In this document: positions 1 through 64,000 of the stretch, one piece after another
Layout: the number at the start of each line of letters is the position of its first letter
How positions within the stretch are numbered: the stretch's first letter is position 1
Sequence record: PP216085
DNA from: Escherichia phage vB_EcoM_HZ_ZJUN4
Strand: one strand, 5' to 3'
DNA: 64,000 nucleotides
Program-made: the position numbers and the translations under genes
The notes under the pieces: model-generated
Told to the model about the DNA's origin: nothing
Database searches by the model: none
Seen by the model: the letters and a program-made list of their open reading frames with translations, nothing else

Positions 1-1566
1 AAAGGAATGCTTGAGAACGGGTTTAAGCTTGGTAATGCACAGATTGAAACCCCTAAATCAATCGGCGTTGCTACTGCAATTATGGCACAAATTACTGCAC
101 AGGTTGCTTCCCATCAATACGGTGGAACGACTTTTGCGAATGTAGATAAAGTCCTTTCTCCTTATGTTAAACGCACCTATGCAAAACATATTGAAGACGC
201 GGAAAAATGGCAAATCACTGATGCGTTGAATTATGCCCAATCTAAAACAGAAAAAGATGTATACGATGCGTTCCAAGCTTATGAATATGAAGTAAATACT
301 CTCTTTAGTTCAAACGGACAAACGCCTTTTGTAACAATTACATTTGGTACGGGAACTGACTGGACTGAACGAATGATTCAGAAAGCAATTCTGAAAAATC
401 GTATTAAAGGTCTTGGTCGTGACGGGATAACTCCTATTTTCCCTAAACTTGTTATGTTCGTTGAAGAAGGTGTTAATCTTTATAAAGACGATCCGAACTA
501 TGATATTAAGCAGCTTGCTCTAGAGTGTGCAAGCAAAAGAATGTATCCTGATATTATTTCAGCTAAGAACAATAAAGCTATCACCGGTTCATCTATTCCT
601 GTTTCTCCAATGGGTTGCCGTAGTTTCTTGAGCGTATGGAAAGATTCGACTGGTAATGAAATTCTTGATGGACGTAATAATCTTGGTGTTGTAACACTGA
701 ATCTTCCTCGCATTGCACTAGATTCTTATATTGGAACACAGTTCAATGAACAGAAATTTGCCGAATTGTTCAATGAGAGAATGGATTTATGTTTTGAAGC
801 ATTGATGTGTAGAATTAGTTCCTTAAAAGGAGTTAAAGCTACTGTTGCTCCTATTCTTTACCAAGAAGGTGCATTCGGGGTTCGTCTTAAACCTGATGAC
901 GATATAATTGAGTTATTTAAAAACGGTAGAAGTTCAGTGTCCCTAGGATACATTGGTATTCACGAATTGAATATTCTTGTCGGTCGTGATATTGGACAAG
1001 AAATTTTAACTAAAATGAATACTCATCTTAAGCAGTGGACTGAAAGAACCGGTTTTGCTTTTAGCTTGTATTCTACTCCTGCTGAAAACCTGTGCTATCG
1101 CTTCTGTAAACTTGATACTGAGAAATATGGAAGTGTAAAAGATGTTACTGATAAAGGATGGTACACTAATAGTTTCCATGTTTCAGTAGAAGAAAATATC
1201 ACTCCGTTTGAAAAGATTTCTCGTGAAGCACCATATCATTTCATTGCGACAGGTGGTCACATTTCTTATGTTGAACTTCCTGATATGAAAAATAACTTAA
1301 AAGGTCTTGAGGCTGTATGGGATTATGCTGCGCAACATTTAGATTATTTTGGCGTTAACATGCCAGTAGATAAATGTTTTACGTGTGGAAGTACCCATGA
1401 AATGACTCCTACTGAAAACGGATTTGTTTGTTCTATTTGTGGAGAAACTGATCCTAAAAAGATGAACACAATAAGAAGAACTTGTGGTTATTTGGGAAAT
1501 CCGAATGAACGCGGATTTAATCTTGGCAAAAATAAAGAAATCATGCATAGGGTTAAACACCAATGA
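1..1566 (+). CDS. nrdD: anaerobic ribonucleoside-triphosphate reductase NrdD, C-terminal ~520 codons (5' end upstream of window)
   Basis: ORF runs from window edge; C-terminal glycyl-radical motif RRTCGYLGN and Zn-ribbon CFTCGS..CSICGE; followed by nrdG as in T-even phages; no intron in visible part. Confidence 0.9.
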   Translation, partial: KGMLENGFKLGNAQIETPKSIGVATAIMAQITAQVASHQYGGTTFANVDKVLSPYVKRTYAKHIEDAEKWQITDALNYAQSKTEKDVYDAFQAYEYEVNTLFSSNGQTPFVTITFGTGTDWTERMIQKAILKNRIKGLGRDGITPIFPKLVMFVEEGVNLYKDDPNYDIKQLALECASKRMYPDIISAKNNKAITGSSIPVSPMGCRSFLSVWKDSTGNEILDGRNNLGVVTLNLPRIALDSYIGTQFNEQKFAELFNERMDLCFEALMCRISSLKGVKATVAPILYQEGAFGVRLKPDDDIIELFKNGRSSVSLGYIGIHELNILVGRDIGQEILTKMNTHLKQWTERTGFAFSLYSTPAENLCYRFCKLDTEKYGSVKDVTDKGWYTNSFHVSVEENITPFEKISREAPYHFIATGGHISYVELPDMKNNLKGLEAVWDYAAQHLDYFGVNMPVDKCFTCGSTHEMTPTENGFVCSICGETDPKKMNTIRRTCGYLGNPNERGFNLGKNKEIMHRVKHQ

Positions 1567-2402
1567 ATTACGATAGATTTTATCCCTGTGATTTTGTGAA
1601 TGATAAATTATCTTTAATATTTGAAGAAAATAATGATTTACTATTGTCATATGTTGATTTGATAACAAAAAATTATAATAATCCTAAAATAAAAGGAAAA
1701 ACGGAAGCACATCACGTGCTTCCCAAATCTATATTTCCCGAATATAAAACAGATAAATGGAATATTGTTAATTTGTCATATTATGACCACGCGTTAGCTC
1801 ATTACTATTTAGCTAAAACAAGTAATAGTAAAATGTGTTATGCCTTTCATAGAATGATAAACTCGAATACCGATAGATTTAATACAGATGAATTGGATGA
1901 AATTCTTAAATTGTATTCCAGTGAAAAGGAATTATTTCACCGCTCTATGTCAAAATTATCGAAAAATATATGGAAGGATGACGATTTTAGAAAAAGACAT
2001 AGAGAACTAACTAAGTTAGCAATGCAAAAACCTGAAGTTAGAAATAAAACTTTATTAAATTTGTCAAATGCAATGAAAACTGACGAAGTTAGAAATAAAA
2101 TTTCCAGGCTAACTAAGTTAGCAATGCAAAAACCTGAAGTAAAAGAAAAACATAGAAATTCATTGAGGTTGGCGTATGCAAATCCTGAGGTTATGAAAAG
2201 AAAACATCAACGTCTTCGAGAAAAATATACTCTTAATTTATTTGGCGCATATAAAGATGGTGTTCTTTTAAAAACATTTAATTATATACCAGACGCAGCA
2301 AAATATTTTAATATTTCTAGCAAAGGAAATATTTTAAAATGTTTAAATGGCGAACGTAAAAGTGTTGAAGGCTATAATTGGAAATATATAAATGAATTAT
2401 GA
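1563..2402 (+). CDS. HNH-family homing endonuclease-like protein (Mob-like)
   Basis: 279-aa ORF with HH..N..H core (EAHHVLPKS...NLSYYDHALAHYYL) resembling T4 Mob HNH proteins; ATGA overlap with nrdD stop; first 13 codons near-identical to nrdG start; internal repeated DNA-binding-like motifs. Confidence 0.65.
   Translation: MNYDRFYPCDFVNDKLSLIFEENNDLLLSYVDLITKNYNNPKIKGKTEAHHVLPKSIFPEYKTDKWNIVNLSYYDHALAHYYLAKTSNSKMCYAFHRMINSNTDRFNTDELDEILKLYSSEKELFHRSMSKLSKNIWKDDDFRKRHRELTKLAMQKPEVRNKTLLNLSNAMKTDEVRNKISRLTKLAMQKPEVKEKHRNSLRLAYANPEVMKRKHQRLREKYTLNLFGAYKDGVLLKTFNYIPDAAKYFNISSKGNILKCLNGERKSVEGYNWKYINEL
2007..2143 (+). repeat. direct repeat of ~34 bp (ctaactaagttagcaatgcaaaaacctgaagt) about 100 bp apart inside the HNH gene
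   Basis: Two near-identical copies starting at 2007 and 2109 encoding LTKLAMQKPEV; gaagttagaaataaa also recurs. Confidence 0.8.
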
Positions 2403-2862
2403 CAGAATATACCCGTGCTGCTTTGTGAATGGCCCTGGATGCAGGACCGTTCTTTTCGTTACAGGTTGTTTGCATAAATGTGAAGGGTGTTATAATAAAT
2501 CAACATGGAATGCTAGAAATGGCGTTCCATTCACTGGTGAAACACTGGAACAATTAATTAAATGTTTGAATAATGATTATATAGAAGGATTAACTATAAC
2601 TGGAGGAGACCCTCTTTATCCTGATAACCGAGATGTTGTTCATTGCATTGTTCAAACAGTAAAAAATCTTTATCCAAATAAAAGCATTTGGTTGTGGACA
2701 GGATATAAGTTTGAAGATATTAAACAACTAGAAATGCTTAAATATGTTGATGTTATTATTGATGGGAAGTATGAGAAAAATCTTCCGACCAAAAAGCTGT
2801 GGCGAGGTTCAGATAATCAGCGACTTTGGTCAAATACCGATGGGGTGTGGAAACATGATTAA
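2392..2862 (+). CDS. nrdG: anaerobic ribonucleotide reductase activating protein (radical SAM)
   Basis: 156 aa; radical-SAM cysteine motif CLHKCEGC; position after nrdD. Confidence 0.9.
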   Translation: MNYDRIYPCCFVNGPGCRTVLFVTGCLHKCEGCYNKSTWNARNGVPFTGETLEQLIKCLNNDYIEGLTITGGDPLYPDNRDVVHCIVQTVKNLYPNKSIWLWTGYKFEDIKQLEMLKYVDVIIDGKYEKNLPTKKLWRGSDNQRLWSNTDGVWKHD

Positions 2863-2952
2863 ACTGAATTATATTATTGATACTATAAATGATATGATTT
2901 TTCATTTTGGTCCAGAATTTTATTCGCAGTATAGTTTAGTACTTATCAATGC

Positions 2953-3192
2953 TTGGTTAATCAATTAAGGGTAAATATGTATAAATTTCGTAAAGGTTTA
3001 GCTGATTTTCTTACAACTGTAACGTTCTTTTTGTTTATGGCAGTTGGTGCTATTTTTCTTATTCCTTTTATTGCTATATTTTTCGTGATTAGTTTGATTT
3101 CTCCAGAAAAAGGACTGTCTTCTAGCGAGTTCAATGAACGCCTGGATAAAATTACTAATAAGCTGAATGCTGTTCTTGATAAAAAGGATTAA
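2953..3192 (+). CDS. hypothetical small membrane protein
   Basis: 79-aa ORF with long hydrophobic segment. Confidence 0.5.
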   Translation: MVNQLRVNMYKFRKGLADFLTTVTFFLFMAVGAIFLIPFIAIFFVISLISPEKGLSSSEFNERLDKITNKLNAVLDKKD

Positions 3193-3194
3193 TT

Positions 3195-3506
3195 ATGATT
3201 AGTTTTGAGCGGTATGTGGTAGAGAGTTGGAAAGGTTTTGATATGTTCGGTAATGACTATTATTTTTACGAATGTAATCTAAATCCTAGTTTTTGGGCTG
3301 GACGTGAACGAGATCTCGAAGAAATTAATGCTCGTGCCGAATTGTTAGGTGAACTACCTACGGTTTATTTTACCTTTGATGCATCTGGATTTGTTATCCA
3401 GGTTTATTTTCCTGAAGAAAACTCTGGTGAGGATTCTGTTAACCCGCCATACTGGGCTTATCAAGGAATTATTTCTCGTGGAACAAAACTCGAACTTAAA
3501 GAATAA
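3195..3506 (+). CDS. hypothetical protein
   Basis: 103-aa ORF, protein-like composition, tightly packed with neighbours. Confidence 0.5.
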   Translation: MISFERYVVESWKGFDMFGNDYYFYECNLNPSFWAGRERDLEEINARAELLGELPTVYFTFDASGFVIQVYFPEENSGEDSVNPPYWAYQGIISRGTKLELKE

Positions 3507-3801
3507 GATTGAAGTCTATGGAATTCCAGATGAAGTAGGTCGTTGTCCTGGATGTCAATCAGTTACAAAACTTCTAAAGGAGCTCAATGCTCCTTTTACT
3601 TTCTATAAAGTTCTTACAAATAATGGTAAGATCGAGTATGATCGTCCATTGATTGTATCTCTTGCTAAACGCGCTGGATTCACATCTCTTAACATTCGTT
3701 ATCCAGTCATTTTCATCAATGATTCTAGACAAAAGAACATTAAACACTTCAAAGAAACTCTCATTTCACTTGGATATGATAGAGATATCATAGAAGACTA
3801 A
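3478..3801 (+). CDS. nrdH: glutaredoxin-like protein (NrdH-like); start codon uncertain (GTG 3478 proposed, ATT 3508 possible)
   Basis: IEVYGIPDEVGRCPGCQS thioredoxin-fold CxxC motif; no in-frame ATG upstream of the motif outside the overlapping upstream ORF; AAGGAA 9 nt before GTG 3478. Confidence 0.5.
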   Translation: MEQNSNLKNKIEVYGIPDEVGRCPGCQSVTKLLKELNAPFTFYKVLTNNGKIEYDRPLIVSLAKRAGFTSLNIRYPVIFINDSRQKNIKHFKETLISLGYDRDIIED

Positions 3802-3804
3802 GAC

Positions 3805-3825
3805 GGGCCCTCTGGGCCTTTCTTT
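3805..3825 (+). terminator. putative hairpin terminator (ggccc tct gggcc + U-rich)
   Basis: Short GC stem followed by tttctttc. Confidence 0.35.
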
Positions 3826-3892
3826 CTCGCATTCTGTATATTACCATTCTAAGCTATCGTTCCCTTCTTATCATTCCCTAAAATAATTTCAC

Positions 3893-3930
3893 AAAGTTGT
3901 TTACAAGAAGTTCAAACTGTGGTATTATTA
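3893..3930 (+). promoter_or_regulatory. T4-type early promoter (GTTTAC -35 at 3899-3904, TATTAT -10 at 3923-3928, A-rich upstream)
   Basis: Match to T4 early promoter pattern GTTTAC-N18-TGGTATAAT. Confidence 0.55.
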
Positions 3931-3958
3931 ACATATGAATTGCCTTTGAGGATTTGAT

Positions 3959-4141
3959 ATGGTTGTGGTTGATAAAGAAATTAAAAAGGGACAATATTAT
4001 TTTATTAATGGTAATGTTGTTCGTGTTACTTATGTAAACGGTTTTGAAGTTTATTATCTTATACTCAAGTTACATAAACAGATGATTTGTGATCGTGCTG
4101 TATTTAGTTCAGTTGCTAAGGAAATTAAACTCCATGGGTAA
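3959..4141 (+). CDS. hypothetical protein
   Basis: 60-aa ORF directly downstream of early promoter. Confidence 0.4.
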   Translation: MVVVDKEIKKGQYYFINGNVVRVTYVNGFEVYYLILKLHKQMICDRAVFSSVAKEIKLHG

Positions 4142-4259
4142 AACGTATCGTCGTAAAGATTTAAAAGTACGTGATTATGACTATTTCGGAAAGCGTAAAG
4201 CTCCTGATGGTGTAAGTCATAAAGATATGGTTGAAAACATTTTTCACTCAGATAAATGA
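4134..4259 (+). CDS. hypothetical small basic protein (41 aa)
   Basis: ATG overlapping upstream stop; not in ORF track (below 60 aa). Confidence 0.3.
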   Translation: MGKTYRRKDLKVRDYDYFGKRKAPDGVSHKDMVENIFHSDK

Positions 4260-4350
4260 CGTAGAATGAAAGGCATTGATTCAGAAGTTAAAGATGAGTT
4301 AAATCGTCAATTACGTGGTGAAGTAAGAAAGTTGAAAAAATCAGTTTACA

Positions 4351-4566
4351 TTGACGATGATTTTGATTACAATACTTCTCAACGAGTTGCTAAGCGTAAA
4401 TCAAACGAGTGCTATCGTTACAGCTGAGGAAAATATGAATATCAAACGCATGCTTTTTAAACAGGGATTATATACTTTAAATGTTGCTCCAAAAGGCGAT
4501 ACGACCAAGTGGTCAGTAAATGACTGGATTAAATTTATTGATGAAAACGGTAACTGGAAAATTTAA
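4351..4566 (+). CDS. hypothetical protein
   Basis: 71-aa ORF in 55-proximal small-ORF cluster. Confidence 0.4.
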   Translation: MTMILITILLNELLSVNQTSAIVTAEENMNIKRMLFKQGLYTLNVAPKGDTTKWSVNDWIKFIDENGNWKI

Positions 4567-4767
4567 ATGAATCCTGAATCTAAATTATCGCAACGAATTG
4601 CTGAAGCTCGTCGTCAGTTCTTTGAAAATATGATAGCCCAAGGTATTGATGACGAAGTTTTTCTGAACTGGTTTTGGAATCACAAATATTCAAAATGCGC
4701 AGGAGCAATATTAATATCAGCCGCAATGATGTACGAAGGCTGGAAGGGTGCCAAACAGTTTAGCTAA
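4567..4767 (+). CDS. hypothetical protein
   Basis: 66-aa ORF abutting previous stop, followed by terminator hairpin. Confidence 0.45.
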   Translation: MNPESKLSQRIAEARRQFFENMIAQGIDDEVFLNWFWNHKYSKCAGAILISAAMMYEGWKGAKQFS

Positions 4768-4785
4768 GGGCTTCGGCCCTTTTTG
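4767..4785 (+). terminator. intrinsic terminator hairpin agggcttcggccct + TTTT
   Basis: GC stem with UUCG tetraloop and T run. Confidence 0.6.
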
Positions 4786-4819
4786 GATAATAAAATTTTA
4801 ATGCAATTGAGGATAATGT

Positions 4820-5146
4820 ATGACTATTCAAATTAAAAACGCCATCAATTCTTACGCATATGATAAAGTAGTTTCTTTGCTAGAAAAAGGCGATATTGTA
4901 ACTCCTCAAATTTTGGATAAATGGGAAAAAGAGCTTCATCAGACGATGAAACAGAATGATCAGAAAATTGGACGAAATACTATCCGTGAATTGTTGGTTC
5001 AATATATCTTGTCAGAATTTGATGTTAAAGCTTTTGGCGTAGAATCTAAAGCTTATCAAAAGCATGAAATTTCTGATAAAACTATTCGTCGTATGAAAAA
5101 TCAACGCAAGAAAAAATTTGCTGACCTGAAAATTGCTAAGGTATGA
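4820..5146 (+). CDS. hypothetical protein
   Basis: 108-aa ORF. Confidence 0.45.
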   Translation: MTIQIKNAINSYAYDKVVSLLEKGDIVTPQILDKWEKELHQTMKQNDQKIGRNTIRELLVQYILSEFDVKAFGVESKAYQKHEISDKTIRRMKNQRKKKFADLKIAKV

Positions 5147-5364
5147 ATATGAACGAAGCTCTTATTAACGATTTGCGTCTTGCCGGATATGAAGTAAATA
5201 CAAACGGCATTGGTTTAACTCAAATTGAAGGAAATGGATTCATCCTTGAGTATGAATTTAGCCAATGGTGGTTATACGCTAATTACGGCGAATTGATTGA
5301 ATACGTTGACCAGTTTGATTCACTAGATGCAGCTCTCGAAGCGGCTAAGTTGATGAATGTATGA
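5143..5364 (+). CDS. hypothetical protein
   Basis: 73-aa ORF, ATGA overlap with upstream gene. Confidence 0.45.
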   Translation: MNMNEALINDLRLAGYEVNTNGIGLTQIEGNGFILEYEFSQWWLYANYGELIEYVDQFDSLDAALEAAKLMNV

Positions 5365-5630
5365 AATTTATTAATATTTCTATTACTATTGAAAATTATG
5401 GAATTTTCTATGTTGACCAATACATGAAAATTTCATTTTTCCCAAATAAGACTGGTGTTGGATATTGGGAAAGCCATGTTTCTGAATTAAATGAAAGTGA
5501 ATATGCTAGCACACATGAAAAGTTTTTAGACTTTTTATATCATGCTGATTTAACTAGTCATTACATAGATATTCATGAATTTAAAAAGATGATGGAGAAA
5601 GTGTTCCAAGCATACTGTTTACTTAGATAA
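5361..5630 (+). CDS. hypothetical protein
   Basis: 89-aa ORF, ATGA overlap. Confidence 0.4.
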   Translation: MKFINISITIENYGIFYVDQYMKISFFPNKTGVGYWESHVSELNESEYASTHEKFLDFLYHADLTSHYIDIHEFKKMMEKVFQAYCLLR

Positions 5631-5708
5631 CTGATATCCTCTATGCTTTAAGATAGATCTTCAAATATTATGATATAATAGATCTATGAATTGAGCTAAG
5701 AGGTGAAA

Positions 5709-6266
5709 ATGTCAGAAACTAAGCCTAAATATAATTACGTAAACAATAAAGAGCTTTTACAGGCTATTATTGATTGGAAAACAGAATTAGCAAATAATAA
5801 AGACCCAAATAAAGTAGTTCGTCAGAATGATACTATCGGATTAGCCATTATGCTTATCGCAGAAGGCTTATCTAAACGTTTCAACTTTTCAGGATACACC
5901 CAATCTTGGAAACAAGAAATGATTGCAGATGGTATAGAAGCTTCTATTAAGGGGCTTCATAATTTTGATGAAACGAAATATAAAAACCCACATGCATATA
6001 TAACTCAAGCTTGTTTTAATGCATTCGTCCAACGTATTAAAAAAGAACGTAAGGAAGTTGCAAAGAAATATAGTTACTTCGTTCACAATGTCTATGACAG
6101 TCGTGACGACGATATGGTTGCGTTAGTAGATGAAACTTTTATTCAAGACATCTACGATAAAATGACGCATTACGAAGAATCAACCTATAGAACACCAGGG
6201 GCTGAAAAGAAAAGTGTTGTAGACGATTCTCCTAGTTTGGATTTTTTATATGAGGCTAACGATTAA
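5709..6266 (+). CDS. 55: late-transcription sigma factor gp55
   Basis: [23 protein letters not shown]... recognised as T4 gp55 (185 aa); GAGG SD upstream of ATG 5709. Confidence 0.9.
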
Positions 6267-6468
6267 CCTCTCCGGATTCTTGGAAGAAATACCTGAAGTT
6301 GAAGCTATTCCCTATTTACTTAAAATGTATCTCAGGGAAGTTTTAGCTCTTGACATTGATATTGATCCAGAAAATCCGTATGATACCGCTTTTAAATCTA
6401 ATGGTGTAGAATTAAACTATCGGTATCATTTAACAGATGATGATTTTTATTTTATATTAGAGAAATAA
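6250..6468 (+). CDS. hypothetical protein
   Basis: 72-aa ORF overlapping end of gene 55. Confidence 0.4.
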
Positions 6469-6469
6469 T

Positions 6470-6787
6470 ATGACTGATAAACCCGAAATTAATGATGAAG
6501 TGGAAAAGCTTATTTCTTCTATTGAAGAAAAGAACCGTCTTGAAGCAGAAAGAAAAGCAAATAAGTTATTGTCTAAAAATAAACGCGAACTGAACCGTCT
6601 TTATAAACACGCTCAGATTGCAGCTGAAAACAATAATTTTGCTCAATACGAATATGCTATCAAGAAAAGTCGGGATATTCTAAAACAGCCATATAATGAT
6701 GAACTCATTAGTATTCTTTGGAAGACTACTAGATCGCAGATTGAGGATATGATTGATGCTTACACACGTAAAATTCAAGCGTCTTAA
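6470..6787 (+). CDS. hypothetical protein (coiled-coil-like, charged)
   Basis: 105-aa ORF. Confidence 0.45.
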   Translation: MTDKPEINDEVEKLISSIEEKNRLEAERKANKLLSKNKRELNRLYKHAQIAAENNNFAQYEYAIKKSRDILKQPYNDELISILWKTTRSQIEDMIDAYTRKIQAS

Positions 6788-6959
6788 AATTAATGCAGGA
6801 TTTACTGAATCTTTGAACGGTCATCTTTGTGTGAAAATTTCTGAAAAAGAATACCATGATAGTTCAATTAAAGAAGTTAATCCTCCTATTGTAAGAGCAG
6901 ACCCTAATATGAAAGTGTGGGTTGATTCTTATCAAGTCAAAAAATGGTGGCAACTGTGA
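6753..6959 (+). CDS. hypothetical protein
   Basis: 68-aa ORF. Confidence 0.35.
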   Translation: MMLTHVKFKRLKINAGFTESLNGHLCVKISEKEYHDSSIKEVNPPIVRADPNMKVWVDSYQVKKWWQL

Positions 6960-7152
6960 AAGATGAACACCCAGACTTCTGAAATAGATTATAACAAAAT
7001 TCGTTCCTCTAAAGTAGAAATGATGAGACGCTTTAAAGAGGCTCATGATAAAGCTAAAGCAGAAGGAACTATAACATATAAACGCATAAAATTTAGAAGC
7101 TCTAATGAGCCTCTGTATGGTGTATTATGTGGATAGGAGCTTCGGCTCCTAT

Positions 7153-7178
7153 ATTGCTTTATAAATTTTTGGTAAAAT
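7153..7178 (+). promoter_or_regulatory. candidate MotA-dependent middle promoter (TTGCTTTA box, -10 TAAAAT 12 nt downstream)
   Basis: MotA-box-like sequence with correct spacing upstream of a-gt. Confidence 0.35.
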
Positions 7179-7202
7179 AAACCAAAACAATGAGGATATT
7201 AA

Positions 7203-8405
7203 ATGAAAGTATGTATTTTTATGGCTCGAGGTCTTGAAGGTTGCGGTGTAACTAAATTTTCTCTTGAGCAGCGTGATTGGTTTATTAAAAATGGTCATGA
7301 AGTAACTTTGGTTTATGCTAAAGATAAATCATTTACTCGTAATTGCGCGCATGATTATAAATCATTTTCAATTCCGGTTTTATTGGCAAAAGAATACGAT
7401 AAAACACTTAAGTTGGTAAATGATTGTGATATTCTAATTATCAATTCAGTTCCTGCTACTTCAGTTGAAGAAGACACGATTAATAACTATAAAAAAATTA
7501 TTGATAACATTAAACCTTCGGTTCGTGTTGTAGTTTATCAGCATGACCATTCTTCTCTTTCTTTACGCCGAAATTTGGGATTAGAAGAAACTGTTCGTCG
7601 AGCTGATGTTATTTTTAGCCATTCTGATAATGGCGATTTTAATAAAGTTTTAATGAAAGAATGGTATCCAGAAACTGTTTCACTGTTTGATGATATTGAA
7701 GAAGCACCGACTGTATATAACTTTCAGCCTCCTATGGATATTGCGAAGGTTCGATCAACTTACTGGAAAGATGTTTCTGAAATTAACATGAATATCAACC
7801 GTTGGATTGGTCGTACTACTACATGGAAAGGCTTTTATCAGATGTTTGATTTTCACGAAAAACATCTTAAACCTGCAGGACTAAGTACTATTATGGAAGG
7901 TCTGGAACGTTCTCCAGCGTTCATTCCTATTAAAGAAAAAGGAATTCCATACGAGTATTATCGTCTTCATCAAGTAGACCAAATTAAAATTGCTCCTAAT
8001 TTGCCAACGCAAATTCTCGACCGTTATGTAAATAGCGAAATGCTTGAACGTATGAGTAAATCCGGATTTGGTTATCAGCTGAGTAAATTAGATAAAAAAT
8101 ATCTACAACGTTCTTTAGAATACACTCATCTCGAGCTTGGTGCATGCGGAACAATTCCAGTATTTTGGAAATCTACTGGTGAAAATTTAAAATTCCGTGT
8201 TGATAATACTCCGTTAATTTCTCATGATAGCGGTATCGTTTGGTTTGATGAAAATGACATGAAATCAACATTTGAGCGTATTAAAGAACTGTCATCTGAC
8301 CGAGCTCTTTATGACCGTGAACGTGAAAAAGCTTATGAATTTTTGTATCAGCATCAAGATTCAAGCTTCTGCTTTAAAGAGCAGTTTGACATTATTACAA
8401 AATAA
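7203..8405 (+). CDS. a-gt: DNA alpha-glucosyltransferase
   Basis: 400-aa ORF MKVCIFMARGLEGCGVTKF... recognised as T4 alpha-gt; position upstream of 47. Confidence 0.88.
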   Translation: MKVCIFMARGLEGCGVTKFSLEQRDWFIKNGHEVTLVYAKDKSFTRNCAHDYKSFSIPVLLAKEYDKTLKLVNDCDILIINSVPATSVEEDTINNYKKIIDNIKPSVRVVVYQHDHSSLSLRRNLGLEETVRRADVIFSHSDNGDFNKVLMKEWYPETVSLFDDIEEAPTVYNFQPPMDIAKVRSTYWKDVSEINMNINRWIGRTTTWKGFYQMFDFHEKHLKPAGLSTIMEGLERSPAFIPIKEKGIPYEYYRLHQVDQIKIAPNLPTQILDRYVNSEMLERMSKSGFGYQLSKLDKKYLQRSLEYTHLELGACGTIPVFWKSTGENLKFRVDNTPLISHDSGIVWFDENDMKSTFERIKELSSDRALYDREREKAYEFLYQHQDSSFCFKEQFDIITK

Positions 8406-8420
8406 AGGGCTTCGGCCCTT
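8405..8420 (+). terminator. hairpin aagggcttcggccctt
   Basis: GC stem with UUCG loop directly after a-gt stop. Confidence 0.55.
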
Positions 8421-8446
8421 TAGCTTTATACGGAGTTTGATATAAT
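8421..8446 (+). promoter_or_regulatory. candidate middle promoter (tAGCTTTA box 8421-8428, TATAAT 8441-8446)
   Basis: Same hairpin-box-TATAAT architecture recurs at 39301-39341. Confidence 0.4.
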
Positions 8447-8585
8447 GATATTTCTTGGATATGTGATACTTTTTCTTGCATTTTATCTATTTGCTAGAGC
8501 ATGTTGGATTGGGTTCTTTAGCACTCCAGATGGATTTATTTCAATAATTTTATTTTGCATTTCAATGACGGTTCTTGATATATGA
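8445..8585 (+). CDS. hypothetical small hydrophobic protein (46 aa)
   Basis: GGAG SD before ATG; stop overlaps gene 47 start; not in ORF track. Confidence 0.3.
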   Translation: MIFLGYVILFLAFYLFARACWIGFFSTPDGFISIILFCISMTVLDI

Positions 8586-9601
8586 AAATTTTAAATTTAG
8601 GTGATTGGCATTTAGGCGTTAAAGCTGATGATGAGTGGATTCAATCAATCCAGTTGGATGGAATTAAGCAAGCGATAGAATATTCTAAGAAAAACGGAAT
8701 TACTACATGGATTCAATACGGCGATATTTTTGATGTGCGAAAAGCAATCACACATAAAACTATGGAGTTCGCCCGTGAAATAGTTCAAATGCTTGATGAT
8801 GCTGGTATTACCCTGCATACTGTTGTAGGAAACCATGATATGCACTTTAAAAATACTTTAACTCCAAATGCTTCTACTGAGCTTTTGGCTAAATATCCTA
8901 ATGTTAAAGTATATGATAAGCCTACTACAGTAGATTTTGACGGATGTTTGATTGATTTAATTCCTTGGATGTGTGAAGAAAATACCGGTGAAATTCTTGA
9001 ACACATCAAAACTTCATCTGCTTCTTTTTGTGTTGGTCACTGGGAACTGAATGGATTTTATTTTTATAAAGGAATGAAATCTCACGGTCTTGAACCTGAT
9101 TTCCTTAAGACTTATAAAGAGGTGTGGTCTGGTCACTTCCATACTATCTCTGAGGCTGCTAACGTCAAATATATTGGGACACCATGGACACTAACTGCAG
9201 GTGACGAGAATGACCCTCGCGGGTTCTGGATGTTTGATACAGAAACAGAACGAATGGAATTTATTCCAAACAACACTACCTGGCATCGTCGAATTCAATA
9301 TCCATTTAAGGGAAAAATTGACTACAAAGATTTTACAAATCTATCAGTACGTGTTATAGTAACTGAAGTAGACAAAAATCTAACGAAGTTCGAATCTGAA
9401 CTAGAAAAAGTTGTGCATTCATTACGAGTTGTGTCAAAGATTGATAACTCTGTCGAGTCAGATGATAGCGAAGAAGTTGAAGTTCAATCTCTTCAGACGT
9501 TGATGGAAGAATACATTAATGCAATTCCAGACATCACTGATTCTGATCGCGAAGCACTTATTCAATATGCAAATCAGTTATATGTAGAGGCAACACAATG
9601 A
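8582..9601 (+). CDS. 47: recombination endonuclease subunit gp47 (Mre11-like)
   Basis: 339 aa; calcineurin-like phosphoesterase motifs (GDWHLG, GNHD); T4 order 47-46. Confidence 0.9.
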   Translation: MKILNLGDWHLGVKADDEWIQSIQLDGIKQAIEYSKKNGITTWIQYGDIFDVRKAITHKTMEFAREIVQMLDDAGITLHTVVGNHDMHFKNTLTPNASTELLAKYPNVKVYDKPTTVDFDGCLIDLIPWMCEENTGEILEHIKTSSASFCVGHWELNGFYFYKGMKSHGLEPDFLKTYKEVWSGHFHTISEAANVKYIGTPWTLTAGDENDPRGFWMFDTETERMEFIPNNTTWHRRIQYPFKGKIDYKDFTNLSVRVIVTEVDKNLTKFESELEKVVHSLRVVSKIDNSVESDDSEEVEVQSLQTLMEEYINAIPDITDSDREALIQYANQLYVEATQ

Positions 9602-9861
9602 CTTTTGATGAATTTAAAAATGTTATGATGTGTCAGCATTTTGAATGCGAAGTAAAAGATGATATTGGGCATAAAGAAATTATTGAATATTGGTTTGAAC
9701 CGCTAGAGGTTGAAGATAATTGTATTAAAAAGGTCACGGTCTGCACTGACTGGGCGGTATCTTTTAACTTCAACATTTTAGATAATGACACACCTAAATC
9801 ATTACAAGATATGGCTGTATCTTGTATTAAGGATGCATACTGTGAAGTTTTCGACATTTGA
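9598..9861 (+). CDS. hypothetical protein
   Basis: 87-aa ORF, ATGA overlap with gene 47. Confidence 0.45.
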   Translation: MTFDEFKNVMMCQHFECEVKDDIGHKEIIEYWFEPLEVEDNCIKKVTVCTDWAVSFNFNILDNDTPKSLQDMAVSCIKDAYCEVFDI

Positions 9862-10048
9862 CATTAACGATGAATTCATAGCAAATATTGATTACACCGA
9901 AGAAGATTCTAGATATGTTGGAATAATTTATATCACATCAAAAGCAGCACAAGGTGTTGTTTGCATGGCTGAATTTGATGAATACTTTTTAGATTATGAT
10001 GATATGATAGAATGGTCTAAAAGATACATTAAAAGGAATCTTTTGTGA
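9842..10048 (+). CDS. hypothetical protein; start uncertain (ORF track starts at 9785, GTG 9842 avoids most of the overlap)
   Basis: C-terminal part looks protein-like; stop overlaps gene 46 start. Confidence 0.3.
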   Translation: MKFSTFDINDEFIANIDYTEEDSRYVGIIYITSKAAQGVVCMAEFDEYFLDYDDMIEWSKRYIKRNLL

Positions 10049-11727
10049 AGAATTTTAAACTAAACCGAGTTAGGTATCAAAATATAATGTCAGTAGGTGG
10101 AAATCCTATTGACATTCAACTAGATAAGGTTCAAAAAACTCTTATTACTGGACGAAATGGCGGTGGTAAGTCTACTATGTTAGAAGCCATCACATTTGGG
10201 CTTTTTGGCAAGCCATTCCGTGATGTAAAGAAAGGTCAATTAATAAACAGCACAAATAAGAAAGAACTTTTAGTTGAACTGTGGATGGAATATGATGAGA
10301 AAAAGTACTATATCAAAAGAGGACAAAAACCAAACGTTTTCGAAATCACCGTTAACGGTACACGTCTTAATGAATCTGCCAGCAGTAAAGATTTCCAAGC
10401 AGAATTTGAACAGCTTATCGGAATGTCATATGCCAGTTTCAAGCAGATCGTCGTACTCGGCACGGCTGGATATACCCCTTTCATGGGCCTATCCACTCCT
10501 GCAAGAAGAAAACTCGTCGAAGACCTGCTCGAGGTAGGAACATTAGCTGAAATGGATAAGCTTAATAAAGCACTAATACGTGAATTAAATTCACAAAACC
10601 AAGTGCTTGATGTTAAAAAAGATAGTATTATCCAACAAATTAAAATATATAATGATAACGTTGAACGCCAGAAAAAATTAACCGGTGATAACCTTACTCG
10701 TCTGCAGAATATGTATGATGATTTGGCAAAAGAAGCTAGAACGTTAAAATCGGAAATAGAAGAAGCTAATGAAAGATTAGTTAATATTGTTTTGGATGAA
10801 GACCCGACTGATGCATTTAATAAAATCGGTCAAGAAGCATTTTTAATTAAATCAAAAATTGACTCGTATAATAAAGTCATTAATATGTATCACGAAGGTG
10901 GATTATGTCCAACCTGTTTGTCACAATTAAGTTCCGGTGATAAAGTTGTTTCTAAAATTAAAGATAAAGTTTCTGAATGCACGCATTCGTTTGAACAGCT
11001 TTCAACGCATCGTGATAATTTAAAAGTTCTTGTTGATGAATACCGAGATAATATTAAAACCCAGCAGACGTTGGCGAATGATATTCGCAATAAAAAGCAA
11101 TCCTTAATCACGACGGTAGATAAAGCTAAAAAGGTTAAAGCGGCTATAGAAAAAGCATCATCTGAGTTTATTGACCATGCTGATGAAATAGCACTGCTTC
11201 AAGAAGAACTTGATAAAATTGTTAAGACAAAAACTAATTTGGTAATGGAAAAATACCACAGAGGAATTTTGACTGACATGCTCAAAGATTCTGGTATTAA
11301 AGGTGCTATTATTAAAAAGTACATTCCATTATTTAATAAGCAGATTAACCATTATCTTAAAATAATGGAAGCGGATTATGTGTTTACATTAGATGAAGAA
11401 TTTAATGAGACAATTAAATCACGTGGTCGTGAAGATTTTAGTTATGCTTCATTTAGTGAAGGTGAAAAAGCACGAATCGATATTGCTCTTTTATTTACTT
11501 GGCGTGATATTGCTTCTATCGTATCTGGTGTTAGTATTAGTACATTAATTCTTGATGAAGTGTTTGATGGGTCATTTGATGCCGAAGGTATTAAAGGCGT
11601 AGCTAATATTATAAATTCAATGAAAAATACTAATGTTTTTATAATTTCGCATAAAGACCATGACCCGCAAGAATATGGTCAGCATCTTCAAATGAAGAAA
11701 GTTGGTCGGTTTACTGTAATGGTTTAA
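10045..11727 (+). CDS. 46: recombination endonuclease subunit gp46 (Rad50/SbcC-like ATPase)
   Basis: 560 aa; Walker A GRNGGGKST; central coiled coil with CxxC zinc hook; GTG start. Confidence 0.9.
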   Translation: MKNFKLNRVRYQNIMSVGGNPIDIQLDKVQKTLITGRNGGGKSTMLEAITFGLFGKPFRDVKKGQLINSTNKKELLVELWMEYDEKKYYIKRGQKPNVFEITVNGTRLNESASSKDFQAEFEQLIGMSYASFKQIVVLGTAGYTPFMGLSTPARRKLVEDLLEVGTLAEMDKLNKALIRELNSQNQVLDVKKDSIIQQIKIYNDNVERQKKLTGDNLTRLQNMYDDLAKEARTLKSEIEEANERLVNIVLDEDPTDAFNKIGQEAFLIKSKIDSYNKVINMYHEGGLCPTCLSQLSSGDKVVSKIKDKVSECTHSFEQLSTHRDNLKVLVDEYRDNIKTQQTLANDIRNKKQSLITTVDKAKKVKAAIEKASSEFIDHADEIALLQEELDKIVKTKTNLVMEKYHRGILTDMLKDSGIKGAIIKKYIPLFNKQINHYLKIMEADYVFTLDEEFNETIKSRGREDFSYASFSEGEKARIDIALLFTWRDIASIVSGVSISTLILDEVFDGSFDAEGIKGVANIINSMKNTNVFIISHKDHDPQEYGQHLQMKKVGRFTVMV

Positions 11728-11782
11728 TTTATAAGAGATTATGCTTTAATTTATTAGAGTATAATCTCTATGGAGGAAAAAC

Positions 11783-11971
11783 ATGGAATATTCAACTGGA
11801 CAGCATCTATTAACTATTCCCGAAATAAAACGATATATTCTGAGAAATAATTTTTCTAATGAAGAGCATATAGTTACTGAATCTATGCTTAAGAATGCAT
11901 TTAAATCAGAATATACGAAAATAATGTCCAACAGAAATGAAGCTTGGACTGTTACTGATTATTATGACTAA
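11783..11971 (+). CDS. hypothetical protein (T4 45.2 position)
   Basis: 62-aa ORF between 46 and rpbA. Confidence 0.5.
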   Translation: MEYSTGQHLLTIPEIKRYILRNNFSNEEHIVTESMLKNAFKSEYTKIMSNRNEAWTVTDYYD

Positions 11972-11980
11972 AGGTGTATT

Positions 11981-12370
11981 ATGACTAAAATTACTGTGAA
12001 TTATAGTGTTGATGTAAAAGATATTCAGCCAAAACACGTGCGTTCTGAATCAAATCCACAAAACCAAAATAAAATTCGTCGAGCATGGGTTTTGTCTCTT
12101 TCTGATAACGCGATGGAAGTTATTCAGAGCAAAATTAAATCTGCACCTGCTCGTCATGCGTATTATGAAGCTATCGATCGTGAAGTGAGTGATAAATGGA
12201 TTGAACTGATGCGCAAACATACGGCAGAATCTCTAAACGCTGGTGCCAAATTTATTATGACTTCATGTGGTGAACGCCTTGAAGATGATTATTGCGGTAA
12301 TGCAGATGAACGTCTAATTGTTGCTGCTCAAATTGTTGCGGAAATAATTGCTGCTGATTTTAATCGTTAA
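11981..12370 (+). CDS. rpbA: RNA polymerase-binding protein RpbA
   Basis: 129-aa ORF in the T4 rpbA position upstream of gene 45. Confidence 0.7.
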
Positions 12371-12425
12371 TTGCTTTATTAAATTAGTTATAAAATTAAA
12401 TCTCATTTGAATTGAAGGAAATTAC

Positions 12426-13112
12426 ATGAAACTGTCTAAAGATACTACTGCTCTGCTTAAAAATTTCGCTACTATTAACTCTGGTATTATGCTTAAATCC
12501 GGTCAATTTATTATGACTCGCGCGGTTAATGGTACTACTTATGCGGAAGCAAATATTTCTGACACTATTGATTTTGATGTAGCAATTTACGATTTGAACG
12601 GTTTTCTCGGTATTCTGTCTCTAGTTAATGACGATGCAGAAATTTCCCAGTCAGAAGATGGTAATATTAAAATTGCTGATGCCCGTTCAACAATTTTTTG
12701 GCCAGCAGCCGATCCGAGTACAGTAGTTGCTCCTAATAAACCAATTCCATTCCCGGTAGCATCTGTTGTTACTGAAATTAAAGCTGAAGACCTTCAACAG
12801 CTGTTGCGTGTATCTCGTGGTCTGCAGATTGATACAATTGCTATCACAGTAAAAGAAGGTAAAATCGTAATTAATGGTTTTAATAAAGTGGAAGATTCTG
12901 CTTTGACTCGTGTTAAATATTCTTTGACTCTTGGTGATTATGATGGTGAAAATACATTTAATTTCATTATCAATATGGCAAATATGAAAATGCAACCAGG
13001 AAATTATAAACTTCTGCTCTGGGCAAAAGGTAAACAAGGTGCTGCTAAATTTGAAGGTGAACACGCGAATTATGTAGTAGCTCTTGAAGCTGATTCTACC
13101 CACGATTTTTAA
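12426..13112 (+). CDS. 45: sliding clamp gp45
   Basis: 228 aa, MKLSKDTTALLKNFATINSGIMLKSGQ... recognised as T4 gp45. Confidence 0.93.
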   Translation: MKLSKDTTALLKNFATINSGIMLKSGQFIMTRAVNGTTYAEANISDTIDFDVAIYDLNGFLGILSLVNDDAEISQSEDGNIKIADARSTIFWPAADPSTVVAPNKPIPFPVASVVTEIKAEDLQQLLRVSRGLQIDTIAITVKEGKIVINGFNKVEDSALTRVKYSLTLGDYDGENTFNFIINMANMKMQPGNYKLLLWAKGKQGAAKFEGEHANYVVALEADSTHDF

Positions 13113-13115
13113 TAG

Positions 13116-13132
13116 AGGGCTTCGGCCCTTTA
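13116..13132 (+). terminator. hairpin agggcttcggccct + T-rich
   Basis: GC stem and UUCG loop after gene 45 stop. Confidence 0.5.
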
Positions 13133-13163
13133 TAATTTACATTAAAACTTGAATGAGGAAATT

Positions 13164-14123
13164 ATGATTACTGTAAATGAAAAAGAACACATTCTTGAAC
13201 AGAAATATCGTCCATCTACTATCGATGAATGTATTCTTCCCGCCTTTGATAAAGAAACCTTTAAATCTATTACAAGTAAAGGTAAAATTCCACATATTAT
13301 TCTTCATTCTCCTTCTCCAGGAACAGGTAAAACAACCGTAGCAAAAGCATTATGTCATGATGTAAATGCTGATATGATGTTTGTGAATGGGTCAGATTGT
13401 AAAATTGATTTCGTTCGCGGTCCTTTGACTAATTTTGCTAGTGCAGCTTCATTTGATGGTCGTCAAAAAGTAATTGTTATTGATGAATTTGACCGTTCAG
13501 GGTTAGCAGAGTCTCAGCGACATCTTCGTTCCTTTATGGAAGCTTATAGTTCAAACTGTAGTATTATTATTACTGCTAACAATATTGATGGTATTATTAA
13601 ACCGCTTCAGTCACGCTGCCGAGTTATTACATTCGGTCAACCAACCGATGAAGATAAAATTGAAATGATGAAGCAGATGATTCGTCGATTGACTGAAATC
13701 TGTAAGCATGAAGGAATTGCTATAGCTGATATGAAAGTTGTAGCAGCTTTGGTTAAAAAGAATTTTCCTGATTTTCGTAAAACTATTGGCGAGCTCGATA
13801 GTTATTCGTCTAAAGGTGTTTTGGATGCTGGTATTTTATCACTGGTTACTAACGATCGTGGTGCTATTGATGATGTTCTTGAATCTCTCAAAAATAAAGA
13901 TGTTAAACAGCTCAGAGCTTTAGCACCAAAATATGCAGCTGATTATTCGTGGTTCGTAGGTAAACTTGCCGAAGAAATTTATACACGCGTAACTCCGCAA
14001 AGTATTATTCGTATGTATGAAATTGTTGGTGAAAATAACCAGTATCATGGAATTGCGGCTAATACTGAATTACATTTAGCATATCTTTTCATTCAATTGG
14101 CATGTGAAATGCAGTGGAAGTGA
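13164..14123 (+). CDS. 44: clamp loader large subunit gp44 (AAA+)
   Basis: Walker [11 protein letters not shown]; 319 aa from ATG 13164 (track start 13149 is TTG); GAGGA SD. Confidence 0.9.
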
Positions 14124-14124
14124 T

Positions 14125-14688
14125 ATGAGCTTATTTGAAGATGATATTCAATTAAACGAGCATCAAGTTGCTTGGTATTCAAAAGATTGGACAGCTGTCC
14201 AATCTGCTGCTGATTCTTTTAAAGAAAAAGCTGAAAATGAGTTTTTTGAAATAATTGGGGCTATCAATAATAAAACTAAATGCTCTATTGCTCAAAAAGA
14301 TTATTCAAAATACATGGTTGAAAATGCATTATCACAATTTCCGGAGTGCATGCCAGCTGTATATGCTATGAATTTAATTGGATCAGGTTTAAGCGATGAA
14401 GCCCATTTTAATTATCTGATGGCTGCTGTTCCTCGGGGTAAAAGATACGGTAAATGGGCAAAACTGGTTGAAGATTCTACCGAAGTATTGATTATTAAGT
14501 TACTTGCTAAGAGGTATCAAGTTAATACAAATGATGCAATTAACTATAAATCAATTCTTACTAAAAATGGAAAACTTCCTTTAGTATTAAAAGAACTAAA
14601 AGGTTTAGTCACGGATGATTTTTTGAAAGAAGTGACTAAGAATGTAAAAGAACAGAAACAACTTAAAAAACTAGCATTGGAATGGTAA
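14125..14688 (+). CDS. 62: clamp loader small subunit gp62
   Basis: 187 aa from ATG 14125 ([18 protein letters not shown]...); follows gene 44. Confidence 0.88.
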
Positions 14689-14689
14689 A

Positions 14690-15058
14690 ATGATTGAAAT
14701 TACTCTTAAAAAACCTGAAGATTTTCTGAAAGTAAAAGAAACTTTGACTCGCATGGGAATTGCTAATAATAAAGATAAAGTTCTGTATCAGTCCTGTCAT
14801 ATTCTTCAGAAAAAAGGACTATACTATATCGTTCATTTTAAAGAAATGCTTCGTATGGATGGTCGTCAAGTTGAAATGACAGAAGAAGATGAAGTTCGTC
14901 GTGATTCGATTGCATGGCTGTTAGAAGATTGGGGACTGATTGAAATCGCTCCAGGTCAAAGAACTTTTATGAAAGATTTAACTAATAACTTCCGAGTTAT
15001 TTCTTTTAAGCAAAAACATGAATGGAAACTCGTTCCTAAATATACGATTGGAAATTAA
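14690..15058 (+). CDS. regA: translational repressor RegA
   Basis: 122 aa MIEITLKKPEDFLKVKETLTRMG... recognised as T4 RegA. Confidence 0.9.
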   Translation: MIEITLKKPEDFLKVKETLTRMGIANNKDKVLYQSCHILQKKGLYYIVHFKEMLRMDGRQVEMTEEDEVRRDSIAWLLEDWGLIEIAPGQRTFMKDLTNNFRVISFKQKHEWKLVPKYTIGN

Positions 15059-15060
15059 GC

Positions 15061-15078
15061 AAGGGGCTTCGGCCCCTT
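15061..15078 (+). terminator. hairpin aaggggcttcggcccctt
   Basis: Strong GC stem with UUCG loop after regA. Confidence 0.55.
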
Positions 15079-15136
15079 ATTTGGAGTATAATATATCAAG
15101 AGCCTAATAACTCGGGCTATAAACTAAGGAATATCT

Positions 15137-17833
15137 ATGAAAGAATTTTATATCTCTATTGAAACAGTCGGAAATAACATTGTTGAACGTTATATTGATG
15201 AAAATGGAAAGGAACGTACTCGTGAAGTAGAATATCTTCCGACTATGTTTAGGCATTGTAAGGAAGAGTCAAAATACAAAGACATTTATGGTAAAAATTG
15301 TGCTCCTCAAAAATTTCCATCAATGAAAGATGCCCGAGACTGGATGAAACGAATGGAAGACATCGGTCTCGAAGCTCTCGGTATGAACGATTTTAAACTC
15401 GCTTATATCAGTGATACATATGGTTCAGAAATTGTTTATGACCGAAAATTTGTTCGTGTAGCTAACTGTGACATTGAGGTTACTGGTGATAAATTTCCTG
15501 ACCCAATGAAAGCAGAATATGAAATTGATGCTATCACTCATTATGATTCAATTGACGACCGTTTTTACGTCTTTGATTTGTTGAATTCAATGTACGGTTC
15601 AGTATCAAAATGGGATGCAAAGTTAGCTGCTAAGCTTGACTGTGAAGGTGGTGATGAAGTTCCTCAAGAAATTCTTGACCGAGTAATTTATATGCCATTT
15701 GATAATGAGCGTGATATGCTCATGGAATATATTAATCTCTGGGAACAGAAACGACCTGCTATTTTTACTGGTTGGAATATTGAGGGATTTGACGTTCCGT
15801 ATATCATGAATCGTGTTAAAATGGTTCTCGGCGAACGCAGTATGAAACGCTTCTCTCCAATCGGTCGAGTAAAATCTAAACTAATTCAAAATATGTACGG
15901 TAGCAAAGAAATTTATTCTATTGATGGCGTATCTATTCTTGATTATTTAGATTTGTACAAGAAATTCGCATTTACTAATTTGCCATCATTCTCTTTGGAA
16001 TCAGTTGCTCAGCACGAAACCAAAAAAGGTAAATTACCATACGACGGTCCTATTAATAAACTTCGTGAGACTAATCATCAACGATACATTAGTTATAACA
16101 TCATTGACGTAGAATCAGTTCAAGCAATTGATAAAATTCGCGGGTTTATTGATCTAGTTTTAAGTATGTCTTATTACGCTAAAATGCCTTTTTCTGGTGT
16201 AATGAGTCCTATTAAAACTTGGGATGCTATTATTTTTAACTCATTGAAAGGTGAACATAAGGTTATTCCTCAACAAGGTTCGCACGTTAAACAAAGTTTT
16301 CCAGGTGCATTTGTATTTGAACCTAAAGCGATTGCTCGTCGATACATTATGAGTTTTGACTTGACGTCTCTGTATCCGAGTATTATTCGTCAGGTTAACA
16401 TTAGTCCTGAAACTATTCGTGGTCAGTTTAAAGTTCATCCAATTCATGAATATATCGCAGGAACAGCTCCTAAACCGAGTGATGAATATTCTTGTTCTCC
16501 GAATGGATGGATGTATGATAAGCATCAAGAAGGTATCATTCCAAAGGAAATCGCTAAAGTATTTTTCCAGCGTAAAGATTGGAAAAAGAAAATGTTCGCC
16601 GAAGAAATGAATGCCGAAGCTATTAAAAAGATTATTATGAAAGGTGCAGGGTCTTGTTCAACTAAACCAGAAGTTGAACGATATGTTAAGTTCAATGATG
16701 ATTTCTTAAATGAATTATCGAATTACACCGAATCTGTTCTTAATAGTCTGATCGAAGAATGTGAAAAAGCAGCTACACTTGCTAACACAAATCAGCTGAA
16801 CCGTAAAATTCTTATTAACAGTCTTTATGGTGCTCTTGGTAACATTCATTTCCGCTATTATGATTTGCGAAATGCTACTGCTATCACAATTTTTGGTCAA
16901 GTCGGTATTCAGTGGATTGCTCGTAAAATTAATGAATACCTGAATAAAGTGTGTGGAACTGATGGTGAAGATTTCATTGCAGCGGGTGACACTGATTCTG
17001 TATATGTTTGTGTAGATAAAGTAATTGAAAAAGTAGGTCTTGACCGCTTTAAAGAACAAAATGATTTAGTTGAATTCATGAATCAGTTCGGTAAGAAAAA
17101 GATGGAACCTATGATTGATGTTGCATATCGTGAGTTATGTGATTATATGAATAACCGCGAGCATCTGATGCATATGGACCGTGAAGCTATTTCTTGTCCT
17201 CCGCTTGGTTCAAAGGGTGTCGGTGGATTTTGGAAAGCGAAAAAACGTTATGCTCTAAACGTTTATGATATGGAAGATAAGCGATTTGCTGAACCACATC
17301 TAAAAATCATGGGTATGGAAACTCAGCAGAGTTCAACACCAAAAGCAGTACAAGAAGCTCTCGAAGAAAGTATTCGTCGTATTCTTCAGGAAGGCGAAGA
17401 GTCTGTCCAAGAATACTACAAGAACTTTGAGAAAGAATATCGTCAACTTGACTATAAAGTTATTGCTGAAGTAAAAACTGCGAATGATATAGCGAAATAT
17501 GATGATAAAGGTTGGCCAGGATTTAAATGCCCGTTCCACATTCGCGGGGTGCTAACTTATCGTCGAGCTGTTAGTGGTTTAGGTGTAGCTCCAATTTTGG
17601 ATGGAAATAAGGTAATGGTTCTTCCATTACGTGAGGGAAATCCATTTGGTGACAAGTGCATTGCTTGGCCATCAGGTACGGAACTTCCAAAAGAAATTCG
17701 TTCTGATGTACTGTCTTGGATTGACTACTCAACTTTGTTCCAAAAATCGTTTGTTAAACCGCTTGCGGGCATGTGTGAATCGGCAGGTATGGACTATGAG
17801 GAAAAAGCTTCGTTAGACTTCCTGTTTGGCTGA
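15137..17833 (+). CDS. 43: DNA polymerase gp43 (family B, with 3'-5' exonuclease)
   Basis: 898 aa; exonuclease and polymerase motifs (DIE, YGDTDS-like AGDTDSVYV). Confidence 0.95.
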   Translation: MKEFYISIETVGNNIVERYIDENGKERTREVEYLPTMFRHCKEESKYKDIYGKNCAPQKFPSMKDARDWMKRMEDIGLEALGMNDFKLAYISDTYGSEIVYDRKFVRVANCDIEVTGDKFPDPMKAEYEIDAITHYDSIDDRFYVFDLLNSMYGSVSKWDAKLAAKLDCEGGDEVPQEILDRVIYMPFDNERDMLMEYINLWEQKRPAIFTGWNIEGFDVPYIMNRVKMVLGERSMKRFSPIGRVKSKLIQNMYGSKEIYSIDGVSILDYLDLYKKFAFTNLPSFSLESVAQHETKKGKLPYDGPINKLRETNHQRYISYNIIDVESVQAIDKIRGFIDLVLSMSYYAKMPFSGVMSPIKTWDAIIFNSLKGEHKVIPQQGSHVKQSFPGAFVFEPKAIARRYIMSFDLTSLYPSIIRQVNISPETIRGQFKVHPIHEYIAGTAPKPSDEYSCSPNGWMYDKHQEGIIPKEIAKVFFQRKDWKKKMFAEEMNAEAIKKIIMKGAGSCSTKPEVERYVKFNDDFLNELSNYTESVLNSLIEECEKAATLANTNQLNRKILINSLYGALGNIHFRYYDLRNATAITIFGQVGIQWIARKINEYLNKVCGTDGEDFIAAGDTDSVYVCVDKVIEKVGLDRFKEQNDLVEFMNQFGKKKMEPMIDVAYRELCDYMNNREHLMHMDREAISCPPLGSKGVGGFWKAKKRYALNVYDMEDKRFAEPHLKIMGMETQQSSTPKAVQEALEESIRRILQEGEESVQEYYKNFEKEYRQLDYKVIAEVKTANDIAKYDDKGWPGFKCPFHIRGVLTYRRAVSGLGVAPILDGNKVMVLPLREGNPFGDKCIAWPSGTELPKEIRSDVLSWIDYSTLFQKSFVKPLAGMCESAGMDYEEKASLDFLFG

Positions 17834-17847
17834 TAGAATAAATCTAG

Positions 17848-17868
17848 GGACCTCCGGGTCCCTTTTTC
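17848..17868 (+). terminator. hairpin gggacctccgggtccc + TTTTT
   Basis: Perfect GC stem and T run after gene 43. Confidence 0.65.
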
Positions 17869-17940
17869 ATACAAGTAATATAAATCTATACTTAGGAAAA
17901 ATAGATGATTCTGGGCCCTTTGAATTCATTAAAAATTTTT

Positions 17941-18014
17941 TCACAAAATGGTTTACATCTCTGTTCTTCCGTGGTACTATACAACTATCAACTGATGCGG
18001 ATTTGGAGAATGAA
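17941..18014 (+). promoter_or_regulatory. early promoter/leader cassette copy A (PeSL-like): GTTTACA...TGGTACTATACAACTATCAACTGATGCGGATTTGGAGAATgAAATG
   Basis: About 60 bp shared with copy at 46711-46785; partial matches at 50571-50652, 37481-37563 and 47440-47504. Confidence 0.7.
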
Positions 18015-18395
18015 ATGAAAATCGCTATTTTGGTTATTGCATTGGGTCTTACTGGTTGTGTAGCTCAAGGACCGGTAGTAAATCAATCTGATGTAGGAAA
18101 AATTGTAAACTGTTCAAGCAAATTTTATAATCCTAATGTTAAGTGTTATAAAGAAGCTCCAAAACAGACATTAGAACAAATGCAGGCGAATTTTGATGAA
18201 GCTATTCGTCCAGATGAATCTGCACAAGCATATCGTAATTCAGATGTAATTACACGCGAAGAAAAAATTGAAAACTACTGCGCTGTGCTTTGGGCAAATT
18301 GGGCTAATAATTACCAATGGCGCACAGGTAAAAATGCTCCAATGGAGTATGTAGTGAATTCTTATAATTCATGTGTAAAAAATTTGACTAAGTGA
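18015..18395 (+). CDS. predicted lipoprotein (signal peptide with LTGC lipobox), function unknown
   Basis: MKIAILVIALGLTGC...; track ORF 17826-18395 extends into promoter, true start at ATG 18015 after GGAG. Confidence 0.6.
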   Translation: MKIAILVIALGLTGCVAQGPVVNQSDVGKIVNCSSKFYNPNVKCYKEAPKQTLEQMQANFDEAIRPDESAQAYRNSDVITREEKIENYCAVLWANWANNYQWRTGKNAPMEYVVNSYNSCVKNLTK

Positions 18396-18402
18396 GGAAA
18401 AC

Positions 18403-18654
18403 ATGGAAACTTTAGTAGCAGGTTCAATTTTTATGGTTTTAGTTTCAGGCGTGTTGGCTATTATTATATACATGCTTCCATGGTTCATCGCCTTGATGCG
18501 CGGGTCAAAATCGACAGTAGGAATCTTTTTCACATCTTTACTGTTTAACTGGTCAATTATTGGTTGGTTTATTACATTTATTTGGTCAATTGCTGGTGAA
18601 ACTAAAAAATCTGCGCAGCCAAATCAGGTAATTATCATCAGAGAGAAGGAATGA
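18403..18654 (+). CDS. imm: superinfection immunity membrane protein Imm
   Basis: 83-aa two-helix membrane protein between 43 and 42 as in T4. Confidence 0.75.
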   Translation: METLVAGSIFMVLVSGVLAIIIYMLPWFIALMRGSKSTVGIFFTSLLFNWSIIGWFITFIWSIAGETKKSAQPNQVIIIREKE

Positions 18655-18807
18655 AAAGCAAAATTTTAGCAGTATTGCTTTTAATATTGATGATTATAAT
18701 AAGTATATACTATAGCGTAACAGTTCCTTGTATGATTCCGCCACTTATTATAGGTTGGGGTTTATTACTGTTACAAGTTAAATATGAATGTATCAATTGA
18801 GGTTTAA

Positions 18808-19548
18808 ATGATTAATGACTCTATGACAGTTGAAGAAATTCGTCTTCATTTGGGAATTGCATTAAAGGAAAAAGATTTTGTAATTGACAAAACCGGGGTT
18901 AAAACTATTGAAATTATTGGTGCATCATTTGTAGCAGATGAACCTTTTATTTTTGGCGCTCTTAATGATGAATACATTCAGCGTGAACTTGAATGGTATA
19001 AGTCTCAAAGTTTGTTTGTTAAAGATATTCCAGGTGAAACACCAAAGATTTGGCAGCAGGTAGCATCTTCTAAAGGCGAAATTAACTCGAATTATGGTTG
19101 GGCTATTTGGTCAGAAGATAACTATGCTCAGTATGATATGTGTTTAGCTGAACTTGGTCAAAATCCTGATTCTCGGCGTGGTATCATGATTTATACTCGT
19201 CCATCCATGCAGTTTGACTACAATAAAGATGGTATGTCAGATTTCATGTGTACGAATACAGTACAGTACCTGATTCGTGATAAGAAAGTCAATGCAGTAG
19301 TAAGCATGAGAAGCAATGATTGCTGGGCAGGCTATCGTAATGATTATGCTTGGCAAAAATACGTACTAGATAAATTAGTATCTGACTTGAATGCAGGCGA
19401 CCCATCGCGGCAATATAAAGCAGGTTCTATTATATGGAACGTTGGAAGTCTTCATGTGTACGAAAATCAGTTTTATTTAGTTGACCATTGGTGGAACACC
19501 GGTGAGACTCATATTGCTAAAAAGGATTATACTGGAAAATGGAAGTAA
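18808..19548 (+). CDS. 42: dCMP hydroxymethylase gp42
   Basis: 246 aa; thymidylate-synthase-like fold sequence recognised as T4 gp42. Confidence 0.9.
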   Translation: MINDSMTVEEIRLHLGIALKEKDFVIDKTGVKTIEIIGASFVADEPFIFGALNDEYIQRELEWYKSQSLFVKDIPGETPKIWQQVASSKGEINSNYGWAIWSEDNYAQYDMCLAELGQNPDSRRGIMIYTRPSMQFDYNKDGMSDFMCTNTVQYLIRDKKVNAVVSMRSNDCWAGYRNDYAWQKYVLDKLVSDLNAGDPSRQYKAGSIIWNVGSLHVYENQFYLVDHWWNTGETHIAKKDYTGKWK

Positions 19549-20180
19549 ATGTGCCACATGTTTATAAGTATAAACATCCTAAAACTAAAAAGTGGTATAT
19601 AGGAAGTCATGATGGTCACAACCCGAATTATGATGGTTCGGGTGTAGTTTGGCAACATGCTAAAAAGAAATATGGAATAAAATCCTTTAATAAAGAAATA
19701 TTATATGAAGGACCAATGTTTAGACAGGTTGAAGAAATTATTTTAACTTGTTTAGATGCTGCTAATTGTCCGGATTCATATAATTTAAAGAATGAAGCAT
19801 GGGGAGGAAGTTTTCCAGGCAAATTAAATGGAATGTACGGTAAAAAACTATCTCCAGAAGAAAGATATAAGTGCGGAAATGCCTTTCGTGGAATCAAGCG
19901 TCCTGATCATTCTAAAAGAATGAAAGGCGAAGGTAATCCAATGTATGGTAAAAATGAGCAGGCATATGGAATTATAAATCGAGCCAAGGAAAATTCTGGT
20001 AAAACTTATGAAGAAATTTTTGGCGTAGAAAAAGCTAAAATAATTAAAGAAACGATGTCTAAAAATCGTAAAGGAAAACCTCATAATTTGATAGAAAAAA
20101 TATGTCCGCATTGCGGACTAAAAGGACGTGGGCCAAATATGACAAGATACCATTTTGACAAATGTAAGGCACTTAAATGA
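19539..20180 (+). CDS. GIY-YIG homing endonuclease-like protein (Seg-like)
   Basis: N-terminal VYKYKHPKTKKWYIGS (GIY..YIG variant); C-terminal CPHCG..C zinc finger; overlaps gene 42 stop. Confidence 0.6.
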   Translation: MEVNVPHVYKYKHPKTKKWYIGSHDGHNPNYDGSGVVWQHAKKKYGIKSFNKEILYEGPMFRQVEEIILTCLDAANCPDSYNLKNEAWGGSFPGKLNGMYGKKLSPEERYKCGNAFRGIKRPDHSKRMKGEGNPMYGKNEQAYGIINRAKENSGKTYEEIFGVEKAKIIKETMSKNRKGKPHNLIEKICPHCGLKGRGPNMTRYHFDKCKALK

Positions 20181-21019
20181 TTCAATTCGTAATTCCAAGT
20201 TATCAACGCGTAGGGGCAGTTTCTGCCCTTGATATGTTTCCGACTGATTATGAACCTCATATTGTAGTACGTGAACACGAAGAAAAAGCTTATTATGACG
20301 CTTACGGGTCTAGAGCTAAAATTATAACTATTCCTGATGATGTTAATGGAATTGCTGGAACTCGTAAAGCAATTACTGATATGTATGCAGGTCAACGAAT
20401 CTGGATGATTGACGATGATACTACTATTCGTATGAGTTCAATGCGAAAGAAAGATGATCGTCGCTGCGTAGATAAAATTAACCAGTTAACTCGTGAACAG
20501 TTCTATGAATTGATTCAATACGTTGAAGATGCCATGGATTGCGGGTATTATCATGGTCATGCTCGTTTACCTATTTTTAAAATTACTTCATCTTGGGGTA
20601 ATTATCGTGAAAATTCATATGGATTCACGAATACTTGGTATGACCTCGGAAAACTTGCAACAGAACAAATTGGGTATGGAAAAATTGATTTATGCGAAGA
20701 TATGTATGCATTTCTCAATTTAATTAATCAAGGTTATCCGCATTTGGCCTTGTTCAAATATCTAGTTGTATCTGGAAAAGCACAGGCTCCCGGTGGATGC
20801 AGCTCAATTCGTAGTAATTCAAAACATAATAGAGCGCTTGAGCAAATCAATAGAGAGTTTCCAGAGCAAGCTCGTTGGAAAACTTCTAATATTGAAAAAC
20901 GAAAATCATTGGGTGAAGAAGACGAGCCATTAAAGGTTCTTCGCATGTGTGTTTCACGCAAAGAAAAGTCAGAAGCATTTCATAAGTTTAATGCTATTCA
21001 TCCAATAGCAGTTGATTAA
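20177..21019 (+). CDS. putative glycosyltransferase with DxD motif (WMIDDDTT); candidate T2/T6-type beta-glucosyl-HMC-alpha-glucosyltransferase at the T4 beta-gt locus
   Basis: 280-aa ORF between 42 and uvsX; no resemblance to T4 beta-gt as I recall it; DxD after hydrophobic strand. Confidence 0.4.
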   Translation: MIQFVIPSYQRVGAVSALDMFPTDYEPHIVVREHEEKAYYDAYGSRAKIITIPDDVNGIAGTRKAITDMYAGQRIWMIDDDTTIRMSSMRKKDDRRCVDKINQLTREQFYELIQYVEDAMDCGYYHGHARLPIFKITSSWGNYRENSYGFTNTWYDLGKLATEQIGYGKIDLCEDMYAFLNLINQGYPHLALFKYLVVSGKAQAPGGCSSIRSNSKHNRALEQINREFPEQARWKTSNIEKRKSLGEEDEPLKVLRMCVSRKEKSEAFHKFNAIHPIAVD

Positions 21020-21096
21020 TGCCTAAATTTATTGTGTTATAATTACTTTATCTTTAACCAGTGAGGAAAATATAATGATGCCTATGGAAAAAATGA

Positions 21097-22278
21097 ATGT
21101 CTATTGCAGATTTAAAATCCCGTTTGATTAAAGCTTCCACTTCTAAAATGACTGCTGAACTGACTACATCTAAATTCTTTAATGAAAAGGATGTAATCCG
21201 TACAAAAATCCCAATGCTTAATATCGCTATTTCAGGTGCGATTGACGGTGGTATGCAGTCTGGTTTAACCATTTTTGCAGGTCCTTCTAAACACTTTAAA
21301 TCAAATATGTCTTTGACTATGGTTGCGGCGTATTTGAACAAATATCCTGACGCGGTATGTCTATTTTATGATAGCGAATTTGGTATTACTCCAGCTTATT
21401 TGCGATCCATGGGAGTTGACCCGGAACGAGTAATTCATACACCAATCCAGTCAGTTGAACAACTGAAAATTGATATGGTGAATCAGCTTGAAGCTATTGA
21501 GCGCGGTGAAAAAGTTATTGTATTCATCGACTCAATCGGTAATATGGCTTCTAAGAAAGAAACGGAAGATGCCTTGAATGAAAAATCTGTGGCAGATATG
21601 ACTCGTGCTAAATCACTGAAGTCATTATTCCGTATTGTTACTCCTTATTTTAGCATTAAAAATATTCCATGCGTTGCGGTTAACCATACAATTGAAACAA
21701 TTGAAATGTTTAGTAAAACCGTGATGACAGGTGGTACAGGCGTAATGTATTCGGCTGATACTGTATTCATTATCGGTAAGCGTCAGATTAAAGATGGTTC
21801 TGATCTTCAGGGGTATCAATTTGTTCTAAATGTAGAAAAATCTCGTACCGTTAAAGAAAAAAGTAAATTCTTTATTGATGTTAAATTTGACGGTGGTATC
21901 GATCCTTATTCTGGATTGTTAGATATGGCTCTTGAATTAGGATTTGTGGTAAAACCTAAAAATGGCTGGTATGCTCGTGAATTTCTTGATGAAGAAACCG
22001 GCGAGATGATTCGTGAAGAAAAATCTTGGCGTGCAAAAGATACCAATTGCACTACATTCTGGGGTCCTTTATTTAAGCATCAACCATTCCGAGATGCTAT
22101 TAAACGTGCTTATCAGTTAGGTGCTATTGATAGTAATGAAATTGTTGAAGCTGAAGTTGATGAATTGATTAACTCAAAGGTTGAAAAATTTAAATCTCCA
22201 GAAAGTAAAAGTAAATCAGCAGCTGATTTAGAAACTGACCTAGAACAGTTAAGTGATATGGAAGAATTTAATGAATAA
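21097..22278 (+). CDS. uvsX: recombinase UvsX (RecA-like)
   Basis: 393 aa; MSIADLKSRLIKASTSK... and Walker A GPSKHFKS recognised as UvsX. Confidence 0.93.
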   Translation: MSIADLKSRLIKASTSKMTAELTTSKFFNEKDVIRTKIPMLNIAISGAIDGGMQSGLTIFAGPSKHFKSNMSLTMVAAYLNKYPDAVCLFYDSEFGITPAYLRSMGVDPERVIHTPIQSVEQLKIDMVNQLEAIERGEKVIVFIDSIGNMASKKETEDALNEKSVADMTRAKSLKSLFRIVTPYFSIKNIPCVAVNHTIETIEMFSKTVMTGGTGVMYSADTVFIIGKRQIKDGSDLQGYQFVLNVEKSRTVKEKSKFFIDVKFDGGIDPYSGLLDMALELGFVVKPKNGWYAREFLDEETGEMIREEKSWRAKDTNCTTFWGPLFKHQPFRDAIKRAYQLGAIDSNEIVEAEVDELINSKVEKFKSPESKSKSAADLETDLEQLSDMEEFNE

Positions 22279-22615
22279 AGATGATTTAGATTTAGATCTA
22301 GAAATTATCGACGAATCCCCCTCTTCGGAGGGGGAAGAAGAAAGAAAAGAACGTCTTTTTAATGAATCTCTTAAGATAATTAAATCTGCCATGGAAAATG
22401 TTATCCAGGAGATTGTCATTAAACTAGAAGATGGTTCTACACACATTGTGTATGTGACAAAATTAGATTGGGTTGATGGAAAAGTCGTAATGGACTTTGC
22501 TGTTCTTGACCAAGAAAGAAAAGCTGAGTTAGCTCCTCATGTAGAAAAATGTATTACAATGCAACTACAAGATGCATTTAATAAAAGGTCAAAGAAAAAA
22601 TTTAAATTCTTTTAA
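22271..22615 (+). CDS. 40: head vertex assembly chaperone gp40
   Basis: 114 aa from ATG 22271 overlapping uvsX stop; position between uvsX and 41. Confidence 0.65.
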   Translation: MNKDDLDLDLEIIDESPSSEGEEERKERLFNESLKIIKSAMENVIQEIVIKLEDGSTHIVYVTKLDWVDGKVVMDFAVLDQERKAELAPHVEKCITMQLQDAFNKRSKKKFKFF

Positions 22616-22624
22616 GGAGTAAGT

Positions 22625-24052
22625 GTGGTAGAAATTATTCTTTCTCATCTCATATTTGATCAAGCTTATTTTTCAAAAGTTTGGCCATATATGGATTCAG
22701 AATATTTTGAAAGTGGTCCAGCTAAAAATACATTCAAATTAATTAAATCACATGTTAATGAGTATCATAGCGTTCCATCTATTAATGCGTTAAATGTTGC
22801 ATTAGAAAATAGTTCATTTACTGAAACAGAATATTCTGGTGTAAAAACACTTATTTCAAAACTAACCGATTCTCCGGAAGACCACAGCTGGTTAGTAAAA
22901 GAAACAGAAAAATATGTTCAGCAAAGGGCGATGTTTAACGCCACATCTAAAATAATTGAAATTCAAACCAATGCTGAGCTTCCTCCAGAAAAACGAAATA
23001 AGAAAATGCCGGATGTAGGTGCTATTCCTGACATCATGCGCCAAGCATTATCAATTTCATTTGATAGTTACGTTGGTCATGATTGGATGGATGACTATGA
23101 AGCACGTTGGCTATCTTATATGAATAAAGCTCGTAAGGTTCCATTTAAACTCAAAATTCTAAATAAAATTACTAAAGGCGGAGCTGAGACTGGAACACTG
23201 AACGTTTTAATGGCTGGTGTTAACGTTGGTAAGTCATTAGGTCTATGTTCATTGGCAGCAGATTATTTGCAGCTCGGTCATAATGTTCTTTACATTTCAA
23301 TGGAAATGGCAGAAGAAGTCTGTGCTAAACGTATTGACGCTAATATGCTTGACGTTTCTCTTGATGACATTGATGATGGGCATATTTCTTACGCTGAATA
23401 TAAAGGAAAAATGGAAAAATGGCGTGAGAAATCTACTCTCGGTCGTTTAATCGTTAAACAGTATCCTACTGGTGGTGCAGACGCTAATACATTTCGTTCT
23501 CTTTTGAACGAATTGAAGCTCAAGAAGAATTTTGTTCCAACAATCATTATTGTTGACTATCTAGGTATTTGTAAATCTTGTCGCATCAGAGTTTACTCAG
23601 AAAATAGTTACACAACTGTTAAAGCTATCGCAGAGGAATTGCGTGCTCTGGCTGTTGAAACCGAAACTGTTCTTTGGACTGCAGCACAGGTTGGTAAGCA
23701 GGCTTGGGATTCTTCTGATGTTAACATGAGCGATATTGCAGAATCCGCCGGTCTTCCAGCAACAGCCGATTTTATGCTTGCGGTCATTGAAACCGAGGAG
23801 TTAGCAGCTGCTGAACAACAACTCATTAAGCAAATCAAATCACGATATGGTGATAAGAATAAATGGAATAAGTTTTTGATGGGTGTTCAAAAAGGAAATC
23901 AAAAATGGGTAGAAATTGAGCAAGATTCTACTCCAACCGAAGTGAACGAAGTAGCAGGTTCACAGCAGATTCAGGCTGAGCAGAATCGCTATCAAAGAAA
24001 CGAATCTACTCGAGCCCAGTTAGATGCTTTGGCAAATGAATTAAAATTTTAG
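22625..24052 (+). CDS. 41: replicative DNA helicase gp41 (DnaB-like)
   Basis: 475 aa; Walker A GVNVGKS; GTG start; recognised as T4 gp41. Confidence 0.93.
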   Translation: MVEIILSHLIFDQAYFSKVWPYMDSEYFESGPAKNTFKLIKSHVNEYHSVPSINALNVALENSSFTETEYSGVKTLISKLTDSPEDHSWLVKETEKYVQQRAMFNATSKIIEIQTNAELPPEKRNKKMPDVGAIPDIMRQALSISFDSYVGHDWMDDYEARWLSYMNKARKVPFKLKILNKITKGGAETGTLNVLMAGVNVGKSLGLCSLAADYLQLGHNVLYISMEMAEEVCAKRIDANMLDVSLDDIDDGHISYAEYKGKMEKWREKSTLGRLIVKQYPTGGADANTFRSLLNELKLKKNFVPTIIIVDYLGICKSCRIRVYSENSYTTVKAIAEELRALAVETETVLWTAAQVGKQAWDSSDVNMSDIAESAGLPATADFMLAVIETEELAAAEQQLIKQIKSRYGDKNKWNKFLMGVQKGNQKWVEIEQDSTPTEVNEVAGSQQIQAEQNRYQRNESTRAQLDALANELKF

Positions 24053-24083
24053 TTTACAAGCTGACAGGACTATGGTATAGTAG
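24048..24083 (+). promoter_or_regulatory. T4-type early promoter (GTTTACA 24052-24058, TATAGT -10 24076-24081)
   Basis: Consensus-like -35 GTTTAC and TGGTATAGT. Confidence 0.55.
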
Positions 24084-24110
24084 TCTTGTTGGTTAAATGA
24101 GGAGATTGTT

Positions 24111-24293
24111 ATGGAATTGGTAAAGGTAGTTTTTATGGGGTGGTTTAAGAATGAAAGCATGTTTACTAAAGAAATCACAATGATGAAAGACGACGTTCAA
24201 TGGGCTACTACTCAATATGCTGAAGTTAATAAAGCATTAGTTAAAGCTTTCATTGATGACAAGAAAGTATGCGAAGTGGATTGCCGAGGATAA
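24111..24293 (+). CDS. dmd: Dmd, inhibitor of host RnlA/LsoA mRNA endoribonuclease toxins
   Basis: 60 aa MELVKVVFMGWFKNESMFTKEITMMKDD... recognised as T4 Dmd. Confidence 0.8.
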   Translation: MELVKVVFMGWFKNESMFTKEITMMKDDVQWATTQYAEVNKALVKAFIDDKKVCEVDCRG

Positions 24294-24294
24294 T

Positions 24295-24549
24295 ATGCAC
24301 ATTGTTTTATTTAAACCTACTCCATACAGTGAATCATACTGTGTTAGGAAAAATACAAAATTTAAATTACCTATTTCATCCGCATGGGAATTGGTATTAG
24401 ATATTCCAGCAGAAGAAAGCCCTCCATTCGGTCGAGTGGAATTTATTGAGTTTGTTGTACGTCCTACGAAGCGACAGATTCGCCAATGCAAAAGATACTT
24501 TCGTAAAATAGTCAAGTTAGAGAAACAGTTACTGATGCTAGTAAAATAG
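24295..24549 (+). CDS. hypothetical protein (T4 61.4 position)
   Basis: ORF with GAGGA SD before ATG 24295; track start 24253 overlaps dmd. Confidence 0.45.
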   Translation: MHIVLFKPTPYSESYCVRKNTKFKLPISSAWELVLDIPAEESPPFGRVEFIEFVVRPTKRQIRQCKRYFRKIVKLEKQLLMLVK

Positions 24550-24583
24550 TAGTTTACAAGCTGATAGAGTTGTGTTATAGTAA
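24548..24583 (+). promoter_or_regulatory. T4-type early promoter (GTTTACA 24552-24558, TATAGT 24576-24581)
   Basis: Near duplicate of promoter at 24048. Confidence 0.55.
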
Positions 24584-24612
24584 TTCTATCAGCTAATCGC
24601 GGAGAAAAGAAA

Positions 24613-24867
24613 ATGATGCTAGTTAATAGAGAATATCAGTTTAAATCAGAAGAAGATTTGGAAAAATTCGCAAGTGGTTGTGAACTGAATAGACGCACAG
24701 CTAAAGTCATAGGATTAAAACCCTTTACAGTTCTAGATTGTGAAGTTTCTAAATTCCGCAGAGGGTGTTCTATTAGCGGTCATGCTCTGGTTGATGGGAA
24801 CACATTTTTCTTTGTTTTTAGCGTCAGAGAACTTTTATTGATTAACGAACTTGAGGAAATAAAATAG
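24613..24867 (+). CDS. hypothetical protein
   Basis: 84-aa ORF downstream of early promoter. Confidence 0.5.
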   Translation: MMLVNREYQFKSEEDLEKFASGCELNRRTAKVIGLKPFTVLDCEVSKFRRGCSISGHALVDGNTFFFVFSVRELLLINELEEIK

Positions 24868-24924
24868 TTTACTTTTGTTGGAAATTGAGATACTATATAA
24901 ACATAAACTACTGAGGAGATTATC

Positions 24925-25218
24925 ATGAAAAAATTTGTTTTTGCTGCAATTTTTGCTTTGACTTCTTGTGCTGCTCAGCCTGCTATGGCGGGTTATGATA
25001 AAGATTTGTGCGAATGGTCTATGACTGCAGATCAGACTGAGGTTGAAACTCAAATTGAAGCGGATATTATGAATATCGTTGAGCGTGATCGTCCTGAAAT
25101 GAAAGCTGAAGTACAAAAACAGCTTAAATCTGGTGGTGTAATGCAGTATAATTATGTTCTGTATTGCGATAAAAACTTCAATAATAAAAATATCATCGCT
25201 GAAGTGGTAGGTGAATAA
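24925..25218 (+). CDS. sp: Spackle (Sp), periplasmic superinfection-exclusion / lysozyme-inhibitor protein
   Basis: 97 aa with signal peptide MKKFVFAAIFALTSCAAQPAMA; recognised as T4 Sp. Confidence 0.8.
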   Translation: MKKFVFAAIFALTSCAAQPAMAGYDKDLCEWSMTADQTEVETQIEADIMNIVERDRPEMKAEVQKQLKSGGVMQYNYVLYCDKNFNNKNIIAEVVGE

Positions 25219-25829
25219 TGCTTTATCAAATGCACAAGTGCAAAGACACGTACAAATATAAAGGTGCCCAGTGTTATATCATTAATCGTGAAAACGCAGG
25301 TCCAGGTCATTCGCATCAATCGCGGTTTGTATTCGTTAAAAACAACGAAATTATAGCAGTTGCTAATTACATGCTTGCGACTAGTGATGTTAATCCGGTG
25401 CCTTTCACATATTATAATCTAATGGACTTGGCGTACGATTATAATTGGTTTAATCATGATACTTTGGCTCATATTGAAGGTGTAGGATTTGATATCTCTT
25501 ATTCTAGTTACTCGTTGTGTCCTATGAGCCGAGCTCATAAAGAGCCTGAATATTTTTCATTTCGTCGGCGTGTAGACTTTAAACGCAGCACAGAGTATGT
25601 CGGTGGAATCTTTGTTAAAGATAATCGAATTACTCGCATTATTTATCCTTTGGGCTGTGGTCAAAAAGATATTGATGTTGATTTAGACTTTACTGAAAAC
25701 ATCATTAATCATATTGCTTCTGTGTATTTTGATATTGATCACAAAATTGTAATATGTGGATATGAATTACCATCAGAAAAACAGTCTATTGATGACCAAA
25801 TTTTTAATGCTTTTATGAATAGAGGTTAA
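25218..25829 (+). CDS. hypothetical protein (T4 61.1 position)
   Basis: 203-aa ORF, TAATG overlap with sp. Confidence 0.55.
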   Translation: MLYQMHKCKDTYKYKGAQCYIINRENAGPGHSHQSRFVFVKNNEIIAVANYMLATSDVNPVPFTYYNLMDLAYDYNWFNHDTLAHIEGVGFDISYSSYSLCPMSRAHKEPEYFSFRRRVDFKRSTEYVGGIFVKDNRITRIIYPLGCGQKDIDVDLDFTENIINHIASVYFDIDHKIVICGYELPSEKQSIDDQIFNAFMNRG

Positions 25830-25830
25830 T

Positions 25831-25995
25831 ATGAAAACGTTTAAAGAATTTATCAAAGAAGATATGGTCGCTGGAGATTCAGGTGGTAATCCTGAAAATA
25901 TCTCTACTGGAACAACGTCAGGCGCTGCAGTAAATAAAGGTCCTGAACAGATTCCTAAAAAGAAAAAAGAGGAATCTAAAGAAAAAGAAGAGTAA
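25831..25995 (+). CDS. hypothetical small acidic/lysine-rich protein (54 aa)
   Basis: ATG 25831 after GAGG; not in ORF track. Confidence 0.3.
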   Translation: MKTFKEFIKEDMVAGDSGGNPENISTGTTSGAAVNKGPEQIPKKKKEESKEKEE

Positions 25996-25998
25996 AAA

Positions 25999-27027
25999 AT
26001 GTCATCAATACCTTGGATTGATAATGAGTTTGCATATCGTGCGCTAGCTCATTTACCTAAATTCACACAAGTAAATAATAGTTCAACTTTTAAATTGCGG
26101 TTTAGATGCCCTGTTTGTGGAGATTCAAAAACCGACCAAAATAAAGCCCGTGGATGGTATTACGGCGATAATAATGAAGGAAATATTCATTGTTATAACT
26201 GTAACTATCATGCACCAATCGGAATATATTTAAAGGAGTTTGAACCTGATTTATATCGTGAGTATATCTTTGAAATAAGAAAAGAAAAAGGTAAAAGTCG
26301 TCTAGTAGAAAAACCTAAAGAACTTCCTAAACAACCCGAGAAGAAAATAATTAAATCTCTTCCGTCATGCATTAGATTAGATAAACTGGCGGAAGACCAT
26401 CCAATTATAAAATACGTAAAAGCTCGCTGTATTCCAAAGGATAAATGGAAATATCTTTGGTTTACAACCGAATGGCCTAAATTAGTTAATAGTATAGCAC
26501 CAGGAACATATAAAAAGGAAATACCTGAGCCTCGTCTTGTTATTCCAATTTATAATGCTAATGGAAAAGCTGAGTCTTTTCAAGGACGTGCATTAAAGAA
26601 AGATGCTCCTCAAAAATATATCACCATCAAAGCTTATCCTGAGGCAACAAAAATCTATGGAGTTGAACGAGTTAAAGATGGTGATGTATATGTTCTAGAA
26701 GGACCTATAGATTCACTTTTTATTGAAAATGGTATAGCTATTACGGGTGGTCAATTAGACCTAGAAATTGTTCCATTTAAAGATAGACGTGTATGGGTTT
26801 TAGATAATGAACCTCGTCACCCTGACACTATTAAACGAATGACTAAATTAGTTGATGCAGGAGAAAGGGTTATGTTTTGGGATAAATCTCCCTGGAAATC
26901 AAAAGATGTTAATGATATGATTAGAAAGGAAGGTGCAACCCCTGAACAAATTATGGAATATATGAAAAATAATATTGCCCAAGGGTTGATGGCTAAAATG
27001 CGGCTATCTAAATATGCTAAGATTTAA
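25999..27027 (+). CDS. 61: DNA primase gp61
   Basis: 342 aa; N-terminal zinc ribbon CPVCGDS..CYNCNYH; TOPRIM-like region. Confidence 0.9.
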   Translation: MSSIPWIDNEFAYRALAHLPKFTQVNNSSTFKLRFRCPVCGDSKTDQNKARGWYYGDNNEGNIHCYNCNYHAPIGIYLKEFEPDLYREYIFEIRKEKGKSRLVEKPKELPKQPEKKIIKSLPSCIRLDKLAEDHPIIKYVKARCIPKDKWKYLWFTTEWPKLVNSIAPGTYKKEIPEPRLVIPIYNANGKAESFQGRALKKDAPQKYITIKAYPEATKIYGVERVKDGDVYVLEGPIDSLFIENGIAITGGQLDLEIVPFKDRRVWVLDNEPRHPDTIKRMTKLVDAGERVMFWDKSPWKSKDVNDMIRKEGATPEQIMEYMKNNIAQGLMAKMRLSKYAKI

Positions 27028-27224
27028 ATTAACCCAACCAAAGCAAATGCTAAATCTACGAATGTATCAAGAGTAATTACTGGAATACTAACGCCATGAG
27101 CAATAGCAACTGGCGATAAAACAAAATTCCAAAGTAAAATTCCTATCATAGCAGAAATAGTAAAAGCTATACGTTTTTTATTACCTTTGATGGCATTAAC
27201 AAGTGCCATTAATTTTTGTACCAT
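27024..27224 (-). CDS. hypothetical small membrane protein, antisense to the early gene block
   Basis: 66-aa hydrophobic ORF with strong AGGAGG SD 7 nt before ATG; late-promoter-like GATAAATA just upstream on minus strand; stop overlaps gene 61 stop. Confidence 0.5.
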   Translation of the reverse strand: MVQKLMALVNAIKGNKKRIAFTISAMIGILLWNFVLSPVAIAHGVSIPVITLDTFVDLAFALVGLI

Positions 27225-27269
27225 GCGTCGTCCTCCTTTAAATTAAATATTTATCGCAAATTTTACAAA

Positions 27270-27305
27270 ATTTGTTTACTTTCTCAGCTTGTTGTGGTAT
27301 TATAA
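27270..27305 (+). promoter_or_regulatory. T4-type early promoter (GTTTAC 27274-27279, TATTAT 27298-27303)
   Basis: Consensus-like elements 25 nt upstream of ATG 27329. Confidence 0.55.
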
Positions 27306-27328
27306 AATAAACTGCTGAGGATAATATA

Positions 27329-28668
<1,340 letters not shown>

Positions 28669-28728
28669 CTGCTTATATATTCAAATGATATAATTATTTA
28701 ACTTATTAATGAATTGAAAGGAAAACTA

Positions 28729-29247
28729 ATGGCTCACTTTAATGAATGTGCTCATTTGATCGAAGGTGTTGATAAAGCAAATCGTGCATATGCTGAGAAT
28801 ATTATGCACAATATTGACCCACTGCAGGTTATGCTTGATATGCAGAAATCTTTACAGATTCGCTTGGCTAATGATAAGCCAGAAACAAATCGTCATCCTG
28901 ATTCGCTTGAAACTGCAGGAGAAGTTCTTGCTTGGTTGCGAAACCAAGACGATTATATCGCAGACGAAACTCGCGAGCTATATACTTCTCTTGGCGGTAT
29001 GAGTAATGGCGAAAAAGAAGCTTCTGCTGTATGGAAACCTTGGAAGAAACGTTATTCTGAAATGCAATCCAAGAAAATTCAAGATTTATCTCCTGAAGAT
29101 CAACTTGAAATTAAATTTGAACTAATTGACCAATTTCACTTTTTCATGAATAAATTCATTGCTCTTGGAATGTCAGCTGAAGAAATCTTTAAACTTTATT
29201 ATCTGAAAAATGCCGAAAACTTCGCTCGTCAAGACCGAGGCTATTAA
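28729..29247 (+). CDS. 56: dCTP pyrophosphatase gp56
   Basis: MAHFNECAHLIEGVDKAN... recognised as T4 gp56; AAGGAAAA SD; MazG-like. Confidence 0.85.
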   Translation: MAHFNECAHLIEGVDKANRAYAENIMHNIDPLQVMLDMQKSLQIRLANDKPETNRHPDSLETAGEVLAWLRNQDDYIADETRELYTSLGGMSNGEKEASAVWKPWKKRYSEMQSKKIQDLSPEDQLEIKFELIDQFHFFMNKFIALGMSAEEIFKLYYLKNAENFARQDRGY

Positions 29248-29414
29248 TGGCTCGTTTAAATAAACGTCAGCTTAAGAAAGCCCATAAGAAACGTATTGAC
29301 CAGCTATTTAAAGATTATAACAAAGAGCTCGTGTGTGAGCTCTTAACTAATCAACTTCGTATGGTTGAAATTATAGAAGGTCCTGACGAAATTTTGTCAG
29401 TGAAGAAGCTTTAA
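29247..29414 (+). CDS. hypothetical small basic protein (55 aa)
   Basis: ATG overlaps gene 56 stop (TAATG); not in track. Confidence 0.35.
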   Translation: MARLNKRQLKKAHKKRIDQLFKDYNKELVCELLTNQLRMVEIIEGPDEILSVKKL

Positions 29415-29443
29415 AATTAATTATAGAGCATTCAAAATGAAAT

Positions 29444-29647
29444 TTGATTTTTTATGCATGGCAAAAAGCCGGGAGACCGGCTAGTCGAGCATTTGGTTCC
29501 GATGGATATAATATTAGAGCCCATTGGAAATTTAATGCTCCAGAAGATTATTCTCCGGTAATTATTAACGGCGATGTTGTTATATTAACTAAAATCGGGT
29601 ATTTTAACGTTCCGCGAGAATTTATTATAAATAATCATGTAATTTAA
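29444..29647 (+). CDS. hypothetical protein
   Basis: 67-aa ORF between 56 and soc. Confidence 0.35.
   Translation: MIFYAWQKAGRPASRAFGSDGYNIRAHWKFNAPEDYSPVIINGDVVILTKIGYFNVPREFIINNHVI
29626..29633 (+). promoter_or_regulatory. T4 late promoter TATAAATA upstream of soc
   Basis: Exact TATAAATA about 30 nt upstream of soc ATG. Confidence 0.6.
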
Positions 29648-29663
29648 ATAAAAGGAGAATTAC

Positions 29664-29921
29664 ATGGCTAGTACTCGCGGTTATGTTAATATCAAAACAT
29701 TTGACCAAGCAGTTGATGGTGGTACAATTCAGGGTAAAGAAATTTCTGTAGCTTTCCCTCTTTATTCTGATGTTCACAAAATTTCTGGTGCTCATTATCA
29801 GACATTCCCTTCTGAAAAAGCAGCATATTCTACAGTATATGAAGAAAATCAGCGTACTGAATGGATCACTGCAAATGAAGGTCTTTGGACTGTTACACCT
29901 ACACCTGGTGTAGGTGGTTAA
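29664..29921 (+). CDS. soc: small outer capsid protein Soc
   Basis: MASTRGYVNIKTFDQ...VAFPLYSDVHKISGAHYQTFPSEKAAYSTVYEENQRTEW recognised as Soc. Confidence 0.88.
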   Translation: MASTRGYVNIKTFDQAVDGGTIQGKEISVAFPLYSDVHKISGAHYQTFPSEKAAYSTVYEENQRTEWITANEGLWTVTPTPGVGG

Positions 29922-29930
29922 ATAATTTAA

Positions 29931-29954
29931 GGAATCCTTCGGGGTTCCTTTTTT
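29931..29954 (+). terminator. hairpin ggaatccttcggggttcc + TTTTTT
   Basis: GC stem, UUCG loop, T run after soc. Confidence 0.6.
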
Positions 29955-29961
29955 CGTTTTT

Positions 29962-29996
29962 GCAGTTTACTTTCCAAAACAAGTATGGTATAATAG
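29962..29996 (+). promoter_or_regulatory. T4-type early promoter (GTTTAC 29965-29970, TGGTATAAT -10 29989-29994)
   Basis: Near-consensus early promoter. Confidence 0.6.
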
Positions 29997-30020
29997 AATT
30001 ATCTTATAGAGGAGAGCACT

Positions 30021-30233
30021 ATGTTAAATCGCTGGATTAAACCAAATGAAGACCTCCAGAAGGTTCTTGATAAAGCTATCGCTGATAAATGGGGTATGAA
30101 AAGCTGGGATTGTGATGTCGTCACGCATTCATTCATGATGCATGCAGATGGTTCAGTCGAGTTCAATGCTGAAATGCGATATACTGACTGGGGTGGATTT
30201 CAAAGAGTCGAATTTCAAAGAGGCTTTTTGTAA
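30021..30233 (+). CDS. hypothetical protein
   Basis: 70-aa ORF after early promoter and SD. Confidence 0.5.
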   Translation: MLNRWIKPNEDLQKVLDKAIADKWGMKSWDCDVVTHSFMMHADGSVEFNAEMRYTDWGGFQRVEFQRGFL

Positions 30234-30574
30234 TGTTTATCTTTAATTGGTTTAAAAATTTCTTTATGGATTTTTTCTTTACAGCTCCTGGAGAAGGTGT
30301 AGTTCCTATTTCAAATGACTACCTTCCTTTAACTGTAGTTGAATATGTTTATATGGGAGATGGAACAGTAGAAGCAGTTACTATGACTTATGAAGAAGCC
30401 CAGGAATATTATAAAAATCCTTGGCGCTGGTCAACACCTACTACATCATCTAATACACAGAATACACAGTCTAATTCTGATTCATATGACACTAATGTTC
30501 CTGTTCATGTATGGACGGGCGATTCGTGTGGAAGTTCTTGCGATTCTAGTTGTTCATCTACATCTTGCGATTGA
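30233..30574 (+). CDS. hypothetical protein with Cys/Ser-rich C-terminal tail ([16 protein letters not shown])
   Basis: 113-aa ORF; start may be an internal Met. Confidence 0.45.
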
Positions 30575-30582
30575 GGAAAATT

Positions 30583-31068
30583 ATGGAAGCGATTTTGTTT
30601 GAAATGTATATTAGCAGTGATAGCATGTCGTTTGCTAAAGACGTTCCAATTACTGTAGCAGTAATGATTGATAAGGGTTATTGTGACCCAATGTATCTCG
30701 TAGAAAATTTCGTTTCAATGCCAGTTCCAGAAGATGCTGAAATAAAACTTAAAAAGATTGGTATTATTGAAACTGTACCAAATATTCCATTTAGAGCAAT
30801 TGAAGCATTTACTAAATCCGAATACATTAATGTTAGCGCAGAACAATATAATGATAAACCTTTATCTTTCTATTCGTATGATTCATTATATAGTTGGAAA
30901 ATAGATAAAGGAAATAAATTTATAATTGCAAGTGAAGATGCTTTATCATACTTTATTTCTTCTATATGGAATAGTTTACATCCAAATTTGCTAAAAATTC
31001 ATAAATTCGATGATGCTCCTACTGTTGTTTTAGGTAAAATAAATGAAAGTTCTGAAGAAAATGTTTGA
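30583..31068 (+). CDS. hypothetical protein
   Basis: ATG 30583 after GAGG (track start 30550). Confidence 0.5.
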
Positions 31069-31246
31069 ATGGTTCAATAGACCAAACTCAATGTACATTG
31101 ACGATGGTTGGGTTGAACAAGCAAATAAAGAAATGCAGAACGAATCAGAAGAATGGATGAAATCAATGATTAGTGCTGAGAAAGAAAAGAAATTAGAACG
31201 CTCAGCGCTTAAATTGATGAGAGACATCTATGGGGATAAATCGTGA
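31043..31246 (+). CDS. hypothetical protein (charged, coiled-coil-like)
   Basis: 67-aa ORF. Confidence 0.4.
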
Positions 31247-31399
31247 ACAGAGATATGACGTTAGAAGAGGCCAAGGCTAAAGCAAATGAAGCATTGGATT
31301 TGCTTCTTAAAATTGGCAGTAAAATGATGGAAGAAAATGAGAAATATATCCAGGAAAACAAAATTCCTGACGGCCCGTTAGTAGGCAAGAGGAAATCAC

Positions 31400-31870
31400 A
31401 TGATTGAAGTAGCAAAACATTATTCAATAGAATTTATGTCTAAAGAAGGTAAATCAGTAAATACGCTTGACAAAGATTGCTCATTAATTATTCCTTTAGC
31501 AGAAAATCCGGACCTTTTAATTAAAGATATAAAAGAAAGAAAATATCCAGAAAATGTTATTCTAATTATAAAGCATACTGAAGATATTTTGCAGCATACT
31601 GATTCACCATTTTCTTCTTCTGAGGCTTTAACTATTAAAGGCTATAAAAGAGCTCATGAATATGGTCTTTTTGACCTGTTTGAAGACGATAAAGTTAAAT
31701 TAGCGAGTCAACCTTCTAAAAGTAAAACATTCATTATTGAAGATATTAAAGATATAAATGCATTTGTTAAGATGGTCTGGGCTCATTTTGATGTTGGACT
31801 ACGCTGGAGAATGTCCGAAGAAGAAAGAAAGATTATTGAAGCTAATCGTTATTTTGGTTTTTATCGCTAG
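31400..31870 (+). CDS. hypothetical protein (T4 mrh region)
   Basis: 156-aa ORF upstream of modB. Confidence 0.45.
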
Positions 31871-31878
31871 GAATTAAT

Positions 31879-32061
31879 ATGGATTTATTTGAGATGTTAG
31901 AAGATAATCATTCTACGAATATCCAGAATGATTCTAGTGATTATAAGAAAGAATACCGTATAGTATTACAGAATTATGGAATTGAAGCTCCAGATGCTCT
32001 TCTAGAAGAACTAGCTTCATACCATCTTGACCCTCCGCCCTGGGCTCCCTGGGCAAAATAA
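31879..32061 (+). CDS. hypothetical protein
   Basis: 60-aa ORF. Confidence 0.35.
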   Translation: MDLFEMLEDNHSTNIQNDSSDYKKEYRIVLQNYGIEAPDALLEELASYHLDPPPWAPWAK

Positions 32062-32069
32062 TTCAAAAA

Positions 32070-32104
32070 GTTGTTTACTTTCCTTCCTAACAATGATATG
32101 ATAG
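32070..32104 (+). promoter_or_regulatory. T4-type early promoter (GTTTAC 32073-32078, TATGAT -10 32097-32102)
   Basis: Pattern match upstream of modB. Confidence 0.5.
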
Positions 32105-32128
32105 CTTCTGAAGTATATGGAGGCTATC

Positions 32129-32752
32129 ATGATTATTAATCTTGCAGATGTTGAACAGTTATCTATAAAAGCTGAAAGCGTTGATTTTCAATATGATATG
32201 TATAAAAAGGTCTGTGAAAAATTTACTGACTTTGAACAGTCAGTTCTTTGGCAATGTATGGAAGCCAAAAAGAATGAAGCTCTTCATCGGCAGTTGAATA
32301 AAATCGTTAAAAAGCATTTAACTAAATCACCTTATCAGCTATATCGTGGTATATCAAAATCGACAAAAGAACTCATTAAAGATTTACAAGTCGGAGAAGT
32401 GTTTTCAACGAACAGAGTAGATTCATTTACTACTAGTTTGCATACAGCGTGTTCTTTTTCTTATGCTGAATATTTCACTGAAATAGTACTTCGCTTAAAA
32501 ACTGATAAAGCTTTTAATTATTCTGACCATATCAGTGATATCATACTTTCTTCTCCTAATACTGAGTTTAAGTATACATATGAAGATACTGATGGATTAG
32601 ATTCAGAACGTACTGATAACTTAATGATGATTGTGCGTGAACAAGAATGGATGATTCCAATTGGAAAGTATAAAATAACTTCTATTTCAAAAGAAAAATT
32701 ACACGATTCATTTGGAACATTTAAAGTGTATGATATTGAGGTAGTTGAATGA
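32129..32752 (+). CDS. modB: ADP-ribosyltransferase ModB
   Basis: 207 aa from ATG 32129 (GGAGG SD); R-S-ExE signature (YRGI, STN, EQEWMIP); paired with second ART gene. Confidence 0.7.
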   Translation: MIINLADVEQLSIKAESVDFQYDMYKKVCEKFTDFEQSVLWQCMEAKKNEALHRQLNKIVKKHLTKSPYQLYRGISKSTKELIKDLQVGEVFSTNRVDSFTTSLHTACSFSYAEYFTEIVLRLKTDKAFNYSDHISDIILSSPNTEFKYTYEDTDGLDSERTDNLMMIVREQEWMIPIGKYKITSISKEKLHDSFGTFKVYDIEVVE

Positions 32753-33351
32753 AATATTCAGCAATGCAATTAAAAGATTTTAAAATCAAATCAATGGATG
32801 CATCGGTGCGTGCTTCTATTCGTGAAGAATTACTTTCTGAAGGATTTAATTTATCCGAAATTGAACTTTTAATTCATTGTATTACTAATAAGCCAGACGA
32901 CCACTCTTGGTTAAATGAAATAATCAAATCTCGTTTGGTTCCAAACGATAAACCTCTTTGGAGAGGTGTTCCAGTTGAAACTAAGCAGGTGTTAAATCAA
33001 GGAATTGATATTATTACATTTGATAAAGTAGTATCAGCTTCATATGATAAAAATATAGCTCTACATTTTGCTTCTGGATTAGAATACAACACACAAGTTA
33101 TTTTTGAATTCAAAGCTCCTATGGTATTTAATTTTCAGGAGTATGCTATAAAAGCTCTACGTTGTAAAGAATATAGTCCGAGTTTTAAGTTTCCGGATAG
33201 CCATCGTTATCGTAATATGGAATTAGTTTCAGATGAACAAGAAGTAATGATACCAGCTGGAAGTGTATTTAGAATTGCGGATAGATATGAGTATAAAAAG
33301 CATTCAACATACACTATCTATACTCTTGACTTTGAAGGATTTAATCTATAA
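32749..33351 (+). CDS. modA: ADP-ribosyltransferase ModA
   Basis: 200 aa; R-S-ExE signature (WRGV, SAS, EQEVMIP); ATGA overlap with modB. Confidence 0.7.
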   Translation: MKYSAMQLKDFKIKSMDASVRASIREELLSEGFNLSEIELLIHCITNKPDDHSWLNEIIKSRLVPNDKPLWRGVPVETKQVLNQGIDIITFDKVVSASYDKNIALHFASGLEYNTQVIFEFKAPMVFNFQEYAIKALRCKEYSPSFKFPDSHRYRNMELVSDEQEVMIPAGSVFRIADRYEYKKHSTYTIYTLDFEGFNL

Positions 33352-33403
33352 TGGAAGGACTTAGATTCATTATACCATGAAAGTTTTAAAGCATTTTTCA
33401 TAA

Positions 33404-33440
33404 AGTTGTTTACAAGCTGAAGTAAAAATGTTATAGTATA
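33404..33440 (+). promoter_or_regulatory. T4-type early promoter (GTTTACA 33408-33414, TATAGT 33433-33438)
   Basis: Pattern match. Confidence 0.55.
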
Positions 33441-33466
33441 AGTAGTTAACCGTCCGTGAGAAAAAT

Positions 33467-34213
33467 ATGAAACTGTCTAAAAATCAAATTCGTAAAATTA
33501 CACGTCGTCTAGAGCATACTCAGGCATCTGCTAAAAGACGTTCTAAAGATTTTAACTTAGACTTCAATTACATTAAGAACATTTTAGATCAGAAAGTTTG
33601 CGCTTACTCGGGAGAACCTTTTGATAATCGTATTGAAGGAGAGAAATTATCGTTAGAACGTTTTGATAATAACGTTGGATATATTAAAGGGAATGTTATT
33701 GCAGTAAAGAAAAAGTATAATACATTTCGTTCTGATTATACTTTAGAAGAGTTGATTGAAAAGCGTGATTTATTTGCTTTGCGAATTTGTCGTTCATCTG
33801 CGAAAAAAGTTCATAAACTAAATTTAGATGAAAAGAAATGGGCTAAAATCAAAAAGACTTATAATCAAATTAAAGCTATACAGAAAAAACGTGAAAACCG
33901 AATTGAGCACATTTCTCAGCTTTCTAAATCAAAACAAACCTCTGACATTAAGCTAACGATTATAGCACTTAAAGCTCGTATTGATGGTTCTCGTATAGCA
34001 GAAGGCGCTGAAGTTGTTAAATTGAACGTTCTTCTTAAAGGCTCGGATTGGAAAACTGTGAAAAAGTTGTCAGAAGCAGAAATGCAATATGATATGTGTG
34101 ATAAAATTATTCAAGGTGTAGAGCGGTATCAAAACTTGTCTTTTATTGATAAACTTAAACTGAAAAGAGGATACCCGCTAAATTGTTCAATTTTTAAACT
34201 TATCCGAGGATAA
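33467..34213 (+). CDS. srd: hypothetical protein at T4 srd position (sigma-70-like?)
   Basis: 248-aa basic ORF between modA and dda; assigned by position only. Confidence 0.45.
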   Translation: MKLSKNQIRKITRRLEHTQASAKRRSKDFNLDFNYIKNILDQKVCAYSGEPFDNRIEGEKLSLERFDNNVGYIKGNVIAVKKKYNTFRSDYTLEELIEKRDLFALRICRSSAKKVHKLNLDEKKWAKIKKTYNQIKAIQKKRENRIEHISQLSKSKQTSDIKLTIIALKARIDGSRIAEGAEVVKLNVLLKGSDWKTVKKLSEAEMQYDMCDKIIQGVERYQNLSFIDKLKLKRGYPLNCSIFKLIRG

Positions 34214-34214
34214 T

Positions 34215-34526
34215 ATGTTTTATGTATATGCGATAGTGTATAGAGATAAAGATGGATTTGCGGTGCCTGTTCCTCTTGATGAACATCGTCCTGCTGTATT
34301 TTTTGAAAGGGAGATTGCTGATAAAGTATTTACTACTCTTAAAGAGCAGTATCGACTAGCTTTAAGTATGGGAATTCCGAGATTAGTTGAGACTCCACGC
34401 AAGTTTTGGTTTAATAAAATAGAAGTTAAACATGTTAAGCCTGATGTAGACACACAAAGATTATATCGGCGAATTTTAGATACTGGGCGTATTGTTAGTA
34501 TACCAATTGCAGGGAATTTACGATGA
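34215..34526 (+). CDS. hypothetical protein (T4 dda.1 position)
   Basis: 103-aa ORF, overlaps dda start. Confidence 0.5.
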   Translation: MFYVYAIVYRDKDGFAVPVPLDEHRPAVFFEREIADKVFTTLKEQYRLALSMGIPRLVETPRKFWFNKIEVKHVKPDVDTQRLYRRILDTGRIVSIPIAGNLR

Positions 34527-35842
34527 CATTTGATGATTTGACTGAAGGCCAGAAAAATGCCTTTAACATCGTTATGAGGGCTATTAAAGAAAAGAAACAT
34601 CATGTAACTATTAATGGACCTGCTGGTACTGGTAAGACTACTCTTACTAAGTTCATCATTGAAGCCTTAATATCTACGGGCGAAACTGGCATTATTTTAG
34701 CAGCTCCTACTCATGCAGCTAAAAAGATTCTTTCAAAACTGTCAGGGAAAGAAGCGAGTACTATTCACAGTATTCTCAAAATTAACCCAGTAACATATGA
34801 AGAAAACGTTCTTTTTGAGCAAAAAGAAGTACCGGATTTAGCCAAATGCAGAGTATTAATCTGCGACGAAGTGTCAATGTATGATAGAAAGCTATTTAAA
34901 ATTCTGCTTTCAACTATTCCACCGTGGTGTACTATAATTGGAATAGGCGATAATAAGCAAATTAGACCTGTTGACCCAGGAGAAAACACTGCTTATATCA
35001 GTCCATTCTTTACACACAAAGATTTTTATCAATGTGAACTCACTGAAGTTAAACGCAGTAATGCTCCTATTATTGATGTAGCTACTGATGTTCGTAACGG
35101 TAAGTGGATTTATGATAAAATTGTTGACGGACATGGAGTACGTGGATTTACTGGTGATACTGCTTTACGCGATTTTATGGTAAATTATTTTTCAATCGTC
35201 AAATCGTTAGATGATTTGTTTGAAAATCGCGTAATGGCATTTACGAATAAATCTGTTGATAAGTTAAATAGCATTATTCGTAAAAAGATTTTTGAAACTG
35301 ATAAAGATTTTATTGTCGGTGAAATTATTGTAATGCAGGAACCATTAATTAAAACATATAAAATTGATGGAAAGCCTGTGTCAGAAATTATTTTTAATAA
35401 CGGACAATTAGTTCGTATTATAGAAGCAGAGTATACATCAACATTTGTTAAAGCTCGTGGTGTTCCTGGAGAATATCTAATTCGTCATTGGGATTTAACA
35501 GTAGAAACTTACGGCGATGATGAATATTATCGTGAAAAGATTAAAATAATTTCATCTGATGAAGAGCTGTATAAGTTTAACTTATTTTTAGGTAAAACTG
35601 CAGAAACTTACAAAAATTGGAATAAAGGCGGAAAGGCTCCATGGAGTGATTTTTGGGATGCTAAATCACAATTTAGTAAAGTGAAAGCACTTCCTGCATC
35701 AACATTCCACAAAGCTCAGGGCATGTCTGTAGACCGTGCTTTCATCTATACGCCTTGTATTCATTATGCAGACGCTGAATTGGCTCAGCAGCTTCTTTAT
35801 GTTGGTGTCACTCGTGGTCGTTATGATGTGTTTTACGTATGA
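34523..35842 (+). CDS. dda: Dda DNA helicase (SF1B)
   Basis: 439 aa; Walker A GPAGTGKTT; recognised as T4 Dda. Confidence 0.93.
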   Translation: MTFDDLTEGQKNAFNIVMRAIKEKKHHVTINGPAGTGKTTLTKFIIEALISTGETGIILAAPTHAAKKILSKLSGKEASTIHSILKINPVTYEENVLFEQKEVPDLAKCRVLICDEVSMYDRKLFKILLSTIPPWCTIIGIGDNKQIRPVDPGENTAYISPFFTHKDFYQCELTEVKRSNAPIIDVATDVRNGKWIYDKIVDGHGVRGFTGDTALRDFMVNYFSIVKSLDDLFENRVMAFTNKSVDKLNSIIRKKIFETDKDFIVGEIIVMQEPLIKTYKIDGKPVSEIIFNNGQLVRIIEAEYTSTFVKARGVPGEYLIRHWDLTVETYGDDEYYREKIKIISSDEELYKFNLFLGKTAETYKNWNKGGKAPWSDFWDAKSQFSKVKALPASTFHKAQGMSVDRAFIYTPCIHYADAELAQQLLYVGVTRGRYDVFYV

Positions 35843-35863
35843 TTAAATTTGAGGAAGCTATTC

Positions 35864-36109
35864 GTGGAAATAACTAAAGACCAGTTTTATCTGCTTCAAG
35901 ATAAAGTAAGCGAAATTTATGAAATATCTTATAGTAAAAATTATGAAACTGTGAAAATTGAGTCTAGTAAGTTAATGCTTCAATTGGAAGAAATTGAACG
36001 AGATTTGACTGCGTTAGAATTCTTTTGTGGTAGAGTGAAAACTGTTACAATCAGTGATTATATTTTAGGTGAAATTAGTCATCTTTATAAGGCGATTATT
36101 AATGTTTGA
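35864..36109 (+). CDS. hypothetical protein; start uncertain (track uses TTG 35849, GTG 35864 follows GAGGA)
   Basis: Small ORF between dda and dexA. Confidence 0.35.
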   Translation: MEITKDQFYLLQDKVSEIYEISYSKNYETVKIESSKLMLQLEEIERDLTALEFFCGRVKTVTISDYILGEISHLYKAIINV

Positions 36110-36785
36110 TTTTATTATAGATTTTGAAACAATGGGAAGCGGTGAAAAAGCAGCTGTTATTGATTTGGCTGTTATTGCCTTTGACCCTAATCCAGAAGTA
36201 GTTGAATCATTTGATGAATTAGTTTCACGTGGCATTAAAATCAAGTTTGATTTAAAAAGCCAAAAAGGACATCGTCTTTTTACTAAAAGCACTATCGAAT
36301 GGTGGAAAAATCAGTCTCCTGAAGCTCGAAAAAATATTGCACCATCAGATGAAGATGTAAGCACTATCGATGGTATTGTAAAATTTAATGATTACATCAA
36401 TGCGCATAACATCGATCCTTGGAAATCTCAAGGCTGGTGCCGTGGAATGTCGTTTGATTTTCCAATTTTAGTCGATCTCATTCGCGATATTCAACGTCTT
36501 AATGGCGTTTCTGAGAATGAACTTGACACATTTAAGTTAGAACCATGTAAATTCTGGAATCAGCGTGATATTCGTACAAGAATTGAAGCACTTCTGCTTG
36601 TTCGTGATATGACCACGTGTCCTCTTCCAAAGGGAACTTTAGATGGATTCGTTGCACATGATTCTATTCATGACTGTGCGAAAGACATCCTGATGATGAA
36701 GTATGCTTTGCGATATGCTATGGGTCTTGAAGATGCTCCGTCAGAAGAAGAGTGCGATCCTCTATCTCTTCCAACAAAACGATAA
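36102..36785 (+). CDS. dexA: exonuclease A (DEDDh 3'-5' exonuclease)
   Basis: 227 aa from ATG 36102; Exo I motif IIDFETMG and later H..D motif. Confidence 0.8.
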   Translation: MFDFIIDFETMGSGEKAAVIDLAVIAFDPNPEVVESFDELVSRGIKIKFDLKSQKGHRLFTKSTIEWWKNQSPEARKNIAPSDEDVSTIDGIVKFNDYINAHNIDPWKSQGWCRGMSFDFPILVDLIRDIQRLNGVSENELDTFKLEPCKFWNQRDIRTRIEALLLVRDMTTCPLPKGTLDGFVAHDSIHDCAKDILMMKYALRYAMGLEDAPSEEECDPLSLPTKR

Positions 36786-36787
36786 AA

Positions 36788-36823
36788 AGTTGTTTACTTC
36801 CTCGGTTAGTTGTGGTATTATAA
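36788..36823 (+). promoter_or_regulatory. T4-type early promoter (GTTTAC 36792-36797, TATTAT 36816-36821)
   Basis: Pattern match. Confidence 0.55.
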
Positions 36824-36889
36824 CACCATAGCTACTGAGGATAATAAAATGAAAATTTATCGTGTTGAATCATCGTTTAGTGAATTAAA

Positions 36890-36925
36890 TTAAGTTTACA
36901 AACTCTTGGGACCAGAGTATAATGG
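36890..36925 (+). promoter_or_regulatory. T4-type early promoter (GTTTACA 36894-36900, TATAAT 36918-36923) with -10 embedded in inverted repeat gggacca/tggtccc
   Basis: Second promoter in tandem, upstream of motB. Confidence 0.5.
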
Positions 36926-36967
36926 TCCCGCGGAGTATAAAATCTTTTTAACAAGTGAGAGATAACT

Positions 36968-37465
36968 ATGATTATTAATATTGGTGAAATTGCTCGTGTA
37001 TCTGATAAATCCCGTTCTAAAGCAGCAGGAAAATTGGTCGAAATTGTAAGCATTCAGCTTAAACACGGCGTTAAAGATGAAGATTCTGAAGTAAAAGTGC
37101 GTATCATTCCTAAAGATGGAAAGTCTAAACCCCAGTTTGGCTATGTTCGTGCGAAATTTCTTGAATCTGCGTTTTTGAAAGCTGTTCCTGCTAAAGAAAT
37201 TGAAACGATTGATACTTCGCATGTAGGTGTAGACTTTAAGTGGAAACTCGGTCAGGCTATTAAGTTCATTGCTCCTTATGAATTCGAATTTACCGAAGAT
37301 GAGGAAGGGGTTGTTCAAAAACATCGTACTCGTGCTATGTGTGCATACATTACTGATCAATGGGTAGAAGATGGCGTTAAGCTGTACAACGCGGTATTTT
37401 TAGGAACATACAAAGTCATTCCTGAAAGTTGGATTAAACACTATAGCAAAGCTCGCTGTGCATAA
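36968..37465 (+). CDS. motB: hypothetical protein at T4 motB position
   Basis: 165-aa ORF; assignment by position and size. Confidence 0.5.
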   Translation: MIINIGEIARVSDKSRSKAAGKLVEIVSIQLKHGVKDEDSEVKVRIIPKDGKSKPQFGYVRAKFLESAFLKAVPAKEIETIDTSHVGVDFKWKLGQAIKFIAPYEFEFTEDEEGVVQKHRTRAMCAYITDQWVEDGVKLYNAVFLGTYKVIPESWIKHYSKARCA

Positions 37466-37480
37466 AGTTTAAAATTTTTT

Positions 37481-37563
37481 CATAAAACTATATACATCAG
37501 TAGTTGATTATGGTACTATATCAATATCAACTACTGATACAGAAAAACAACTTGGAGAATAAA
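37481..37563 (+). promoter_or_regulatory. promoter/leader cassette copy D (PeSL-like, diverged)
   Basis: Shares aaaattttttca, tggtactata, tatcaactactgatacag and ggagaataaaatg with copies A-C. Confidence 0.55.
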
Positions 37564-37833
37564 ATGGAAAACTTAATTATCATCGAGCAATCTTTCAACG
37601 ATTATGGTATGGCTTACGGTTATCGTGCGATAATGGAAGATTCTCGTGGATGTGTTATCGATATTGCTGAATGTAAAGATTTACTGCAGCTTTTGAAGAT
37701 TGTTCGCAAAAATTGGGATTGTGAAAACATTAAAGTTCGTGTTGTAACGGAAGAAGAAACTGTTTTTCATGATGTAAAATTTGCCAAAGGTGCTGCTACT
37801 CTTCTGAAACGCATCGCTCCACTGTTCAATTAA
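37564..37833 (+). CDS. hypothetical protein
   Basis: 90 aa from ATG 37564 after cassette leader (track ORF 37504-37833 extends into the leader). Confidence 0.5.
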   Translation: MENLIIIEQSFNDYGMAYGYRAIMEDSRGCVIDIAECKDLLQLLKIVRKNWDCENIKVRVVTEEETVFHDVKFAKGAATLLKRIAPLFN

Positions 37834-37846
37834 TGAGGAAATTGTA

Positions 37847-38062
37847 ATGAAACGTAAAACTGTTCAGAATTGCACTAATGACGAATTTGAAGATGTATTA
37901 TTCGATCCAGATTTGGTAGTAGTTCAAAAAGAACATACCGTTAAGTTTACTCACTTGACTTCGGTTTATGTGTATGAAAAGGTTGGTGATAAACAGCCAA
38001 TTTACGGTGTATTTCGTGAAATTACTGAAGATGGCACAACTTACTGGAAGGAAATTTATTAA
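37847..38062 (+). CDS. hypothetical protein
   Basis: 71-aa ORF. Confidence 0.45.
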
Positions 38063-38481
38063 TGGCTATTAAATTTGAAGTTAATAAATGGTATCAATTT
38101 AAAAATAAACAAGCTCAAGAAAATTTTATTAAAGACCATACTGATAACGGAATCTATGCACGACGTTTAGGTATGGAACCTTTTAAAATTTTAGATGCTG
38201 ATTATCTTGGGCGTCCTACTAAAATTGTGACATCCACAGGTGTACTCAAACGTTGTGCCGGCGCTGATATCCTTGACGAAAACTTTATCTGGCTCTCTAC
38301 TAACGAAGCTGGGTTCTTTGATGAAGTGGAAAATCCATATCAGGCAGCTGGAGAGCAAGAGCAGGAAGAGCAAGAACAAATAGAAGATTTCACAGAATTC
38401 CCGGTAATGAAAGTTACTATTGAAAATAATGAGCAGGCATGGTCCTTGTATCAGATGTTGAAAGCACACTTTAAGGAATAA
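38062..38481 (+). CDS. hypothetical protein with acidic QEQEEQEQ tract (T4 goF/comC-alpha region?)
   Basis: 139-aa ORF, TAATG overlap. Confidence 0.45.
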
Positions 38482-38483
38482 TT

Positions 38484-38660
38484 ATGCCAATGTATGATTA
38501 TAAATGCCAATCTGAAGATTGCGGGCATGAATATGAAAAAATTAAAAAGATTTCTGAACGAGAAAATGATGTTTGCCCTAAATGTCATCGTTTGTCTACT
38601 CGTCGGCCTTCTGCTCCTAAGCATGTGAATGGTGGTTTTTACGACTTACTTAAAGGGTAA
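38484..38660 (+). CDS. FmdB-family zinc-ribbon protein (58 aa)
   Basis: MPMYDYKCQSEDCGHEYE...CPKCH: two CxxC pairs typical of FmdB zinc ribbon; not in ORF track. Confidence 0.5.
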   Translation: MPMYDYKCQSEDCGHEYEKIKKISERENDVCPKCHRLSTRRPSAPKHVNGGFYDLLKG

Positions 38661-38662
38661 TT

Positions 38663-39034
38663 ATGTTTAAAATTGGTAAGAAATATCGCATTCGTGAAGG
38701 TGAAGAACAGAAATATCTACTTTCTGCTAGTAATAGGAATAGTTCTATTAATGCTGTAATATTGACTAGTGAATTTATCGTTGAAGATATGAAAGGTCAT
38801 AATGTTACAATGATTAGTACAGCATCTAGAAATGACGGAAAAATTCTTCATAGTTGTCAGAGTAGTGTTCTAATTTATGATGAAGAATTTGACTTCTTCA
38901 AAGAAGTTTCCGAAGATTTTGATTTTGAATGCACTATCACTATGAAATCTGGCGACCCTCTTTCTTTTACAGTTAAAGATGAAAGAAGCCGCTTGAGAAT
39001 TATTAGTCTCCTTCAAGCCATTAAATTTGAGTGA
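38663..39034 (+). CDS. hypothetical protein
   Basis: 123-aa ORF. Confidence 0.5.
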   Translation: MFKIGKKYRIREGEEQKYLLSASNRNSSINAVILTSEFIVEDMKGHNVTMISTASRNDGKILHSCQSSVLIYDEEFDFFKEVSEDFDFECTITMKSGDPLSFTVKDERSRLRIISLLQAIKFE

Positions 39035-39299
39035 AATTATGAAATATGTTAATCGTTCTATCGCAGCATTAGTATTAGCAGTATCTTTAGTAGGATGTAC
39101 TGATGCTGATAATGCAACCAAAGTTTTGTCTTCAAGCGGTTTTACTAATATTGAAATCACTGGATATAATTGGTTCGGTTGCTCTGAAAATGATTTCCAA
39201 CACACTGGATTTCGTGCTATTGGACCTACCGGGCAGAAAGTAGAAGGAACAGTATGTTCTGGTCTATTCTTCAAGGATTCGACTATCCGTTTTAAATAA
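39027..39299 (+). CDS. predicted lipoprotein (signal peptide, LVGC lipobox)
   Basis: MKYVNRSIAALVLAVSLVGCTD... Confidence 0.5.
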   Translation: MSEIMKYVNRSIAALVLAVSLVGCTDADNATKVLSSSGFTNIEITGYNWFGCSENDFQHTGFRAIGPTGQKVEGTVCSGLFFKDSTIRFK

Positions 39300-39300
39300 A

Positions 39301-39314
39301 AGGCCTTCGGGCCT
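39301..39314 (+). terminator. hairpin aggccttcgggcct
   Basis: GC stem and UUCG loop after lipoprotein gene. Confidence 0.5.
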
Positions 39315-39315
39315 T

Positions 39316-39341
39316 TAGCTTTATGATTACCGGAGTATAAT
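39316..39341 (+). promoter_or_regulatory. candidate MotA-dependent middle promoter (tAGCTTTA 39316-39323, TATAAT 39336-39341, 12-nt spacing)
   Basis: Same module as 8421-8446. Confidence 0.45.
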
Positions 39342-39368
39342 ATTCCCGAAACCAAACGAGGATAAGTG

Positions 39369-40919
39369 ATGATTAAGAATGAAATTAAAATTCTAAGCGA
39401 TATTGAACATATCAAAAAGCGTAGCGGCATGTATATTGGCTCTTCTGCTAATGAAATGCATGAGCGCTTTCTGTTTGGTAAATGGGAAAGTGTTCAGTAT
39501 GTACCTGGTCTTGTTAAGCTTATTGATGAAATTATCGATAACTCAGTAGATGAAGGTATTCGTACTAAGTTTAAATTCGCAAATAAAATTAATGTTACTA
39601 TTAAAAACAATCAAGTAACAGTTGAAGATAACGGTCGTGGTATTCCACAAGCGATGGTTAAAACACCTACCGGTGAAGAAATTCCTGGTCCTGTTGCTGC
39701 ATGGACTATTCCAAAAGCAGGCGGTAACTTTGGTGATGATAAAGAACGCGTCACTGGCGGTATGAACGGTGTTGGTTCTAGTTTAACTAACATTTTTTCT
39801 GTGATGTTTGTCGGTGAAACTGGCGACGGTCAAAATAATATTGTAGTTCGTTGTTCAAATGGCATGGAAAATAAATCATGGGAAACTATTCCTGGAAAAT
39901 GGAAAGGAACTCGCGTTACTTTCATTCCTGATTTTATGTCATTTGAAACTAATGAGCTATCTCAAGTTTATCTTGACATTACACTAGATCGTCTCCAGAC
40001 ACTTGCAGTAGTTTATCCTGATATTCAATTTACCTTTAATGGTAAAAAGGTTCAGGGTAATTTTAAGAAATATGCACGCCAATATGATGAACACGCTATC
40101 GTTCAAGAACAAGAAAATTGTTCTATTGCGGTTGGTCGTTCACCCGATGGTTTTCGTCAATTAACATACGTCAATAACATTCATACTAAGAATGGTGGCC
40201 ATCACATTGACTGCGTTATGGATGATATTTGTGAAGACCTTATTCCACAAATCAAACGTAAGTTCAAAATTGACGTAACTAAAGCACGTGTTAAAGAATG
40301 TTTGACTATCGTTATGTTTGTTCGTGATATGAAAAACATGCGATTTGATTCTCAAACTAAAGAGCGTCTGACTTCTCCATTTGGTGAAATCCGTAGTCAT
40401 ATTCAGCTTGATGCTAAAAAGATTTCACGTGCTATTTTGAATAATGAAGCAATTTTAATGCCAATCATTGAAGCTGCCTTGGCTCGTAAATTGGCGGCAG
40501 AAAAAGCAGCAGAAACTAAAGCAGCTAAAAAGGCTTCTAAAGCTAAGGTTCATAAACATATTAAAGCGAATCTTTGCGGTAAAGATGCTGATACTACTCT
40601 TTTCTTGACTGAGGGTGATTCTGCTATCGGATATCTTATTGATGTTCGTGATAAAGAACTTCATGGTGGTTATCCATTGCGTGGTAAAGTTCTTAACAGT
40701 TGGGGTATGTCATATGCTGATATGCTTAAAAATAAAGAACTGTTTGATATTTGCGCAATCACTGGATTAGTTCTTGGTGAAAAGGCGTTTGAAGAAAAAG
40801 AAGATGGCGAGTGGTTTACTTTCGAACTAAATGGCGATACAATTATCGTAAATGAAAATGATGAAGTACAGATTAATGGTAAATGGATAACAGTAGGTGA
40901 ATTACGAAAAAATCTATAA
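39369..40919 (+). CDS. 39: DNA topoisomerase II large subunit gp39 (GyrB-like ATPase), N-terminal part of split gene
   Basis: 516 aa from ATG 39369; GHKL ATPase motifs (NSVDEG, GRGIP, GGMNGVGSS). Confidence 0.9.
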   Translation: MIKNEIKILSDIEHIKKRSGMYIGSSANEMHERFLFGKWESVQYVPGLVKLIDEIIDNSVDEGIRTKFKFANKINVTIKNNQVTVEDNGRGIPQAMVKTPTGEEIPGPVAAWTIPKAGGNFGDDKERVTGGMNGVGSSLTNIFSVMFVGETGDGQNNIVVRCSNGMENKSWETIPGKWKGTRVTFIPDFMSFETNELSQVYLDITLDRLQTLAVVYPDIQFTFNGKKVQGNFKKYARQYDEHAIVQEQENCSIAVGRSPDGFRQLTYVNNIHTKNGGHHIDCVMDDICEDLIPQIKRKFKIDVTKARVKECLTIVMFVRDMKNMRFDSQTKERLTSPFGEIRSHIQLDAKKISRAILNNEAILMPIIEAALARKLAAEKAAETKAAKKASKAKVHKHIKANLCGKDADTTLFLTEGDSAIGYLIDVRDKELHGGYPLRGKVLNSWGMSYADMLKNKELFDICAITGLVLGEKAFEEKEDGEWFTFELNGDTIIVNENDEVQINGKWITVGELRKNL

Positions 40920-41715
40920 TGACTTAATAGTGCGGGGTAAAACCCGCGTTTCTAAATTTAAGGGTGAAATTCATCATATCCTTCCAAGATCAATGGGAGG
41001 TTCTGATGATAAAGAAAATTTGGTGAAACTGACTTTTCGTGAACATTTTTTAGCACATTTTCTACTATATAAAATTCATCGTAATCGTGAAATGGCATAT
41101 GCGATGAATAGAATGTTAAACACTGAAAAATATTTACGTTCTAGTAAATTATATGAAATTACTAGAATTTACCATCAAAGAGCAGTATCTGAATGGTCAA
41201 AAAACTTTATGAAAGATAAAGTTTTAATGAGAAGTATTAAATCGGGTAAATGCGCCTTATTAATTAAAGGATCATTTAACCCAAAGGAATGGTGCGGTGT
41301 TAATAAAGGTGTTAAGCTTCCTGGAATTAAAGGCATGACATGCTTTAAAAATGAAAAAGGCGAAGTTTTTCGTCTTCATGTTAATGATCCACGCATTAAA
41401 GCTGAAAAATTAGTTGGTATTGGAAATACTGTTGCTGCTACTGCAAAAGCAGCTGAACTTGAAAAAGCGAAACCATGGTATAATAAATCAGCGACAAATC
41501 CAGAGGCTGTAAAATTAATACCAAATTTATATGAATGGTACGTCACGAAATATGACCCCGATCATTATAAACGAACGGGAGTTGCTAAATGGAAATCAGT
41601 TAATAATATAACTGTGAATTCAAAATTATTCGGCCGAGCATTTAATGAATTTAAACGCGGTTGGATTCCTGATGAAAAGTTCTATGAGGTGTATAATGAA
41701 ATTTGTAAAAATTGA
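40897..41715 (+). CDS. mobA: HNH homing endonuclease (MobA-like) between genes 39 and 60
   Basis: 272 aa; EIHHILPRSMGGSDDKENLVKLTFREHFLAHF HNH core; overlaps 39 end and 60 start. Confidence 0.7.
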   Translation: MNYEKIYNDLIVRGKTRVSKFKGEIHHILPRSMGGSDDKENLVKLTFREHFLAHFLLYKIHRNREMAYAMNRMLNTEKYLRSSKLYEITRIYHQRAVSEWSKNFMKDKVLMRSIKSGKCALLIKGSFNPKEWCGVNKGVKLPGIKGMTCFKNEKGEVFRLHVNDPRIKAEKLVGIGNTVAATAKAAELEKAKPWYNKSATNPEAVKLIPNLYEWYVTKYDPDHYKRTGVAKWKSVNNITVNSKLFGRAFNEFKRGWIPDEKFYEVYNEICKN

Positions 41716-41833
41716 TTCTTCTAGCGTTGATATGAAAAAATATAAATTGCAGAACAATGTTCGTCGTTCTATTAAATCCTCTTCAATGAACTATGCGAAT
41801 GTCGCTATTATGACAGACGCAGATCACGATGGA
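41696..41833 (+). CDS. 60: topoisomerase II subunit gp60, codons 1-46 (pre-bypass)
   Basis: MKFVKIDSSSVDMKKYKLQNNVRRSIKSSSMNYANVAIMTDADHDG ends at take-off GGA followed by TAG. Confidence 0.9.
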
Positions 41834-41883
41834 TAGCCTTCGGGCTATCTATAGAAATACCTCATAATTAAGAGATTATTGGA
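41834..41883 (+). promoter_or_regulatory. 60: gene 60 translational bypass coding gap (50 nt): UAG stop plus take-off stem-loop tagccttcgggctatct, ending at landing GGA 41881-41883
   Basis: Sequence GAT GGA TAG CCTTCGGGCTATCTATAGAAATACCTCATAATTAAGAGATTATT GGA TTA GGT matches the T4 gene 60 hop element as I recall it. Confidence 0.9.
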
Positions 41884-42228
41884 TTAGGTTCTATTTATCC
41901 TTCTCTGCTCGGATTTTTTAGTAATTGGCCAGAATTGTTTGAACAAGGAAGAATTCGCTTTGTCAAAACTCCTGTAATCATCGCTCAGGTCGGTAAAAAA
42001 CAAGAATGGTTTTATACAGTCGCTGAATATGAGAGTGCCAAAGATGCTCTACCTAAACATAGCATCCGTTATATTAAAGGACTTGGCTCTTTGGAAAAAT
42101 CTGAATATCGTGAGATGATTCAAAACCCAGTATATGATGTTGTTAAACTTCCTGAGAACTGGAAAGAGCTTTTTGAAATGCTCATGGGAGATAATGCTGA
42201 CCTTCGTAAAGAATGGATGAGCCAGTAG
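41884..42228 (+). CDS. 60: gp60 post-bypass segment (LGSIYPSLLGFFSNW...)
   Basis: In-frame continuation after landing codon; track lists only 41935-42228 from an internal Met. Confidence 0.88.
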   Translation, partial: LGSIYPSLLGFFSNWPELFEQGRIRFVKTPVIIAQVGKKQEWFYTVAEYESAKDALPKHSIRYIKGLGSLEKSEYREMIQNPVYDVVKLPENWKELFEMLMGDNADLRKEWMSQ

Positions 42229-42258
42229 TTTACTTTACCACAAGGACGTGGTATAATT
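42225..42258 (+). promoter_or_regulatory. T4-type early promoter (GTTTAC 42228-42233, TGGTATAAT -10 42252-42257)
   Basis: Near-consensus. Confidence 0.6.
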
Positions 42259-42282
42259 AATTGGGCAAATGAGGATATTGAA

Positions 42283-42486
42283 ATGAAATCATATAAAGTA
42301 AATTTAGAACTTTTTGATAAAGCAGTTCATCGAGAATATAGAATCATTCAACGCTTTTTCGATATGGGAGAAGCCGAAGAGTTTAAAAACCGCTTTAAGA
42401 ATATTAGAGATAAAATTCAATCCGACACCGCAACTAAAGATGAACTACTAGAAGTTGCTGAAGTTATTAAACGCAATATGAATTAA
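42283..42486 (+). CDS. hypothetical protein
   Basis: 67-aa ORF upstream of rIIA. Confidence 0.5.
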
Positions 42487-42496
42487 TGAGGAAATT

Positions 42497-44674
42497 ATGA
42501 TTATCACCACTGAAAAAGAAACTATTCTTGGTAATGGTTCTAAATCAAAAGCATTTAGCATCACAGCATCTCCTAAAGTATTTAAAATTCTGTCATCTGA
42601 TTTGTATACAAACAAGATTCGCGCAGTAGTACGTGAATTGATTACTAATATGATTGATGCCCATGCTCTTAATGGAAATCCTGAAAAATTTATCATACAA
42701 GTTCCAGGACGATTAGACCCACGATTTGTTTGCCGAGATTTTGGTCCGGGTATGAGCGATTTTGATATTCAGGGTGATGATAATTCTCCTGGGTTGTATA
42801 ATTCATACTTTAGTTCATCTAAGGCTGAATCTAACGATTTCATTGGCGGATTTGGTTTAGGTTCTAAATCTCCGTTTAGTTATACTGATACATTTAGTAT
42901 TACTTCATATCATAAAGGTGAAATTCGTGGTTATGTAGCTTACATGGATGGTGACGGTCCGCAGATTAAACCTACATTCGTAAAAGAAATGGGTCCAAAT
43001 GATAAAACTGGTATTGAAATCGTAGTTCCAGTTGAAGAAAAAGACTTTAGAAACTTTGCTTATGAAGTTTCTTATATCATGCGACCATTCAAAGATTTGG
43101 CTATTATTAATGGTCTTGACCGTGAAATTGATTATTTTCCGGATTTTGATGACTATTACGGCGTAAATCCAGAAAGATATTGGCCAGATCGTGGTGGATT
43201 GTATGCTATCTATGGCGGTATTGTTTATCCTATTGATGGTGTTATTAGAGACCGTAACTGGTTAAGCATCCGCAATGAAGTGAATTATATTAAGTTTCCA
43301 ATGGGTTCACTTGATATTGCTCCATCGCGTGAGGCTCTTTCACTAGATGATCGTACTCGTAAAAATATTATTGAGCGTGTTAAAGAGCTCAGTGAGAAGG
43401 CATTTAATGAAGATGTAAAACGATTTAAAGAATCTACATCTCCTCGTCATACATACCGTGAATTGATGAAGATGGGGTATTCTGCTCGAGATTATATGAT
43501 TAGTAATTCAGTCAAATTCACGACTAAAAATCTGTCATATAAGAAGATGCAGAGCATGTTTGAACCTGACAGTAAGTTATGCAATGCAGGGGTTGTGTAT
43601 GAAGTAAATCTTGACCCTCGACTGAAACGCATTAAGCAAAGTCATGAAACTTCAGCCGTTGCATCAAGCTATCGTCTGTTTGGTATTAATACGACAAAAA
43701 TTAATATTGTTATTGATAATACTAAAAATCGTGTTAATATTGTCCGTGGATTAGCACGCGCGTTAGATGATAGTGAATTTAATAACACCTTAAATATTCA
43801 TCACAATGAGCGGCTTCTGTTTATTAATCCGGAAGTAGAATCGCAGATTGATTTGCTTCCTGATATTATGGCAATGTTTGAAAGTGATGAAGTTAACATT
43901 CATTATTTATCAGAAATTGAAGCTTTAGTTAAAAGTTATATTCCAAAGGCAGTAAAAAGTACAGCTCCTCGTCCTAAAGCTGCTACTGCATTTAAGTTTG
44001 AAATTAAAGACGGGCGCTGGGAAAAAGAGGAATTGTTTACGCTCACATCAGAAGCAGATGAAATTACTGGTTATGTAGCATACATGCATCGTTCTGATAT
44101 TTTCTCTATGGATGGTACTACATCGCTTTGTCATCCATCTACGAGTATTTTGACTCGTATGGCTAATCTTATTGGCATTAATGAATTTTATGTTATTCGT
44201 CCGCTTTTGCAGAAAAAGGTAAAAGAACTTGGTCAATGCCAATGTATTTTTGAAACTTTGCGTGATTTATATGTAGATGCTTTTGATGATGTAGATTATG
44301 ATAAGTATGTAGGTTATTCAAGTTCAGCTAAACGATATATTGATAAAATTATCAAGTATCCTGAGTTAGATTTTATGATGAAGTACTTCAGTGTAGATGA
44401 AGTTTCTGAAGAATATACACGACTCGCTAATATGGTTAGTTCATTACAGGGTGTATATTTCAACGGTGGAAAAGATACCATCGGTCATGACATCTGGACA
44501 GTAACTAATCTTTTTGATGTATTATCAAATAATGCTTCAAAAAACAGTGATAAAATGGTTGCTGAGTTTACCAAGAAATTCCGTATTGTTTCCGACTTCA
44601 TCGGTTATCGCAACTCTTTAAGTGATGATGAAGTTTCCCAAATCGCTAAAACTATGAAGGCCCTTGCGGCCTAA
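42497..44674 (+). CDS. rIIA: rIIA membrane-associated protein (lysis inhibition / exclusion phenotype)
   Basis: 725 aa; size and position as T4 rIIA; GHKL-like N-terminal region. Confidence 0.88.
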
Positions 44675-44685
44675 TAAGGAAAATT

Positions 44686-45624
44686 ATGTACAATATTAAA
44701 TGCCTGACCAAAAACGAACAAGCTGAAATTGTTAAACTGTATTCAAGCGGTAATTATACCCAACAGGAATTGGCTTATTGGAAAGATGTATCGGTTGACA
44801 CCATCCGTCGTGTTTTGAAAAATGCTGAAGAAGCTGAACGCTCCAAAGTTACTATTAGCGGTGACATTACAGTTGAAGTTAAGAGTGATGTAGCTATTGC
44901 TCCAGTTGCTAAATCTGACATTATTTGGAATGCATCTAAAAAATTCATTTCAATTACTGTTGACGGCGTAACTTATAACGCAACTCCTAATACTCATTCA
45001 AACTTCCAGGAAATTCTTAACCTGCTTGTTGCAGATAAATTGGAAGAAGCAGCACAAAAAATTAACGTTCGTCGCGCTGTTGAAAAATATATTTCCGGTG
45101 ATGTTCGAATTGAAGGTGGAAGCTTGTTCTATCAAAACATTGAATTGCGGTCTGGTTTAGTTGATCGTATTCTCGATTCGATGGAAAAAGGCGAAAACTT
45201 TGAATTTTATTTTCCGTTCTTGGAAAATCTGCTGGAAAACCCAAGCCAAAAAGCGGTATCTCGACTCTTTGATTTCTTGGTAGCAAACGATATTGAAATT
45301 ACAGAAGACGGTTACTTCTATGCTTGGAAAGTAGTTCGCAGTAATTACTTTGACTGCCATTCAAATACTTTTGATAACAGTCCTGGTAAAGTAGTTAAAA
45401 TGCCACGTACTCGTGTGAATGACGATGATACACAAACTTGTTCTCGTGGTCTGCATGTGTGTTCTAAATCTTATATTCGTCACTTTGGCAGTTCAACCAG
45501 CCGAGTTGTAAAAGTTAAAGTACATCCTCGCGATGTAGTATCAATTCCGATTGATTACAACGATGCTAAAATGCGTACCTGCCAATACGAAGTAGTTGAA
45601 GACGTTACTGAACAATTTAAATAA
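44686..45624 (+). CDS. rIIB: rIIB protein
   Basis: 312 aa directly after rIIA. Confidence 0.88.
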   Translation: MYNIKCLTKNEQAEIVKLYSSGNYTQQELAYWKDVSVDTIRRVLKNAEEAERSKVTISGDITVEVKSDVAIAPVAKSDIIWNASKKFISITVDGVTYNATPNTHSNFQEILNLLVADKLEEAAQKINVRRAVEKYISGDVRIEGGSLFYQNIELRSGLVDRILDSMEKGENFEFYFPFLENLLENPSQKAVSRLFDFLVANDIEITEDGYFYAWKVVRSNYFDCHSNTFDNSPGKVVKMPRTRVNDDDTQTCSRGLHVCSKSYIRHFGSSTSRVVKVKVHPRDVVSIPIDYNDAKMRTCQYEVVEDVTEQFK

Positions 45625-45639
45625 GGGCTTCGGCCCCTT
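45623..45639 (+). other. RNA hairpin aagggcttcggcccctt overlapping rIIB stop (no T run)
   Basis: GC stem with UUCG loop; may be a stability element rather than terminator. Confidence 0.4.
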
Positions 45640-45652
45640 ACTGAGGAAAATT

Positions 45653-45847
45653 ATGTTAGGTTATCAAGCACGAGTAAAAGAAGAATACGATCAATTAATG
45701 CTCAAAATTAATGCGCTGAGCAAATTTTTAGAAAGCACAAAGTTTCTAACGATTAATGAAGTTGAACAAGAATTACTGCTTTCACAGTTCATCTCAATGA
45801 AATCTTACGCAGATTGTTTAGAAAAAAGAATTGCACAATTCAAATAA
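45653..45847 (+). CDS. hypothetical protein (64 aa)
   Basis: ATG 45653 after GAGG; track ORF 45596-45847 reads through the hairpin. Confidence 0.45.
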   Translation: MLGYQARVKEEYDQLMLKINALSKFLESTKFLTINEVEQELLLSQFISMKSYADCLEKRIAQFK

Positions 45848-45850
45848 AAT

Positions 45851-45870
45851 AAGGGGCTTCGGCCCTTTTG
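45851..45870 (+). terminator. hairpin aaggggcttcggccctt + TTGTTTT
   Basis: GC stem, UUCG loop, T-rich tail. Confidence 0.6.
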
Positions 45871-45885
45871 TTTTAAGGAAAAATT

Positions 45886-46215
45886 ATGATTTATTGTATG
45901 AATATCGGTGATTCCGACATAAAAGAGATTAAACTGCACGGAAATCATCACGCTAATATTGTGTACTGCAATAAATTTGAGTTTGGTCACGAAAAACTTG
46001 GGTTTCTTTACTGTAATGATGTTATAGTCATGGATAAAAAGGAACTCGATGATCTCGACCATGAGTCTTTAGATGAAAATGATCGAATTTATTATGGCAC
46101 TCTTAAAGTATATAACGCTTATCTCAGCGGTAAAAAGGAAAGTCTAAATGCAGAAAACGAATCCGGGTTTACAGAGACTATTTCAGATTCCGACATTTAC
46201 CCTATCGAACAATGA
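45886..46215 (+). CDS. hypothetical protein
   Basis: 109-aa ORF. Confidence 0.5.
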   Translation: MIYCMNIGDSDIKEIKLHGNHHANIVYCNKFEFGHEKLGFLYCNDVIVMDKKELDDLDHESLDENDRIYYGTLKVYNAYLSGKKESLNAENESGFTETISDSDIYPIEQ

Positions 46216-46705
46216 TTTGACTAGTGAAATGAAGGTCAAAATTGCTGATACAGCAAGATACTCTTTAAAACAAAATCCAAATCAGGATAAAGCAGAAGTC
46301 ATCGAAAGATGCCGTATCGCTGTGTATGCAGAGTTTTTTGTAGCAGATTGGTTAAGCGGGTATGTTAACAAAGGCCAAGAGGATGTTAATGACCCGTATA
46401 CATACGCATGGGATGTATTGGCGCATCCAAGATACTGCGGGCTTCGTGTAGAAGTTAAGACACATCAAACTGACTCACGTTGGATTTCTGTAACAACAGG
46501 ATGCAGCGGAGAGTATCCATACGGTTCTGGAATAAATCTAGGGCCCATTCTGAATCATCAGGTCGCTGACTGTATAATTATATTCAACACTAAAGAAATT
46601 CACCCAGGTGTCATCCAGTACACTCCGAAGTTCATCGGTGATAGAGAAGACCTTCGTAAAGTTGTAAGAAAAAGCAACTACAACGGATGGTATCTTTCCA
46701 TTTAA
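46148..46705 (+). CDS. denB: hypothetical protein at T4 denB (endonuclease IV) position; start uncertain
   Basis: 185-aa ORF, size matches T4 endo IV; assignment by position. Confidence 0.45.
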   Translation: MQKTNPGLQRLFQIPTFTLSNNDLTSEMKVKIADTARYSLKQNPNQDKAEVIERCRIAVYAEFFVADWLSGYVNKGQEDVNDPYTYAWDVLAHPRYCGLRVEVKTHQTDSRWISVTTGCSGEYPYGSGINLGPILNHQVADCIIIFNTKEIHPGVIQYTPKFIGDREDLRKVVRKSNYNGWYLSI

Positions 46706-46710
46706 AAAAT

Positions 46711-46785
46711 TTCACAAAACGGTTTACATACCACAAGGACTGTGGTACTATACAACTATCAACTGATGCGGATTTGGAGAATAAA
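46711..46785 (+). promoter_or_regulatory. early promoter/leader cassette copy B (PeSL-like)
   Basis: ttcacaaaacggtttaca...tgtggtactatacaactatcaactgatgcggatttggagaataaaatg, near-identical to copy A. Confidence 0.7.
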
Positions 46786-46992
46786 ATGTTTACTACAGCT
46801 GAATTAAAACGAGCAAAAGCTAAGAAAGGGCAAGGAAAATATAAAGCTGAATTAGTTAAAGAACTTCAGTTTGCTGAGGCTGAATTGAATTCAATGATTA
46901 TTCAAAATGCTCCAGAAACTGAAATTGCTCTTAAACGTATTGCGAATAAGTGTCTTCGTGATGCAATTGTCGATCTTTTAGCGGATTATTGA
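46786..46992 (+). CDS. hypothetical protein (68 aa)
   Basis: ATG 46786 directly after cassette leader; track ORF 46687-46992 includes leader. Confidence 0.5.
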   Translation: MFTTAELKRAKAKKGQGKYKAELVKELQFAEAELNSMIIQNAPETEIALKRIANKCLRDAIVDLLADY

Positions 46993-47261
46993 ATAAAATG
47001 AAATTTAAATTTTATTACGCTAAACATAAAATAACTGATGAGTTTGTGTCAGTTGAATATTCTAGCGATGATGAAGGTATGATTTATACTCGCTTGGGAC
47101 TATCGCACTGGGAGTCTGATACGCCTTATTTTTCAACTCCCGAAGAAATTACACGCTTAGTTAATGGTCATATGAATGACCACTGGAATGTAATTCTTTC
47201 AGATAGTCTTAAAGCGGCTATTAATAGTAATGAAATGAAAATCGCTGAGATTGAACTATGA
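46989..47261 (+). CDS. hypothetical protein
   Basis: 90-aa ORF, ATGA overlap. Confidence 0.5.
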   Translation: MNKMKFKFYYAKHKITDEFVSVEYSSDDEGMIYTRLGLSHWESDTPYFSTPEEITRLVNGHMNDHWNVILSDSLKAAINSNEMKIAEIEL

Positions 47262-47439
47262 GTTCATTATGGTGGTGTTTTGTTTGGTTAATTAGTATTC
47301 CATTGATTTGTTTAGTATTTACTTTTGTGATGAGGTTATTATGAAAATTTTGAATTCTGTACTTATTGCTTGTGCATGGTGGGTTGCGCAAGTTTCAGCA
47401 GTAGTAGTTGGTATTCACATTTATTACGAATATTTTTAA

Positions 47440-47504
47440 AAAAGTTATTTACAAGACTGTTCCTCTGTGGTATTATTACCCTATCAACTACGGAGGAACA
47501 GAAA
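47440..47504 (+). promoter_or_regulatory. early promoter/leader, diverged relative of the PeSL-like cassette (ATTTACA...TGGTATTATTACCCTATCAACTACGGAGGAACAGAAAATG)
   Basis: Shares tatcaact and ggag-aaaatg leader. Confidence 0.45.
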
Positions 47505-47618
47505 ATGAAAAAGATTGTTAAAGCTATATGGAATGTAGTTATAATACTAATAGTTTTGAGTATATTCCCAATCGTTTTAATGATTGATGTATTAAACGCT
47601 TACTTTGGATTTATGTGA
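47505..47618 (+). CDS. hypothetical small membrane protein (37 aa)
   Basis: Hydrophobic; ATG after leader. Confidence 0.35.
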   Translation: MKKIVKAIWNVVIILIVLSIFPIVLMIDVLNAYFGFM

Positions 47619-47823
47619 GGAAAATATGAAGCGTAAACGTAGTGCTTTTACATTTATGGAATGGTTTTTCGATAATATTTTTCCAGCTTTATTCATTTTC
47701 ATGCTGATTTTTGCCTTAGGTTCAGTTGTAGTTGGAATCTATTTGATGGCAGTTGTCGGAATGGACATTCATCAAAATGGCTTAAAATCTGTAGTTGAAA
47801 CAATTTGGAATGGTGTAAAATAA
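47605..47823 (+). CDS. hypothetical membrane protein
   Basis: 72-aa ORF with hydrophobic helix. Confidence 0.45.
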   Translation: MDLCEENMKRKRSAFTFMEWFFDNIFPALFIFMLIFALGSVVVGIYLMAVVGMDIHQNGLKSVVETIWNGVK

Positions 47824-47938
47824 TGAATTTACTAAGCATTTGGTTTTATATTCTTATGTTTTACATTGGTGCAAATTTCCCATACTGGATGGGATGGTCA
47901 ACAACTGCATTTGGATTTTATACTCCCTGAGGTGAATT

Positions 47939-48154
47939 ATGAAAATTTTTAAAGATGTAAAGGTCGGTGAAATTTTTTGCTTAGATAATGGTGATCAGTT
48001 AATTCGTATTTCACCTCTTAAGAGCACTAGCGAGAAAATGACAGTTAACGCTACTTTAGCAAATAACAGTAATGAACGTTTCTGTATTGAAAATGATACT
48101 GAAACTTATACTGTAGAAGAATTCTGGGAATTAAGTGTCGACTGCGACGATTAA
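47939..48154 (+). CDS. hypothetical protein
   Basis: 71-aa ORF after GAGG. Confidence 0.45.
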   Translation: MKIFKDVKVGEIFCLDNGDQLIRISPLKSTSEKMTVNATLANNSNERFCIENDTETYTVEEFWELSVDCDD

Positions 48155-48214
48155 TTTATCGGCCGTGTGTATTCATGCGGCCTTGGAGTAGAAAATAATT
48201 TAGAGGAAATTAAT

Positions 48215-48670
48215 ATGAAATACATGACTGTTACTGATCTGAATAATGCAGGCGCAACTGTTATTGGTACAATTAAGGGCGGTGAATGGGTTTTTGGAAC
48301 TCCGCATAAAGACATTTTGTCTAACCCTGGATTTTACTTTTTAGTAAGCAAATTTGGTGGTCCATTTGATAGTCCATGTGTATCTGCACGATTTTATGTA
48401 GGTAATCAGCGTTCTAAACAAGGATTTAGCGCAGTTCTAAGTCATATTCGCCAGCGTCGGTCTCAGCTTGCGCGTACTATTGCAAATAACAATGTTCCAT
48501 ACACGGTATTTTATCTACCTGCTTCTAAGATGAAACCTCTGACGACGGGATTTGGAAAAGGTCAGTTAGCTTTAGCGTTTACTCGTAATCATCATTCTGA
48601 GTATCAAACACTTGAAGAAATGAACCGTATGTTGGCTGATAACTTTAAATTTGTTTTGCAGGCATATTAA
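48215..48670 (+). CDS. ndd: nucleoid disruption protein Ndd
   Basis: 151 aa from ATG 48215 ([25 protein letters not shown]...) recognised as T4 Ndd. Confidence 0.85.
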
Positions 48671-48750
48671 TGAGTAATTTCCATAACGAACATGTAATGC
48701 AGTTCTATCGTAACAATCTTAAAACTAAAGGCGTCTTCGGACGCCAGTGA
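48670..48750 (+). CDS. stp: Stp peptide (26 aa), activator of host PrrC anticodon nuclease / EcoprrI inhibitor
   Basis: [26 protein letters not shown]; ATG overlaps ndd stop; contains hairpin ggcgtcttcggacgcc. Confidence 0.75.
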
Positions 48751-48757
48751 GGAAAAT

Positions 48758-48913
48758 ATGAATATTGCAAAACTATTAGGAGTTATTTCATTTATTTGTT
48801 GGATAGTAGCATGTGTTTTAACTATCTGTATCGATGCTAGCAGTGTGTTTTCGCAAGCTTTAGCTCAGGGTATGTGTGCATATTTAACATTTGCGTTGTT
48901 ATCTAATGATTAA
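48758..48913 (+). CDS. ac: small membrane protein (51 aa), probable ac (acridine sensitivity) gene
   Basis: 51-aa hydrophobic ORF after GAGG, position between stp and 52. Confidence 0.5.
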   Translation: MNIAKLLGVISFICWIVACVLTICIDASSVFSQALAQGMCAYLTFALLSND

Positions 48914-49046
48914 GAAAATCTTGGGCTACTCGGTAGCCCTTGCTGCTTTATTGGTAGCACTATATTATGGAGTAATGTTCGGATTAATTCAAGTCGTGCT
49001 TTTCATTTCTGATGTTATTATGGCACTACATTCACTAGTATGGTAA
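48906..49046 (+). CDS. hypothetical small membrane protein (46 aa)
   Basis: Hydrophobic ORF overlapping previous stop. Confidence 0.35.
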   Translation: MIKKILGYSVALAALLVALYYGVMFGLIQVVLFISDVIMALHSLVW

Positions 49047-49050
49047 ATTT

Positions 49051-50379
49051 ATGCAACTGAATAATCGCGATTTAAAAAGTATCATTGATAATGAAGCATT
49101 GGCTTATGCTATGTACACGGTTGAAAATCGTGCTATTCCAAATATGATTGATGGATTTAAGCCAGTTCAACGATTTGTTATTGCTCGAGCTCTTGATTTG
49201 GCACGGGGAAATAAAGATAAGTTTCACAAACTTGCTTCTATTGCAGGTGGTGTAGCAGACCTTGGATATCATCATGGTGAAAACTCTGCGCAAGACGCGG
49301 GGGCTTTGATGGCTAATACTTGGAATAATAACTTTCCTTTGTTAGATGGTCAAGGAAACTTTGGTTCTCGTACCGTCCAAAAAGCAGCAGCAAGTCGTTA
49401 TATTTTTGCTCGTGTAAGTAAAAATTTCTATAACGTATATAAAGATACTGAATATGCTCCGGTACATCAAGATAAAGAACACATTCCTCCTGCTTTCTAT
49501 CTGCCTATTATTCCTACTGTTCTTCTTAATGGTGTTTCCGGTATTGCAACTGGTTATGCAACTTACATTCTTCCTCATAGTGTTTCTTCTGTCAAGAAAG
49601 CTGTACTACAAGCTCTTCAAGGAAAGAAAGTAACTAAACCAAAGGTAGAATTCCCAGAATTTCGCGGTGAAGTCGTTGAAATTGAAGGTCAATATGAAAT
49701 TCGTGGAACGTACAAGTTTACTTCACGAACTCAAATGAATATCACTGAGATTCCGTATAAGTATGATCGCGAAACTTATGTGAGTAAAATCTTAGACCCG
49801 CTTGAAGATAAAGGCTTCATTACGTGGGATGATGCTTGTGGTGAGCATGGTTTTGGCTTTAAAATTAAATTCCGCAAAGAATACTCTTTGAGCGATAACG
49901 AAGAAGAACGCCATGCAAAAATTATGAAAGACTTCGGGTTGATTGAGCGTCGTTCCCAGAATATTACAGTCATCAACGAGAAAGGAAAACTACAAGTTTA
50001 CGATAACGTAGTTGATTTAATTAAAGACTTCGTTGAAGTTCGTAAAACTTATGTCCAAAAACGAATTGATAACAAAATCAAAGAAACTGAATCAGCATTT
50101 CGTTTAGCCTTTGCCAAGGCACATTTCATTAAGAAAGTGATTTCAGGTGAAATTGTTGTACAAGGTAAAACTCGCAAAGAACTGACTGAAGAACTTTCTA
50201 AAATTGATATGTATTCTTCTTATGTTGATAAACTAGTTGGAATGAACATTTTTCATATGACTTCCGACGAAGCAAAGAAACTTGCTGAAGAAGCTAAAGC
50301 TAAGAAAGAAGAAAACGAATATTGGAAAACTACTGATGTAGTTACAGAATACACCAAAGATTTAGAGGAAATCAAATGA
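49051..50379 (+). CDS. 52: DNA topoisomerase II medium subunit gp52 (GyrA-like)
   Basis: 442 aa; MQLNNRDLKSIIDNEALAYAMYTVENRAIP...; breakage-reunion domain with FKPVQRF. Confidence 0.9.
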   Translation: MQLNNRDLKSIIDNEALAYAMYTVENRAIPNMIDGFKPVQRFVIARALDLARGNKDKFHKLASIAGGVADLGYHHGENSAQDAGALMANTWNNNFPLLDGQGNFGSRTVQKAAASRYIFARVSKNFYNVYKDTEYAPVHQDKEHIPPAFYLPIIPTVLLNGVSGIATGYATYILPHSVSSVKKAVLQALQGKKVTKPKVEFPEFRGEVVEIEGQYEIRGTYKFTSRTQMNITEIPYKYDRETYVSKILDPLEDKGFITWDDACGEHGFGFKIKFRKEYSLSDNEEERHAKIMKDFGLIERRSQNITVINEKGKLQVYDNVVDLIKDFVEVRKTYVQKRIDNKIKETESAFRLAFAKAHFIKKVISGEIVVQGKTRKELTEELSKIDMYSSYVDKLVGMNIFHMTSDEAKKLAEEAKAKKEENEYWKTTDVVTEYTKDLEEIK

Positions 50380-50525
50380 GTCCATTCATAGGTATTACAA
50401 GCGCTGCATTAGTATCCGGTGGCATTTTACTGGCGGGTTTAGGTGTTGTTCCAGCTGTAGCAGGAGGTCTTCTTGCGTTCGGCATTCAACGTGTTATCAT
50501 GACAGTTATCACAGTCATGCAGTAA
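50376..50525 (+). CDS. hypothetical small membrane protein (49 aa)
   Basis: ATGA overlap with gene 52 stop; glycine-rich hydrophobic. Confidence 0.4.
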   Translation: MSPFIGITSAALVSGGILLAGLGVVPAVAGGLLAFGIQRVIMTVITVMQ

Positions 50526-50530
50526 TTTTA

Positions 50531-50558
50531 GGGAGAGCCTCGGCTCTCCCTTTTTTAT
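50531..50558 (+). terminator. intrinsic terminator gggagagcctcggctctccc + TTTTTTATTT
   Basis: 8-bp GC-rich stem plus T run. Confidence 0.7.
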
Positions 50559-50570
50559 TTCAAAATTTTT

Positions 50571-50652
50571 TTCACAAAACGGTTTACAACCAAAGCATAC
50601 TGTGGTACTATACAACTATCAACTACTGATACAGAATTACGGAGATTAGAAA
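50571..50652 (+). promoter_or_regulatory. early promoter/leader cassette copy C (PeSL-like) upstream of motA
   Basis: ttcacaaaacggtttaca...tgtggtactatacaactatcaactactgatacagaattacggagattagaaaatg. Confidence 0.65.
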
Positions 50653-51288
50653 ATGTCTAAAGTAACTTACATCATCAAAGCTTCTAACGATGTTCTGAAT
50701 GAAAAAACTGCTGCGATTTTAATTACCATTGCTAAGAAAGATTTCATTACAGCTGCAGAAGTTCGTGAGGTGCATCTAGATTTAGGTAACGCAGTAGTTA
50801 ATAGTAATATTGGGGTATTGATTAAAAAAGGCCTGGTGGAGAAATCTGGTGATGGATTAATCATTACAGGTGAAGCTCAGGATATTATTTCAAATGCAGC
50901 AACTTTATACGCACAGGAAAATGCTCCTGAACTGTTGAAAAAACGAGCAACACGTAAAGCTCGCGAGATTACTTCCGATATGGAAGAAGATAAAGACTTC
51001 ATGTTAAAACTTTTAGATGAAAATGGATTTGTTCTTAAAAAAGTTGAAACTTATCGTAGTAACTATCTCGCTATTTTAGAAAAACGCACTCACGGAATTC
51101 GCAATTTTGAAATTAACAACAATGGAAATATGCGAATTTTTGGATACAAAATGATGGAACATCATATTCAGAAATTTACTGATATTGGAATGTCATGTAA
51201 AATCGCTAAAAACGGTAATGTGTATCTTGACATTAAACGCTCGGCAGAAAACATTGAAGCTGTAATCACCGTAGCATCTGAACTGTGA
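50653..51288 (+). CDS. motA: middle-transcription activator MotA
   Basis: 211 aa MSKVTYIIKASNDVLNEKTAAILITIAKKDF... recognised as T4 MotA. Confidence 0.9.
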   Translation: MSKVTYIIKASNDVLNEKTAAILITIAKKDFITAAEVREVHLDLGNAVVNSNIGVLIKKGLVEKSGDGLIITGEAQDIISNAATLYAQENAPELLKKRATRKAREITSDMEEDKDFMLKLLDENGFVLKKVETYRSNYLAILEKRTHGIRNFEINNNGNMRIFGYKMMEHHIQKFTDIGMSCKIAKNGNVYLDIKRSAENIEAVITVASEL

Positions 51289-51298
51289 GGAATAAATA

Positions 51299-51628
51299 AT
51301 GAACAAGTTAGAAATTATCAATGAACTTCGTCGCTGTGCAGAACCCACTCAAGAGGGGTGGGACATCTGGTACCATGGAGCTTATCTTGGAACCATCGTA
51401 AAGATTAAGACTGGCAAATACATGATTATTCGTGAAAGTAAAGATGCTCCAGTAGGTATTCGCAATAATTTCATGGCAGCGATAAGTTCCTTTACGGATT
51501 CAGCTTACGAAATTTACCTTGCTGATTATAAAGAATTCCAGGAATCTCAATCAGTTATTCGCTCAATTGGTGTTAACAAAGCTCAACAGAAAACCTTGTG
51601 GCAACGTATTAAAGGATGGTTTAAATGA
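51299..51628 (+). CDS. hypothetical protein
   Basis: 109-aa ORF. Confidence 0.5.
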
Positions 51629-52086
51629 ACCCATTTATTAATCGTTTAAAAATGCTGAATGTTCCTTTATCTCGTGAAACTCCAGAAAGTCTTGTTGAAA
51701 AATTTAAAGCGCATGGTTATAAATGCACAGAAGAAGATATTCTTGCAGAAGTTCCTGAAATCTGTTGGCAGTCTGCATACTGGGATGAAAACCAAAAGTA
51801 TCAACGACGAATTGTTTGCGCAGCCAACCGTTTTAAATTAAAAGATGGACGAACTCTTGTTATTCCAGGTGCTCGTCATTATTCTAAAGACATGGCAGCA
51901 GTTTTAGATGTAGTTAAACCTCAATTAGTTACTCAGCAAGTTTGTGATGATGACCAAGGGTTTATTGACCAATATAGTAATTATTGGACACGTGAAGAAG
52001 CAATGATTATTGCAACTTACGCTGGACAAGTACGCATTGAACGTGGTGGTAGTGAAAAAGAACTTTACTCTGAGGACCTTTACTAA
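51625..52086 (+). CDS. hypothetical protein
   Basis: 153-aa ORF, ATGA overlap. Confidence 0.5.
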
Positions 52087-52382
52087 TGAATATTAAAAAG
52101 TTTCAAATTGACGGAATTATGAATCAAATCCAGGCATTGGAATATGCCAATAAAATGATGTCAACCAAATGGGGAATTTATGCCAATGAACCGGCATTTC
52201 AGTTCTGTAATATGGAATTCACTAAAAAGCTCGTAGGAAAAGATTATGTATGTCCATTTAGTTCTCCAGTAAATGGAATGTTAAAGCCTGCTTTACGCGA
52301 TCTTTATATCGCGATGAACGAAGAGATGATAAAAGAACTAAAACGTCAACTGAAGGTGATTCAATTTGGCCAGGGAAATTAA
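52086..52382 (+). CDS. hypothetical protein
   Basis: 98-aa ORF. Confidence 0.5.
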   Translation: MNIKKFQIDGIMNQIQALEYANKMMSTKWGIYANEPAFQFCNMEFTKKLVGKDYVCPFSSPVNGMLKPALRDLYIAMNEEMIKELKRQLKVIQFGQGN

Positions 52383-52584
52383 TTCAAAATCCGATTATTT
52401 TAATTCTCTTAATGATAAAGATAAAAATCTAATACGGCATTTTATCGTTGAGATGGGATATACTGATACACGTGATTTAAGAGAACATATATTTGAATGT
52501 GGTGTAGCTAAAAAGTTTTCATTCACATGCAAATGTTTAAGAGAGGTAATTCAGCACTATGAACAATTTAGTCGCAAAACATAA
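52366..52584 (+). CDS. hypothetical protein
   Basis: 72-aa ORF. Confidence 0.4.
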   Translation: MAREINSKSDYFNSLNDKDKNLIRHFIVEMGYTDTRDLREHIFECGVAKKFSFTCKCLREVIQHYEQFSRKT

Positions 52585-52667
52585 TTTTAATAAAGCTTCT
52601 GTCCATAAGGATAAGAAGAAAGCGTTTAAAGAATCTAATCGCAAACAGAAACATAAGGGGAAGGTCT

Positions 52668-52946
52668 ATGATTATTGATTCTCAATCTGTGGTTCAATAC
52701 ATAATCAAAATTGACATTCTAGAAAAGCTATATAAGTTTCTACCAAATTTATACCACTCAATTGTCGATGAATTAGTTGAAGAACTACATCTTGAGAATA
52801 ATGATTTCTTGGTTGGAACTTATAAAGATAACTCAAAGGCGGGATATTTTTACGTAATTCCAGCTCCAGGAAAAAGTATTGATGATGTATTAAAAACTAT
52901 AATGATTTATGTCCATGATTACGAAATTGAAGATTATTTCGAATGA
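52668..52946 (+). CDS. arn: probable Arn (anti-restriction nuclease, McrBC inhibitor) by position and size
   Basis: 92-aa acidic ORF immediately upstream of asiA. Confidence 0.45.
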   Translation: MIIDSQSVVQYIIKIDILEKLYKFLPNLYHSIVDELVEELHLENNDFLVGTYKDNSKAGYFYVIPAPGKSIDDVLKTIMIYVHDYEIEDYFE

Positions 52947-53107
52947 GTCATAATCTTGAAATGGTAATCGAGCATAATGTAGCTCAGGAACGTGAGTCGT
53001 TCAAAGAATTCGTAGAAAAAATTTTTGAAGAAAATAACACAGACCAGTTTACAAATCAAGCGTCTGATGATATTATAATAAAGTCAACTAATTGAGTGGT
53101 GTAGTTA

Positions 53108-53380
53108 ATGAATAAAAGCATTGATACAGTTCGTGAAATTATTACTGTTGCATCTATTTTGATTAAATTTTCCAGAGAAGATATTGTTGAGAATCGTGCT
53201 AATTTTATTGCATTTCTGAATGAGATTGGAGTAACGCATGAAGGTAGAAAGTTAAATCAGAATTCATTCCGTAAAATTGTTGCTGAATTAACTCAAGAAG
53301 ATAAGAAAACCCTCATCGACGAATTCAACGAGGGTTTTGAAGGTGTATATCGATATCTAGAGATGTATACAAACAAATAA
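53108..53380 (+). CDS. asiA: anti-sigma-70 factor AsiA
   Basis: 90 aa MNKSIDTVREIITVASILIKFSREDIVENRANFIAFLNEIG... recognised as AsiA. Confidence 0.9.
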   Translation: MNKSIDTVREIITVASILIKFSREDIVENRANFIAFLNEIGVTHEGRKLNQNSFRKIVAELTQEDKKTLIDEFNEGFEGVYRYLEMYTNK

Positions 53381-54037
53381 TTATTTAGCCCTTCCTAATA
53401 TTCTGGCCGCCTGAGAACATATTGATTCAAGGCGGTCATTACTTATATGATCATTTCTATACCAGTACATGGTTATTGTTCCAGCATAGATATTATCCAA
53501 ATTGAAATATGGACAACTGTACATGTAATTTATTTCAGGAGTAGGCTTTTTAGTTGGTAAAAAAGCAAATTTTGAGTCGGAATAATAATGACGTCCATTT
53601 AAATGAACTGTATATTCATCCATAGTTTTATCAACAGGATATCCTCCAAGTGATTTTTCACTTATTGTTGAAGGTAATTTTCCTTCATATGCTATAATAT
53701 CAACAAAATAGTTTAAGTTTTTAGGGCGGAAAGAATACACCGCACTAAAGTCTGCCTCAGATGATATGTGAACTATCTGGAGTTGTTCCAGGGCGACAGA
53801 TTCAAAGCGTGCATTTCTTTCCTTTTCAATAATTTCACTGTATGTTTCATACTTTGATTGCTTATAGTACTCAAAGAAACTATCTCCCCTATACCAAACA
53901 ATCGCCATTATAAACAAAAGAATTACGACAGCTACTCGGGAAGCAAGAACCTTCCCGGTAGCGTTATCTTTGAACAAGCGATCTAGAACACCCAACAGAA
54001 TATCAGAGGGCGAAAATGATATTCTAGGTGCTGCCAT
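53381..54037 (-). CDS. t: holin T
   Basis: 218 aa with single N-terminal TM helix and large periplasmic domain; recognised as T4 holin; convergent with asiA. Confidence 0.88.
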   Translation of the reverse strand: MAAPRISFSPSDILLGVLDRLFKDNATGKVLASRVAVVILLFIMAIVWYRGDSFFEYYKQSKYETYSEIIEKERNARFESVALEQLQIVHISSEADFSAVYSFRPKNLNYFVDIIAYEGKLPSTISEKSLGGYPVDKTMDEYTVHLNGRHYYSDSKFAFLPTKKPTPEINYMYSCPYFNLDNIYAGTITMYWYRNDHISNDRLESICSQAARILGRAK

Positions 54038-54067
54038 AGACCCTCCTTTTAAGGGTATTTATTCAAA

Positions 54068-54844
54068 TTATACTCTTGGACCATATATTGCTCCAACGTT
54101 TTGCCATGTCGGTGTAGACCCTATGACGGCATAACCGGCAGCTCCGCCATCGTATTCATATCCTTGACCACGAATATTACATCTACCTCCCGCTGAACCT
54201 ACTTCACCGCCGTTTCCACCATTATAGATACCATTCACGGATCCTGAGCCAGGTGCAGAAATAGTACCGCCAGTCGCGCCTGATTGCATATCAATAGATC
54301 CGCCTGGCGCACCAAAAGGACGACCGCCACCGCCGCCAAAGGTCAATCTCATTTGTGAAAAAGGAGAATAATATCCGCCGCCACCGCCGCCGCCGCCGCC
54401 TGCAATAGCTCCGCCATTATTAATTCTTAGTCTCCCACCAATATCGTTTTGAATACAATGACCTCCAGCTGAGCCAGGACTATTGCTACCGCCATTACCT
54501 CCACGACCATACATCGTTACGCCATGTATATTTAACTGAACATATTCATTTGGTGTATCTCCGTACATGAAGAATAAAGGAACATCTTTAGAATATGATA
54601 CTAAATCTCCAGTGATATTAAACACTATAGGTGCACTACCTGCCTCAAAACATCTATCTCGGAACCATTGGCCATTGAAGTTATGGTCTGCTCCAAGCGT
54701 GTGAATTATTTCAACAGACCGCCCGTTCATATTACTCATCCAAAACGGAATACCCATTCTCAATCGTTGGGCGGCGCCGCCCATCCAATTTTGTCCTGTA
54801 TTAACTACTGCAGACGATCCTACCCACGGTCCTGTTACTGCCAT
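54068..54844 (-). CDS. 38: tail-fibre adhesin gp38, T2-type (glycine-rich motifs)
   Basis: Poly-Gly blocks ([23 protein letters not shown]) separating variable segments; ATG at 54844 after GGAGG (track start 54856 is TTG). Confidence 0.75.
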
Positions 54845-54856
54845 ATAAACCTCCAA

Positions 54857-54870
54857 GGGGCCGAAGCCCC
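54857..54870 (-). other. RNA hairpin GGGGCUUCGGCCCC between gene 37 stop and gene 38 SD
   Basis: Perfect 5-bp GC stem with UUCG loop on minus strand. Confidence 0.5.
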
Positions 54871-54875
54871 TCTTA

Positions 54876-57800
54876 TTATTTTAACAATGATTTAACTAAT
54901 GCTTTAAGTTCTTCAATTTCTGATTTAAGTTCCGCAATTTCTGCAGTATGCTCATTGATTGCAGCTGTATTTAAACCAATTACGCCGTTATAGTTCAAAC
55001 GAAGTAAAGCTTCACCATCAGGGTCACCTTCAACTAATTCTGGTAAAATAGCTTGAACTTCTTGAGCTATCAAACCGGCGTTAGGTTCCCATTTCTGATT
55101 GCCTTCTTCATCTAGGCCTCGCTTCTGCATATAAGTGTAACCGTTAATTTTAGAAAGCTTCTCAGAAGCATTTTCAAATTTAACAAGGTCTTTTTTAACA
55201 CGAATATCAGAGCGGACATAAACGTCACGAACAAATGTTGAATAGTTGTCATTCGCCTGAATCAAATGACCATGTGAAATAATAGCTTTGTCAACTTCAG
55301 TCCATAAAGCAGCACCAACAGACCACAATCCTGGGTGTTCTTGATGGAAAACCCCCCATGACGCAATATGTTGTCCGTTAGCAAACATGTTAATACGACC
55401 ATCACCGCCATGGACTAAACCAGTATCATTATCACCGATGGCGATAGATGCTCCGCCCCATACCGGAATTGTACCGACACCCAAGTTAACACCAGCGCGA
55501 AGACCAGCCGGAGCTTTAAAATCGCCATTAGCTTGAAACACAAATATTGCATTAGGATGACTGCTATCTCCACTTTCCGCAGAACCAACACGAATTACTG
55601 CATTTCCCCAAGTAGCATCTCCGCCCAATCTAATAATACCAAAATCTGCCTTTGTTGCATATCCTTCGTTAATGATTTGGCTTCTTCCTTTAATTATAGG
55701 CATATAACTATCTTTCGGAACAGATTCACCAAAGTCAACGAAGAATGGGGCTTCTGTTTGCCATTGATTACTATATCCGTGGCCTTGGGTAGCTGTCCAT
55801 TGTCTTCCGTTTAAATATAAACGATAAAAATTTAATGAAGCTGCAGTAGCTTGATTTTTAACATTAAAGTCAATATCGCCTACACTATTAAGAGTAATTC
55901 CTGCCGTAGTCTTAAAATTATAAAATGAAGCAGTGTCATCTGCCCCGCCTTTACCGATGTACCATGAATTCGCTCCACCTGATGTTCCAAGTAAATAACC
56001 AGAATCATTTTCATCGGCAGCAATGTTAATAGCGTCAGAGCCTCTTTTAACGATTAATTTGCCGGTCATCGTATCGCCTTCTTTAGCAACACGGGAGGCA
56101 ATAGCATCATGAAGGTTGGTTATATCACCAGCAGAGCTAAATAATTTCCAAATATCAGAGAAGATATTACCATTTCGAGCAATAGTAGCTTCGCCGCCAC
56201 CGACCTGTACGTTATCCGGGAAGTTAACTGTACCGTCCTGATTAAAACGAGACGTATGGCCTTGTGAACCATCTTCTTTCAGATGATGAATAACGAATGT
56301 ACCCGAATTAATTTCAGTACCTAAAGACCAAACAGCTTTGCCGTTTAAAAACTTCTGTTTAACAATAGGATAATATTTGCTTATAGCATCATCATCAATT
56401 TCCTGGAAAATAGGAGCTGCTTGAACATACTGAATGTCATAACCACCAGCGCCTGCGCCATGACCAGTAAATTTAATATAGCCGTTTGCTGCGAACGTAT
56501 TGTAACTTGATTGTAAATCTGGAATAGTAACTTTACCAGTATCTAAAGCCATACTAAACGGGCGAAGTGGACCGATATCACCATATTTACCTTCACCGTA
56601 AGCAGTTGGAATAATATGAAGACTTCCTTCTGAACGTCTAAAAATGGCTCCATAATCTGCGTTCCAAATACGAAGAGCATTCACTGCTCCAGATGAAATT
56701 TCGCCTGTTGTGTGAACTCCTCTATTTCCAGCAGTAACACCGGATGATTCAAATGAACCATTGACGTTCATTTCTACTTCGCCGGTAGTAAGTCTTTGAA
56801 TATAGCTCATCCAACTAGTTGCGTCAGAAATTTCCATGACATTTTTACGATTACCTACGCTAGGATTAGTAAACGTATTACCCCATACAGAAATTGTCAT
56901 ATTATCAACTGAACTGCTACCAGTTGTGTTACCTCTAAACATCAGCGTAGAAGCATTATTACGACCATCAATATTAACAGAACCACCAATAACGTCAATA
57001 TTACCTGGAGTGACTAACAAACCGCCGTGAGTATTAATGTTTGTGGTACCCTTACCGCGGAAATAATGATGATAATTACCACCTTGGTAATATCCTAAAA
57101 GAGTCTGACCGTCACCATACGCGTTATTATCATGGTAAGTAACAACAGTGGCTAATGCATAGTTTTCAGTTGGAGGAGTCGTTAAATCGGTTCCATTAGT
57201 AGAATATCCAGCTACAAATTTTCTTAGGCTAGTTGTTTCGCTAGGACTAAATAAAAATGTTTTCGTTCCATTATTAACGCTGAAATAATATCCGTCCTGA
57301 TGCCATTTTAGCCCGGTATCATTATCTCCAAGAGCAATTGAAGCAGTCCCTAGTTCAGAGTATCCTTTAGAGCCACCAGGAGTACCAACAGAAATAGAAT
57401 GGCCTGCTTTCAATCCACCGGACCAGGTAAACGACCAAAGATAGGCATCTAACCCGTCACCGGCGTACCAGGTTATCCCGTCGTTATCTTTAACTTCATG
57501 GAATATACCAGATCCTACGGCATTTCGCATAACACGGAGGTGGTTAATAGCCGTTTCGCTTTCTGCCAATGGAGTGTTATTTGCTAATGAAGATATATCA
57601 TAATCGCCCGTCTTCTTCCCATCTGTAATAACTTTATCGGTCAGAATTTGTGGAGACGAAATAGATTTCCACGCTGATACTTCAGGTGAAGTAAATAGTC
57701 CACTGCCTGAAAATGCATAGGTGCTTTCGCTTCCTGCAGCATAATCTTGAACCCTGATATTAAGTACTTGTGTAGTTAATCCATCATTAGCCGGGGCATA

Positions 57801-58202
57801 AATGATTCCGCGTTCGCGGCTATTGCCATCGAAAAAACGAACATGTGATGTACCTGAACTTTTTGTAATAAGTTCTCCGCCCTCAGTCATAATTTGCCCG
57901 GCGGCAATAATATCGCGAGTTACTCGAGCAATACCAGTTAAATTAAAATTACCTGTCTGAGTGAAGGTGCCATTTAAAGTATAATCACCAGTTTGATTAT
58001 AATTTCCTATATGAATAACATTCCCGTCAATACTACCGCCCTTAGCAAAACCCAGATCAATGATATTTCCTTGGTCATCTTTAGTAAAAAGTACGCGGTC
58101 TTTTAAGTTTATAGCCAATTCACCTTCGGCTAATACTGAAGCGGCAGGACGTGCTCCTGCAGTTTTGCTTCTTTTAAATTGTATTTGTTTTAAAGTAGCC
58201 AT
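54876..58202 (-). CDS. 37: long tail fibre distal subunit gp37
   Basis: 1108 aa, Gly/Thr/Ser/Asn-rich fibrous protein; [13 protein letters not shown] start; order 34-35-36-37-38. Confidence 0.88.
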
Positions 58203-58210
58203 AAGTCCTC

Positions 58211-58867
58211 TTAATAATAGCCGAAATCTTGAACAGAATCCTTAATAACAATTTGATCAAATCGTGGAACATGTGAAGGTTGAGATGCAGGATTCTGTGA
58301 AAAAAGGTTTGGCGCAGTTAAATTTCCTGTCATAGTATCTCCAGAGCGTAATACCCTAGAGTTTGCGTTTGCTGTAACAATATTTATTGCTCCATCAACA
58401 TAATCTTTCCGTGTAAGGTCATAATTATTTACTGGTGATAATGAAGTTGCGCGTATTTGTGATGCTTCAATTACACCCTTTGAGCTAATATCTCCATTTC
58501 GCGTGTTAATTACTACAGTTCTACCTGCTGTTCCTTGTGATGATTTAAAACCAATACCATACCACGAAACAATATCCATATTTGTAGTATCAAATGTTGC
58601 TCCATCATCATTACCAGGATATATACCATTTCCAGAATTACTTGCTAATGGAATCGTTATTCCATTATTAAAAATTACTCTATTTAAATAAGTACCACCA
58701 TTAGCTTTAGAAACGAAATCGTTATCAGCAGCTTGTGGTTTATTGTATTCTGAATATATTTTAAATGATTTATAGAGTACATCGTCACCGGCTGGATTCA
58801 ATGGAAAATTTCCTTGATGCCAAATGACAGAGCCTCCAGTTGTTGAACCTACTTTTAAATCAGCCAT
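58211..58867 (-). CDS. 36: long tail fibre subunit gp36
   Basis: 218 aa, position between 35 and 37. Confidence 0.85.
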   Translation of the reverse strand: MADLKVGSTTGGSVIWHQGNFPLNPAGDDVLYKSFKIYSEYNKPQAADNDFVSKANGGTYLNRVIFNNGITIPLASNSGNGIYPGNDDGATFDTTNMDIVSWYGIGFKSSQGTAGRTVVINTRNGDISSKGVIEASQIRATSLSPVNNYDLTRKDYVDGAINIVTANANSRVLRSGDTMTGNLTAPNLFSQNPASQPSHVPRFDQIVIKDSVQDFGYY

Positions 58868-58890
58868 TGTATGCCCCTTTATTTTAATAG

Positions 58891-58898
58891 TATTTATA
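58891..58898 (-). promoter_or_regulatory. T4 late promoter TATAAATA (minus strand) upstream of gene 36
   Basis: Plus-strand tatttata 24 nt upstream of gene 36 start. Confidence 0.6.
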
Positions 58899-58929
58899 AA
58901 GAAAAAGGGAACACGAAGGCTCCCTCAAT

Positions 58930-60045
58930 TTAAACTTCTCTAAATTCTTGCCCAAATACTTTACCAGCTTTAGACGATGCTTGCGTAGGAAGTACCATTA
59001 TATCCGGAGGTGAAGCAGATTCACAGATATAATTAACACGAATGCCGTTGATACCAAATTCAGCAGGTTTCGAAATACTTCCATTTCTTGACACTTCCGA
59101 AAAGCTTAAATTCCTCATGCCACCTTGACCAGCTTGAGCAGTTCTTTGTGCATATATCGTAAATCCTACTGCATTTTCTGGAATAACTACATAATCTTCC
59201 TTTAATTCCCATGACTCAGCTTGTCCAGTAAACTCAGCATGTGTTGAAGAAATATATCCATTCGATTCATCATAAAAACGGATAGATATATTTGTAGTTC
59301 CAAGCGCAAGTAAATCTGCATCAGCATATAGCTGCGCTTTAAGATAAAGAACATCGCCAGGAATTAAATTATAGTCAGATAATTTACTTATTGCGGATGA
59401 AGTTGGTAAACGTGCAATTTCGTTATTAGTTCCACCAACCGCTGACATAAATTGCTCAACGCTTTCATATGTTCTTTTAGGAAATCCTGTAGCTCCAACG
59501 TCTTCTAAACTATCAAATACAACATCTAAAATAGTTTGATAGTCATCTGTGCTTTTTCTATTACTTAGTTTAACATGTTCTAATGCAATAGCTCTTTTAG
59601 AAGAAGTATAAAAGGCAGCATATGATACGTCGAATCTTGACAATATAGAATCAGATGGAAAAGCAGACGTTCCTGCTCCCCTTAACCAAGATACCACTTC
59701 AGGAGGAAAATTAACCTTTCCGCTAGTTAATATAGCAACAAGTCTATTATTCGTCAAAGAGTCCATGAAACTAACAAAAGCAGCTGATGTAGTATCATTT
59801 GAAGTCGAAAAAGCATATGACTTACTATCAACTAATGCTCCTGTAGAAGGGTCAAAAACTCTTAAATGAAGTCCTGCGCTAAATGTTTGACTTCCGATAG
59901 GATTATCCTGAAATTTAACATATGGTCCTGCTGTAGAAAGCGGGCAAGAACCCGCTATACTTATTTTATATCTTACTGAATTGCTTTCCGATAAAAATGG
60001 CGTTTGGACATATCCTTGTCCAAACTCTGCCATAAATTTTTCCAT
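58930..60045 (-). CDS. 35: long tail fibre hinge connector gp35
   Basis: 371 aa, position after gene 34. Confidence 0.85.
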   Translation of the reverse strand: MEKFMAEFGQGYVQTPFLSESNSVRYKISIAGSCPLSTAGPYVKFQDNPIGSQTFSAGLHLRVFDPSTGALVDSKSYAFSTSNDTTSAAFVSFMDSLTNNRLVAILTSGKVNFPPEVVSWLRGAGTSAFPSDSILSRFDVSYAAFYTSSKRAIALEHVKLSNRKSTDDYQTILDVVFDSLEDVGATGFPKRTYESVEQFMSAVGGTNNEIARLPTSSAISKLSDYNLIPGDVLYLKAQLYADADLLALGTTNISIRFYDESNGYISSTHAEFTGQAESWELKEDYVVIPENAVGFTIYAQRTAQAGQGGMRNLSFSEVSRNGSISKPAEFGINGIRVNYICESASPPDIMVLPTQASSKAGKVFGQEFREV

Positions 60046-60053
60046 AATACCTC

Positions 60054-63000
60054 TTATTCAACCCATTCAAATTTAACCGTTTTATTCACTGGGTCAGGAA
60101 TAATGCGAACATTACCAATTCGTAAGAAATCACGAATAGTAAGATTCCCCATTATAGCATTATCAGATGGTAAAGCACCGATATCAGATGGCTGAGGAGG
60201 GTTACCACCATCAAATACCTGAACAAAACTTGACCAAGAGTTTTTGGTTTTCTGCCATGTACGCGTCCAGCGAGTGGTGCGCGCTTCTGGGGTCGTTGGA
60301 TAAGTAATCCAATCTTGGTAAAGCGAATCGAGTGTGTTACCAAACTGAGTTAATGTACCAGGAGATTTAACTTCTTCGCCACGTTCTAAGTATGGAAGTC
60401 CAGTCACTTCATTAGTTTTTTCAACCATTTCAAAATAACCCGGGAACTGGTTATAAGTGGCTGAATCATTAATATCGATTGACCAGAATCCTACAGTATC
60501 AGATGTTGGCGCACGAGTATATAAATCAGAGGTTTTAGTACCCTGAGAACGAATTCTCGAGTTGACAGTTAAACCACCTGAAGTTATAGTAGCACCTTTG
60601 GCAATGATTAAGCTTTCACCAATTGTAACCTGACCAGATTGATTATTAATTGATAATGGACGTAATCCATTAAATCCACCGGTCTGATCACCAGATGCAG
60701 TAAGCATAAAATAGGTGTTAGCAGCATCATTACGAATAAAGAATCCATAATCACCGTTTATTGCTCTAAAAGCATTTGACGATTTACTGATAAATTCGCC
60801 ATTAGCAGTAACTGAACTACCGAATGTTGCAACGCCATTCGCATTCAATGTTCCTGAAGCATTCACATTTATCGGCGTTACTGTACCATTGATATTAAAT
60901 GTTATATTACCAGCTTTATTGCGCTGAGAATAAAAGTGACTAGACGTTTCATCACTAACTTCAAATACAGTAGAACGTGTTGTGTCCGATTCACCGCTGA
61001 ATTGATTTCCCCACACTCTGACTGTCATCGTCTGCGTTGGGTTCGTTCCAGTTTGAGGTCCTTTCTCAAAAATCAGACGAGTCGCTGTTCCAGTATTAGA
61101 AATAGTTAGTGTACTATTTGCTGAAACTGATCCACCGAACGTAGCAGTACTAGATGATACAAGAGGGGCACTCAGATTCGTTTGTTGGGTTAAGGTTAGT
61201 GAACCATTAACTGTCTGTGCAATATCCCTACGAATGAACTGAGATGAATCTAGACCATCCAGTAAATTACTATCTACGGCTTTTGCTTTTAACGGCAAAT
61301 AATTTGCTAATACACGGTTTAATTCATATGGCGATACTGCATAACTATTTTTCTCGTACAAGTCTAATGACTGCGTTGAACCAACTGTATCATTACCAAC
61401 GAATGTAATTGAACCAGATGAAGTTTTAACAAAACCTCTTACCAGAGTAGTAGCTGCCCATGTTGGTTCATTCTGGACAATCCATTTTAAATTTTTTGGA
61501 GATACAGCAGTATTTGCTGACGTTCCAACTACAGTTTCAGACTGAGTTGCAACTTTAATAACACCTTCCTGTGCTTCAGTAGATTTAGTACCTAAAAGCT
61601 TTTTAGGAGTTATTAAAACATTATCTAATGTTCCTGCAGCAGCTTCAACTTGTGTAGCTACACGAAGTGTACCACGCTGTGTCTCATTTGCTTCAAGAAT
61701 ATTAAGGGTATAATGGTCCCAGAGAGTTCCTGATTCAACTAATCCAGATAGAGCAACAACAGAAGTACGATCAGTACTATTAAATCTAGTTTTAATTTTT
61801 AATGGTGTAGAGATACGAGTATCGTCGACGCCTGCGTCGAATTCAACTTGTGTCGCAATTTCAGCTATACCACTTAAACTTTCAGTTGCTCTACGGTCAT
61901 TTAAAGTTTTCGGAGTGACTGCACGAGTATAATCAGTTCCTGTATTAACTTCACTTTGCGTAGCAATTTCAATTAAACCAATTCTTGCATCAGTTGATGT
62001 CTTTTTATGTAACGTTTCTGGCGTTACAACCGCATTTGCCCATCCTTCTTGGCTTTGTCCAGCAATTACTTCACTTTCAACTGCTAAAATTACTGCACCT
62101 TGTTGTGTTGGAGTAGCTTTATACTGGTCCAAAGCTTTAGGCGAAACAACTAAATTATTAGTGTTTTTATTGTAAACATTTGTACCATTTAATTCACGAC
62201 TAGAGGCTGGAGTAGCTCCTGCGGTAGATACAAAGGTTACAATACCAGATAATGATTCAGAACCTTGTCGAGCTTGAAGCTTTTTAGGAGTGATGATTGT
62301 AGTATCATCAGTACCTGCGTTAGTTTCTTGCTGTGTAGCAATTTCAGCAACACCTCTACGAGTTTCTGTAGCAGTTCTTTCATTCAGCTTTTTAGGAGTG
62401 ACGATAATATCATCAGCAAAAGAGAATGTAGTATCCTGGTTCACTTGAGCAGTGGTTGCTATTCTTGCGATACCTCTACGAGTTTCTGTAGCAGTACGGT
62501 TAGCTAATGTTTCTGGTGTAATTGCTAATTCTTTTTGTGGAGAATTTTCTAAATCGACGTTAGCTTGAGCTTGTGTAGCTAAAGCAATTACGCCTAATCT
62601 TGCTCTAGTAGAATCATTTAAAGAATCGACTCTTTCAACTGTTGGAACGTTTTGTTGTACAACCCAGTATTTTCCGTCAGAATCTTCTATATAAGCAAGC
62701 TCTAAAACTGGAACATAATTAGTTTCGCCGTTAAAAACTAATTCTTGAACAGTCACCCATTCAGCTTCAGGCGGATACTCTGAACGTTTTGGGAATTGCA
62801 GCAATTGAACTGAAGAAGCAATTTTATCTTCACCGGCAGCTTTGATTTTAACTGTTTGGCCTTTTCTCATGTAATTCATGGAAATTTTAACAGTATCACC
62901 AACAGAAATATCGGTTGGAAGCTGAAGTTCAATTGTTTGGGTTGTTCCGTTATTCGCTCCAAATACCATAACTTCTTCATTTGGATGAATGTTTGAATTA

Positions 63001-63923
63001 GTCGTTATGATACGTAAACGTGCTTTACTATCCCCGTCAAACAATCTCCACAATTTTTCATTATCATCATACATTAAGAAACCATCAATCGATGTACGGC
63101 CTTCAATGGAATGAGTTCCAACTTCTTGTACTGAAGTTGTTTCATCGTATGTAGTAACAATTGTATGATAAAGTGGATTTAGTTTATCTAAATCGACGAA
63201 ATTAATAATATCGCCATGATTAGCAAATCTCGGAAGTTTAATATTAATCGGCGCAGCGGAAGTAAATCTACGCACGATAAAATCGTTAGATTGCGCCTGA
63301 TAAAGACTTGCCGGTGTTACAATTGCAGCTTCTCTGCTATAATCAGCAACGTACATTTGCCACAGACGATTACTAAAAATTAAAACTATCTGTGATTTTG
63401 GATGAGTCATTAGTACTGATCGTACTTGCTGACCTCTAAAATTTACAATGCTTTGCACCGGAGCTGTAATTAAAACTTGGTTAACTCCAGGTTTTCCTCC
63501 AATGTCTTGGAGAACGATAGTATCTCCATCAATTGGGGAAGATGGTAAAGTAAATGTAATGTCATTACCAGCTGCAGTATCAACTGAAATTGATTCGCCT
63601 GACTTTAATTGATAAGGTCCTGATGAAACAGTTGTCCAATTAGCATCAGTACGTAATGCTCTCCAACGTACGCTATTAAAAGCTCCTGCTGGTTTTGGAA
63701 TATCATTTATAGCAGCCCAAAAGCGGTTATCATAAATGATTACAAAATCTTTTAAATATCCACGAGTTGGATCGTATTGTTGAACTGTGTTTTCTTGAAT
63801 TAGGTAATCAACGTTAACACCGTCAGTTCCTACGGTACGATCAGCTAAAGCTACGTTGATTATTTTATCGCCACCTGCGTCCAGACCGTCTTCTGCTCTG
63901 AACTTTCTTTTAATCTCGGCCAT
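60054..63923 (-). CDS. 34: long tail fibre proximal subunit gp34
   Basis: 1289 aa (same length as T4 gp34 as I recall); MAEIKRKFRAEDGLDAGGDKIINVALADRTVG... Confidence 0.92.
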   Translation of the reverse strand: MAEIKRKFRAEDGLDAGGDKIINVALADRTVGTDGVNVDYLIQENTVQQYDPTRGYLKDFVIIYDNRFWAAINDIPKPAGAFNSVRWRALRTDANWTTVSSGPYQLKSGESISVDTAAGNDITFTLPSSPIDGDTIVLQDIGGKPGVNQVLITAPVQSIVNFRGQQVRSVLMTHPKSQIVLIFSNRLWQMYVADYSREAAIVTPASLYQAQSNDFIVRRFTSAAPINIKLPRFANHGDIINFVDLDKLNPLYHTIVTTYDETTSVQEVGTHSIEGRTSIDGFLMYDDNEKLWRLFDGDSKARLRIITTNSNIHPNEEVMVFGANNGTTQTIELQLPTDISVGDTVKISMNYMRKGQTVKIKAAGEDKIASSVQLLQFPKRSEYPPEAEWVTVQELVFNGETNYVPVLELAYIEDSDGKYWVVQQNVPTVERVDSLNDSTRARLGVIALATQAQANVDLENSPQKELAITPETLANRTATETRRGIARIATTAQVNQDTTFSFADDIIVTPKKLNERTATETRRGVAEIATQQETNAGTDDTTIITPKKLQARQGSESLSGIVTFVSTAGATPASSRELNGTNVYNKNTNNLVVSPKALDQYKATPTQQGAVILAVESEVIAGQSQEGWANAVVTPETLHKKTSTDARIGLIEIATQSEVNTGTDYTRAVTPKTLNDRRATESLSGIAEIATQVEFDAGVDDTRISTPLKIKTRFNSTDRTSVVALSGLVESGTLWDHYTLNILEANETQRGTLRVATQVEAAAGTLDNVLITPKKLLGTKSTEAQEGVIKVATQSETVVGTSANTAVSPKNLKWIVQNEPTWAATTLVRGFVKTSSGSITFVGNDTVGSTQSLDLYEKNSYAVSPYELNRVLANYLPLKAKAVDSNLLDGLDSSQFIRRDIAQTVNGSLTLTQQTNLSAPLVSSSTATFGGSVSANSTLTISNTGTATRLIFEKGPQTGTNPTQTMTVRVWGNQFSGESDTTRSTVFEVSDETSSHFYSQRNKAGNITFNINGTVTPINVNASGTLNANGVATFGSSVTANGEFISKSSNAFRAINGDYGFFIRNDAANTYFMLTASGDQTGGFNGLRPLSINNQSGQVTIGESLIIAKGATITSGGLTVNSRIRSQGTKTSDLYTRAPTSDTVGFWSIDINDSATYNQFPGYFEMVEKTNEVTGLPYLERGEEVKSPGTLTQFGNTLDSLYQDWITYPTTPEARTTRWTRTWQKTKNSWSSFVQVFDGGNPPQPSDIGALPSDNAIMGNLTIRDFLRIGNVRIIPDPVNKTVKFEWVE

Positions 63924-63958
63924 TCTCCCGGGCTCCTATTGTGTTTTCAATAATAAGT

Positions 63959-63966
63959 ATTTATAC
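63959..63966 (-). promoter_or_regulatory. T4 late promoter TATAAATA (minus strand) upstream of gene 34
   Basis: Plus-strand tatttata 36 nt upstream of gene 34 ATG. Confidence 0.65.
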
Positions 63967-63967
63967 T

Positions 63968-63999
63968 TGTTTACTTTAAGATTCGGATGGTATATAATA
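63968..63999 (+). promoter_or_regulatory. T4-type early promoter on plus strand (GTTTAC 63970-63975, TGGTATATAAT -10) diverging from gene 34
   Basis: Consensus-like; presumably drives genes beyond window end. Confidence 0.5.
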
Positions 64000-64000
64000 G

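Follow-up and report, generated by a model that had tools for sequence, protein, structure and literature searches.

Organization of the Gene 56–soc Region

The window analyzed here is a stretch of 64,000 nt of DNA from Escherichia phage vB_EcoM_HZ_ZJUN4 (sequence record PP216085). Between gene 56 and soc, it holds only an ORF of 55 aa, an ORF of 67 aa, and a late promoter for soc. An earlier note on this DNA had described the interval in these terms, and the ORF listing and the sequence agree with it. The same note stated that the interval lacks a homing endonuclease gene, which is borne out by two kinds of search. Tblastn with T4 SegF returned no match at E <= 1e-3 across the whole 64-kb window, and profile searches of the 55-aa and 67-aa ORFs for an endonuclease domain found none. 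The two ORFs correspond to the genes soc.2 and soc.1 of T2. The features of the region are listed in Table 1.

Table 1. Genes and sequence features from gene 61 to the 3' side of soc. Positions are those of the window.
Feature	Position	Strand	Basis or remark
Primase gene 61	25999-27027	+	ORF listing
186-aa ORF	27329-27889	+	ORF listing
dam	27889-28668	+	ORF listing
Putative Mot-box-like TGCTTA	28670-28675	+	5' of gene 56; consensus scan match 28665-28694
Putative -10 TATAAT	28689-28694	+	5' of gene 56; same consensus scan match 28665-28694
Gene 56 (dCTPase/dUTPase), 172 aa, T2-type allele	28729-29247	+	Nucleotide and protein identity
soc.2, short 55-aa allele	29247-29414	+	phrog_5782 match; tblastn with T2 soc.2
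soc.2 T-run, 4 T (5 in T2 and EP01)	29392-29395	+	Alignments
soc.1 (Pfam DUF7422), frameshifted	29437-29647	+	Pfam PF24197; tblastn; alignments
67-aa ORF, TTG start	29444-29647	+	Open part of the soc.1 frame
soc.1 T-run, 6 T (5 in T2, T6, EP01, and DRR768369)	29448-29453	+	Alignments
Late promoter TATAAATA for soc	29626-29633	+	Octamer count; AF374619 annotation
Shine-Dalgarno AAGGAG of soc	29652-29657	+	Read from sequence; kept in all alleles
soc, small outer capsid protein, 85 aa	29664-29921	+	Pfam PF16855 Soc, E 2.7e-45
Intrinsic-terminator-like hairpin and T-run 3' of soc	29929-29960	+	Terminator scan

The T2 entry AF374619 annotates the positions equivalent to the TGCTTA and TATAAT elements 5' of gene 56 as "middle promoter motif box" and "Pribnow box." We infer that the two elements would act as a middle promoter in this phage as well. 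The late promoter octamer TATAAATA lies 31 nt before the soc ATG and within the 3' end of soc.1, and AF374619 annotates it at the equivalent position as a late promoter. The octamer occurs three times in the 64-kb window, against 10 +/- 3.4 copies expected from shuffles, and is therefore rarer than chance. All three copies are found just upstream of late genes, namely soc, gene 36 (octamer at 58891-58898), and gene 34 (octamer at 63958-63965). Its scarcity would fit selection that removes stray late promoters from early regions. The sequences of T4, T2, T6, and RB14 can be aligned from exactly this octamer onward, and it is the left edge of the sequence common to all alleles of the locus. An Rfam search over 28500-30100 yielded no credible RNA family; the sole match, TarB, scored 23 bits against a gathering score of 80.

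Alleles of the Junction in T-Even Phages

Megablast with positions 28600-30000 gave full-length matches to EP01 (98.4%) and T2 (96.3%, five T2 records), and 174 records cover at least 80% of this segment. The 416-nt interval between 56 and soc is present at a coverage of at least 80% in 204 phage records and is 98% identical to that of T2. The T2 record LC348380 shows two hypothetical ORFs of 64 and 69 aa in the interval, while the T6 ORFs are annotated as soc.2 and T6ORF029. A T2 entry of 1542 bp that was deposited in 2001 (AF374619) bears the features 56, soc.2, soc.1, late promoter, and soc'. This T2 locus is the one of Belle, Landthaler and Shub (2002, Genes Dev 16:351).

The region of vB_EcoM_HZ_ZJUN4 shares with that of T2 the gene order, the TAATG junction at which the start of soc.2 overlaps the stop of gene 56, the position of the late promoter, and a T2-type gene 56. 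It differs from T2 at 3 of the 172 residues of the gene 56 product and in both small genes. Its soc.2 encodes 55 aa and has a run of four T, whereas T2 soc.2 encodes 64 aa; its soc.1 ATG is out of frame because of one additional T, whereas T2 soc.1 is a 69-aa gene.

T4 (NC_000866) and RB55 have segF (gene 69) at this position, where it overlaps gene 56 by 11 nt. In T4, segF encodes a 224-aa GIY-YIG endonuclease, and vB_EcoM_HZ_ZJUN4 lacks it. The earlier note had stated that T4 carries segF between 56 and soc. The T4 annotation agrees, as does Table 1 of PMC2988022, which lists segF as a free-standing GIY-YIG endonuclease at soc/56 with gene 56 as its target. The two phages are alike in the genes that flank the 56–soc region and in their order (about 93-97% identity to T4), in the first 49 nt of gene 56, and in the sequence from TATAAATA into soc, which is identical. 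In both, the upstream ORF contains the soc late promoter in its 3' end. The interval was aligned to T4 to see whether it has the standard T4 arrangement, and only the last ~38 nt before soc match; with segF-carrying phages in general, the shared stretch before soc is ~38-52 nt.

Other relatives fill the same position in other ways. RB14 has kept soc.2 and lacks soc.1, and phages of the RB6/RB3 type have no ORF between 56 and soc. Both have the T2-type gene 56 and the same late promoter and Shine-Dalgarno sequence as vB_EcoM_HZ_ZJUN4. One Mosigvirus contains both small ORFs at 77% identity. The junction is a site of variable cassettes, with the gene 56 end on one side and the soc late promoter on the other, and segF is its minority occupant.

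Gene 56 itself is divided into alleles. The gene 56 of vB_EcoM_HZ_ZJUN4 is 99.0% identical in nucleotide sequence to that of EP01, 97.1% to T6, 96.7% to T2, and 70.7% to T4/RB55, and the first 49 nt are the same in all of these phages. Its product matches 169 of 172 residues of the T2 protein and 119 of 172 of the T4 protein. In the phage collection, about 51 records carry the T4-type allele (at least 90% identity) and 387 carry a gene at 60-80% identity to it. DNA resembling segF is found in 61 records in all, ~48 of which have a close segF. Because the number of records with the T4-type gene 56 (~51) matches that with close segF (~48), the two are linked. The endonuclease gene and the diverged gene 56 allele travel together, which is the outcome expected of co-conversion combined with a resistant target site.

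The start of soc.2 (TAATGGCTCGTTTAAATAAACGT; MARLNKR; 29245-29267, + strand) repeats the start of gene 56 (TAATGGCTCACTTTAATGAATGT; MAHFNEC; 28727-28749, + strand) at 18 of 23 positions. The repeat could be due to chance, or it could be a trace of the joining of the cassette to gene 56.

The Small Genes soc.2 and soc.1

The 55-aa product of soc.2 matches phrog_5782 (E 5.8e-29). Tblastn with T2 soc.2 aligns residues 1-50 at 98% identity and residues 50-64 at 100% in another frame, and the run of four T is what shortens the protein from 64 to 55 aa. The short form stops 22 nt before the ATG of soc.1, whereas the longer form overlaps that ATG. Across lineages, the first ~35 residues of soc.2 are conserved and the C-terminus varies in length, with forms of 55, 57, 64, and 67 aa. 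Soc.2 also gave weak matches to DUF2714 and Cas2 (E 0.005-0.02), which fall short of the thresholds and were dropped as chance.

The 67-aa ORF matches Pfam DUF7422 (PF24197) over its residues 3-67 with an E-value of 2.2e-43. The score is 146.6 bits against a cut-off of 27, and the match extends over positions 5-69 of the 69 profile positions. The ORF also matches phrog_5773, and tblastn with T2 soc.1 aligns residues 5-69 at 98.5% identity. T2 soc.1 matches the same Pfam family end to end (E 1e-46). DUF7422 is a narrow family: a set of 5.8 billion proteins yields only 11 clusters of it at 90% identity, and nearly all of its members are on phage-sized contigs of ~165-170 kb or bear Tequatrovirus or Shigella-phage names. 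A block of residues, FYAWQKAGRPA, is invariant in soc.1 homologues down to 59% identity. The additional T in the soc.1 run places the ATG at 29437 out of frame. Translation from this ATG reaches a stop after 15 codons, and the remainder of the gene is open only from the TTG at 29444.

Soc.2 and soc.1 are small conserved proteins that are specific to T-even phages. An AlphaFold model of soc.1 built on an 8-sequence alignment was mediocre (pLDDT 69.5), and Foldseek found nothing in the PDB with an E-value below 1. NCBIfam and PADLOC likewise returned nothing significant for soc.1. The labels "head protein" and "virion structural protein" in PHROG and RefSeq were most likely carried over from the positional names soc.1 and soc.2, and they are not evidence of function.

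Weighing the Possible Readings

The interval is best read as the T2/T6-type, segF-less allele of the 56–soc junction of T-even phages, to which we assign a probability of about 0.9. A different history would be that a segF-carrying, T4-like ancestor lost the gene by deletion and that the small ORFs are what its decay left behind. Once fixed, genes for homing endonucleases are expected to degenerate, and T4-type features do exist elsewhere in the window, in the 39/mobA/60 region. Such a history is nevertheless extremely improbable. The 415 nt at 29211-29625 have no similarity to the 696 nt that T4 has there, SegF finds no match by tblastn, and no GIY-YIG or NUMOD remnant is seen in the interval. 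In place of the T4 sequence stands an intact cassette that is 96-99% identical to T2, T6, and EP01 and 77% identical to a Mosigvirus. In addition, soc.1 belongs to a Pfam family with invariant residues, and the adjoining gene 56 is of the T2 type and not of the T4 type. It could also be argued that the interval is a non-coding spacer in which AT-rich DNA happens to leave two frames open. The ORFs are very short and have no assigned function, the C-terminal end of soc.2 is free to vary in length, soc.1 carries a frameshift in this phage, and RB6-type phages do without any ORF here while RB14 has soc.2 only. We consider this very unlikely in view of the end-to-end match of soc.1 to DUF7422 with its invariant block, the conservation of the soc.2 N-terminal part and the retention of the TAATG overlap, and the membership of both ORFs in PHROG families.

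The two T-runs raise the separate question of whether the 55-aa ORF and the TTG-start 67-aa ORF are products of homopolymer sequencing errors, in which case the true phage would encode a 64-aa soc.2 and a 69-aa soc.1. Both changes relative to T2 and EP01 are single-T length shifts in T-runs that are 54 nt apart, no record of the "phages" collection has either of them, and the coding capacity past each shift is still 98-100% identical to T2. An error of this kind is quite improbable, however, given how the variants recur. An exact protein look-up in Logan found the identical 55-aa soc.2 product on contigs from four other read sets, and a variant with 2 substitutions and the same tail is found on 15 contigs of a diverged lineage (ERZ23500234) that have the same 4-T run and an intact 74-aa soc.1. 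The 4-T variant had no match when viral_contigs was scanned for the exact pattern; it was the exact protein look-up that found it. In DNA alignments, the 6-T run of soc.1 is seen in the assemblies of three read sets (SRR33482062, SRR33482063, and SRR29082206), while the fourth, DRR768369, has four T in soc.2 and five T in soc.1. Only six 1-nt indels separate the phage from EP01 in about 40 kb, which argues against an assembly prone to homopolymer errors; the remaining four are intergenic when their coordinates are transferred to the T4 annotation. The recurrence of the two T-run variants in independent read assemblies shows that neither is a sequencing error. The 4-T soc.2 is an old natural short allele and the additional T in soc.1 a recent, genuine frameshift, and soc.1 is probably not made in its normal form in this lineage. 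A more elaborate proposal is that soc.2-soc.1 forms a functional two-gene module that is an allelic competitor of segF and that the additional T (U-run GAU UUU UUA) represents either a real and recent loss of the gene's activity or a switch that works by slippage. If it were a switch, a +1 ribosomal shift on the U-run would restore full-length soc.1 at a low level. That the frameshift is real and recurs, and that soc.1 is otherwise conserved, are observations neutral on recoding, and we regard the proposal as very doubtful. Programmed -1 frameshifting on the U UUU UUA heptamer was considered and rejected, since the -1 frame is not the soc.1 frame; as read from the sequence, only a +1 shift would restore it.

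Accessory Cassettes Across the Window

The earlier note had concluded from several loci that this is a mosaic T-even genome. We compared the whole window to T4, T2, and T6 by blastn and added tblastn searches with marker proteins and Pfam searches. The region of 39/mobA/60.1/60 (39037-44685) is colinear with T4 at 96.6% identity, as the note's T4-like assignment of 39/60 implied, and T2 and T6 lack positions 40786-41893. As in T4, there is no endonuclease gene between 46 and 46.1. T4 beta-gt has no tblastn match in the window, so that its reported absence holds; the phage has instead a T2/T6-type beta-glucosyl-HMC-alpha-glucosyltransferase (20177-21019) with 98% identity to T2 by tblastn. T4 gp38 likewise has no tblastn match in the window. 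The gp38 of this phage (54068-54856, - strand) is of the adhesin type (Pfam PF05268, E 4e-71), in keeping with the note's distinction from T4, but its sequence is close to T6 (86.6%) and not to T2 (42.7%), so the designation T2-type does not extend to its sequence. Of T4, T2, and T6, only T2 shares the 186-aa ORF beside dam. T4 segA, mobB, and the nrdD intron with I-TevII are absent from the window. Three features of the phage are absent from T4, T2, and T6: an HNH-like ORF between nrdD and nrdG, a GIY-YIG ORF between gene 42 and the glucosyltransferase gene, and the distal part of gene 37.

In the conserved backbone, identity is about 95-97% to each of T4, T2, and T6. Mosaicism is therefore found in the choice of accessory cassettes, some of T4 type and others of T2/T6 type, and not in large blocks derived from T4 or T2, a refinement of the mosaic reading in the note, which the comparison supports. 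The phage is thus a separate Tequatrovirus lineage whose cassettes are common to different relatives, and not a simple T4 x T2 hybrid.

Several of these cassettes deserve a brief description. The 186-aa ORF overlaps the start of dam (ATGA) and resembles a small protein of the PD-(D/E)XK or type II restriction-endonuclease kind (PADLOC REase_II, E 3.6e-5; Pfam DpnII, E 0.002, which is below the family threshold). Its block RRFDIVI...KHIIEIKHQ (D72, E85, and K87) is invariant in homologues down to 49% identity. When an AlphaFold model (pLDDT 79.7, pTM 0.78) is compared with the PDB, all of its matches are nucleases with the PD-(D/E)XK fold (best E-value 6e-4). Homologues with 62% and 56% identity are also found directly upstream of a Dam-type methyltransferase on T4-like contigs. 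The ORF is present in T2 and EP01, T4 has dam only, and T6 has neither gene; T6 (MH550421) at 16159-16431 lacks both dam and the ORF, and its gene 56 adjoins dam.1 and gene 61. The phage GATC methylase could have a nuclease partner in this protein. The literature searched contained no description of it.

A 279-aa HNH/NUMOD-like ORF (1563-2402, + strand) lies between nrdD, which ends at 1566, and nrdG (2392-2862). It occupies the site of T4 mobC and T6 segH, and its DNA cannot be aligned to either. It has 36% identity to the endonuclease found between 46 and 46.1 of EP01, T2, and T6. The N-terminus of nrdG (MNYDRIYPCCFVN) is repeated in the first 13 residues of this ORF (MNYDRFYPCDFVN), which looks as though the cassette had taken on a copy of the beginning of the gene that follows it. 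A 213-aa GIY-YIG-type ORF (VYKYK...WYIGS; 19539-20180, + strand) is located between gene 42 and the beta-alpha-glucosyltransferase gene. It matches TIGR01453 (group I intron endonuclease) with an E-value of 3e-5 and has 37% identity to SegA. Its site is empty in T2 and T6, while EP01 has the ORF and annotates it as hypothetical. The phage, though it lacks segF, is therefore not free of seg-like genes.

For the distal tail-fibre gene 37 (54876-58202, - strand; 1108 aa), blastn finds no counterpart in T4, T2, or T6 over about 54.9-58.0 kb. The gene has a Peptidase_S74 intramolecular chaperone domain (E 1e-12) at its end and is paired with the T6-like gp38 adhesin. Three short segments, at 3177-3502, 5375-5636, and 24530-24860, likewise have no match in any of these three phages, and ORFs of 103 aa (3195-3506) and 89 aa (5361-5630) lie in the first and second of them.

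SegF and the Predicted Fate of the Allele in Mixed Infections

Free-standing endonucleases are described in PMC2988022 as cutting hundreds to thousands of bp from their own genes. When T4 is crossed with T2, gene 56 of T2 is excluded, which PMC2330249 attributes to gene conversion started by SegF, and PMC5931544, citing Belle et al. (2002), states that segF is replaced by this region in T2. By analogy with T2, we infer that gene 56 of vB_EcoM_HZ_ZJUN4 is an allele that would be cut and converted by the SegF of a co-infecting T4. The basis is that it is 96.7% identical to the gene 56 of T2, which is the published substrate; the products of the two genes differ at three residues. In a mixed infection with a segF-carrying phage, SegF would most likely cut the gene 56 of this phage. 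Repair from the T4 copy would then replace both the gene 56 allele and the soc.2-soc.1 cassette by T4 gene 56 and segF. Such a replacement would amount to intronless homing, or localized marker exclusion. The data presented here show the anatomy of the locus, the identity of its alleles, how frequent these are in the population, and that segF is linked to gene 56 of the T4 type, whereas SegF sensitivity and conversion are predicted from the literature.

The arrangement found in vB_EcoM_HZ_ZJUN4 is already known and is an ordinary, published T2-type allele. It places the phage in the majority of Tequatrovirus, which is without segF. The new details are modest and consist of a natural 55-aa soc.2 allele and a soc.1 frameshift in this lineage, the latter of which suggests that soc.1 is dispensable. 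Intronless homing has a textbook example in this locus, and the relevance of the present analysis is mainly in the correct annotation of the locus. Since the phage has a T2-type gene 56 and no segF, local exclusion of these markers is the predicted outcome of crosses with T4.

Follow-up and report, generated by a model that had tools for sequence, protein, structure and literature searches.

The window analyzed here (64,000 nucleotides of Escherichia phage vB_EcoM_HZ_ZJUN4, sequence record PP216085) almost certainly contains a MobA mobile element of the kind known from T4, which interrupts the gene for the topoisomerase II large subunit in a Tequatrovirus other than T4. None of the observations speaks against this identification. 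Three genes follow one another on the forward strand in the order 39, mobA, and 60 (39369-40919, 40897-41715, and 41696-42228); mobA shares 23 nt with gene 39 (40897-40919) and 20 nt with gene 60 (41696-41715) and is read in a frame that differs from those of both neighbors. An earlier note on this DNA had described a gp39 of 516 amino acids, an HNH gene overlapping the end of gene 39 and the start of gene 60, and a bypass within gene 60, and all of these coordinates were confirmed. Ribosomal skipping of 50 nucleotides has its classic example in gene 60, and the cassette as a whole illustrates how an essential gene can be entered by a selfish nuclease that uses neither an intron nor an intein; no features of either were found at the locus. 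The arrangement and its mobility, as well as protection by the bypass insert, have already been published (Bonocora, Zeng, Abel & Shub, PNAS 2011), and such elements have been catalogued, with close T4 relatives like this phage among those listed (Manning & Atkins 2022). The window contributes a further natural copy, which is intact and lies in a non-T4 genome, and, as a minor addition, population evidence for movement of the element between Tequatrovirus backgrounds.

Insertion of the element into the topoisomerase gene

The limits of the element were placed by blastn and by direct junction alignment against six unsplit genes (from T2, T6, RB32, BMB16, KIT06, and EP01; each of 1,818 nt, encoding 605 amino acids), the comparison with uninterrupted 39+60 genes that the earlier note had suggested. 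These genes match the window at positions 39369 to 40786 and 41893 to 42228 and break off cleanly at both ends: the left break lies after parental nt 1418 (40786/40787), and identity resumes at parental nt 1483 (41893), from where the window is 98.2% identical to RB32 nt 1483 to 1818 by blastn. An insertion of 1,106 nt on the forward strand (40787-41892) is thereby defined, which replaces 64 nt (nt 1419-1482) of the uninterrupted gene at a point within the region that codes for TOPRIM, in what is otherwise a single run of 605 codons. Both the proposed insertion into an ancestrally fused gene and the unsplit state given in the note for T2 and T6 were borne out, the latter by contiguous 605-amino-acid genes in both phages. 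MobA elements elsewhere are 1097 to 1106 nt long (Manning & Atkins, bioRxiv 2022), and the parental deletions that they make span 55 to 75 nt; the values in the window fit both ranges.

The element provides gp39 with a tail of 43 amino acids and carries an intact mobA; to gene 60 it brings a new start with its ribosome-binding site, a 30-amino-acid leader, a recoded version of the target region that was deleted, and a 50-nt untranslatable insert between matched GGA codons. HomR, the version of the MobA target region borne by the element, was identified on the forward strand by comparison with T2 and occupies positions 41787 to 41833 and, after the gap, 41884 to 41892; 35 of 47 and 4 of 9 nt, respectively, are identical to T2, and 13 of its 19 codons differ, 10 of these synonymously. 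The MobA nick site is placed by Manning & Atkins (2022) in the parental counterpart of HomR, ∼20 nt upstream of the location of the bypass insert.

Gene 39 (ATG at 39369, TAA at 40917-40919) encodes the N-terminal piece of the topoisomerase II large subunit, with the GHKL ATPase, the transducer, and the first half of the TOPRIM domain (Pfam HATPase_c and DNA_gyraseB; profile match to phrog_543 with an E value of 9.5e-230). Residues 1 to 473 of gp39 are parental, and residues 474 to 516 form an element-encoded C-terminal extension (CTE) of 43 amino acids, FEEKEDGEWFTFELNGDTIIVNENDEVQINGKWITVGELRKNL, which is encoded in frame with gene 39 at 40787 to 40916 on the forward strand and was delimited by protein comparison with T2 gp39. 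A CTE of gp39 is conserved among MobA elements (Manning & Atkins, bioRxiv 2022), and in cryo-EM of T4 topo II it appears as a pendant on the TOPRIM domain. A promoter and terminator scan of 39000 to 42600 yielded sites no more numerous than in shuffled sequences.

The mobA endonuclease

The mobA gene (forward strand; GTG at 40897, TGA at 41713-41715) is predicted to encode an HNH homing endonuclease of 272 amino acids and matches the profile phrog_655, "homing endonuclease," with an E value of 1.1e-56. The earlier note had considered mutated catalytic residues, i.e., a pseudogene, as a reason for doubt; the 272-amino-acid ORF is instead intact over its full length, without frameshift or stop, and the residues H26, H27, N41, H50, and H54 are invariant among 23 homologues, in which the N-terminal MNY..IY is near-invariant as well. 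The HNH core, GEIHHILPRSMGGSDDKENLVKLTFREHFLAH, spans residues 23 to 54. By its HH...N...H motif, which aligns with those of a group II intron maturase and of Cas8-HNH, MobA would belong to the HNH (beta-beta-alpha-metal) superfamily, and catalysis is predicted; its Pfam HNH score is 20.1 bits against a curated cutoff of 21.4. An AF2 model (pLDDT of 83) has a beta-beta-alpha layout at residues 23 to 61, with strands at 23 to 27 and 42 to 46 and a helix at 47 to 61, and whole-chain fold searches with this model gave no significant match.

Full-length orthologues, including one in Acinetobacter phage Stupor, are 47 to 98% identical to MobA, and orthologues align with its N and C termini end to end; around those at 55% identity in metagenomic contigs, the split topoisomerase, the hairpin, and the landing GGA are arranged in the same way. 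MobA is identical to its T4T counterpart at 270 of 272 residues, the exceptions being T89 (alanine in T4T) and A169 (threonine in T4T). In the T4 reference record (NC_000866), mobA is annotated as defective, whereas the gene in the window is intact and should be called as an intact 272-amino-acid gene in annotation.

Gene 60 and the 50-nt coding gap

Codons 1 to 46 of gene 60 (41696-41833, forward strand; ATG at 41696) follow a Shine-Dalgarno sequence, GAGG(T), at 41686 to 41690 and were assigned by translation and by the match to PDB 5np6 chain C, to which residues 1 to 46 are identical. Residues 1 to 30 are the unique N-terminal extension, which includes the nascent-peptide signal KYKLQNNVRRSIKSSS, and residues 31 to 46 are the recoded homologous region (16 amino acids of HomR) with the TOPRIM DxD motif DADHDG. 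The coding gap that follows (41834-41883, forward strand), TAGCCTTCGGGCTATCTATAGAAATACCTCATAATTAAGAGATTATTGGA, was read directly from the sequence, is identical to that of T4T, and is annotated as a bypass region in T4T, HY01, and NC_000866. Its take-off codon is GGA at 41831 to 41833 (codon 46), followed by UAG at 41834 to 41836; further in, in-frame stops are present, and a mini-Shine-Dalgarno GAG at 41872 to 41874 lies 6 nt upstream of the landing GGA (41881-41883), after which translation resumes at 41884. Codons 47 to 160 and the stop (41884-42228, forward strand; TAG at 42226-42228) encode the remaining half of TOPRIM together with the C-terminal domain, recognized as Pfam TOPRIM_C on the spliced protein; codons 47 to 49 (LGS, 41884-41892) are still element DNA, and parental DNA begins at 41893. 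In annotation, gene 60 should be joined across 41834 to 41883, where many public records give two CDS.

The spliced gp60 has 160 amino acids and is 100% identical to T4 gp60 (PDB 8yo3). The TOPRIM metal site is split between two proteins, because the glutamate E415 of LTEGDSA (GAG codon at 40611-40613) lies in gp39 and D41-x-D43-x-D45 (DADHD) in gp60. With the type IIA topoisomerases PDB 8yo3 and 8ylu as matches, the gene 39/60 product is, by sequence, a type IIA topoisomerase ATPase/TOPRIM subunit (GyrB-like).

RNA folding predicted a take-off stem-loop of 10 bp at 41829 to 41852 on the forward strand, with a UUCG tetraloop at 41839 to 41842, which encloses the take-off GGA and the UAG (ΔG of −14.7 kcal/mol; z score of −4.2). 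All 10 pairs are kept in four distinct versions, with one compensatory change from A-U to G-C; four distinct sequences give a covariation test little power, and the observed value was reached by 84 of 500 shuffles. The 5′ stem-loop folds with a ΔG of −10.8, which is only marginally better than shuffles (z of −1.4), and the forward slippage barrier stretch (41884-41935; z of +1.0) folds no better than shuffles. Rfam holds no bypass-element family and gave no match anywhere in the window at gathering thresholds. From 41402 to 41942, i.e., over the last ∼310 nt of mobA, codons 1 to 46, the gap, and the landing site, the window is identical to T4T.

Production of full-length gp60 through bypassing has been demonstrated for the identical T4 sequence. 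By analogy with the experiments on that sequence, a ribosome on gene 60 would halt at GGA46-UAG; the peptidyl-tRNA(Gly) would then detach, a step favored by the nascent peptide and by formation of the UUCG hairpin in the A site. The mRNA would slide by 50 nt, and the tRNA would re-pair at the landing GGA with the help of the GAG mini-Shine-Dalgarno. The expected outcome is a 160-amino-acid gp60 that would join gp39 and gp52 to form active topoisomerase II. In a mixed infection, MobA would nick the uninterrupted gene of an element-free phage (T2, for example) within the counterpart of 41787 to 41833, and the element would be copied into the nicked genome through recombinational repair; protection of the element from its own nuclease would come from the 50-nt insert, not from silent recoding. 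The action of MobA on T2, its nicking and homing, and the protective bypass insert were reported by Bonocora et al. (2011), as related by Manning & Atkins (2022).

Spread of the element and comparison with other systems

The T4 cassette (T4T, HM137666) agrees with that of the window in insertion site, length of 1,106 nt, gene order, and overlaps, as well as in the 50-nt gap, the take-off and landing GGA codons, UAG, UUCG hairpin, GAG mini-Shine-Dalgarno, and nascent peptide, whereas the surrounding genome differs (in gene 39 upstream of the element, at 52 of 1,418 nt, and in gp39 at 4 amino acids). The T4T record annotates 39, mobA, 60, and a "non-coding translational bypass region" at homologous positions, and the architecture annotated in the HY01 record is identical to that of the window. 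The arrangement is not a chance feature, because ∼40 phage records carry the whole of it at 98 to 99.9% identity. Clade 1 MobA elements, from close T4 relatives (HY01, e11/2, RB55/59, and others), have been catalogued by Manning & Atkins (bioRxiv 2022). The features listed for clade 1 comprise insertion at Topo2L nt 1399 to 1419, a CTE of ∼44 amino acids, a MobA of 269 to 279 amino acids, an NTE made up of a unique part of ∼30 and a HomR of ∼15 amino acids, a deletion of 64 nt, and the codon pair GGA/GGA, and the window fits all of them; the 9 nt of HomR past the gap, which are peculiar to clade 1, are also present. The overlap of mobA with gene 39 is quoted in that preprint as "1-20 nt," compared to 23 nt in the window and in T4T when the GTG start is used.

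The match to the T4 arrangement that the earlier note had drawn thus stood, but the window is not T4 itself; it comes from a relative whose gene 39 diverges from that of T4 by 3.7%. We rejected identity with T4 since the two are 97.9% identical over the locus and only 90 to 97% over the aligned blocks of the window, and also since ∼12 segments are replaced or missing. The nrdD intron with I-TevII, mobB, segF, and motB.1/.2 are absent relative to T4, and the glucosyltransferase and gp38 genes are of the T2/T6 type; with several T4-specific genes missing and T2/T6-type genes present, the phage is therefore not a close T4 descendant.

Homologues that are uninterrupted and have a matching target, for which the earlier note had called, are abundant: gene 39 is matched by ∼500 records at 95 to 99% identity, with the element in only ∼40 and a contiguous gene in ∼460. 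In comparisons with T4T, Lv5cm, BF15, e11/2, and G50, the element differs at 1 to 5 of 1,106 nt (0.1 to 0.5%) and the left flank at 34 to 53 of 1,418 nt (Fisher P values of 2e-6 to 2e-12), so that the element is ∼10 times less diverged than the flank; for HY01-type copies, this contrast is weak (P values of 0.006 to 0.03). The window haplotype is T4-type, and the HY01-type differs from it at 14 to 16 positions, two of which lie in the gap (41850 and 41853). The left flank is closest to that of element-free phages (98.4%), compared to 96.3 to 97.6% for the element-bearing phages sampled. Because the element is far less diverged than the gene 39 flank, these sequence comparisons support horizontal movement of the element between Tequatrovirus backgrounds, although general homologous recombination among coinfecting T-even phages might also move the block without MobA. 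We see an even chance of a more specific history, in which a T2/T6-like Tequatrovirus without several other T4 homing elements recently and independently acquired the T4-type MobA element, with a very short coconversion tract (≤3 nt on the 5′ side and ≤50 nt on the 3′ side). If this is true, the ∼40 element-bearing and ∼460 element-free relatives would be a natural data set on a gene drive made of nuclease and bypass, from which its spread by homing, its turnover between T4-type and HY01-type haplotypes, and its decay in the wild could be measured.

Vertical inheritance from a T4-like ancestor that was already split, with an element no longer mobile, would explain the low divergence by purifying selection on overlapping frames and RNA signals. 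In keeping with this, mobA overlaps both neighbors, the gene 60 leader and gap are dense in functional signals that would slow divergence, the right flank (41893-42228) is fairly conserved too (98 to 99%), and the defective mobA of the T4 reference record indicates that the nuclease can decay. We nevertheless consider it unlikely: the 819-nt mobA, although free of overlap over most of its length, shows only 1 to 4 differences from five other copies, compared to 34 to 53 in the essential gene 39; the gene 39 flank is nearer to element-free phages than to any element-bearing phage sampled; the missing T4-specific and present T2/T6-type genes speak against close descent from T4; and incongruent histories of element and flank are partly seen in the divergence comparison. 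Slightly less probable again is an inactive relic, in which the mobA ORF is intact but catalytically or functionally dead and only the split gene and the bypass work. Such a state is suggested by a private nonsynonymous change (A at 41161, giving threonine at MobA residue 89 where all 8 other copies have alanine), by the weak Shine-Dalgarno sequence that, on reading the sequence, alone precedes the GTG start, and by the repeated loss or pseudogenization of MobA after insertion (Manning & Atkins, bioRxiv 2022); however, residue 89 falls outside the HNH core, at an alignment position not conserved among homologues, and the full-length ORF has all HNH signature residues and termini that align end to end with orthologues.

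It is very improbable that the two-gene form came first and that the single 605-codon gene of T2 and T6 arose from it by deletion and fusion. The paper on the cryo-EM and activity of T4 versus T6 topo II offers "gene-fusion or gene-separation" as alternatives, and secondary re-fusions have occurred in some Aeromonas phages (Manning & Atkins, bioRxiv 2022). Yet contiguous genes outnumber split ones by ∼460 to ∼40 among the ∼500 Tequatrovirus records, the gyrase, topo IV, and eukaryotic topo II chains among the matches to gp60 likewise have TOPRIM in one piece, and a nuclease gene and a second, recoded version of the 64 nt that were lost stand exactly at the break. Moreover, the re-fused Aeromonas genes retain CTE/NTE scars (Manning & Atkins 2022), whereas T2, T6, and RB32 have none; direct alignment at nt 1419 to 1482 of T2/T6-type genes revealed no CTE- or NTE-like remnants.

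Insertion of a MobA element into a contiguous gene has counterparts in other homing systems. Intron- and intein-borne homing endonucleases (I-TevI to I-TevIII in T4) likewise invade an essential conserved gene whose function is rescued, but introns and inteins achieve this by RNA or protein splicing, in contrast to the two assembling protein pieces and the ribosomal bypass of the window. In Aeromonas phage Aeh1, the essential gene nrdA is likewise split, by MobE, with tails added so that the fragments assemble (Manning & Atkins 2022). MobB to MobE, free-standing HNH homing endonucleases of T-even phages, belong to the same endonuclease family as MobA of the window; typical Mob genes, unlike this mobA, are intergenic, interrupt no reading frame, and carry no bypass insert. 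A second HNH gene of the window (1563-2402) also matches phrog_655 and shares 29% identity with MobA across the N-terminal 177 amino acids.

Layout of the split topoisomerase locus

Translation of the open reading frames (ORFs) at 39369-42228 confirmed the order proposed in the earlier note, that is, gene 39, an HNH ORF, and gene 60. Gene 39 (plus strand, ATG 39369 to TAA 40917-40919) encodes 516 aa with GHKL ATPase and GyrB transducer domains, and it is followed in a different frame by mobA (plus strand, GTG 40897 to TGA 41713-41715; 272 aa), which shares its first 23 nt with gene 39 and its last 20 nt with gene 60. Gene 60 (plus strand) starts at ATG 41696, with a GAGG Shine-Dalgarno sequence upstream at 41686-41689. 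Its first part comprises 46 codons up to GGA 41831-41833, the next codon being UAG (41834-41836), and its second part lies 50 nt beyond, directly after a second GGA (41881-41883), and runs from 41884 to TAG 42226-42228. Joined, the two parts encode a 160-aa protein that is 100% identical to T4 gp60 in PDB 8yo3, and residues 1-46 correspond exactly to chain C of 5np6 (a 46-residue chain named "DNA topoisomerase small subunit"). The split parts the TOPRIM metal-site motifs, with E415 (LTEGDSA) in gp39 and DxD (DADHD, residues 41-45) in gp60.

In many genomes, gene 60 has been deposited as two coding sequences (46 aa, then a truncated ORF downstream) or flagged as "frameshift," and the mobA start codon varies among public annotations. 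Records with such annotation of gene 60 or mobA include MZ150757, MW822007, MK327942, MT764206, and MN580668 (loci L005, L006, and L008-L010). The bypass is routinely misannotated in public records.

The inserted MobA element and its probable spread

T2 (AP018813) and T6 (MH550421) are unsplit, as the earlier note stated; they carry a single gene of 1,818 nt (605 codons) at this locus, as do RB32, BMB16, KIT06, and EP01. In local alignments with RB32, nt 1-1418 of this parental gene match window positions 39369-40786 (96.3% identity), and nt 1483-1818 match 41893-42228 (98.2%). The left junction is sharp (GGTGAAAAAGC followed by TGAAAACTTG in the parental gene versus GGTGAAAAGGC followed by GTTTGAAGAA in the window), as is the right one, where identity picks up again at ATTTATCC. 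The inserted block is therefore 40787-41892, with 1,106 nt in place of 64 parental nt, which supports the proposal that the split gene is a mobile cassette in an ancestrally fused topoisomerase gene. The element begins with an in-frame C-terminal extension of gp39 (CTE; 43 aa) and continues with mobA, the ribosome-binding site and start codon of gene 60, a unique leader of 30 aa, a copy, 47 nt long, of the target region that was deleted (only 35 of 47 nt as in T2), the 50-nt gap, and a further 9 nt of recoded sequence. This homologous region (HomR) spans 19 codons, 13 of which differ from T2, 10 of them synonymously; since background divergence is ∼3%, HomR was not copied from the local parental gene. 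At 40784, 3 nt upstream of the junction, G is present in 7 of 9 element-bearing and 0 of 6 uninterrupted phages compared, and this base may be element linked (coconverted), or the true left end may lie slightly upstream.

The cassette is already known in full. The element was described in detail, with 14 close T4 relatives listed as carrying it, by Manning & Atkins (bioRxiv 2022), and the window shares each feature listed there: a size of 1097-1106 nt with insertion at nt 1399-1419, a CTE of ∼44 aa, a MobA of 269-279 aa, an N-terminal extension of gp60 (NTE) in which HomR follows a unique segment, a deletion of 64 nt (given for HY01), and, in the T4 clade, a HomR longer by 9 nt. In cryo-EM structures of T4 and T6 topoisomerase II (Nat Commun 2024), the ∼70-aa CTE+NTE insertion hangs off the TOPRIM domain, and its effect on activity was undetectable; the insertion is consistent with a role in assembly. 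The window contributes no more than a further intact copy of the T4 type, outside T4 itself, and some population evidence for spread.

MobA matches phrog_655, a phage homing-endonuclease family, from end to end (E 1e-56), and its core (GEIHHILPRSMGGSDDKENLVKLTFREHFLAH) aligns to the HNH domains of a group II intron maturase and Cas8-HNH. Residues H26, H27, N41, H50, and H54 are invariant in an alignment with 9 full-length orthologues (47-98% identity) and 13 remoter HNH proteins. The GTG start is supported by the N-terminal MNY..IY, which is nearly invariant among homologues. At 20.1 bits, the Pfam HNH match stays just below the cutoff of 21.4; an AlphaFold model (pLDDT 83) has the expected strand-strand-helix at residues 23-61, and whole-chain structure searches with it gave no significant match. 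Two residues differ from MobA of T4T (HM137666), one of which, T89 (nt 41161), is found in the window alone among 9 copies compared. Because the HNH residues are conserved and the ORF matches its family end to end, mobA is not the pseudogene that the earlier note had considered, in contrast to the T4 reference record NC_000866, where mobA is marked defective.

The element occurs in only ∼40 of ∼500 Tequatrovirus records matching gene 39 (95-99% identity). In the remainder the gene is uninterrupted, because the matches are two pieces spanning 1,818 nt; thus, the uninterrupted homologues with a matching target on which the earlier note's interpretation depended make up most of the records. Compared with the copies in T4T, Lv5cm, BF15, e11/2, and G50, the element has 1-5 differences per 1,106 nt, versus 34-53 per 1,418 nt in the adjoining gene 39 flank (Fisher P of 2e-6 to 2e-12), which is closest (98.4%) to element-free phages. 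Polymorphisms in the flank occur in different combinations in different phages as far as the junction itself; the nearest difference from T4T is at 40784, 3 nt off the element. HY01, JEP6, and pSe_SNUABM_01 carry another haplotype of the element, with 14-16 differing positions. Such a divergence pattern is expected if a discrete block was repeatedly transferred horizontally; on its own it would fit nuclease-driven homing and ordinary recombination alike and does not separate them. As cited by Manning & Atkins, Bonocora et al. (PNAS 2011) reported that MobA is an active homing endonuclease nicking T2 gene 39 inside the HomR-equivalent region, that in mixed infections it transferred both the split and the 50-nt insert, and that self-cleavage was blocked by the insert and not by silent polymorphisms.

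Bypass signals

The window is identical to T4T over 41402-41942, covering the entire gene 60 leader, gap, and landing region, and all mapped T4 bypass signals are therefore present at the sequence level: the matched GGA codons, the UAG following take-off, a GAG lying 6 nt before the landing codon, the nascent peptide KYKLQNNVRRSIKSSS, and a take-off hairpin at 41829-41852 (10 bp, UUCG loop; dG of −14.7 kcal/mol, z of −4.2). The hairpin was compared in four distinct versions (those of the window, of HY01, and of two metagenomic elements with MobA ∼55% identical), a number too small to carry statistical weight; all 10 pairs are kept, and one has changed in a compensatory way, from A-U to G-C, at the take-off codon's third base. 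Folding gave a marginal 5′ stem-loop (z of −1.4) and, within the stretch folded, did not recover the forward slippage barrier.

Divergent elements with MobA ∼55% identical were found in Logan contigs ERR11525658_2406 (L018, 3926-3976) and SRR30397383_1256 (L019, 3881-3937). In both, the topoisomerase gene is split in the same way, the take-off codon is GGG and is followed by UAG, the UUCG hairpin is the same, and landing is at GGA. The coding gap, 50 nt in the window, measures 51 nt in the first and 57 nt in the second; such natural gap-length variants could inform the bypass mechanism.

Genome background of the element

That the window is simply T4 was rejected: the 2,860 nt of the locus are 97.9% identical to T4/T4T, and the best match is Salmonella phage Lv5cm (98.6%). 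The best relatives reach 95-97% identity over 25 kb, and blocks aligned to T4T are 84-98% identical. The nrdD group I intron with I-TevII, mobB, segF, and motB.1/motB.2 are absent relative to T4T (284-287, 7187-7212, 29211-29625, and 36881-36885), the segF place (29211-29625) holding 415 nt with a 67-aa phrog_5773 ORF, and the window has its own DNA at ∼12 places, among them the T2/T6-type glucosyltransferase and gp38 genes described below. On these sequence grounds (identity to T4T, absent T4 genes, and own segments), the phage is a distinct Tequatrovirus with a T4-type cassette. The mobA element has thus been kept in a genome that is missing several of T4's other homing elements.

A second HNH homing-endonuclease gene lies at 1563-2402 (plus strand; 279 aa, phrog_655) between nrdD and nrdG, the mobC place in T4, with no DNA match to T4T there; in the N-terminal 177 aa its product shares 29% identity with MobA, and its C terminus is weakly NUMOD/I-HmuI-like. 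At 19539-21019 (plus strand), in place of T4 segA and the beta-glucosyltransferase gene, are a homing-endonuclease-like ORF unlike segA (213 aa, phrog_314) and a beta-glucosyl-HMC-alpha-glucosyltransferase gene (280 aa, phrog_842), a T2/T6-type DNA glucosylation gene. The distal tail-fiber region (54068-58202, minus strand) has no DNA match to T4T. Its gp38 is a 262-aa glycine-rich adhesin of the type in T2/T6 (Pfam GP38, E 4e-71), adjoined by a 1,108-aa ORF at the gp37 position; the adhesin type and the replaced region would imply a receptor specificity unlike that of T4. Between 39.2 and 39.1, a 123-aa ORF of unknown function (38663-39034, plus strand; phrog_622) is found in RB32, T6, BMB16, KIT06, and EP01 ("similar to RB69ORF005c") and not in T4T.

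Directly upstream of dam (27889-28668), a 186-aa ORF (27329-27889, plus strand; phrog_8706, unknown function) is also not in T4T. It occurs in ∼154 Tequatrovirus records; "hypothetical" is the label in nearly all of them, and a single record has "putative restriction endonuclease." Its match to Pfam DpnII-like is weak (17.8 bits, under the cutoff of 23), and a PD-(D/E)XK-like motif, FDIVI...IIEIKH, was read by eye. A putative GATC-nuclease-like gene abutting the GATC methylase gene is a lead.

Follow-up and report, generated by a model that had tools for sequence, protein, structure and literature searches.

The window analysed here, a 64,000-nt stretch of DNA from Escherichia phage vB_EcoM_HZ_ZJUN4 (PP216085), contains at positions 41696 to 42228 two open reading frames that are separated by a 50-nt gap opening with a stop codon, and the question raised by this locus is whether the two are nonetheless translated into a single protein. 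A first-pass annotation, made from the letters alone, had read the region as an intact copy of the programmed translational bypass element of phage T4 gene 60. On the basis of sequence comparison, we give a probability of about 97% to the reading that 41696 to 42228 is gene 60 of a T4-like phage (Tequatrovirus) with canonical programmed translational bypass. The sequence features, the identity to T4, the collinearity with unsplit homologues, and the co-variation across cassettes on which this reading draws are direct observations, and no sequence feature arguing against gene 60 bypass was found at the locus. All features described below lie on the plus strand.

Layout of gene 60 and comparison with T4

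The first open reading frame (ORF1, 41696 to 41833) comprises codons 1 to 46, begins with the ATG at 41696 to 41698, and has the translation MKFVKIDSSSVDMKKYKLQNNVRRSIKSSSMNYANVAIMTDADHDG. It is preceded, 5 nt 5' of the ATG, by a Shine-Dalgarno (SD) motif read from the sequence as GAGGU (41686 to 41690), the GAGG of which is kept in the Bragavirus, Gelderlandvirus, and Thanatos-1 cassettes discussed below. Codons 14 to 30 (41735 to 41785) encode the nascent-peptide signal KKYKLQNNVRRSIKSSS, to which a role in the exit tunnel is ascribed (PMC7026636; 10.1101/2022.08.31.505936) and which is 100% identical here to that of T4 and of 5NP6 chain C, with the key residues Y16, Q19, V22, and R24 present. 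It is followed by a 5' stem-loop (UGCG..GUCGC-UAUUAU-GACAG..CGCA, 41794 to 41821; fold -9.3 kcal/mol, z = -2.7) whose sequence is that of T4. The second open reading frame (ORF2, 41884 to 42228) supplies codons 47 to 160 and the stop; it starts TTA GGT (UUA at 41884), reads LGSIYPSLLGFFSNWPELFEQGRIRFVKTP..., terminates at the TAG at 42226 to 42228, and encodes the rest of the Toprim domain and the TOPRIM_C/GyrB C-terminal region (Pfam TOPRIM_C, E = 6e-8). ORF2 lies in the +2/-1 frame relative to ORF1. The joined product has 160 amino acids and a single Gly at its junction (...AIMTDADHDGLGSIYPSLLGFF...), and at least 80% of its length is matched in 1612 phage records.

The match to the T4 hopping site, which the first-pass annotation had proposed, is borne out by alignment. 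Across ORF1 and the gap (188 nt), and for 59 nt thereafter, the window agrees with T4 at every base, a match well outside chance; there are zero differences from T4 across 41420 to 41942, and the take-off codon, landing codon, and stem-loop show no difference that could abolish hopping. The GGA/GGA codon pair, the UAG, the UUCG take-off hairpin, the nascent peptide, the GAG mini-SD, and the 5' stem-loop are all common to T4 and the window. [quoted passage not shown] That ribosomes do bypass the gap in T4, producing one polypeptide, is established by experiment (10.1101/2022.08.31.505936; PMC7026636; PMC11194080), the T4 gene 60 bypass having been described by Huang et al. 1988, Weiss et al. 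1990, Samatova et al. 2014, and Agirrezabala et al. 2017 (PMC5462505) and reviewed in PMC7026636. A junction-spanning T4 peptide, ...HDGLGSIY..., has already been reported by mass spectrometry, according to a citation in 10.1101/2022.08.31.505936.

The phage in the window is nevertheless a different Tequatrovirus from T4, with gene 39 and rIIA about 3.7 to 3.9% diverged and a best 22-kb match in the phage collection of 96 to 97%. Alignment with the T4 RefSeq record NC_000866 (5.6 kb) gave 17 apparent gap openings, mostly single bases in mobA, which are gone against T4T (HM137666) and therefore belong to the older NC_000866 record and not to the window.

A stop codon together with a change of frame resembles a disruption and is treated as such by automatic annotation, and it could be supposed that gene 60 is a pseudogene broken by insertion or that the gap is an assembly artefact. 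We regard this as extremely unlikely, as the same 50 nt occur at 98 to 100% identity in 41 independent phage records, the three ORF2 differences from T4 (41943, 41950, and 42078) are all synonymous, and functional features are kept, with compensatory changes, in diverged clades.

An unsplit homologue reads across the junction

Phage AR1, in which the topoisomerase large-subunit gene is unsplit, allows the two halves to be compared with an uninterrupted protein. By blastn, window positions 39301 to 40786 correspond to AR1 1020 to 2505 and window positions 41893 to 42300 to AR1 2570 to 2977. AR1 gp39 is collinear with gene 39 up to ...LVLGEKA, where homology ends at 40786, and it runs without interruption across the gene 60 junction (...IMTDADHDGLGSIYPSLLGFF...), which reads DADHDGLGSIYP with a single Gly; AR1 DNA lacks exactly the 50 nt. 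The first 30 residues of gene 60, its N-terminal extension (NTE), are missing from unsplit gp39, and the nascent-peptide segment is thus cassette borne. The joined gene 60 product also matches residues 517 to 676 of the solved T4 topoisomerase II chain 8YO3_C and is collinear with 8YLU_C. The earlier proposal that the protein on the two sides of the gap is one continuous topoisomerase subunit is therefore well founded.

These comparisons bear on the simplest alternative, in which ORF1 yields a 46-residue peptide ending at the UAG and ORF2 is initiated separately, with no hop. Many relatives are annotated with separate coding sequence (CDS) fragments, and about half of T4 ribosomes do not bypass (PMC7026636), both of which would fit such a scheme. 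However, ORF2 has no plausible independent start: the earliest ATG, GTG, or TTG in its frame after the TAA at 41869 to 41871 is the TTG at 41935, which has no SD and from which initiation would lose 17 conserved residues. The catalytic DxDxD of the Toprim domain would, moreover, stay on the 46-residue peptide, the AR1 homologue is continuous over the junction, and the joined sequence is present in the solved T4 enzyme (8YO3_C). The clade-wise co-variation of take-off and landing codons described below would likewise be needless for independent initiation. Separate translation of the halves is accordingly considered very improbable, in agreement with the first-pass annotation, which had named separate initiation as a finding that would count against it.

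Take-off site, gap, and landing site

ORF1 ends with GAT GGA, the GGA at 41831 to 41833 being the take-off codon (Gly46). The stop codon UAG follows directly (41834 to 41836) and is invariant in all six aligned cassettes. Both codons lie in the 5' arm of the take-off stem-loop (41829 to 41850), which has 10 bp and a UUCG tetraloop around a core of 8 bp (GGAUAGCC-UUCG-GGCUAUCU). Its folds reach -11.7 kcal/mol (z = -4.2) and -14.7 kcal/mol (z = -5.2), and none of 200 shuffles folded as well as the latter. The first-pass annotation gave GAT GGA TAG, the GGA TTA GGT at the end of the gap, and the limits 41696 and 42228 correctly, base for base. Its stem-loop and its gap are both present; its placement of the hairpin after the TAG, and of the gap after the hairpin, needs amendment, since the hairpin includes the take-off codon and the stop, and the gap starts at that TAG and contains the hairpin from there on. 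As a candidate intrinsic terminator, the UUCG hairpin was rejected, there being no U-run after it, and a terminator scan of the region found none.

The untranslated coding gap extends over 50 nt (41834 to 41883), starting with the TAG and ending with the landing GGA. The landing codon (41881 to 41883) is identical to the take-off codon, so that both are readable by the same peptidyl-tRNA; peptidyl-tRNA-Gly would re-pair there without the codon being decoded a second time, and AR1 has a single Gly at this place (DHDG-LGS). Six nucleotides 5' of the landing codon, across the AU-rich spacer AUUAUU, is a mini-SD, GAG (41872 to 41874), which the alignment shows to be kept in Bragavirus and Gelderlandvirus and to be GAAG in Thanatos-1. 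The only further GGN triplet in the gap is GGG at nt 9 to 11, within the hairpin, and the 3' part holds no competing GGN. A 3' stem-loop ("forward slippage barrier") 3' of the landing site was not recovered, minimum free energy folds being no better than those of shuffles (z = +0.7 to +1.0) in a region that equals T4 for 59 nt. A tRNA scan of the window found zero tRNA genes, and the gene for the hopping tRNA-Gly would therefore lie in another part of the phage genome or in the host.

The composition of the gap also bears on whether the halves could be joined by stop-codon readthrough, by a single frameshift near the UAG, or by both, with the gap being translated. The +2/-1 relation of the two frames is superficially like that of a frameshift site, and in the 51-nt gap of Bragavirus, UAG is the sole in-frame stop. 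In the window, however, no frame of the gap is open: frame 0 is closed by TAG triplets at nt 1 and 19, frame +1 by a TAA at nt 32, and frame +2 by a TAA at nt 36. Consequently, readthrough or one frameshift cannot join the gene 60 halves. Gap-encoded residues, in addition, have no counterpart in unsplit homologues or in the solved T4 protein, and we hold a translated gap to be exceedingly improbable.

No greater weight is given to removal of the 50 nt from the RNA, either as a very small intron or by processing and ligation. Self-splicing group I introns do occur in T4-like phages, often with homing endonucleases (10.1101/2022.08.31.505936), but 50 nt is much below the size of group I or group II introns, and an Rfam scan of 40700 to 42500 at E <= 1 returned no intron and no other RNA family. 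Rfam itself has no family for the gene 60 bypass element.

The MobA cassette

Bypass of this gap can be placed in the context of the mobile element that carries it. Upstream, gene 39 (39369 to 40919) encodes the N-terminal part of the topoisomerase II large subunit, with the GHKL ATPase, the GyrB domain, and the start of Toprim (Pfam HATPase_c and DNA_gyraseB), its final ~44 codons, from 40787, being a cassette-encoded C-terminal extension (CTE). Comparison with unsplit AR1 by blastn delimits the cassette at 40787 to 41892, comprising the CTE, mobA, the NTE of gene 60, and the 50-nt gap, so that the bypass element forms its 3' end. It places 1106 nt where unsplit AR1 gene 39 has 64 nt, at the Toprim DxDxD site, values that are also given in 10.1101/2022.08.31.505936.

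The mobA gene (40897 to 41715) is an intact HNH-family homing endonuclease ORF of 272 codons from a GTG, which shares, out of frame, its first 23 nt with gene 39 and its last 20 nt with gene 60. Its length and start are those of T4T mobA, from which it differs by 2 amino acids; its match to Pfam HNH is weak, with E = 7e-4 and a score of 20.1 bits that falls below the gathering cut-off of 21.4. From these comparisons, genes 39 and 60 are the two parts of an ancestral topoisomerase large-subunit gene, separated by an intact MobA ORF. The T4 RefSeq record NC_000866 shows the region in pieces, as a short "defective" mobA and a gene 60.1, whereas mobA is intact here, as in T4T. The arrangement of CTE, MobA, NTE, homR, and gap with out-of-frame ORF overlaps is that of MobA mobile element clade 1 (Bonocora et al. 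2011, as cited in PMC7026636; Manning and Atkins 2022, 10.1101/2022.08.31.505936).

MobA cuts cassette-free gene 39, and the gap gives the carrier immunity, in the account of Bonocora et al. 2011 relayed by 10.1101/2022.08.31.505936 and PMC7026636. Relative to T4T, the cassette differs at 5 of 1106 nt (0.45%) and the flanks at 136 of 3596 (about 3.8%; Fisher p = 5e-11). The cassette is about 8 times less diverged than its flanks, a pattern that fits recent lateral spread by homing.

Diverged cassettes and other bypass systems

Cassettes in Bragavirus (Proteus), Gelderlandvirus (Salmonella S16), Shewanella Thanatos-1, and Aeromonas AS-gz share with T4 and the window the Toprim insertion site, matched codons, UAG, the hairpin, and the nascent peptide, although at 75 to 81% nucleotide identity for the element and 37 to 54% identity for MobA. 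The take-off and landing codons and gap lengths are GGA/GGA and 50 nt in T4, GGG/GGA and 51 nt in Bragavirus, GGU/GGC and 48 nt in Gelderlandvirus, and GGU/GGU and 52 nt in Thanatos-1, each of these wobble-matched Gly pairs being readable by a single tRNA-Gly. Within the stem, the third base of the take-off codon and its partner change together, in three states, A-U in T4, G-C in Bragavirus, and U-A in Gelderlandvirus and Thanatos-1, and residues Y16, Q19, V22, and R/K24 of the nascent peptide are kept across the diverged cassettes. The wobble-matched pairs and the stem co-variation had been reported by Manning and Atkins 2022 (10.1101/2022.08.31.505936) and are replicated here. Aeromonas AS-gz differs from T4 in its codon pair, GAC/GAC, and in a gap of about 17 nt.

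A more distant likeness is offered by the mitochondrial "byp" elements of Magnusiomyces capitatus, which, as Lang et al. 2014 is cited in 10.1101/2022.08.31.505936 and PMC7026636, work in a similar way and have matched codons, a take-off hairpin, an undecodable A-site codon, and gaps of 27 to 55 nt. They are unrelated in sequence, lack an SD and MobA, occur in many copies per genome, and reside in a eukaryotic organelle, and they represent a separate family.

A conserved motif within the gap

The alignment also reveals ACCUCA at gap nt 26 to 31 (41859 to 41864), which is invariant in the four lineages with 48- to 52-nt gaps and was not found in the 17-nt gap cassette of Aeromonas AS-gz, so that it is not universal. 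The two bypass preprints searched do not name it. The motif resembles an anti-SD, and in the T4 clade, it falls within a 9- to 10-bp complement, UACCUCAUA, to the gene 60 ribosome binding site (RBS) UAUGAGGUG (41683 to 41691). The gap-RBS duplex has -15.8 kcal/mol in T4, a value that 1.7% of shuffles also reach, and pairing in the other three clades is no better than in shuffles; as significance is confined to the T4 clade, we do not claim the pairing as a conserved feature. Bypassing in vitro persists with CUCAUA deleted or repeated, and published work suggests that the distance between one ribosome and the next influences 5' stem-loop formation. It could be speculated that ACCUCA has a function apart from the hop, with the gap transiently sequestering the gene 60 start and thereby spacing ribosomes, or with a role in MobA immunity at the DNA level, but we consider any such function very unlikely.

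Proposed mechanism

For this phage, the ribosomal events and their efficiency are inferred from what experiments with the same sequence in T4 have shown, and the steps proposed here are those published for T4 (PMC7026636; PMC11194080; 10.1101/2022.08.31.505936). After translation of 46 codons, the nascent peptide, namely, KKYKLQNNVRRSIKSSS and neighbouring residues, would grip the exit tunnel and slow the ribosome. [quoted passage not shown] The ribosome would slide over 50 nt without decoding while the 5' stem-loop and the take-off stem-loop refold behind it and aid forward movement, until the tRNA, helped by the GAG mini-SD that lies 6 nt upstream, re-pairs at the matched GGA and decoding restarts at UUA. 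Assistance of landing by the mini-SD and the driving of forward movement by the refolding 5' stem-loop are both described for the known element (10.1101/2022.08.31.505936; PMC7026636). The outcome would be one 160-residue topoisomerase subunit from two reading frames, at an efficiency of about 50%.

Annotation and significance

The bypass element, an exact copy of the T4 gene 60 signal, is an established phenomenon, as the first-pass annotation recognized; only this instance is new, and nothing is added to the bypass mechanism. Its further statement that gene callers miss the element holds for ESh36, GRNsp7, G50, ELT1, and others, which carry two or more CDS fragments, unlike the curated T4 records, which give a joined CDS and a misc_feature labelling precisely these 50 nt as bypassed. 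Many deposited relatives miscall gene 60, splitting it into two or three "hypothetical" fragments. The correct annotation of the window would be genes 39 and 60 as a split topoisomerase II large subunit, with the gene 60 CDS as a join of 41696 to 41833 and 41884 to 42228. The locus adds one more to the natural carriers of an intact MobA-plus-bypass cassette, with a phage backbone that differs from T4 by about 4%.

Layout of gene 60 and identity with T4

Gene 60 of the phage (41696-42228, plus strand) consists of two ORFs separated by a 50-nt gap (41834-41883), with ORF2 in the +2 frame relative to ORF1. As read from the sequence, it begins with an ATG at 41696, with GAGGU upstream at 41686-41690, and ORF1 translates as 46 codons, MKFVKIDSSSVDMKKYKLQNNVRRSIKSSSMNYANVAIMTDADHDG, of which the last two are GAU GGA. 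The take-off codon GGA (41831-41833) is directly followed by a UAG stop (41834-41836), so that the hop comes right behind the Toprim acidic motif DADHDG. The landing codon GGA (41881-41883) continues into UUA GGU, and the 114 translated codons of ORF2 read LGSIYPSLLGFFSNWPELFEQGRIRFVKTP... up to a UAG at 42226-42228. The first-pass annotation had described two ORFs with GAT GGA TAG, a 50-nt gap, and GGA TTA GGT, and the sequence of 41400-42500 and its translation agree. It had also placed a hairpin after the stop and the gap after the hairpin; the hairpin and the length of 50 nt stand, but the take-off codon and UAG lie inside the stem-loop, GGAUAGCC-UUCG-GGCUAUCU, and the hairpin sits within the gap.

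A 701-nt query around the element matched 497 phage records, 41 of them with at least 80% query coverage, and the top matches were Shigella phage ESh36 (99.6%) and T4 isolates (99.4%). The alignment to T4 gene 60 that had been proposed as a check gives zero differences, base by base, over 41420-41942, which spans ORF1, the gap, and the following 59 nt; three synonymous differences in ORF2 all lie beyond 41942, and the joined product is 100% identical to T4 gp60. Likewise, in the PDB comparison the ORF1 protein is 100% identical to 5NP6 chain C, and the joined protein equals residues 517-676 of 8YO3_C, the "phage T4 topoisomerase II gp39-gp60 subunit." Curated T4 records annotate this stretch as a joined gene 60 CDS with a misc_feature "non-coding translational bypass region." The element had been recognized as the T4 ribosome-hopping site, an established phenomenon, and it is identical in each defining feature tested and therefore already known. 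It belongs to the T4 gene 60 bypass family as a clade 1 MobA element, and the earlier interpretation is supported. Near-identical copies in 41 independent cases, ORF2 changes that are all synonymous, and the compensatory evolution of other clades rule out a pseudogene or artefact.

Continuity of the protein across the gap

Gene 39 is unsplit in most relatives. A tblastn search with joined gp60 gave 1612 records with query coverage of at least 80%; among the unsplit relatives sampled, the match begins at about residue 27-33. The 605-aa gp39 of phage AR1, which has an unsplit gene 39, runs unbroken through the junction (...LVLGEKAENLNYHNIAIMTDADHDGLGSIYPSLLGFFSNWPELFEQGRIRFVKTP...), bearing out the earlier statement that both sides form one continuous topoisomerase subunit. 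Only one Gly is present there, as predicted if the landing GGA re-pairs with the tRNA without a second decoding, and AR1 DNA lacks exactly the 50 nt of the gap. Pfam identified TOPRIM_C in joined gp60 (E = 6e-8; DNA_gyraseB_C was under the cut-off), and HATPase_c and DNA_gyraseB in gene 39.

Independent initiation of ORF2 is very unlikely, as the first in-frame start is a TTG at 41935 without a Shine-Dalgarno (SD) sequence, and the Toprim motif would be left on a 46-aa peptide. Each of the three frames meets a stop inside the gap (TAG at gap nt 1 and 19 in frame 0, TAA at nt 32 in +1, and TAA at nt 36 in +2), and therefore joining of the halves by readthrough or one frameshift is excluded. The gap's size, its persistence in mRNA in published work, and the lack of intron model matches rule out splicing; Rfam yielded neither an intron nor a family matching the element.

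Bypass signals and probable mechanism

The 8-bp core of the take-off hairpin (41831-41850) folds at -11.7 kcal/mol (z = -4.2) and its 10-bp form (41829-41850) at -14.7 kcal/mol (z = -5.2, with zero shuffles equally stable), while the 5' stem-loop (41794-41821) reaches -9.3 kcal/mol (z = -2.7). A mini-SD GAG (41872-41874) lies 6 nt 5' of the landing codon, and the sole other GGN in the gap, a GGG at gap nt 9-11, is buried within the hairpin. Past the landing site, from 41884, no 3' stem-loop fold beat shuffles (z = +0.7 to +1.0); as the sequence there is identical to T4, whatever structure T4 forms can form here. ARAGORN found zero tRNA genes over window positions 1-64000, so the hopping tRNA-Gly must come from elsewhere in the phage genome or from the host.

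Studies of the identical T4 sequence (PMC7026636, PMC11194080, 10.1101/2022.08.31.505936) describe steps that may be inferred to apply in this phage. The nascent peptide would slow the ribosome with peptidyl-tRNA-Gly anchored, and the top of the take-off hairpin would fold in the A site, keeping out release factor and enabling EF-G-driven pseudo-translocation. A hyper-rotated ribosome would then slide at ~1.2 nt/s at the cost of GTP, its direction set by refolding of both the 5' stem-loop and the take-off stem-loop behind it, and the mini-SD and matched GGA would fix the landing position, with ~50% of ribosomes completing the hop.

Diverged cassettes in other phages

A 111-nt query (ORF1 end, gap, and ORF2 start) found diverged copies at 75-81% identity in Bragavirus (Proteus phages SJ_PmiM, PM2, and Pm5461), Gelderlandvirus (Salmonella S16, UTK0003, AKM_NP4, and SEA1, and Escherichia UoN_LG358_1), and Shewanella phage Thanatos-1. 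All share the order gene 39, HNH endonuclease, small ORF, gap, ORF2. Among public records, bypass cassettes lie at L003 2895-3431, L004 2895-3431, L005 2898-3425, L006 2896-3423, and L007 2899-3427; the halves are annotated in these three groups as two topoisomerase or hypothetical CDSs, and a joined CDS is absent.

The codons for take-off and landing read GGA/GGA in T4 and the window (gap, 50 nt), GGG/GGA in Bragavirus (51 nt), GGU/GGC in Gelderlandvirus (48 nt), and GGU/GGU in Thanatos-1 (52 nt), and the stem pair at the third take-off base is A-U, G-C, U-A, and U-A, respectively. In every clade one tRNA-Gly isoacceptor can read both codons of the pair. The alignment retains UAG and the 8-bp take-off stem across all four clades, and nascent-peptide residues Y16, Q19, V22, and R/K24 are conserved among the aligned clades. 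Aeromonas phage AS-gz differs, with a GAC...GAC pair and a 17-nt gap. The clade comparison is strong evidence from nature both for tRNA re-pairing and for the hairpin. It is not new: identical clades, pairs of codons, and compensatory changes are reported in 10.1101/2022.08.31.505936.

The Bragavirus gap of 51 nt is in frame with UAG as its sole in-frame stop, which would make simple readthrough a competing route in that genus. Variants within the T4 clade include U>C at gap nt 17 (G·U to G-C at the stem base) and A>U at nt 20, with loss of the second in-frame UAG. Salmonella phage GRNsp7 (L012) carries an extra T at window ~41876, in the AU-rich stretch that separates the mini-SD from the landing codon, giving a 51-nt gap and an SD-to-landing spacing of 7 nt; the extra base could reflect either natural variation or a sequencing error in a homopolymer.

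The sole loose end of the analysis is ACCUCA (41859-41864, gap nt 26-31), which resembles an anti-SD and is invariant in T4, Bragavirus, Gelderlandvirus, and Thanatos-1, with adjoining gap positions varying. The short-gap AS-gz form lacks it, and no mention of it was found in the preprints searched. In T4 and the window, UACCUCAUA, containing ACCUCA, is complementary to the gene 60 ribosome-binding site UAUGAGGUG. The duplex has an energy of -15.8 kcal/mol, which 1.7% of shuffles also reach; in the three other clades this pairing is no better than shuffles. ACCUCA is dispensable for bypassing in vitro, as judged from CUCAUA deletions and insertions (PMC11194080).

The MobA cassette

Homology to AR1 stops at 40786 and restarts at 41893, with 1106 nt in place of 64 nt of the unsplit gene, figures that agree with those given by Manning & Atkins (bioRxiv 10.1101/2022.08.31.505936) for the "MobA element." Their account extends work by Bonocora et al. 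2011, who, as cited there and in PMC7026636, showed that the split gene is mobilised by MobA jointly with the gap, which keeps MobA from self-cleavage. The cassette comprises a gene 39 C-terminal extension of ~44 codons; mobA (40897-41715), an intact HNH-type homing endonuclease gene of 272 codons with 2 aa differences from the T4 record T4T (HM137666); gene 60 codons 1-30, carrying the entire nascent-peptide signal; 16 gene 60 codons replacing the deleted target sequence; and the 50-nt gap.

The T4 RefSeq record NC_000866 has 11 extra single bases in the mobA region and annotates a short "defective" mobA and gene 60.1. These indels vanish against T4T and so belong to the older record, either as sequencing errors or as a lab-strain pseudogene. 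A strong sigma-70-like promoter match (TTTACT-17-TATAAT, extended -10 TG, 10/12) lies upstream of rIIA.1 at 42229-42257, where it directly follows the stop codon of gene 60; promoter-like sites across the region total no higher than in shuffles.

The phage collection does not contain this backbone as such, its best 22-kb matches being 96-97% identical. The 336 nt of gene 60 directly 3' of the cassette diverge from T4T by 0.9%. Within the cassette (40787-41892), 5 of 1106 positions differ from T4T (0.45%), versus 52 of 1418 (3.67%) in the shared part of gene 39 (39369-40786) and 84 of 2178 (3.86%) in rIIA (42497-44674; Fisher p = 5e-11 against the pooled flanks). Low cassette and high flank divergence is the pattern expected of recent lateral spread into a diverged backbone, and, on these comparisons, the cassette looks like a recent lateral acquisition via homing, together with a short co-conversion tract.

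Follow-up and report, generated by a model that had tools for sequence, protein, structure and literature searches.

The Stp peptide of phage T4 inhibits the type Ic restriction enzyme EcoprrI and thereby unmasks PrrC, a tRNA-Lys anticodon nuclease that is latent while associated with EcoprrI (PMC3014915, PMC1484252, PMC12409349). Stp relieves restriction by EcoprrI and by a second type Ic enzyme, EcoR124I, whereas restriction by EcoKI and EcoBI, both of type Ia, is not relieved; activation of PrrC also requires GTP hydrolysis, with dTTP as co-activator, and the cut tRNA is mended by T4 polynucleotide kinase and RNA ligase 1 (PMC3014915, PMC1484252, PMC12409349). Both activities rest on the N-proximal 18 residues of the peptide, with suppressor mutations at residues 4-14, and the loss of the eight C-terminal codons causes only a moderate drop in activity (PMC3014915). 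A common logic, in which an inhibitor of restriction is sensed and a toxic effector is released, is found for T7 Ocr with PARIS, and for Ronin, although the proteins and the effectors are unrelated to those of the Stp response (PMC12409349, bioRxiv 10.1101/2023.04.06.535777). With its 26 residues, Stp is a peptide directed specifically at type Ic enzymes and is not a DNA mimic (PMC3014915). A further known property of T4 that bears on the locus described here is the presence in its mRNA of C(UUCG)G tetraloops, the 'extraordinarily stable' hairpins first described there in 1988 (PMC4371310).

The window analysed, a stretch of 64,000 nucleotides from Escherichia phage vB_EcoM_HZ_ZJUN4 (PP216085), extends from nrdD/nrdG to the long-tail-fibre gene 34, and its best 1-kb match among public records is phage EP01 (99.0% identical). 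The T4 gene order ndd-stp-ac-52.1-52 is present on the early strand (Table 1), with gene 52 labelled as a topoisomerase in all close records, while pnk (pseT) and rnl1 presumably lie beyond the end of the window, going by the T4 map. The TAA of ndd occupies 48668-48670 and the ATG of stp 48670-48672, such that one base, the A at 48670, is common to both genes (TAATG), as the first-pass annotation had claimed in placing the start of stp over the stop of ndd. At its other end the TGA of stp (48748-48750) is overlapped by a GAGG, the putative Shine-Dalgarno of ac, which lies 3 nt beyond the hairpin discussed below, with 5 nt separating it from the ATG of ac. Elsewhere in the window, positions 1-2500 harbour a putative homing endonuclease gene at the nrdD-nrdG junction. 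Coverage of this stretch reaches at least 80% in 20 of the 880 matching phage records, a low value indicating that it is a variable, probably mobile, insert.

Table 1. Coordinates of stp, its neighbours and the CUUCGG-capped stem-loops in the 64,000-nucleotide window
Feature	Position	Strand	Basis or remark
ndd, nucleoid disruption protein, 151 aa	48215..48670	+	PF06591 296 bits, phrog_1102; T4 ndd length and position
stp, predicted anti-restriction peptide and PrrC activator	48670..48750	+	26 codons plus TGA, ATG start
stp codons 1-18, N-proximal region with both Stp activities	48670..48723	+	literature (PMC3014915)
C(UUCG)G tetraloop hairpin GGCGUC-UUCG-GACGCC	48730..48745	+	MFE/centroid folds, -11.5 kcal/mol alone
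GAGG, putative Shine-Dalgarno of ac	48749..48752	+	read from sequence
ac, acridine resistance, 51 aa, predicted membrane protein	48758..48913	+	T4 ac position and length; phrog_2501
gene 52.1, 46 aa, predicted membrane protein	48906..49046	+	PF24129 DUF7396 79.8 bits, 1-46/46; T4 52.1
gene 52, DNA topoisomerase II medium subunit, 442 aa	49051..50379	+	T4 gene 52 length and position
CUUCGG-capped stem-loops	4766-4781, 7133-7152, 8403-8422, 13112-13133, 15061-15078	+	
CUUCGG-capped stem-loops	22316-22335, 29929-29950, 39299-39316, 45625-45636, 45851-45868	+	
CUUCGG-capped stem-loops	54855-54872, 47134-47151	-	

The peptide encoded by the 26-codon gene is identical to T4 Stp (NC_000866, T4p267, NP_049878) at all 26 residues, while the DNA is identical at 79 of 81 nucleotides, the two changes (His8 CAC/CAT and Val9 GTG/GTA) both being synonymous. 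NP_049878 is labelled in the T4 record 'activator of host PrrC lysyl-tRNA endonuclease', with a length of 26 amino acids. The window peptide matches the Pfam 'Anticodon nuclease activator family' (Nuclease_act, PF08133) with 75.3 bits against a curated cut-off of 25 bits, residues 1-26 aligning to positions 1-26 of the 26-position profile, and PHROG 6763 (phrog_6763) with E = 4e-21. These data bear out the first-pass annotation, which had recognized the gene as T4 Stp and had proposed alignment to T4 stp as the check. The same 26-residue peptide is present in 422 phage records and relatives of it in 817 (tblastn), and the curated records that name the identical peptide stp are those of T4, RB27, ACG-C40 and RB68. 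The identity to T4 Stp leaves the N-proximal 18 residues intact, including positions 4-14, and the most distant siphovirus matches still align to residues 1-18/19. Judged from these comparisons, the locus is almost certainly the stp of a T4-like phage of the genus Tequatrovirus, whose product would block type Ic restriction and unmask PrrC. Going by sequence the gene is already known, being the same as that of T4 in another Tequatrovirus isolate; the flanking genes, the TAATG overlap and the hairpin are common to both loci, with no substantive difference between them.

An open frame of 26 codons is not in itself evidence for a gene, because there are 48 ORFs of 20 aa or longer in the 3.5 kb around stp. 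The abundance of such short frames, the weak Shine-Dalgarno upstream of stp (AGG, 7 nt before the ATG) and the fact that the ORF is unnamed in most public records would all be compatible with a chance open frame in the ndd-ac intergenic spacer, from which no peptide is made. This explanation has next to no prospect of being correct, however, as the peptide is identical to one that has been characterized both genetically and biochemically, and as the Pfam and PHROG matches cover its full length. Codon comparisons across phage families point the same way. The window gene and the homologue in the siphovirus Kagunavirus K1ind2 differ by 12 synonymous and 3 non-synonymous codons (one of the latter being the stop position), a ratio which indicates that stp is under purifying selection and is a real coding gene; for a second Kagunavirus-type contig the corresponding differences are 9 and 2. 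Homologues are also found in Drexlerviridae and Guernseyvirinae phages, where the genomic contexts are unrelated. For practical purposes the chance-frame reading is refuted by the peptide identity, the profile matches and the synonymous bias.

The presence of the gene is seldom reflected in annotation. In EP01, the closest public record, stp is unannotated; it is named in 1 of the 30 best DNA matches to the locus and in approximately 5 of 36 sampled T4-like entries with a near-identical peptide. The omission of stp from the ORF list that accompanied the first-pass annotation is plausible for the same gene, since the lister has a default threshold of 60 aa, above the 26 residues of Stp, and EP01 leaves it unannotated. 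These gaps fit the general weakness of gene callers on very short genes. In phage G28 (NC_054916) the stp hairpin at 930-945 is labelled a terminator while the stp coding sequence is left unannotated, an example of an RNA-structure call inside an unrecognized coding sequence.

The functional steps proposed for the window gene are carried over from T4 because the peptides are 100% identical. Translation of stp would take place from an early ndd-stp-ac-52.1-52 message, and is probably coupled to ndd termination via the TAATG overlap. The peptide is expected to act as an inhibitor of type Ic restriction and an activator of PrrC: it would bind EcoprrI and EcoR124I, such that DNA restriction is blocked, and in prr hosts would alter the EcoprrI-PrrC complex, unmasking PrrC, which would then cleave the anticodon loop of tRNA-Lys. 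Such damage would normally be repaired by the polynucleotide kinase and RNA ligase 1 of the phage. The mechanism put forward in the first-pass annotation, in which inhibition of EcoprrI by Stp unleashes PrrC, agrees with the literature on T4 Stp (PMC3014915, PMC1484252, PMC12409349).

Degenerate DNA patterns for stp retrieved only 13 viral and 16 metagenomic loci, a small comparative sample, and none in bacterial or archaeal genomes, giving no sign of prophage or cellular copies. Beyond the T-even phages, siphovirus homologues are present in Rtp (rtp6; Drexlerviridae), in Kagunavirus K1ind2 and ZCEC5 and in Salmonella phage STGO-35-1. Like the window peptide these share an N-proximal NxHNEHxMQxYR core, and those of Rtp and Kagunavirus have a KGVFGK tail as well, but the siphovirus genes are without the hairpin, have other neighbours and, in some cases, short N-terminal extensions. 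In the T1-like siphovirus Rtp (NC_007603), rtp6 (683-775) is situated ∼450 nt downstream of the polynucleotide kinase gene rtp4 (1-234), so that here, in a phage that is not T-even, linkage exists between the trigger and a portion of the countermeasure that repairs the tRNA. A 4,022-nt IMG/VR and JGI contig (L009 and L029) contains at 226-450 a Kagunavirus-type stp homologue that is fused in frame to the gene downstream of it, giving a 74-aa ORF; in its relatives the following ATG instead overlaps the stop of stp (AAATGA). The fusion is either natural or the result of an assembly indel. The spacing of ndd and stp also varies. In TH22 (496-708), and similarly in loci L005 and L031, an extra small hydrophobic ORF is located between ndd and stp, showing that the TAATG overlap is not universal among T-even phages. 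What appeared in TH22 to be an in-frame fusion of the upstream ORF to stp is accounted for by this additional gene, which has its stop over stp codons 2-3.

The 3′ end of the window stp folds into the stem-loop that the first-pass annotation had reported there without proposing a role for it (ggcgtc-ttcg-gacgcc). When a 151-nt context is folded, the MFE and centroid structures both include this stem-loop. The stem consists of six perfect Watson-Crick pairs, five of them G-C, and the UUCG loop is closed by a C-G pair. The structure is formed by stp codons 21-25 (GGC GTC TTC GGA CGC) together with the first base of codon 26, and ends 12 nt upstream of the ac ATG. All five codons are minority choices in the phage, with usage fractions of 0.15 for GGC, 0.07 for GTC, 0.24 for TTC, 0.31 for GGA and 0.14 for CGC. 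Given the GVFGRQ peptide and phage codon usage, the probability of CTTCGG is 0.018 and that of a perfect Watson-Crick 6-bp stem is 5e-4. This choice of codons speaks against a chance origin of the hairpin. No match was obtained with Rfam at gathering thresholds or with ARAGORN in the whole window, and the absence of an Rfam match places the hairpin outside the curated RNA families.

The stp hairpin is a member of a class that is over-represented in the window. Stems of 6 bp with a 4-nt loop are in general common, numbering 48 compared with ∼27 expected by simulation, and CTTCGG occurs 30 times where 13.4 are expected. On the + strand, the sense strand of the early genes, 11 stems of 5 bp or longer are capped by CUUCGG, and on the - strand 2, whereas simulation gave on average 0.37 over the two strands; by this measure the hairpin is more than chance. 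When the + strand is considered at a stem length of at least 4 bp there are 12, and 8 of the 11 other than that in stp start between -3 and +7 nt from a + strand ORF stop, 16-70 nt ahead of the next start codon. In common with the T4 mRNA hairpins, that of stp presents CUUCGG with a C-G closing pair and a stable, G+C-rich stem on the sense strand of an early gene, shortly upstream of the following gene's ribosome-binding site. It differs from the class in its location, in that it lies inside codons 21-26, while most of the others occupy non-coding gaps at or just after a stop; the usual intercistronic position is thus replaced here by a coding-embedded one. As the hairpin resides inside coding sequence, the segment is dual-coding and is composed of rare codons. 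Some CUUCGG stems in the window have a T-rich tail, as at 29929-29950, where the tail is TTTTCGTTTT, and resemble genuine terminators, while others do not. The translational bypass ('hop') element of gene 60, a known T4 feature, is intact on the + strand at 41831-41883, with take-off from the GGA of 41831-41833, a TAG immediately after it, and a gap of 50 nt that closes with the landing GGA (41881-41883); its CUUCGG-capped stem spans 41829-41852 (atggatagccTTCGggctatctat).

Whether this structure has been selected depends on how much of it the peptide alone would generate. The hairpin could be a functionless by-product of encoding GVFGR and of shared ancestry, with only the peptide being of consequence. 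A 6-pair stem that counts G.U has a probability of 0.083 (8%) given the peptide and phage codon usage, Stp activity can largely do without the eight C-terminal codons (PMC3014915), and both T2-type alleles and the siphovirus homologues manage without the hairpin, all of which would be expected if the stem were incidental. The by-product explanation is at odds, however, with the rarity of a perfect CUUCGG-capped Watson-Crick stem made of five minority codons, and with the enrichment and strand bias of the motif class described above.

Variation among alleles is informative on both sides. The T4-type Tequatrovirus contigs have the tail GVFGRQ and the hairpin in the window form. In 25-codon alleles, which terminate at GVFGR, the terminal G-C pair becomes G.U. 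The tail GVFGRP is associated with a UUUG loop in Gaprivervirus VR7, with replacement of a U-A pair by U.G in TH22 and with both changes in phage 212, while two metagenomic alleles (L022 and L037) have GVFGRL and keep the stem, the terminal pair being G.U in L022. The stem is therefore kept in all sampled T-even alleles with a GVFGR tail. By contrast, T2, TOPO13 and locus L024 have tails of the KNFGILGFKK type and are without the hairpin, as are Kagunavirus and Rtp, in which a GVFGK tail is encoded by GGR GTG/GTA TTT GGA AAA; two Kagunavirus alleles, when folded, gave only -1.7 to -1.9 kcal/mol. T2, TOPO13 and L024 represent a second T-even allele, in which residues 1-18 are unchanged and the tail reads KNFGILGFKK or KNFGILGSKNS; in L024 the stp frame continues open for 180 nt, passing the following gene's ribosome-binding site and its start.

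Amino-acid changes in the diverged T-even lineages fall at codons 19, 20 and 26, joined in Gaprivervirus by codons 12, 13 and 15, whereas codons 21-25 remain fixed, displaying only stem-compatible changes in Gaprivervirus and the metagenomic T-even alleles; this contrast argues against an incidental stem. No compensatory base-pair change in the stem was found among the sampled alleles, which is in keeping with a by-product, and every synonymous transition in codons 21-25 preserves pairing through G.U wobble, so that the variants observed cannot separate selection on the stem from drift. Similarly, the conservation of GVFG in siphovirus homologues that are without the hairpin shows that GVFG is constrained as peptide irrespective of any RNA structure and that part of the conservation is owed to the peptide. 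The main support for selection on the stem comes, therefore, from codon usage and from membership of an enriched, strand-biased class, rather than from the comparative data. Taken together, these observations leave the by-product explanation a realistic possibility, but one that we regard as less likely than not. From the distribution among alleles the stem is an added feature specific to T-even phages and not needed for Stp function. That the hairpin is a selected dual-coding RNA element, the dispensable tail of Stp having been recoded with rare codons by T-even phages, is advanced as a tentative proposal whose chances we place just short of even.

The hairpin formed by the last stp codons is of the C(UUCG)G kind that T-even phages put after many early genes. 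Literature searches found no published function for the stp hairpin. Its most likely role, judged by analogy with the related hairpins and given about an even chance, is at the level of the mRNA, either as a stable 3′ structure, which would shield the upstream ndd-stp RNA from 3′ exonucleases, or as a mark for processing or pausing immediately upstream of where ribosomes bind for ac.

A stable stem followed by a T-rich sequence would also be the hallmark of an intrinsic terminator, active either on the sense strand or, in the antisense direction, as a barrier to late transcription that reads through. The G28 record labels exactly this stem 'putative transcriptional terminator, -10.30', and for the - strand, where TTTAGTTTTA comes after the stem, a consensus scan lists it as terminator-like. 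The sense-strand tail, however, is AGTGAGGAAA, with a single T in the first 8 bases, and ac, 52.1 and 52, which follow within 12 nt, need read-through. The lack of a U-tract rules out an intrinsic terminator on the sense strand, and the T-rich tail occurs in the antisense orientation only. In that orientation the loop is CGAA and not the extra-stable UUCG, and the nearest exact - strand matches to the late promoter (TATAAATA), at 58891 and 63958, are at least 10 kb away, too distant to favour an antisense terminator. The scan of the region, moreover, returns 6 terminator-like sites where 2.3 ± 1.7 are expected. A terminator on either strand is thus unlikely, and the probability of the antisense role in particular is low.

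From a biological viewpoint an identical copy of stp in another T4-like phage is nothing new. Automated annotation, however, omits the gene from most public T4-like genomes, and Stp is a textbook example of an anti-restriction factor turned against the phage by a host guard system; its recognition therefore matters both for annotation and for the prediction of host range on prr+ strains. The rare-codon UUCG hairpin is a modest, inexpensive system in which to test the superposition of RNA structure on coding sequence. If the dual-coding proposal is correct, peptide and RNA functions would be superimposed within 16 nt, and the C(UUCG)G stem would control the fate of the ndd-stp-ac message, through protection of the 3′ end, processing or the tuning of ac translation.
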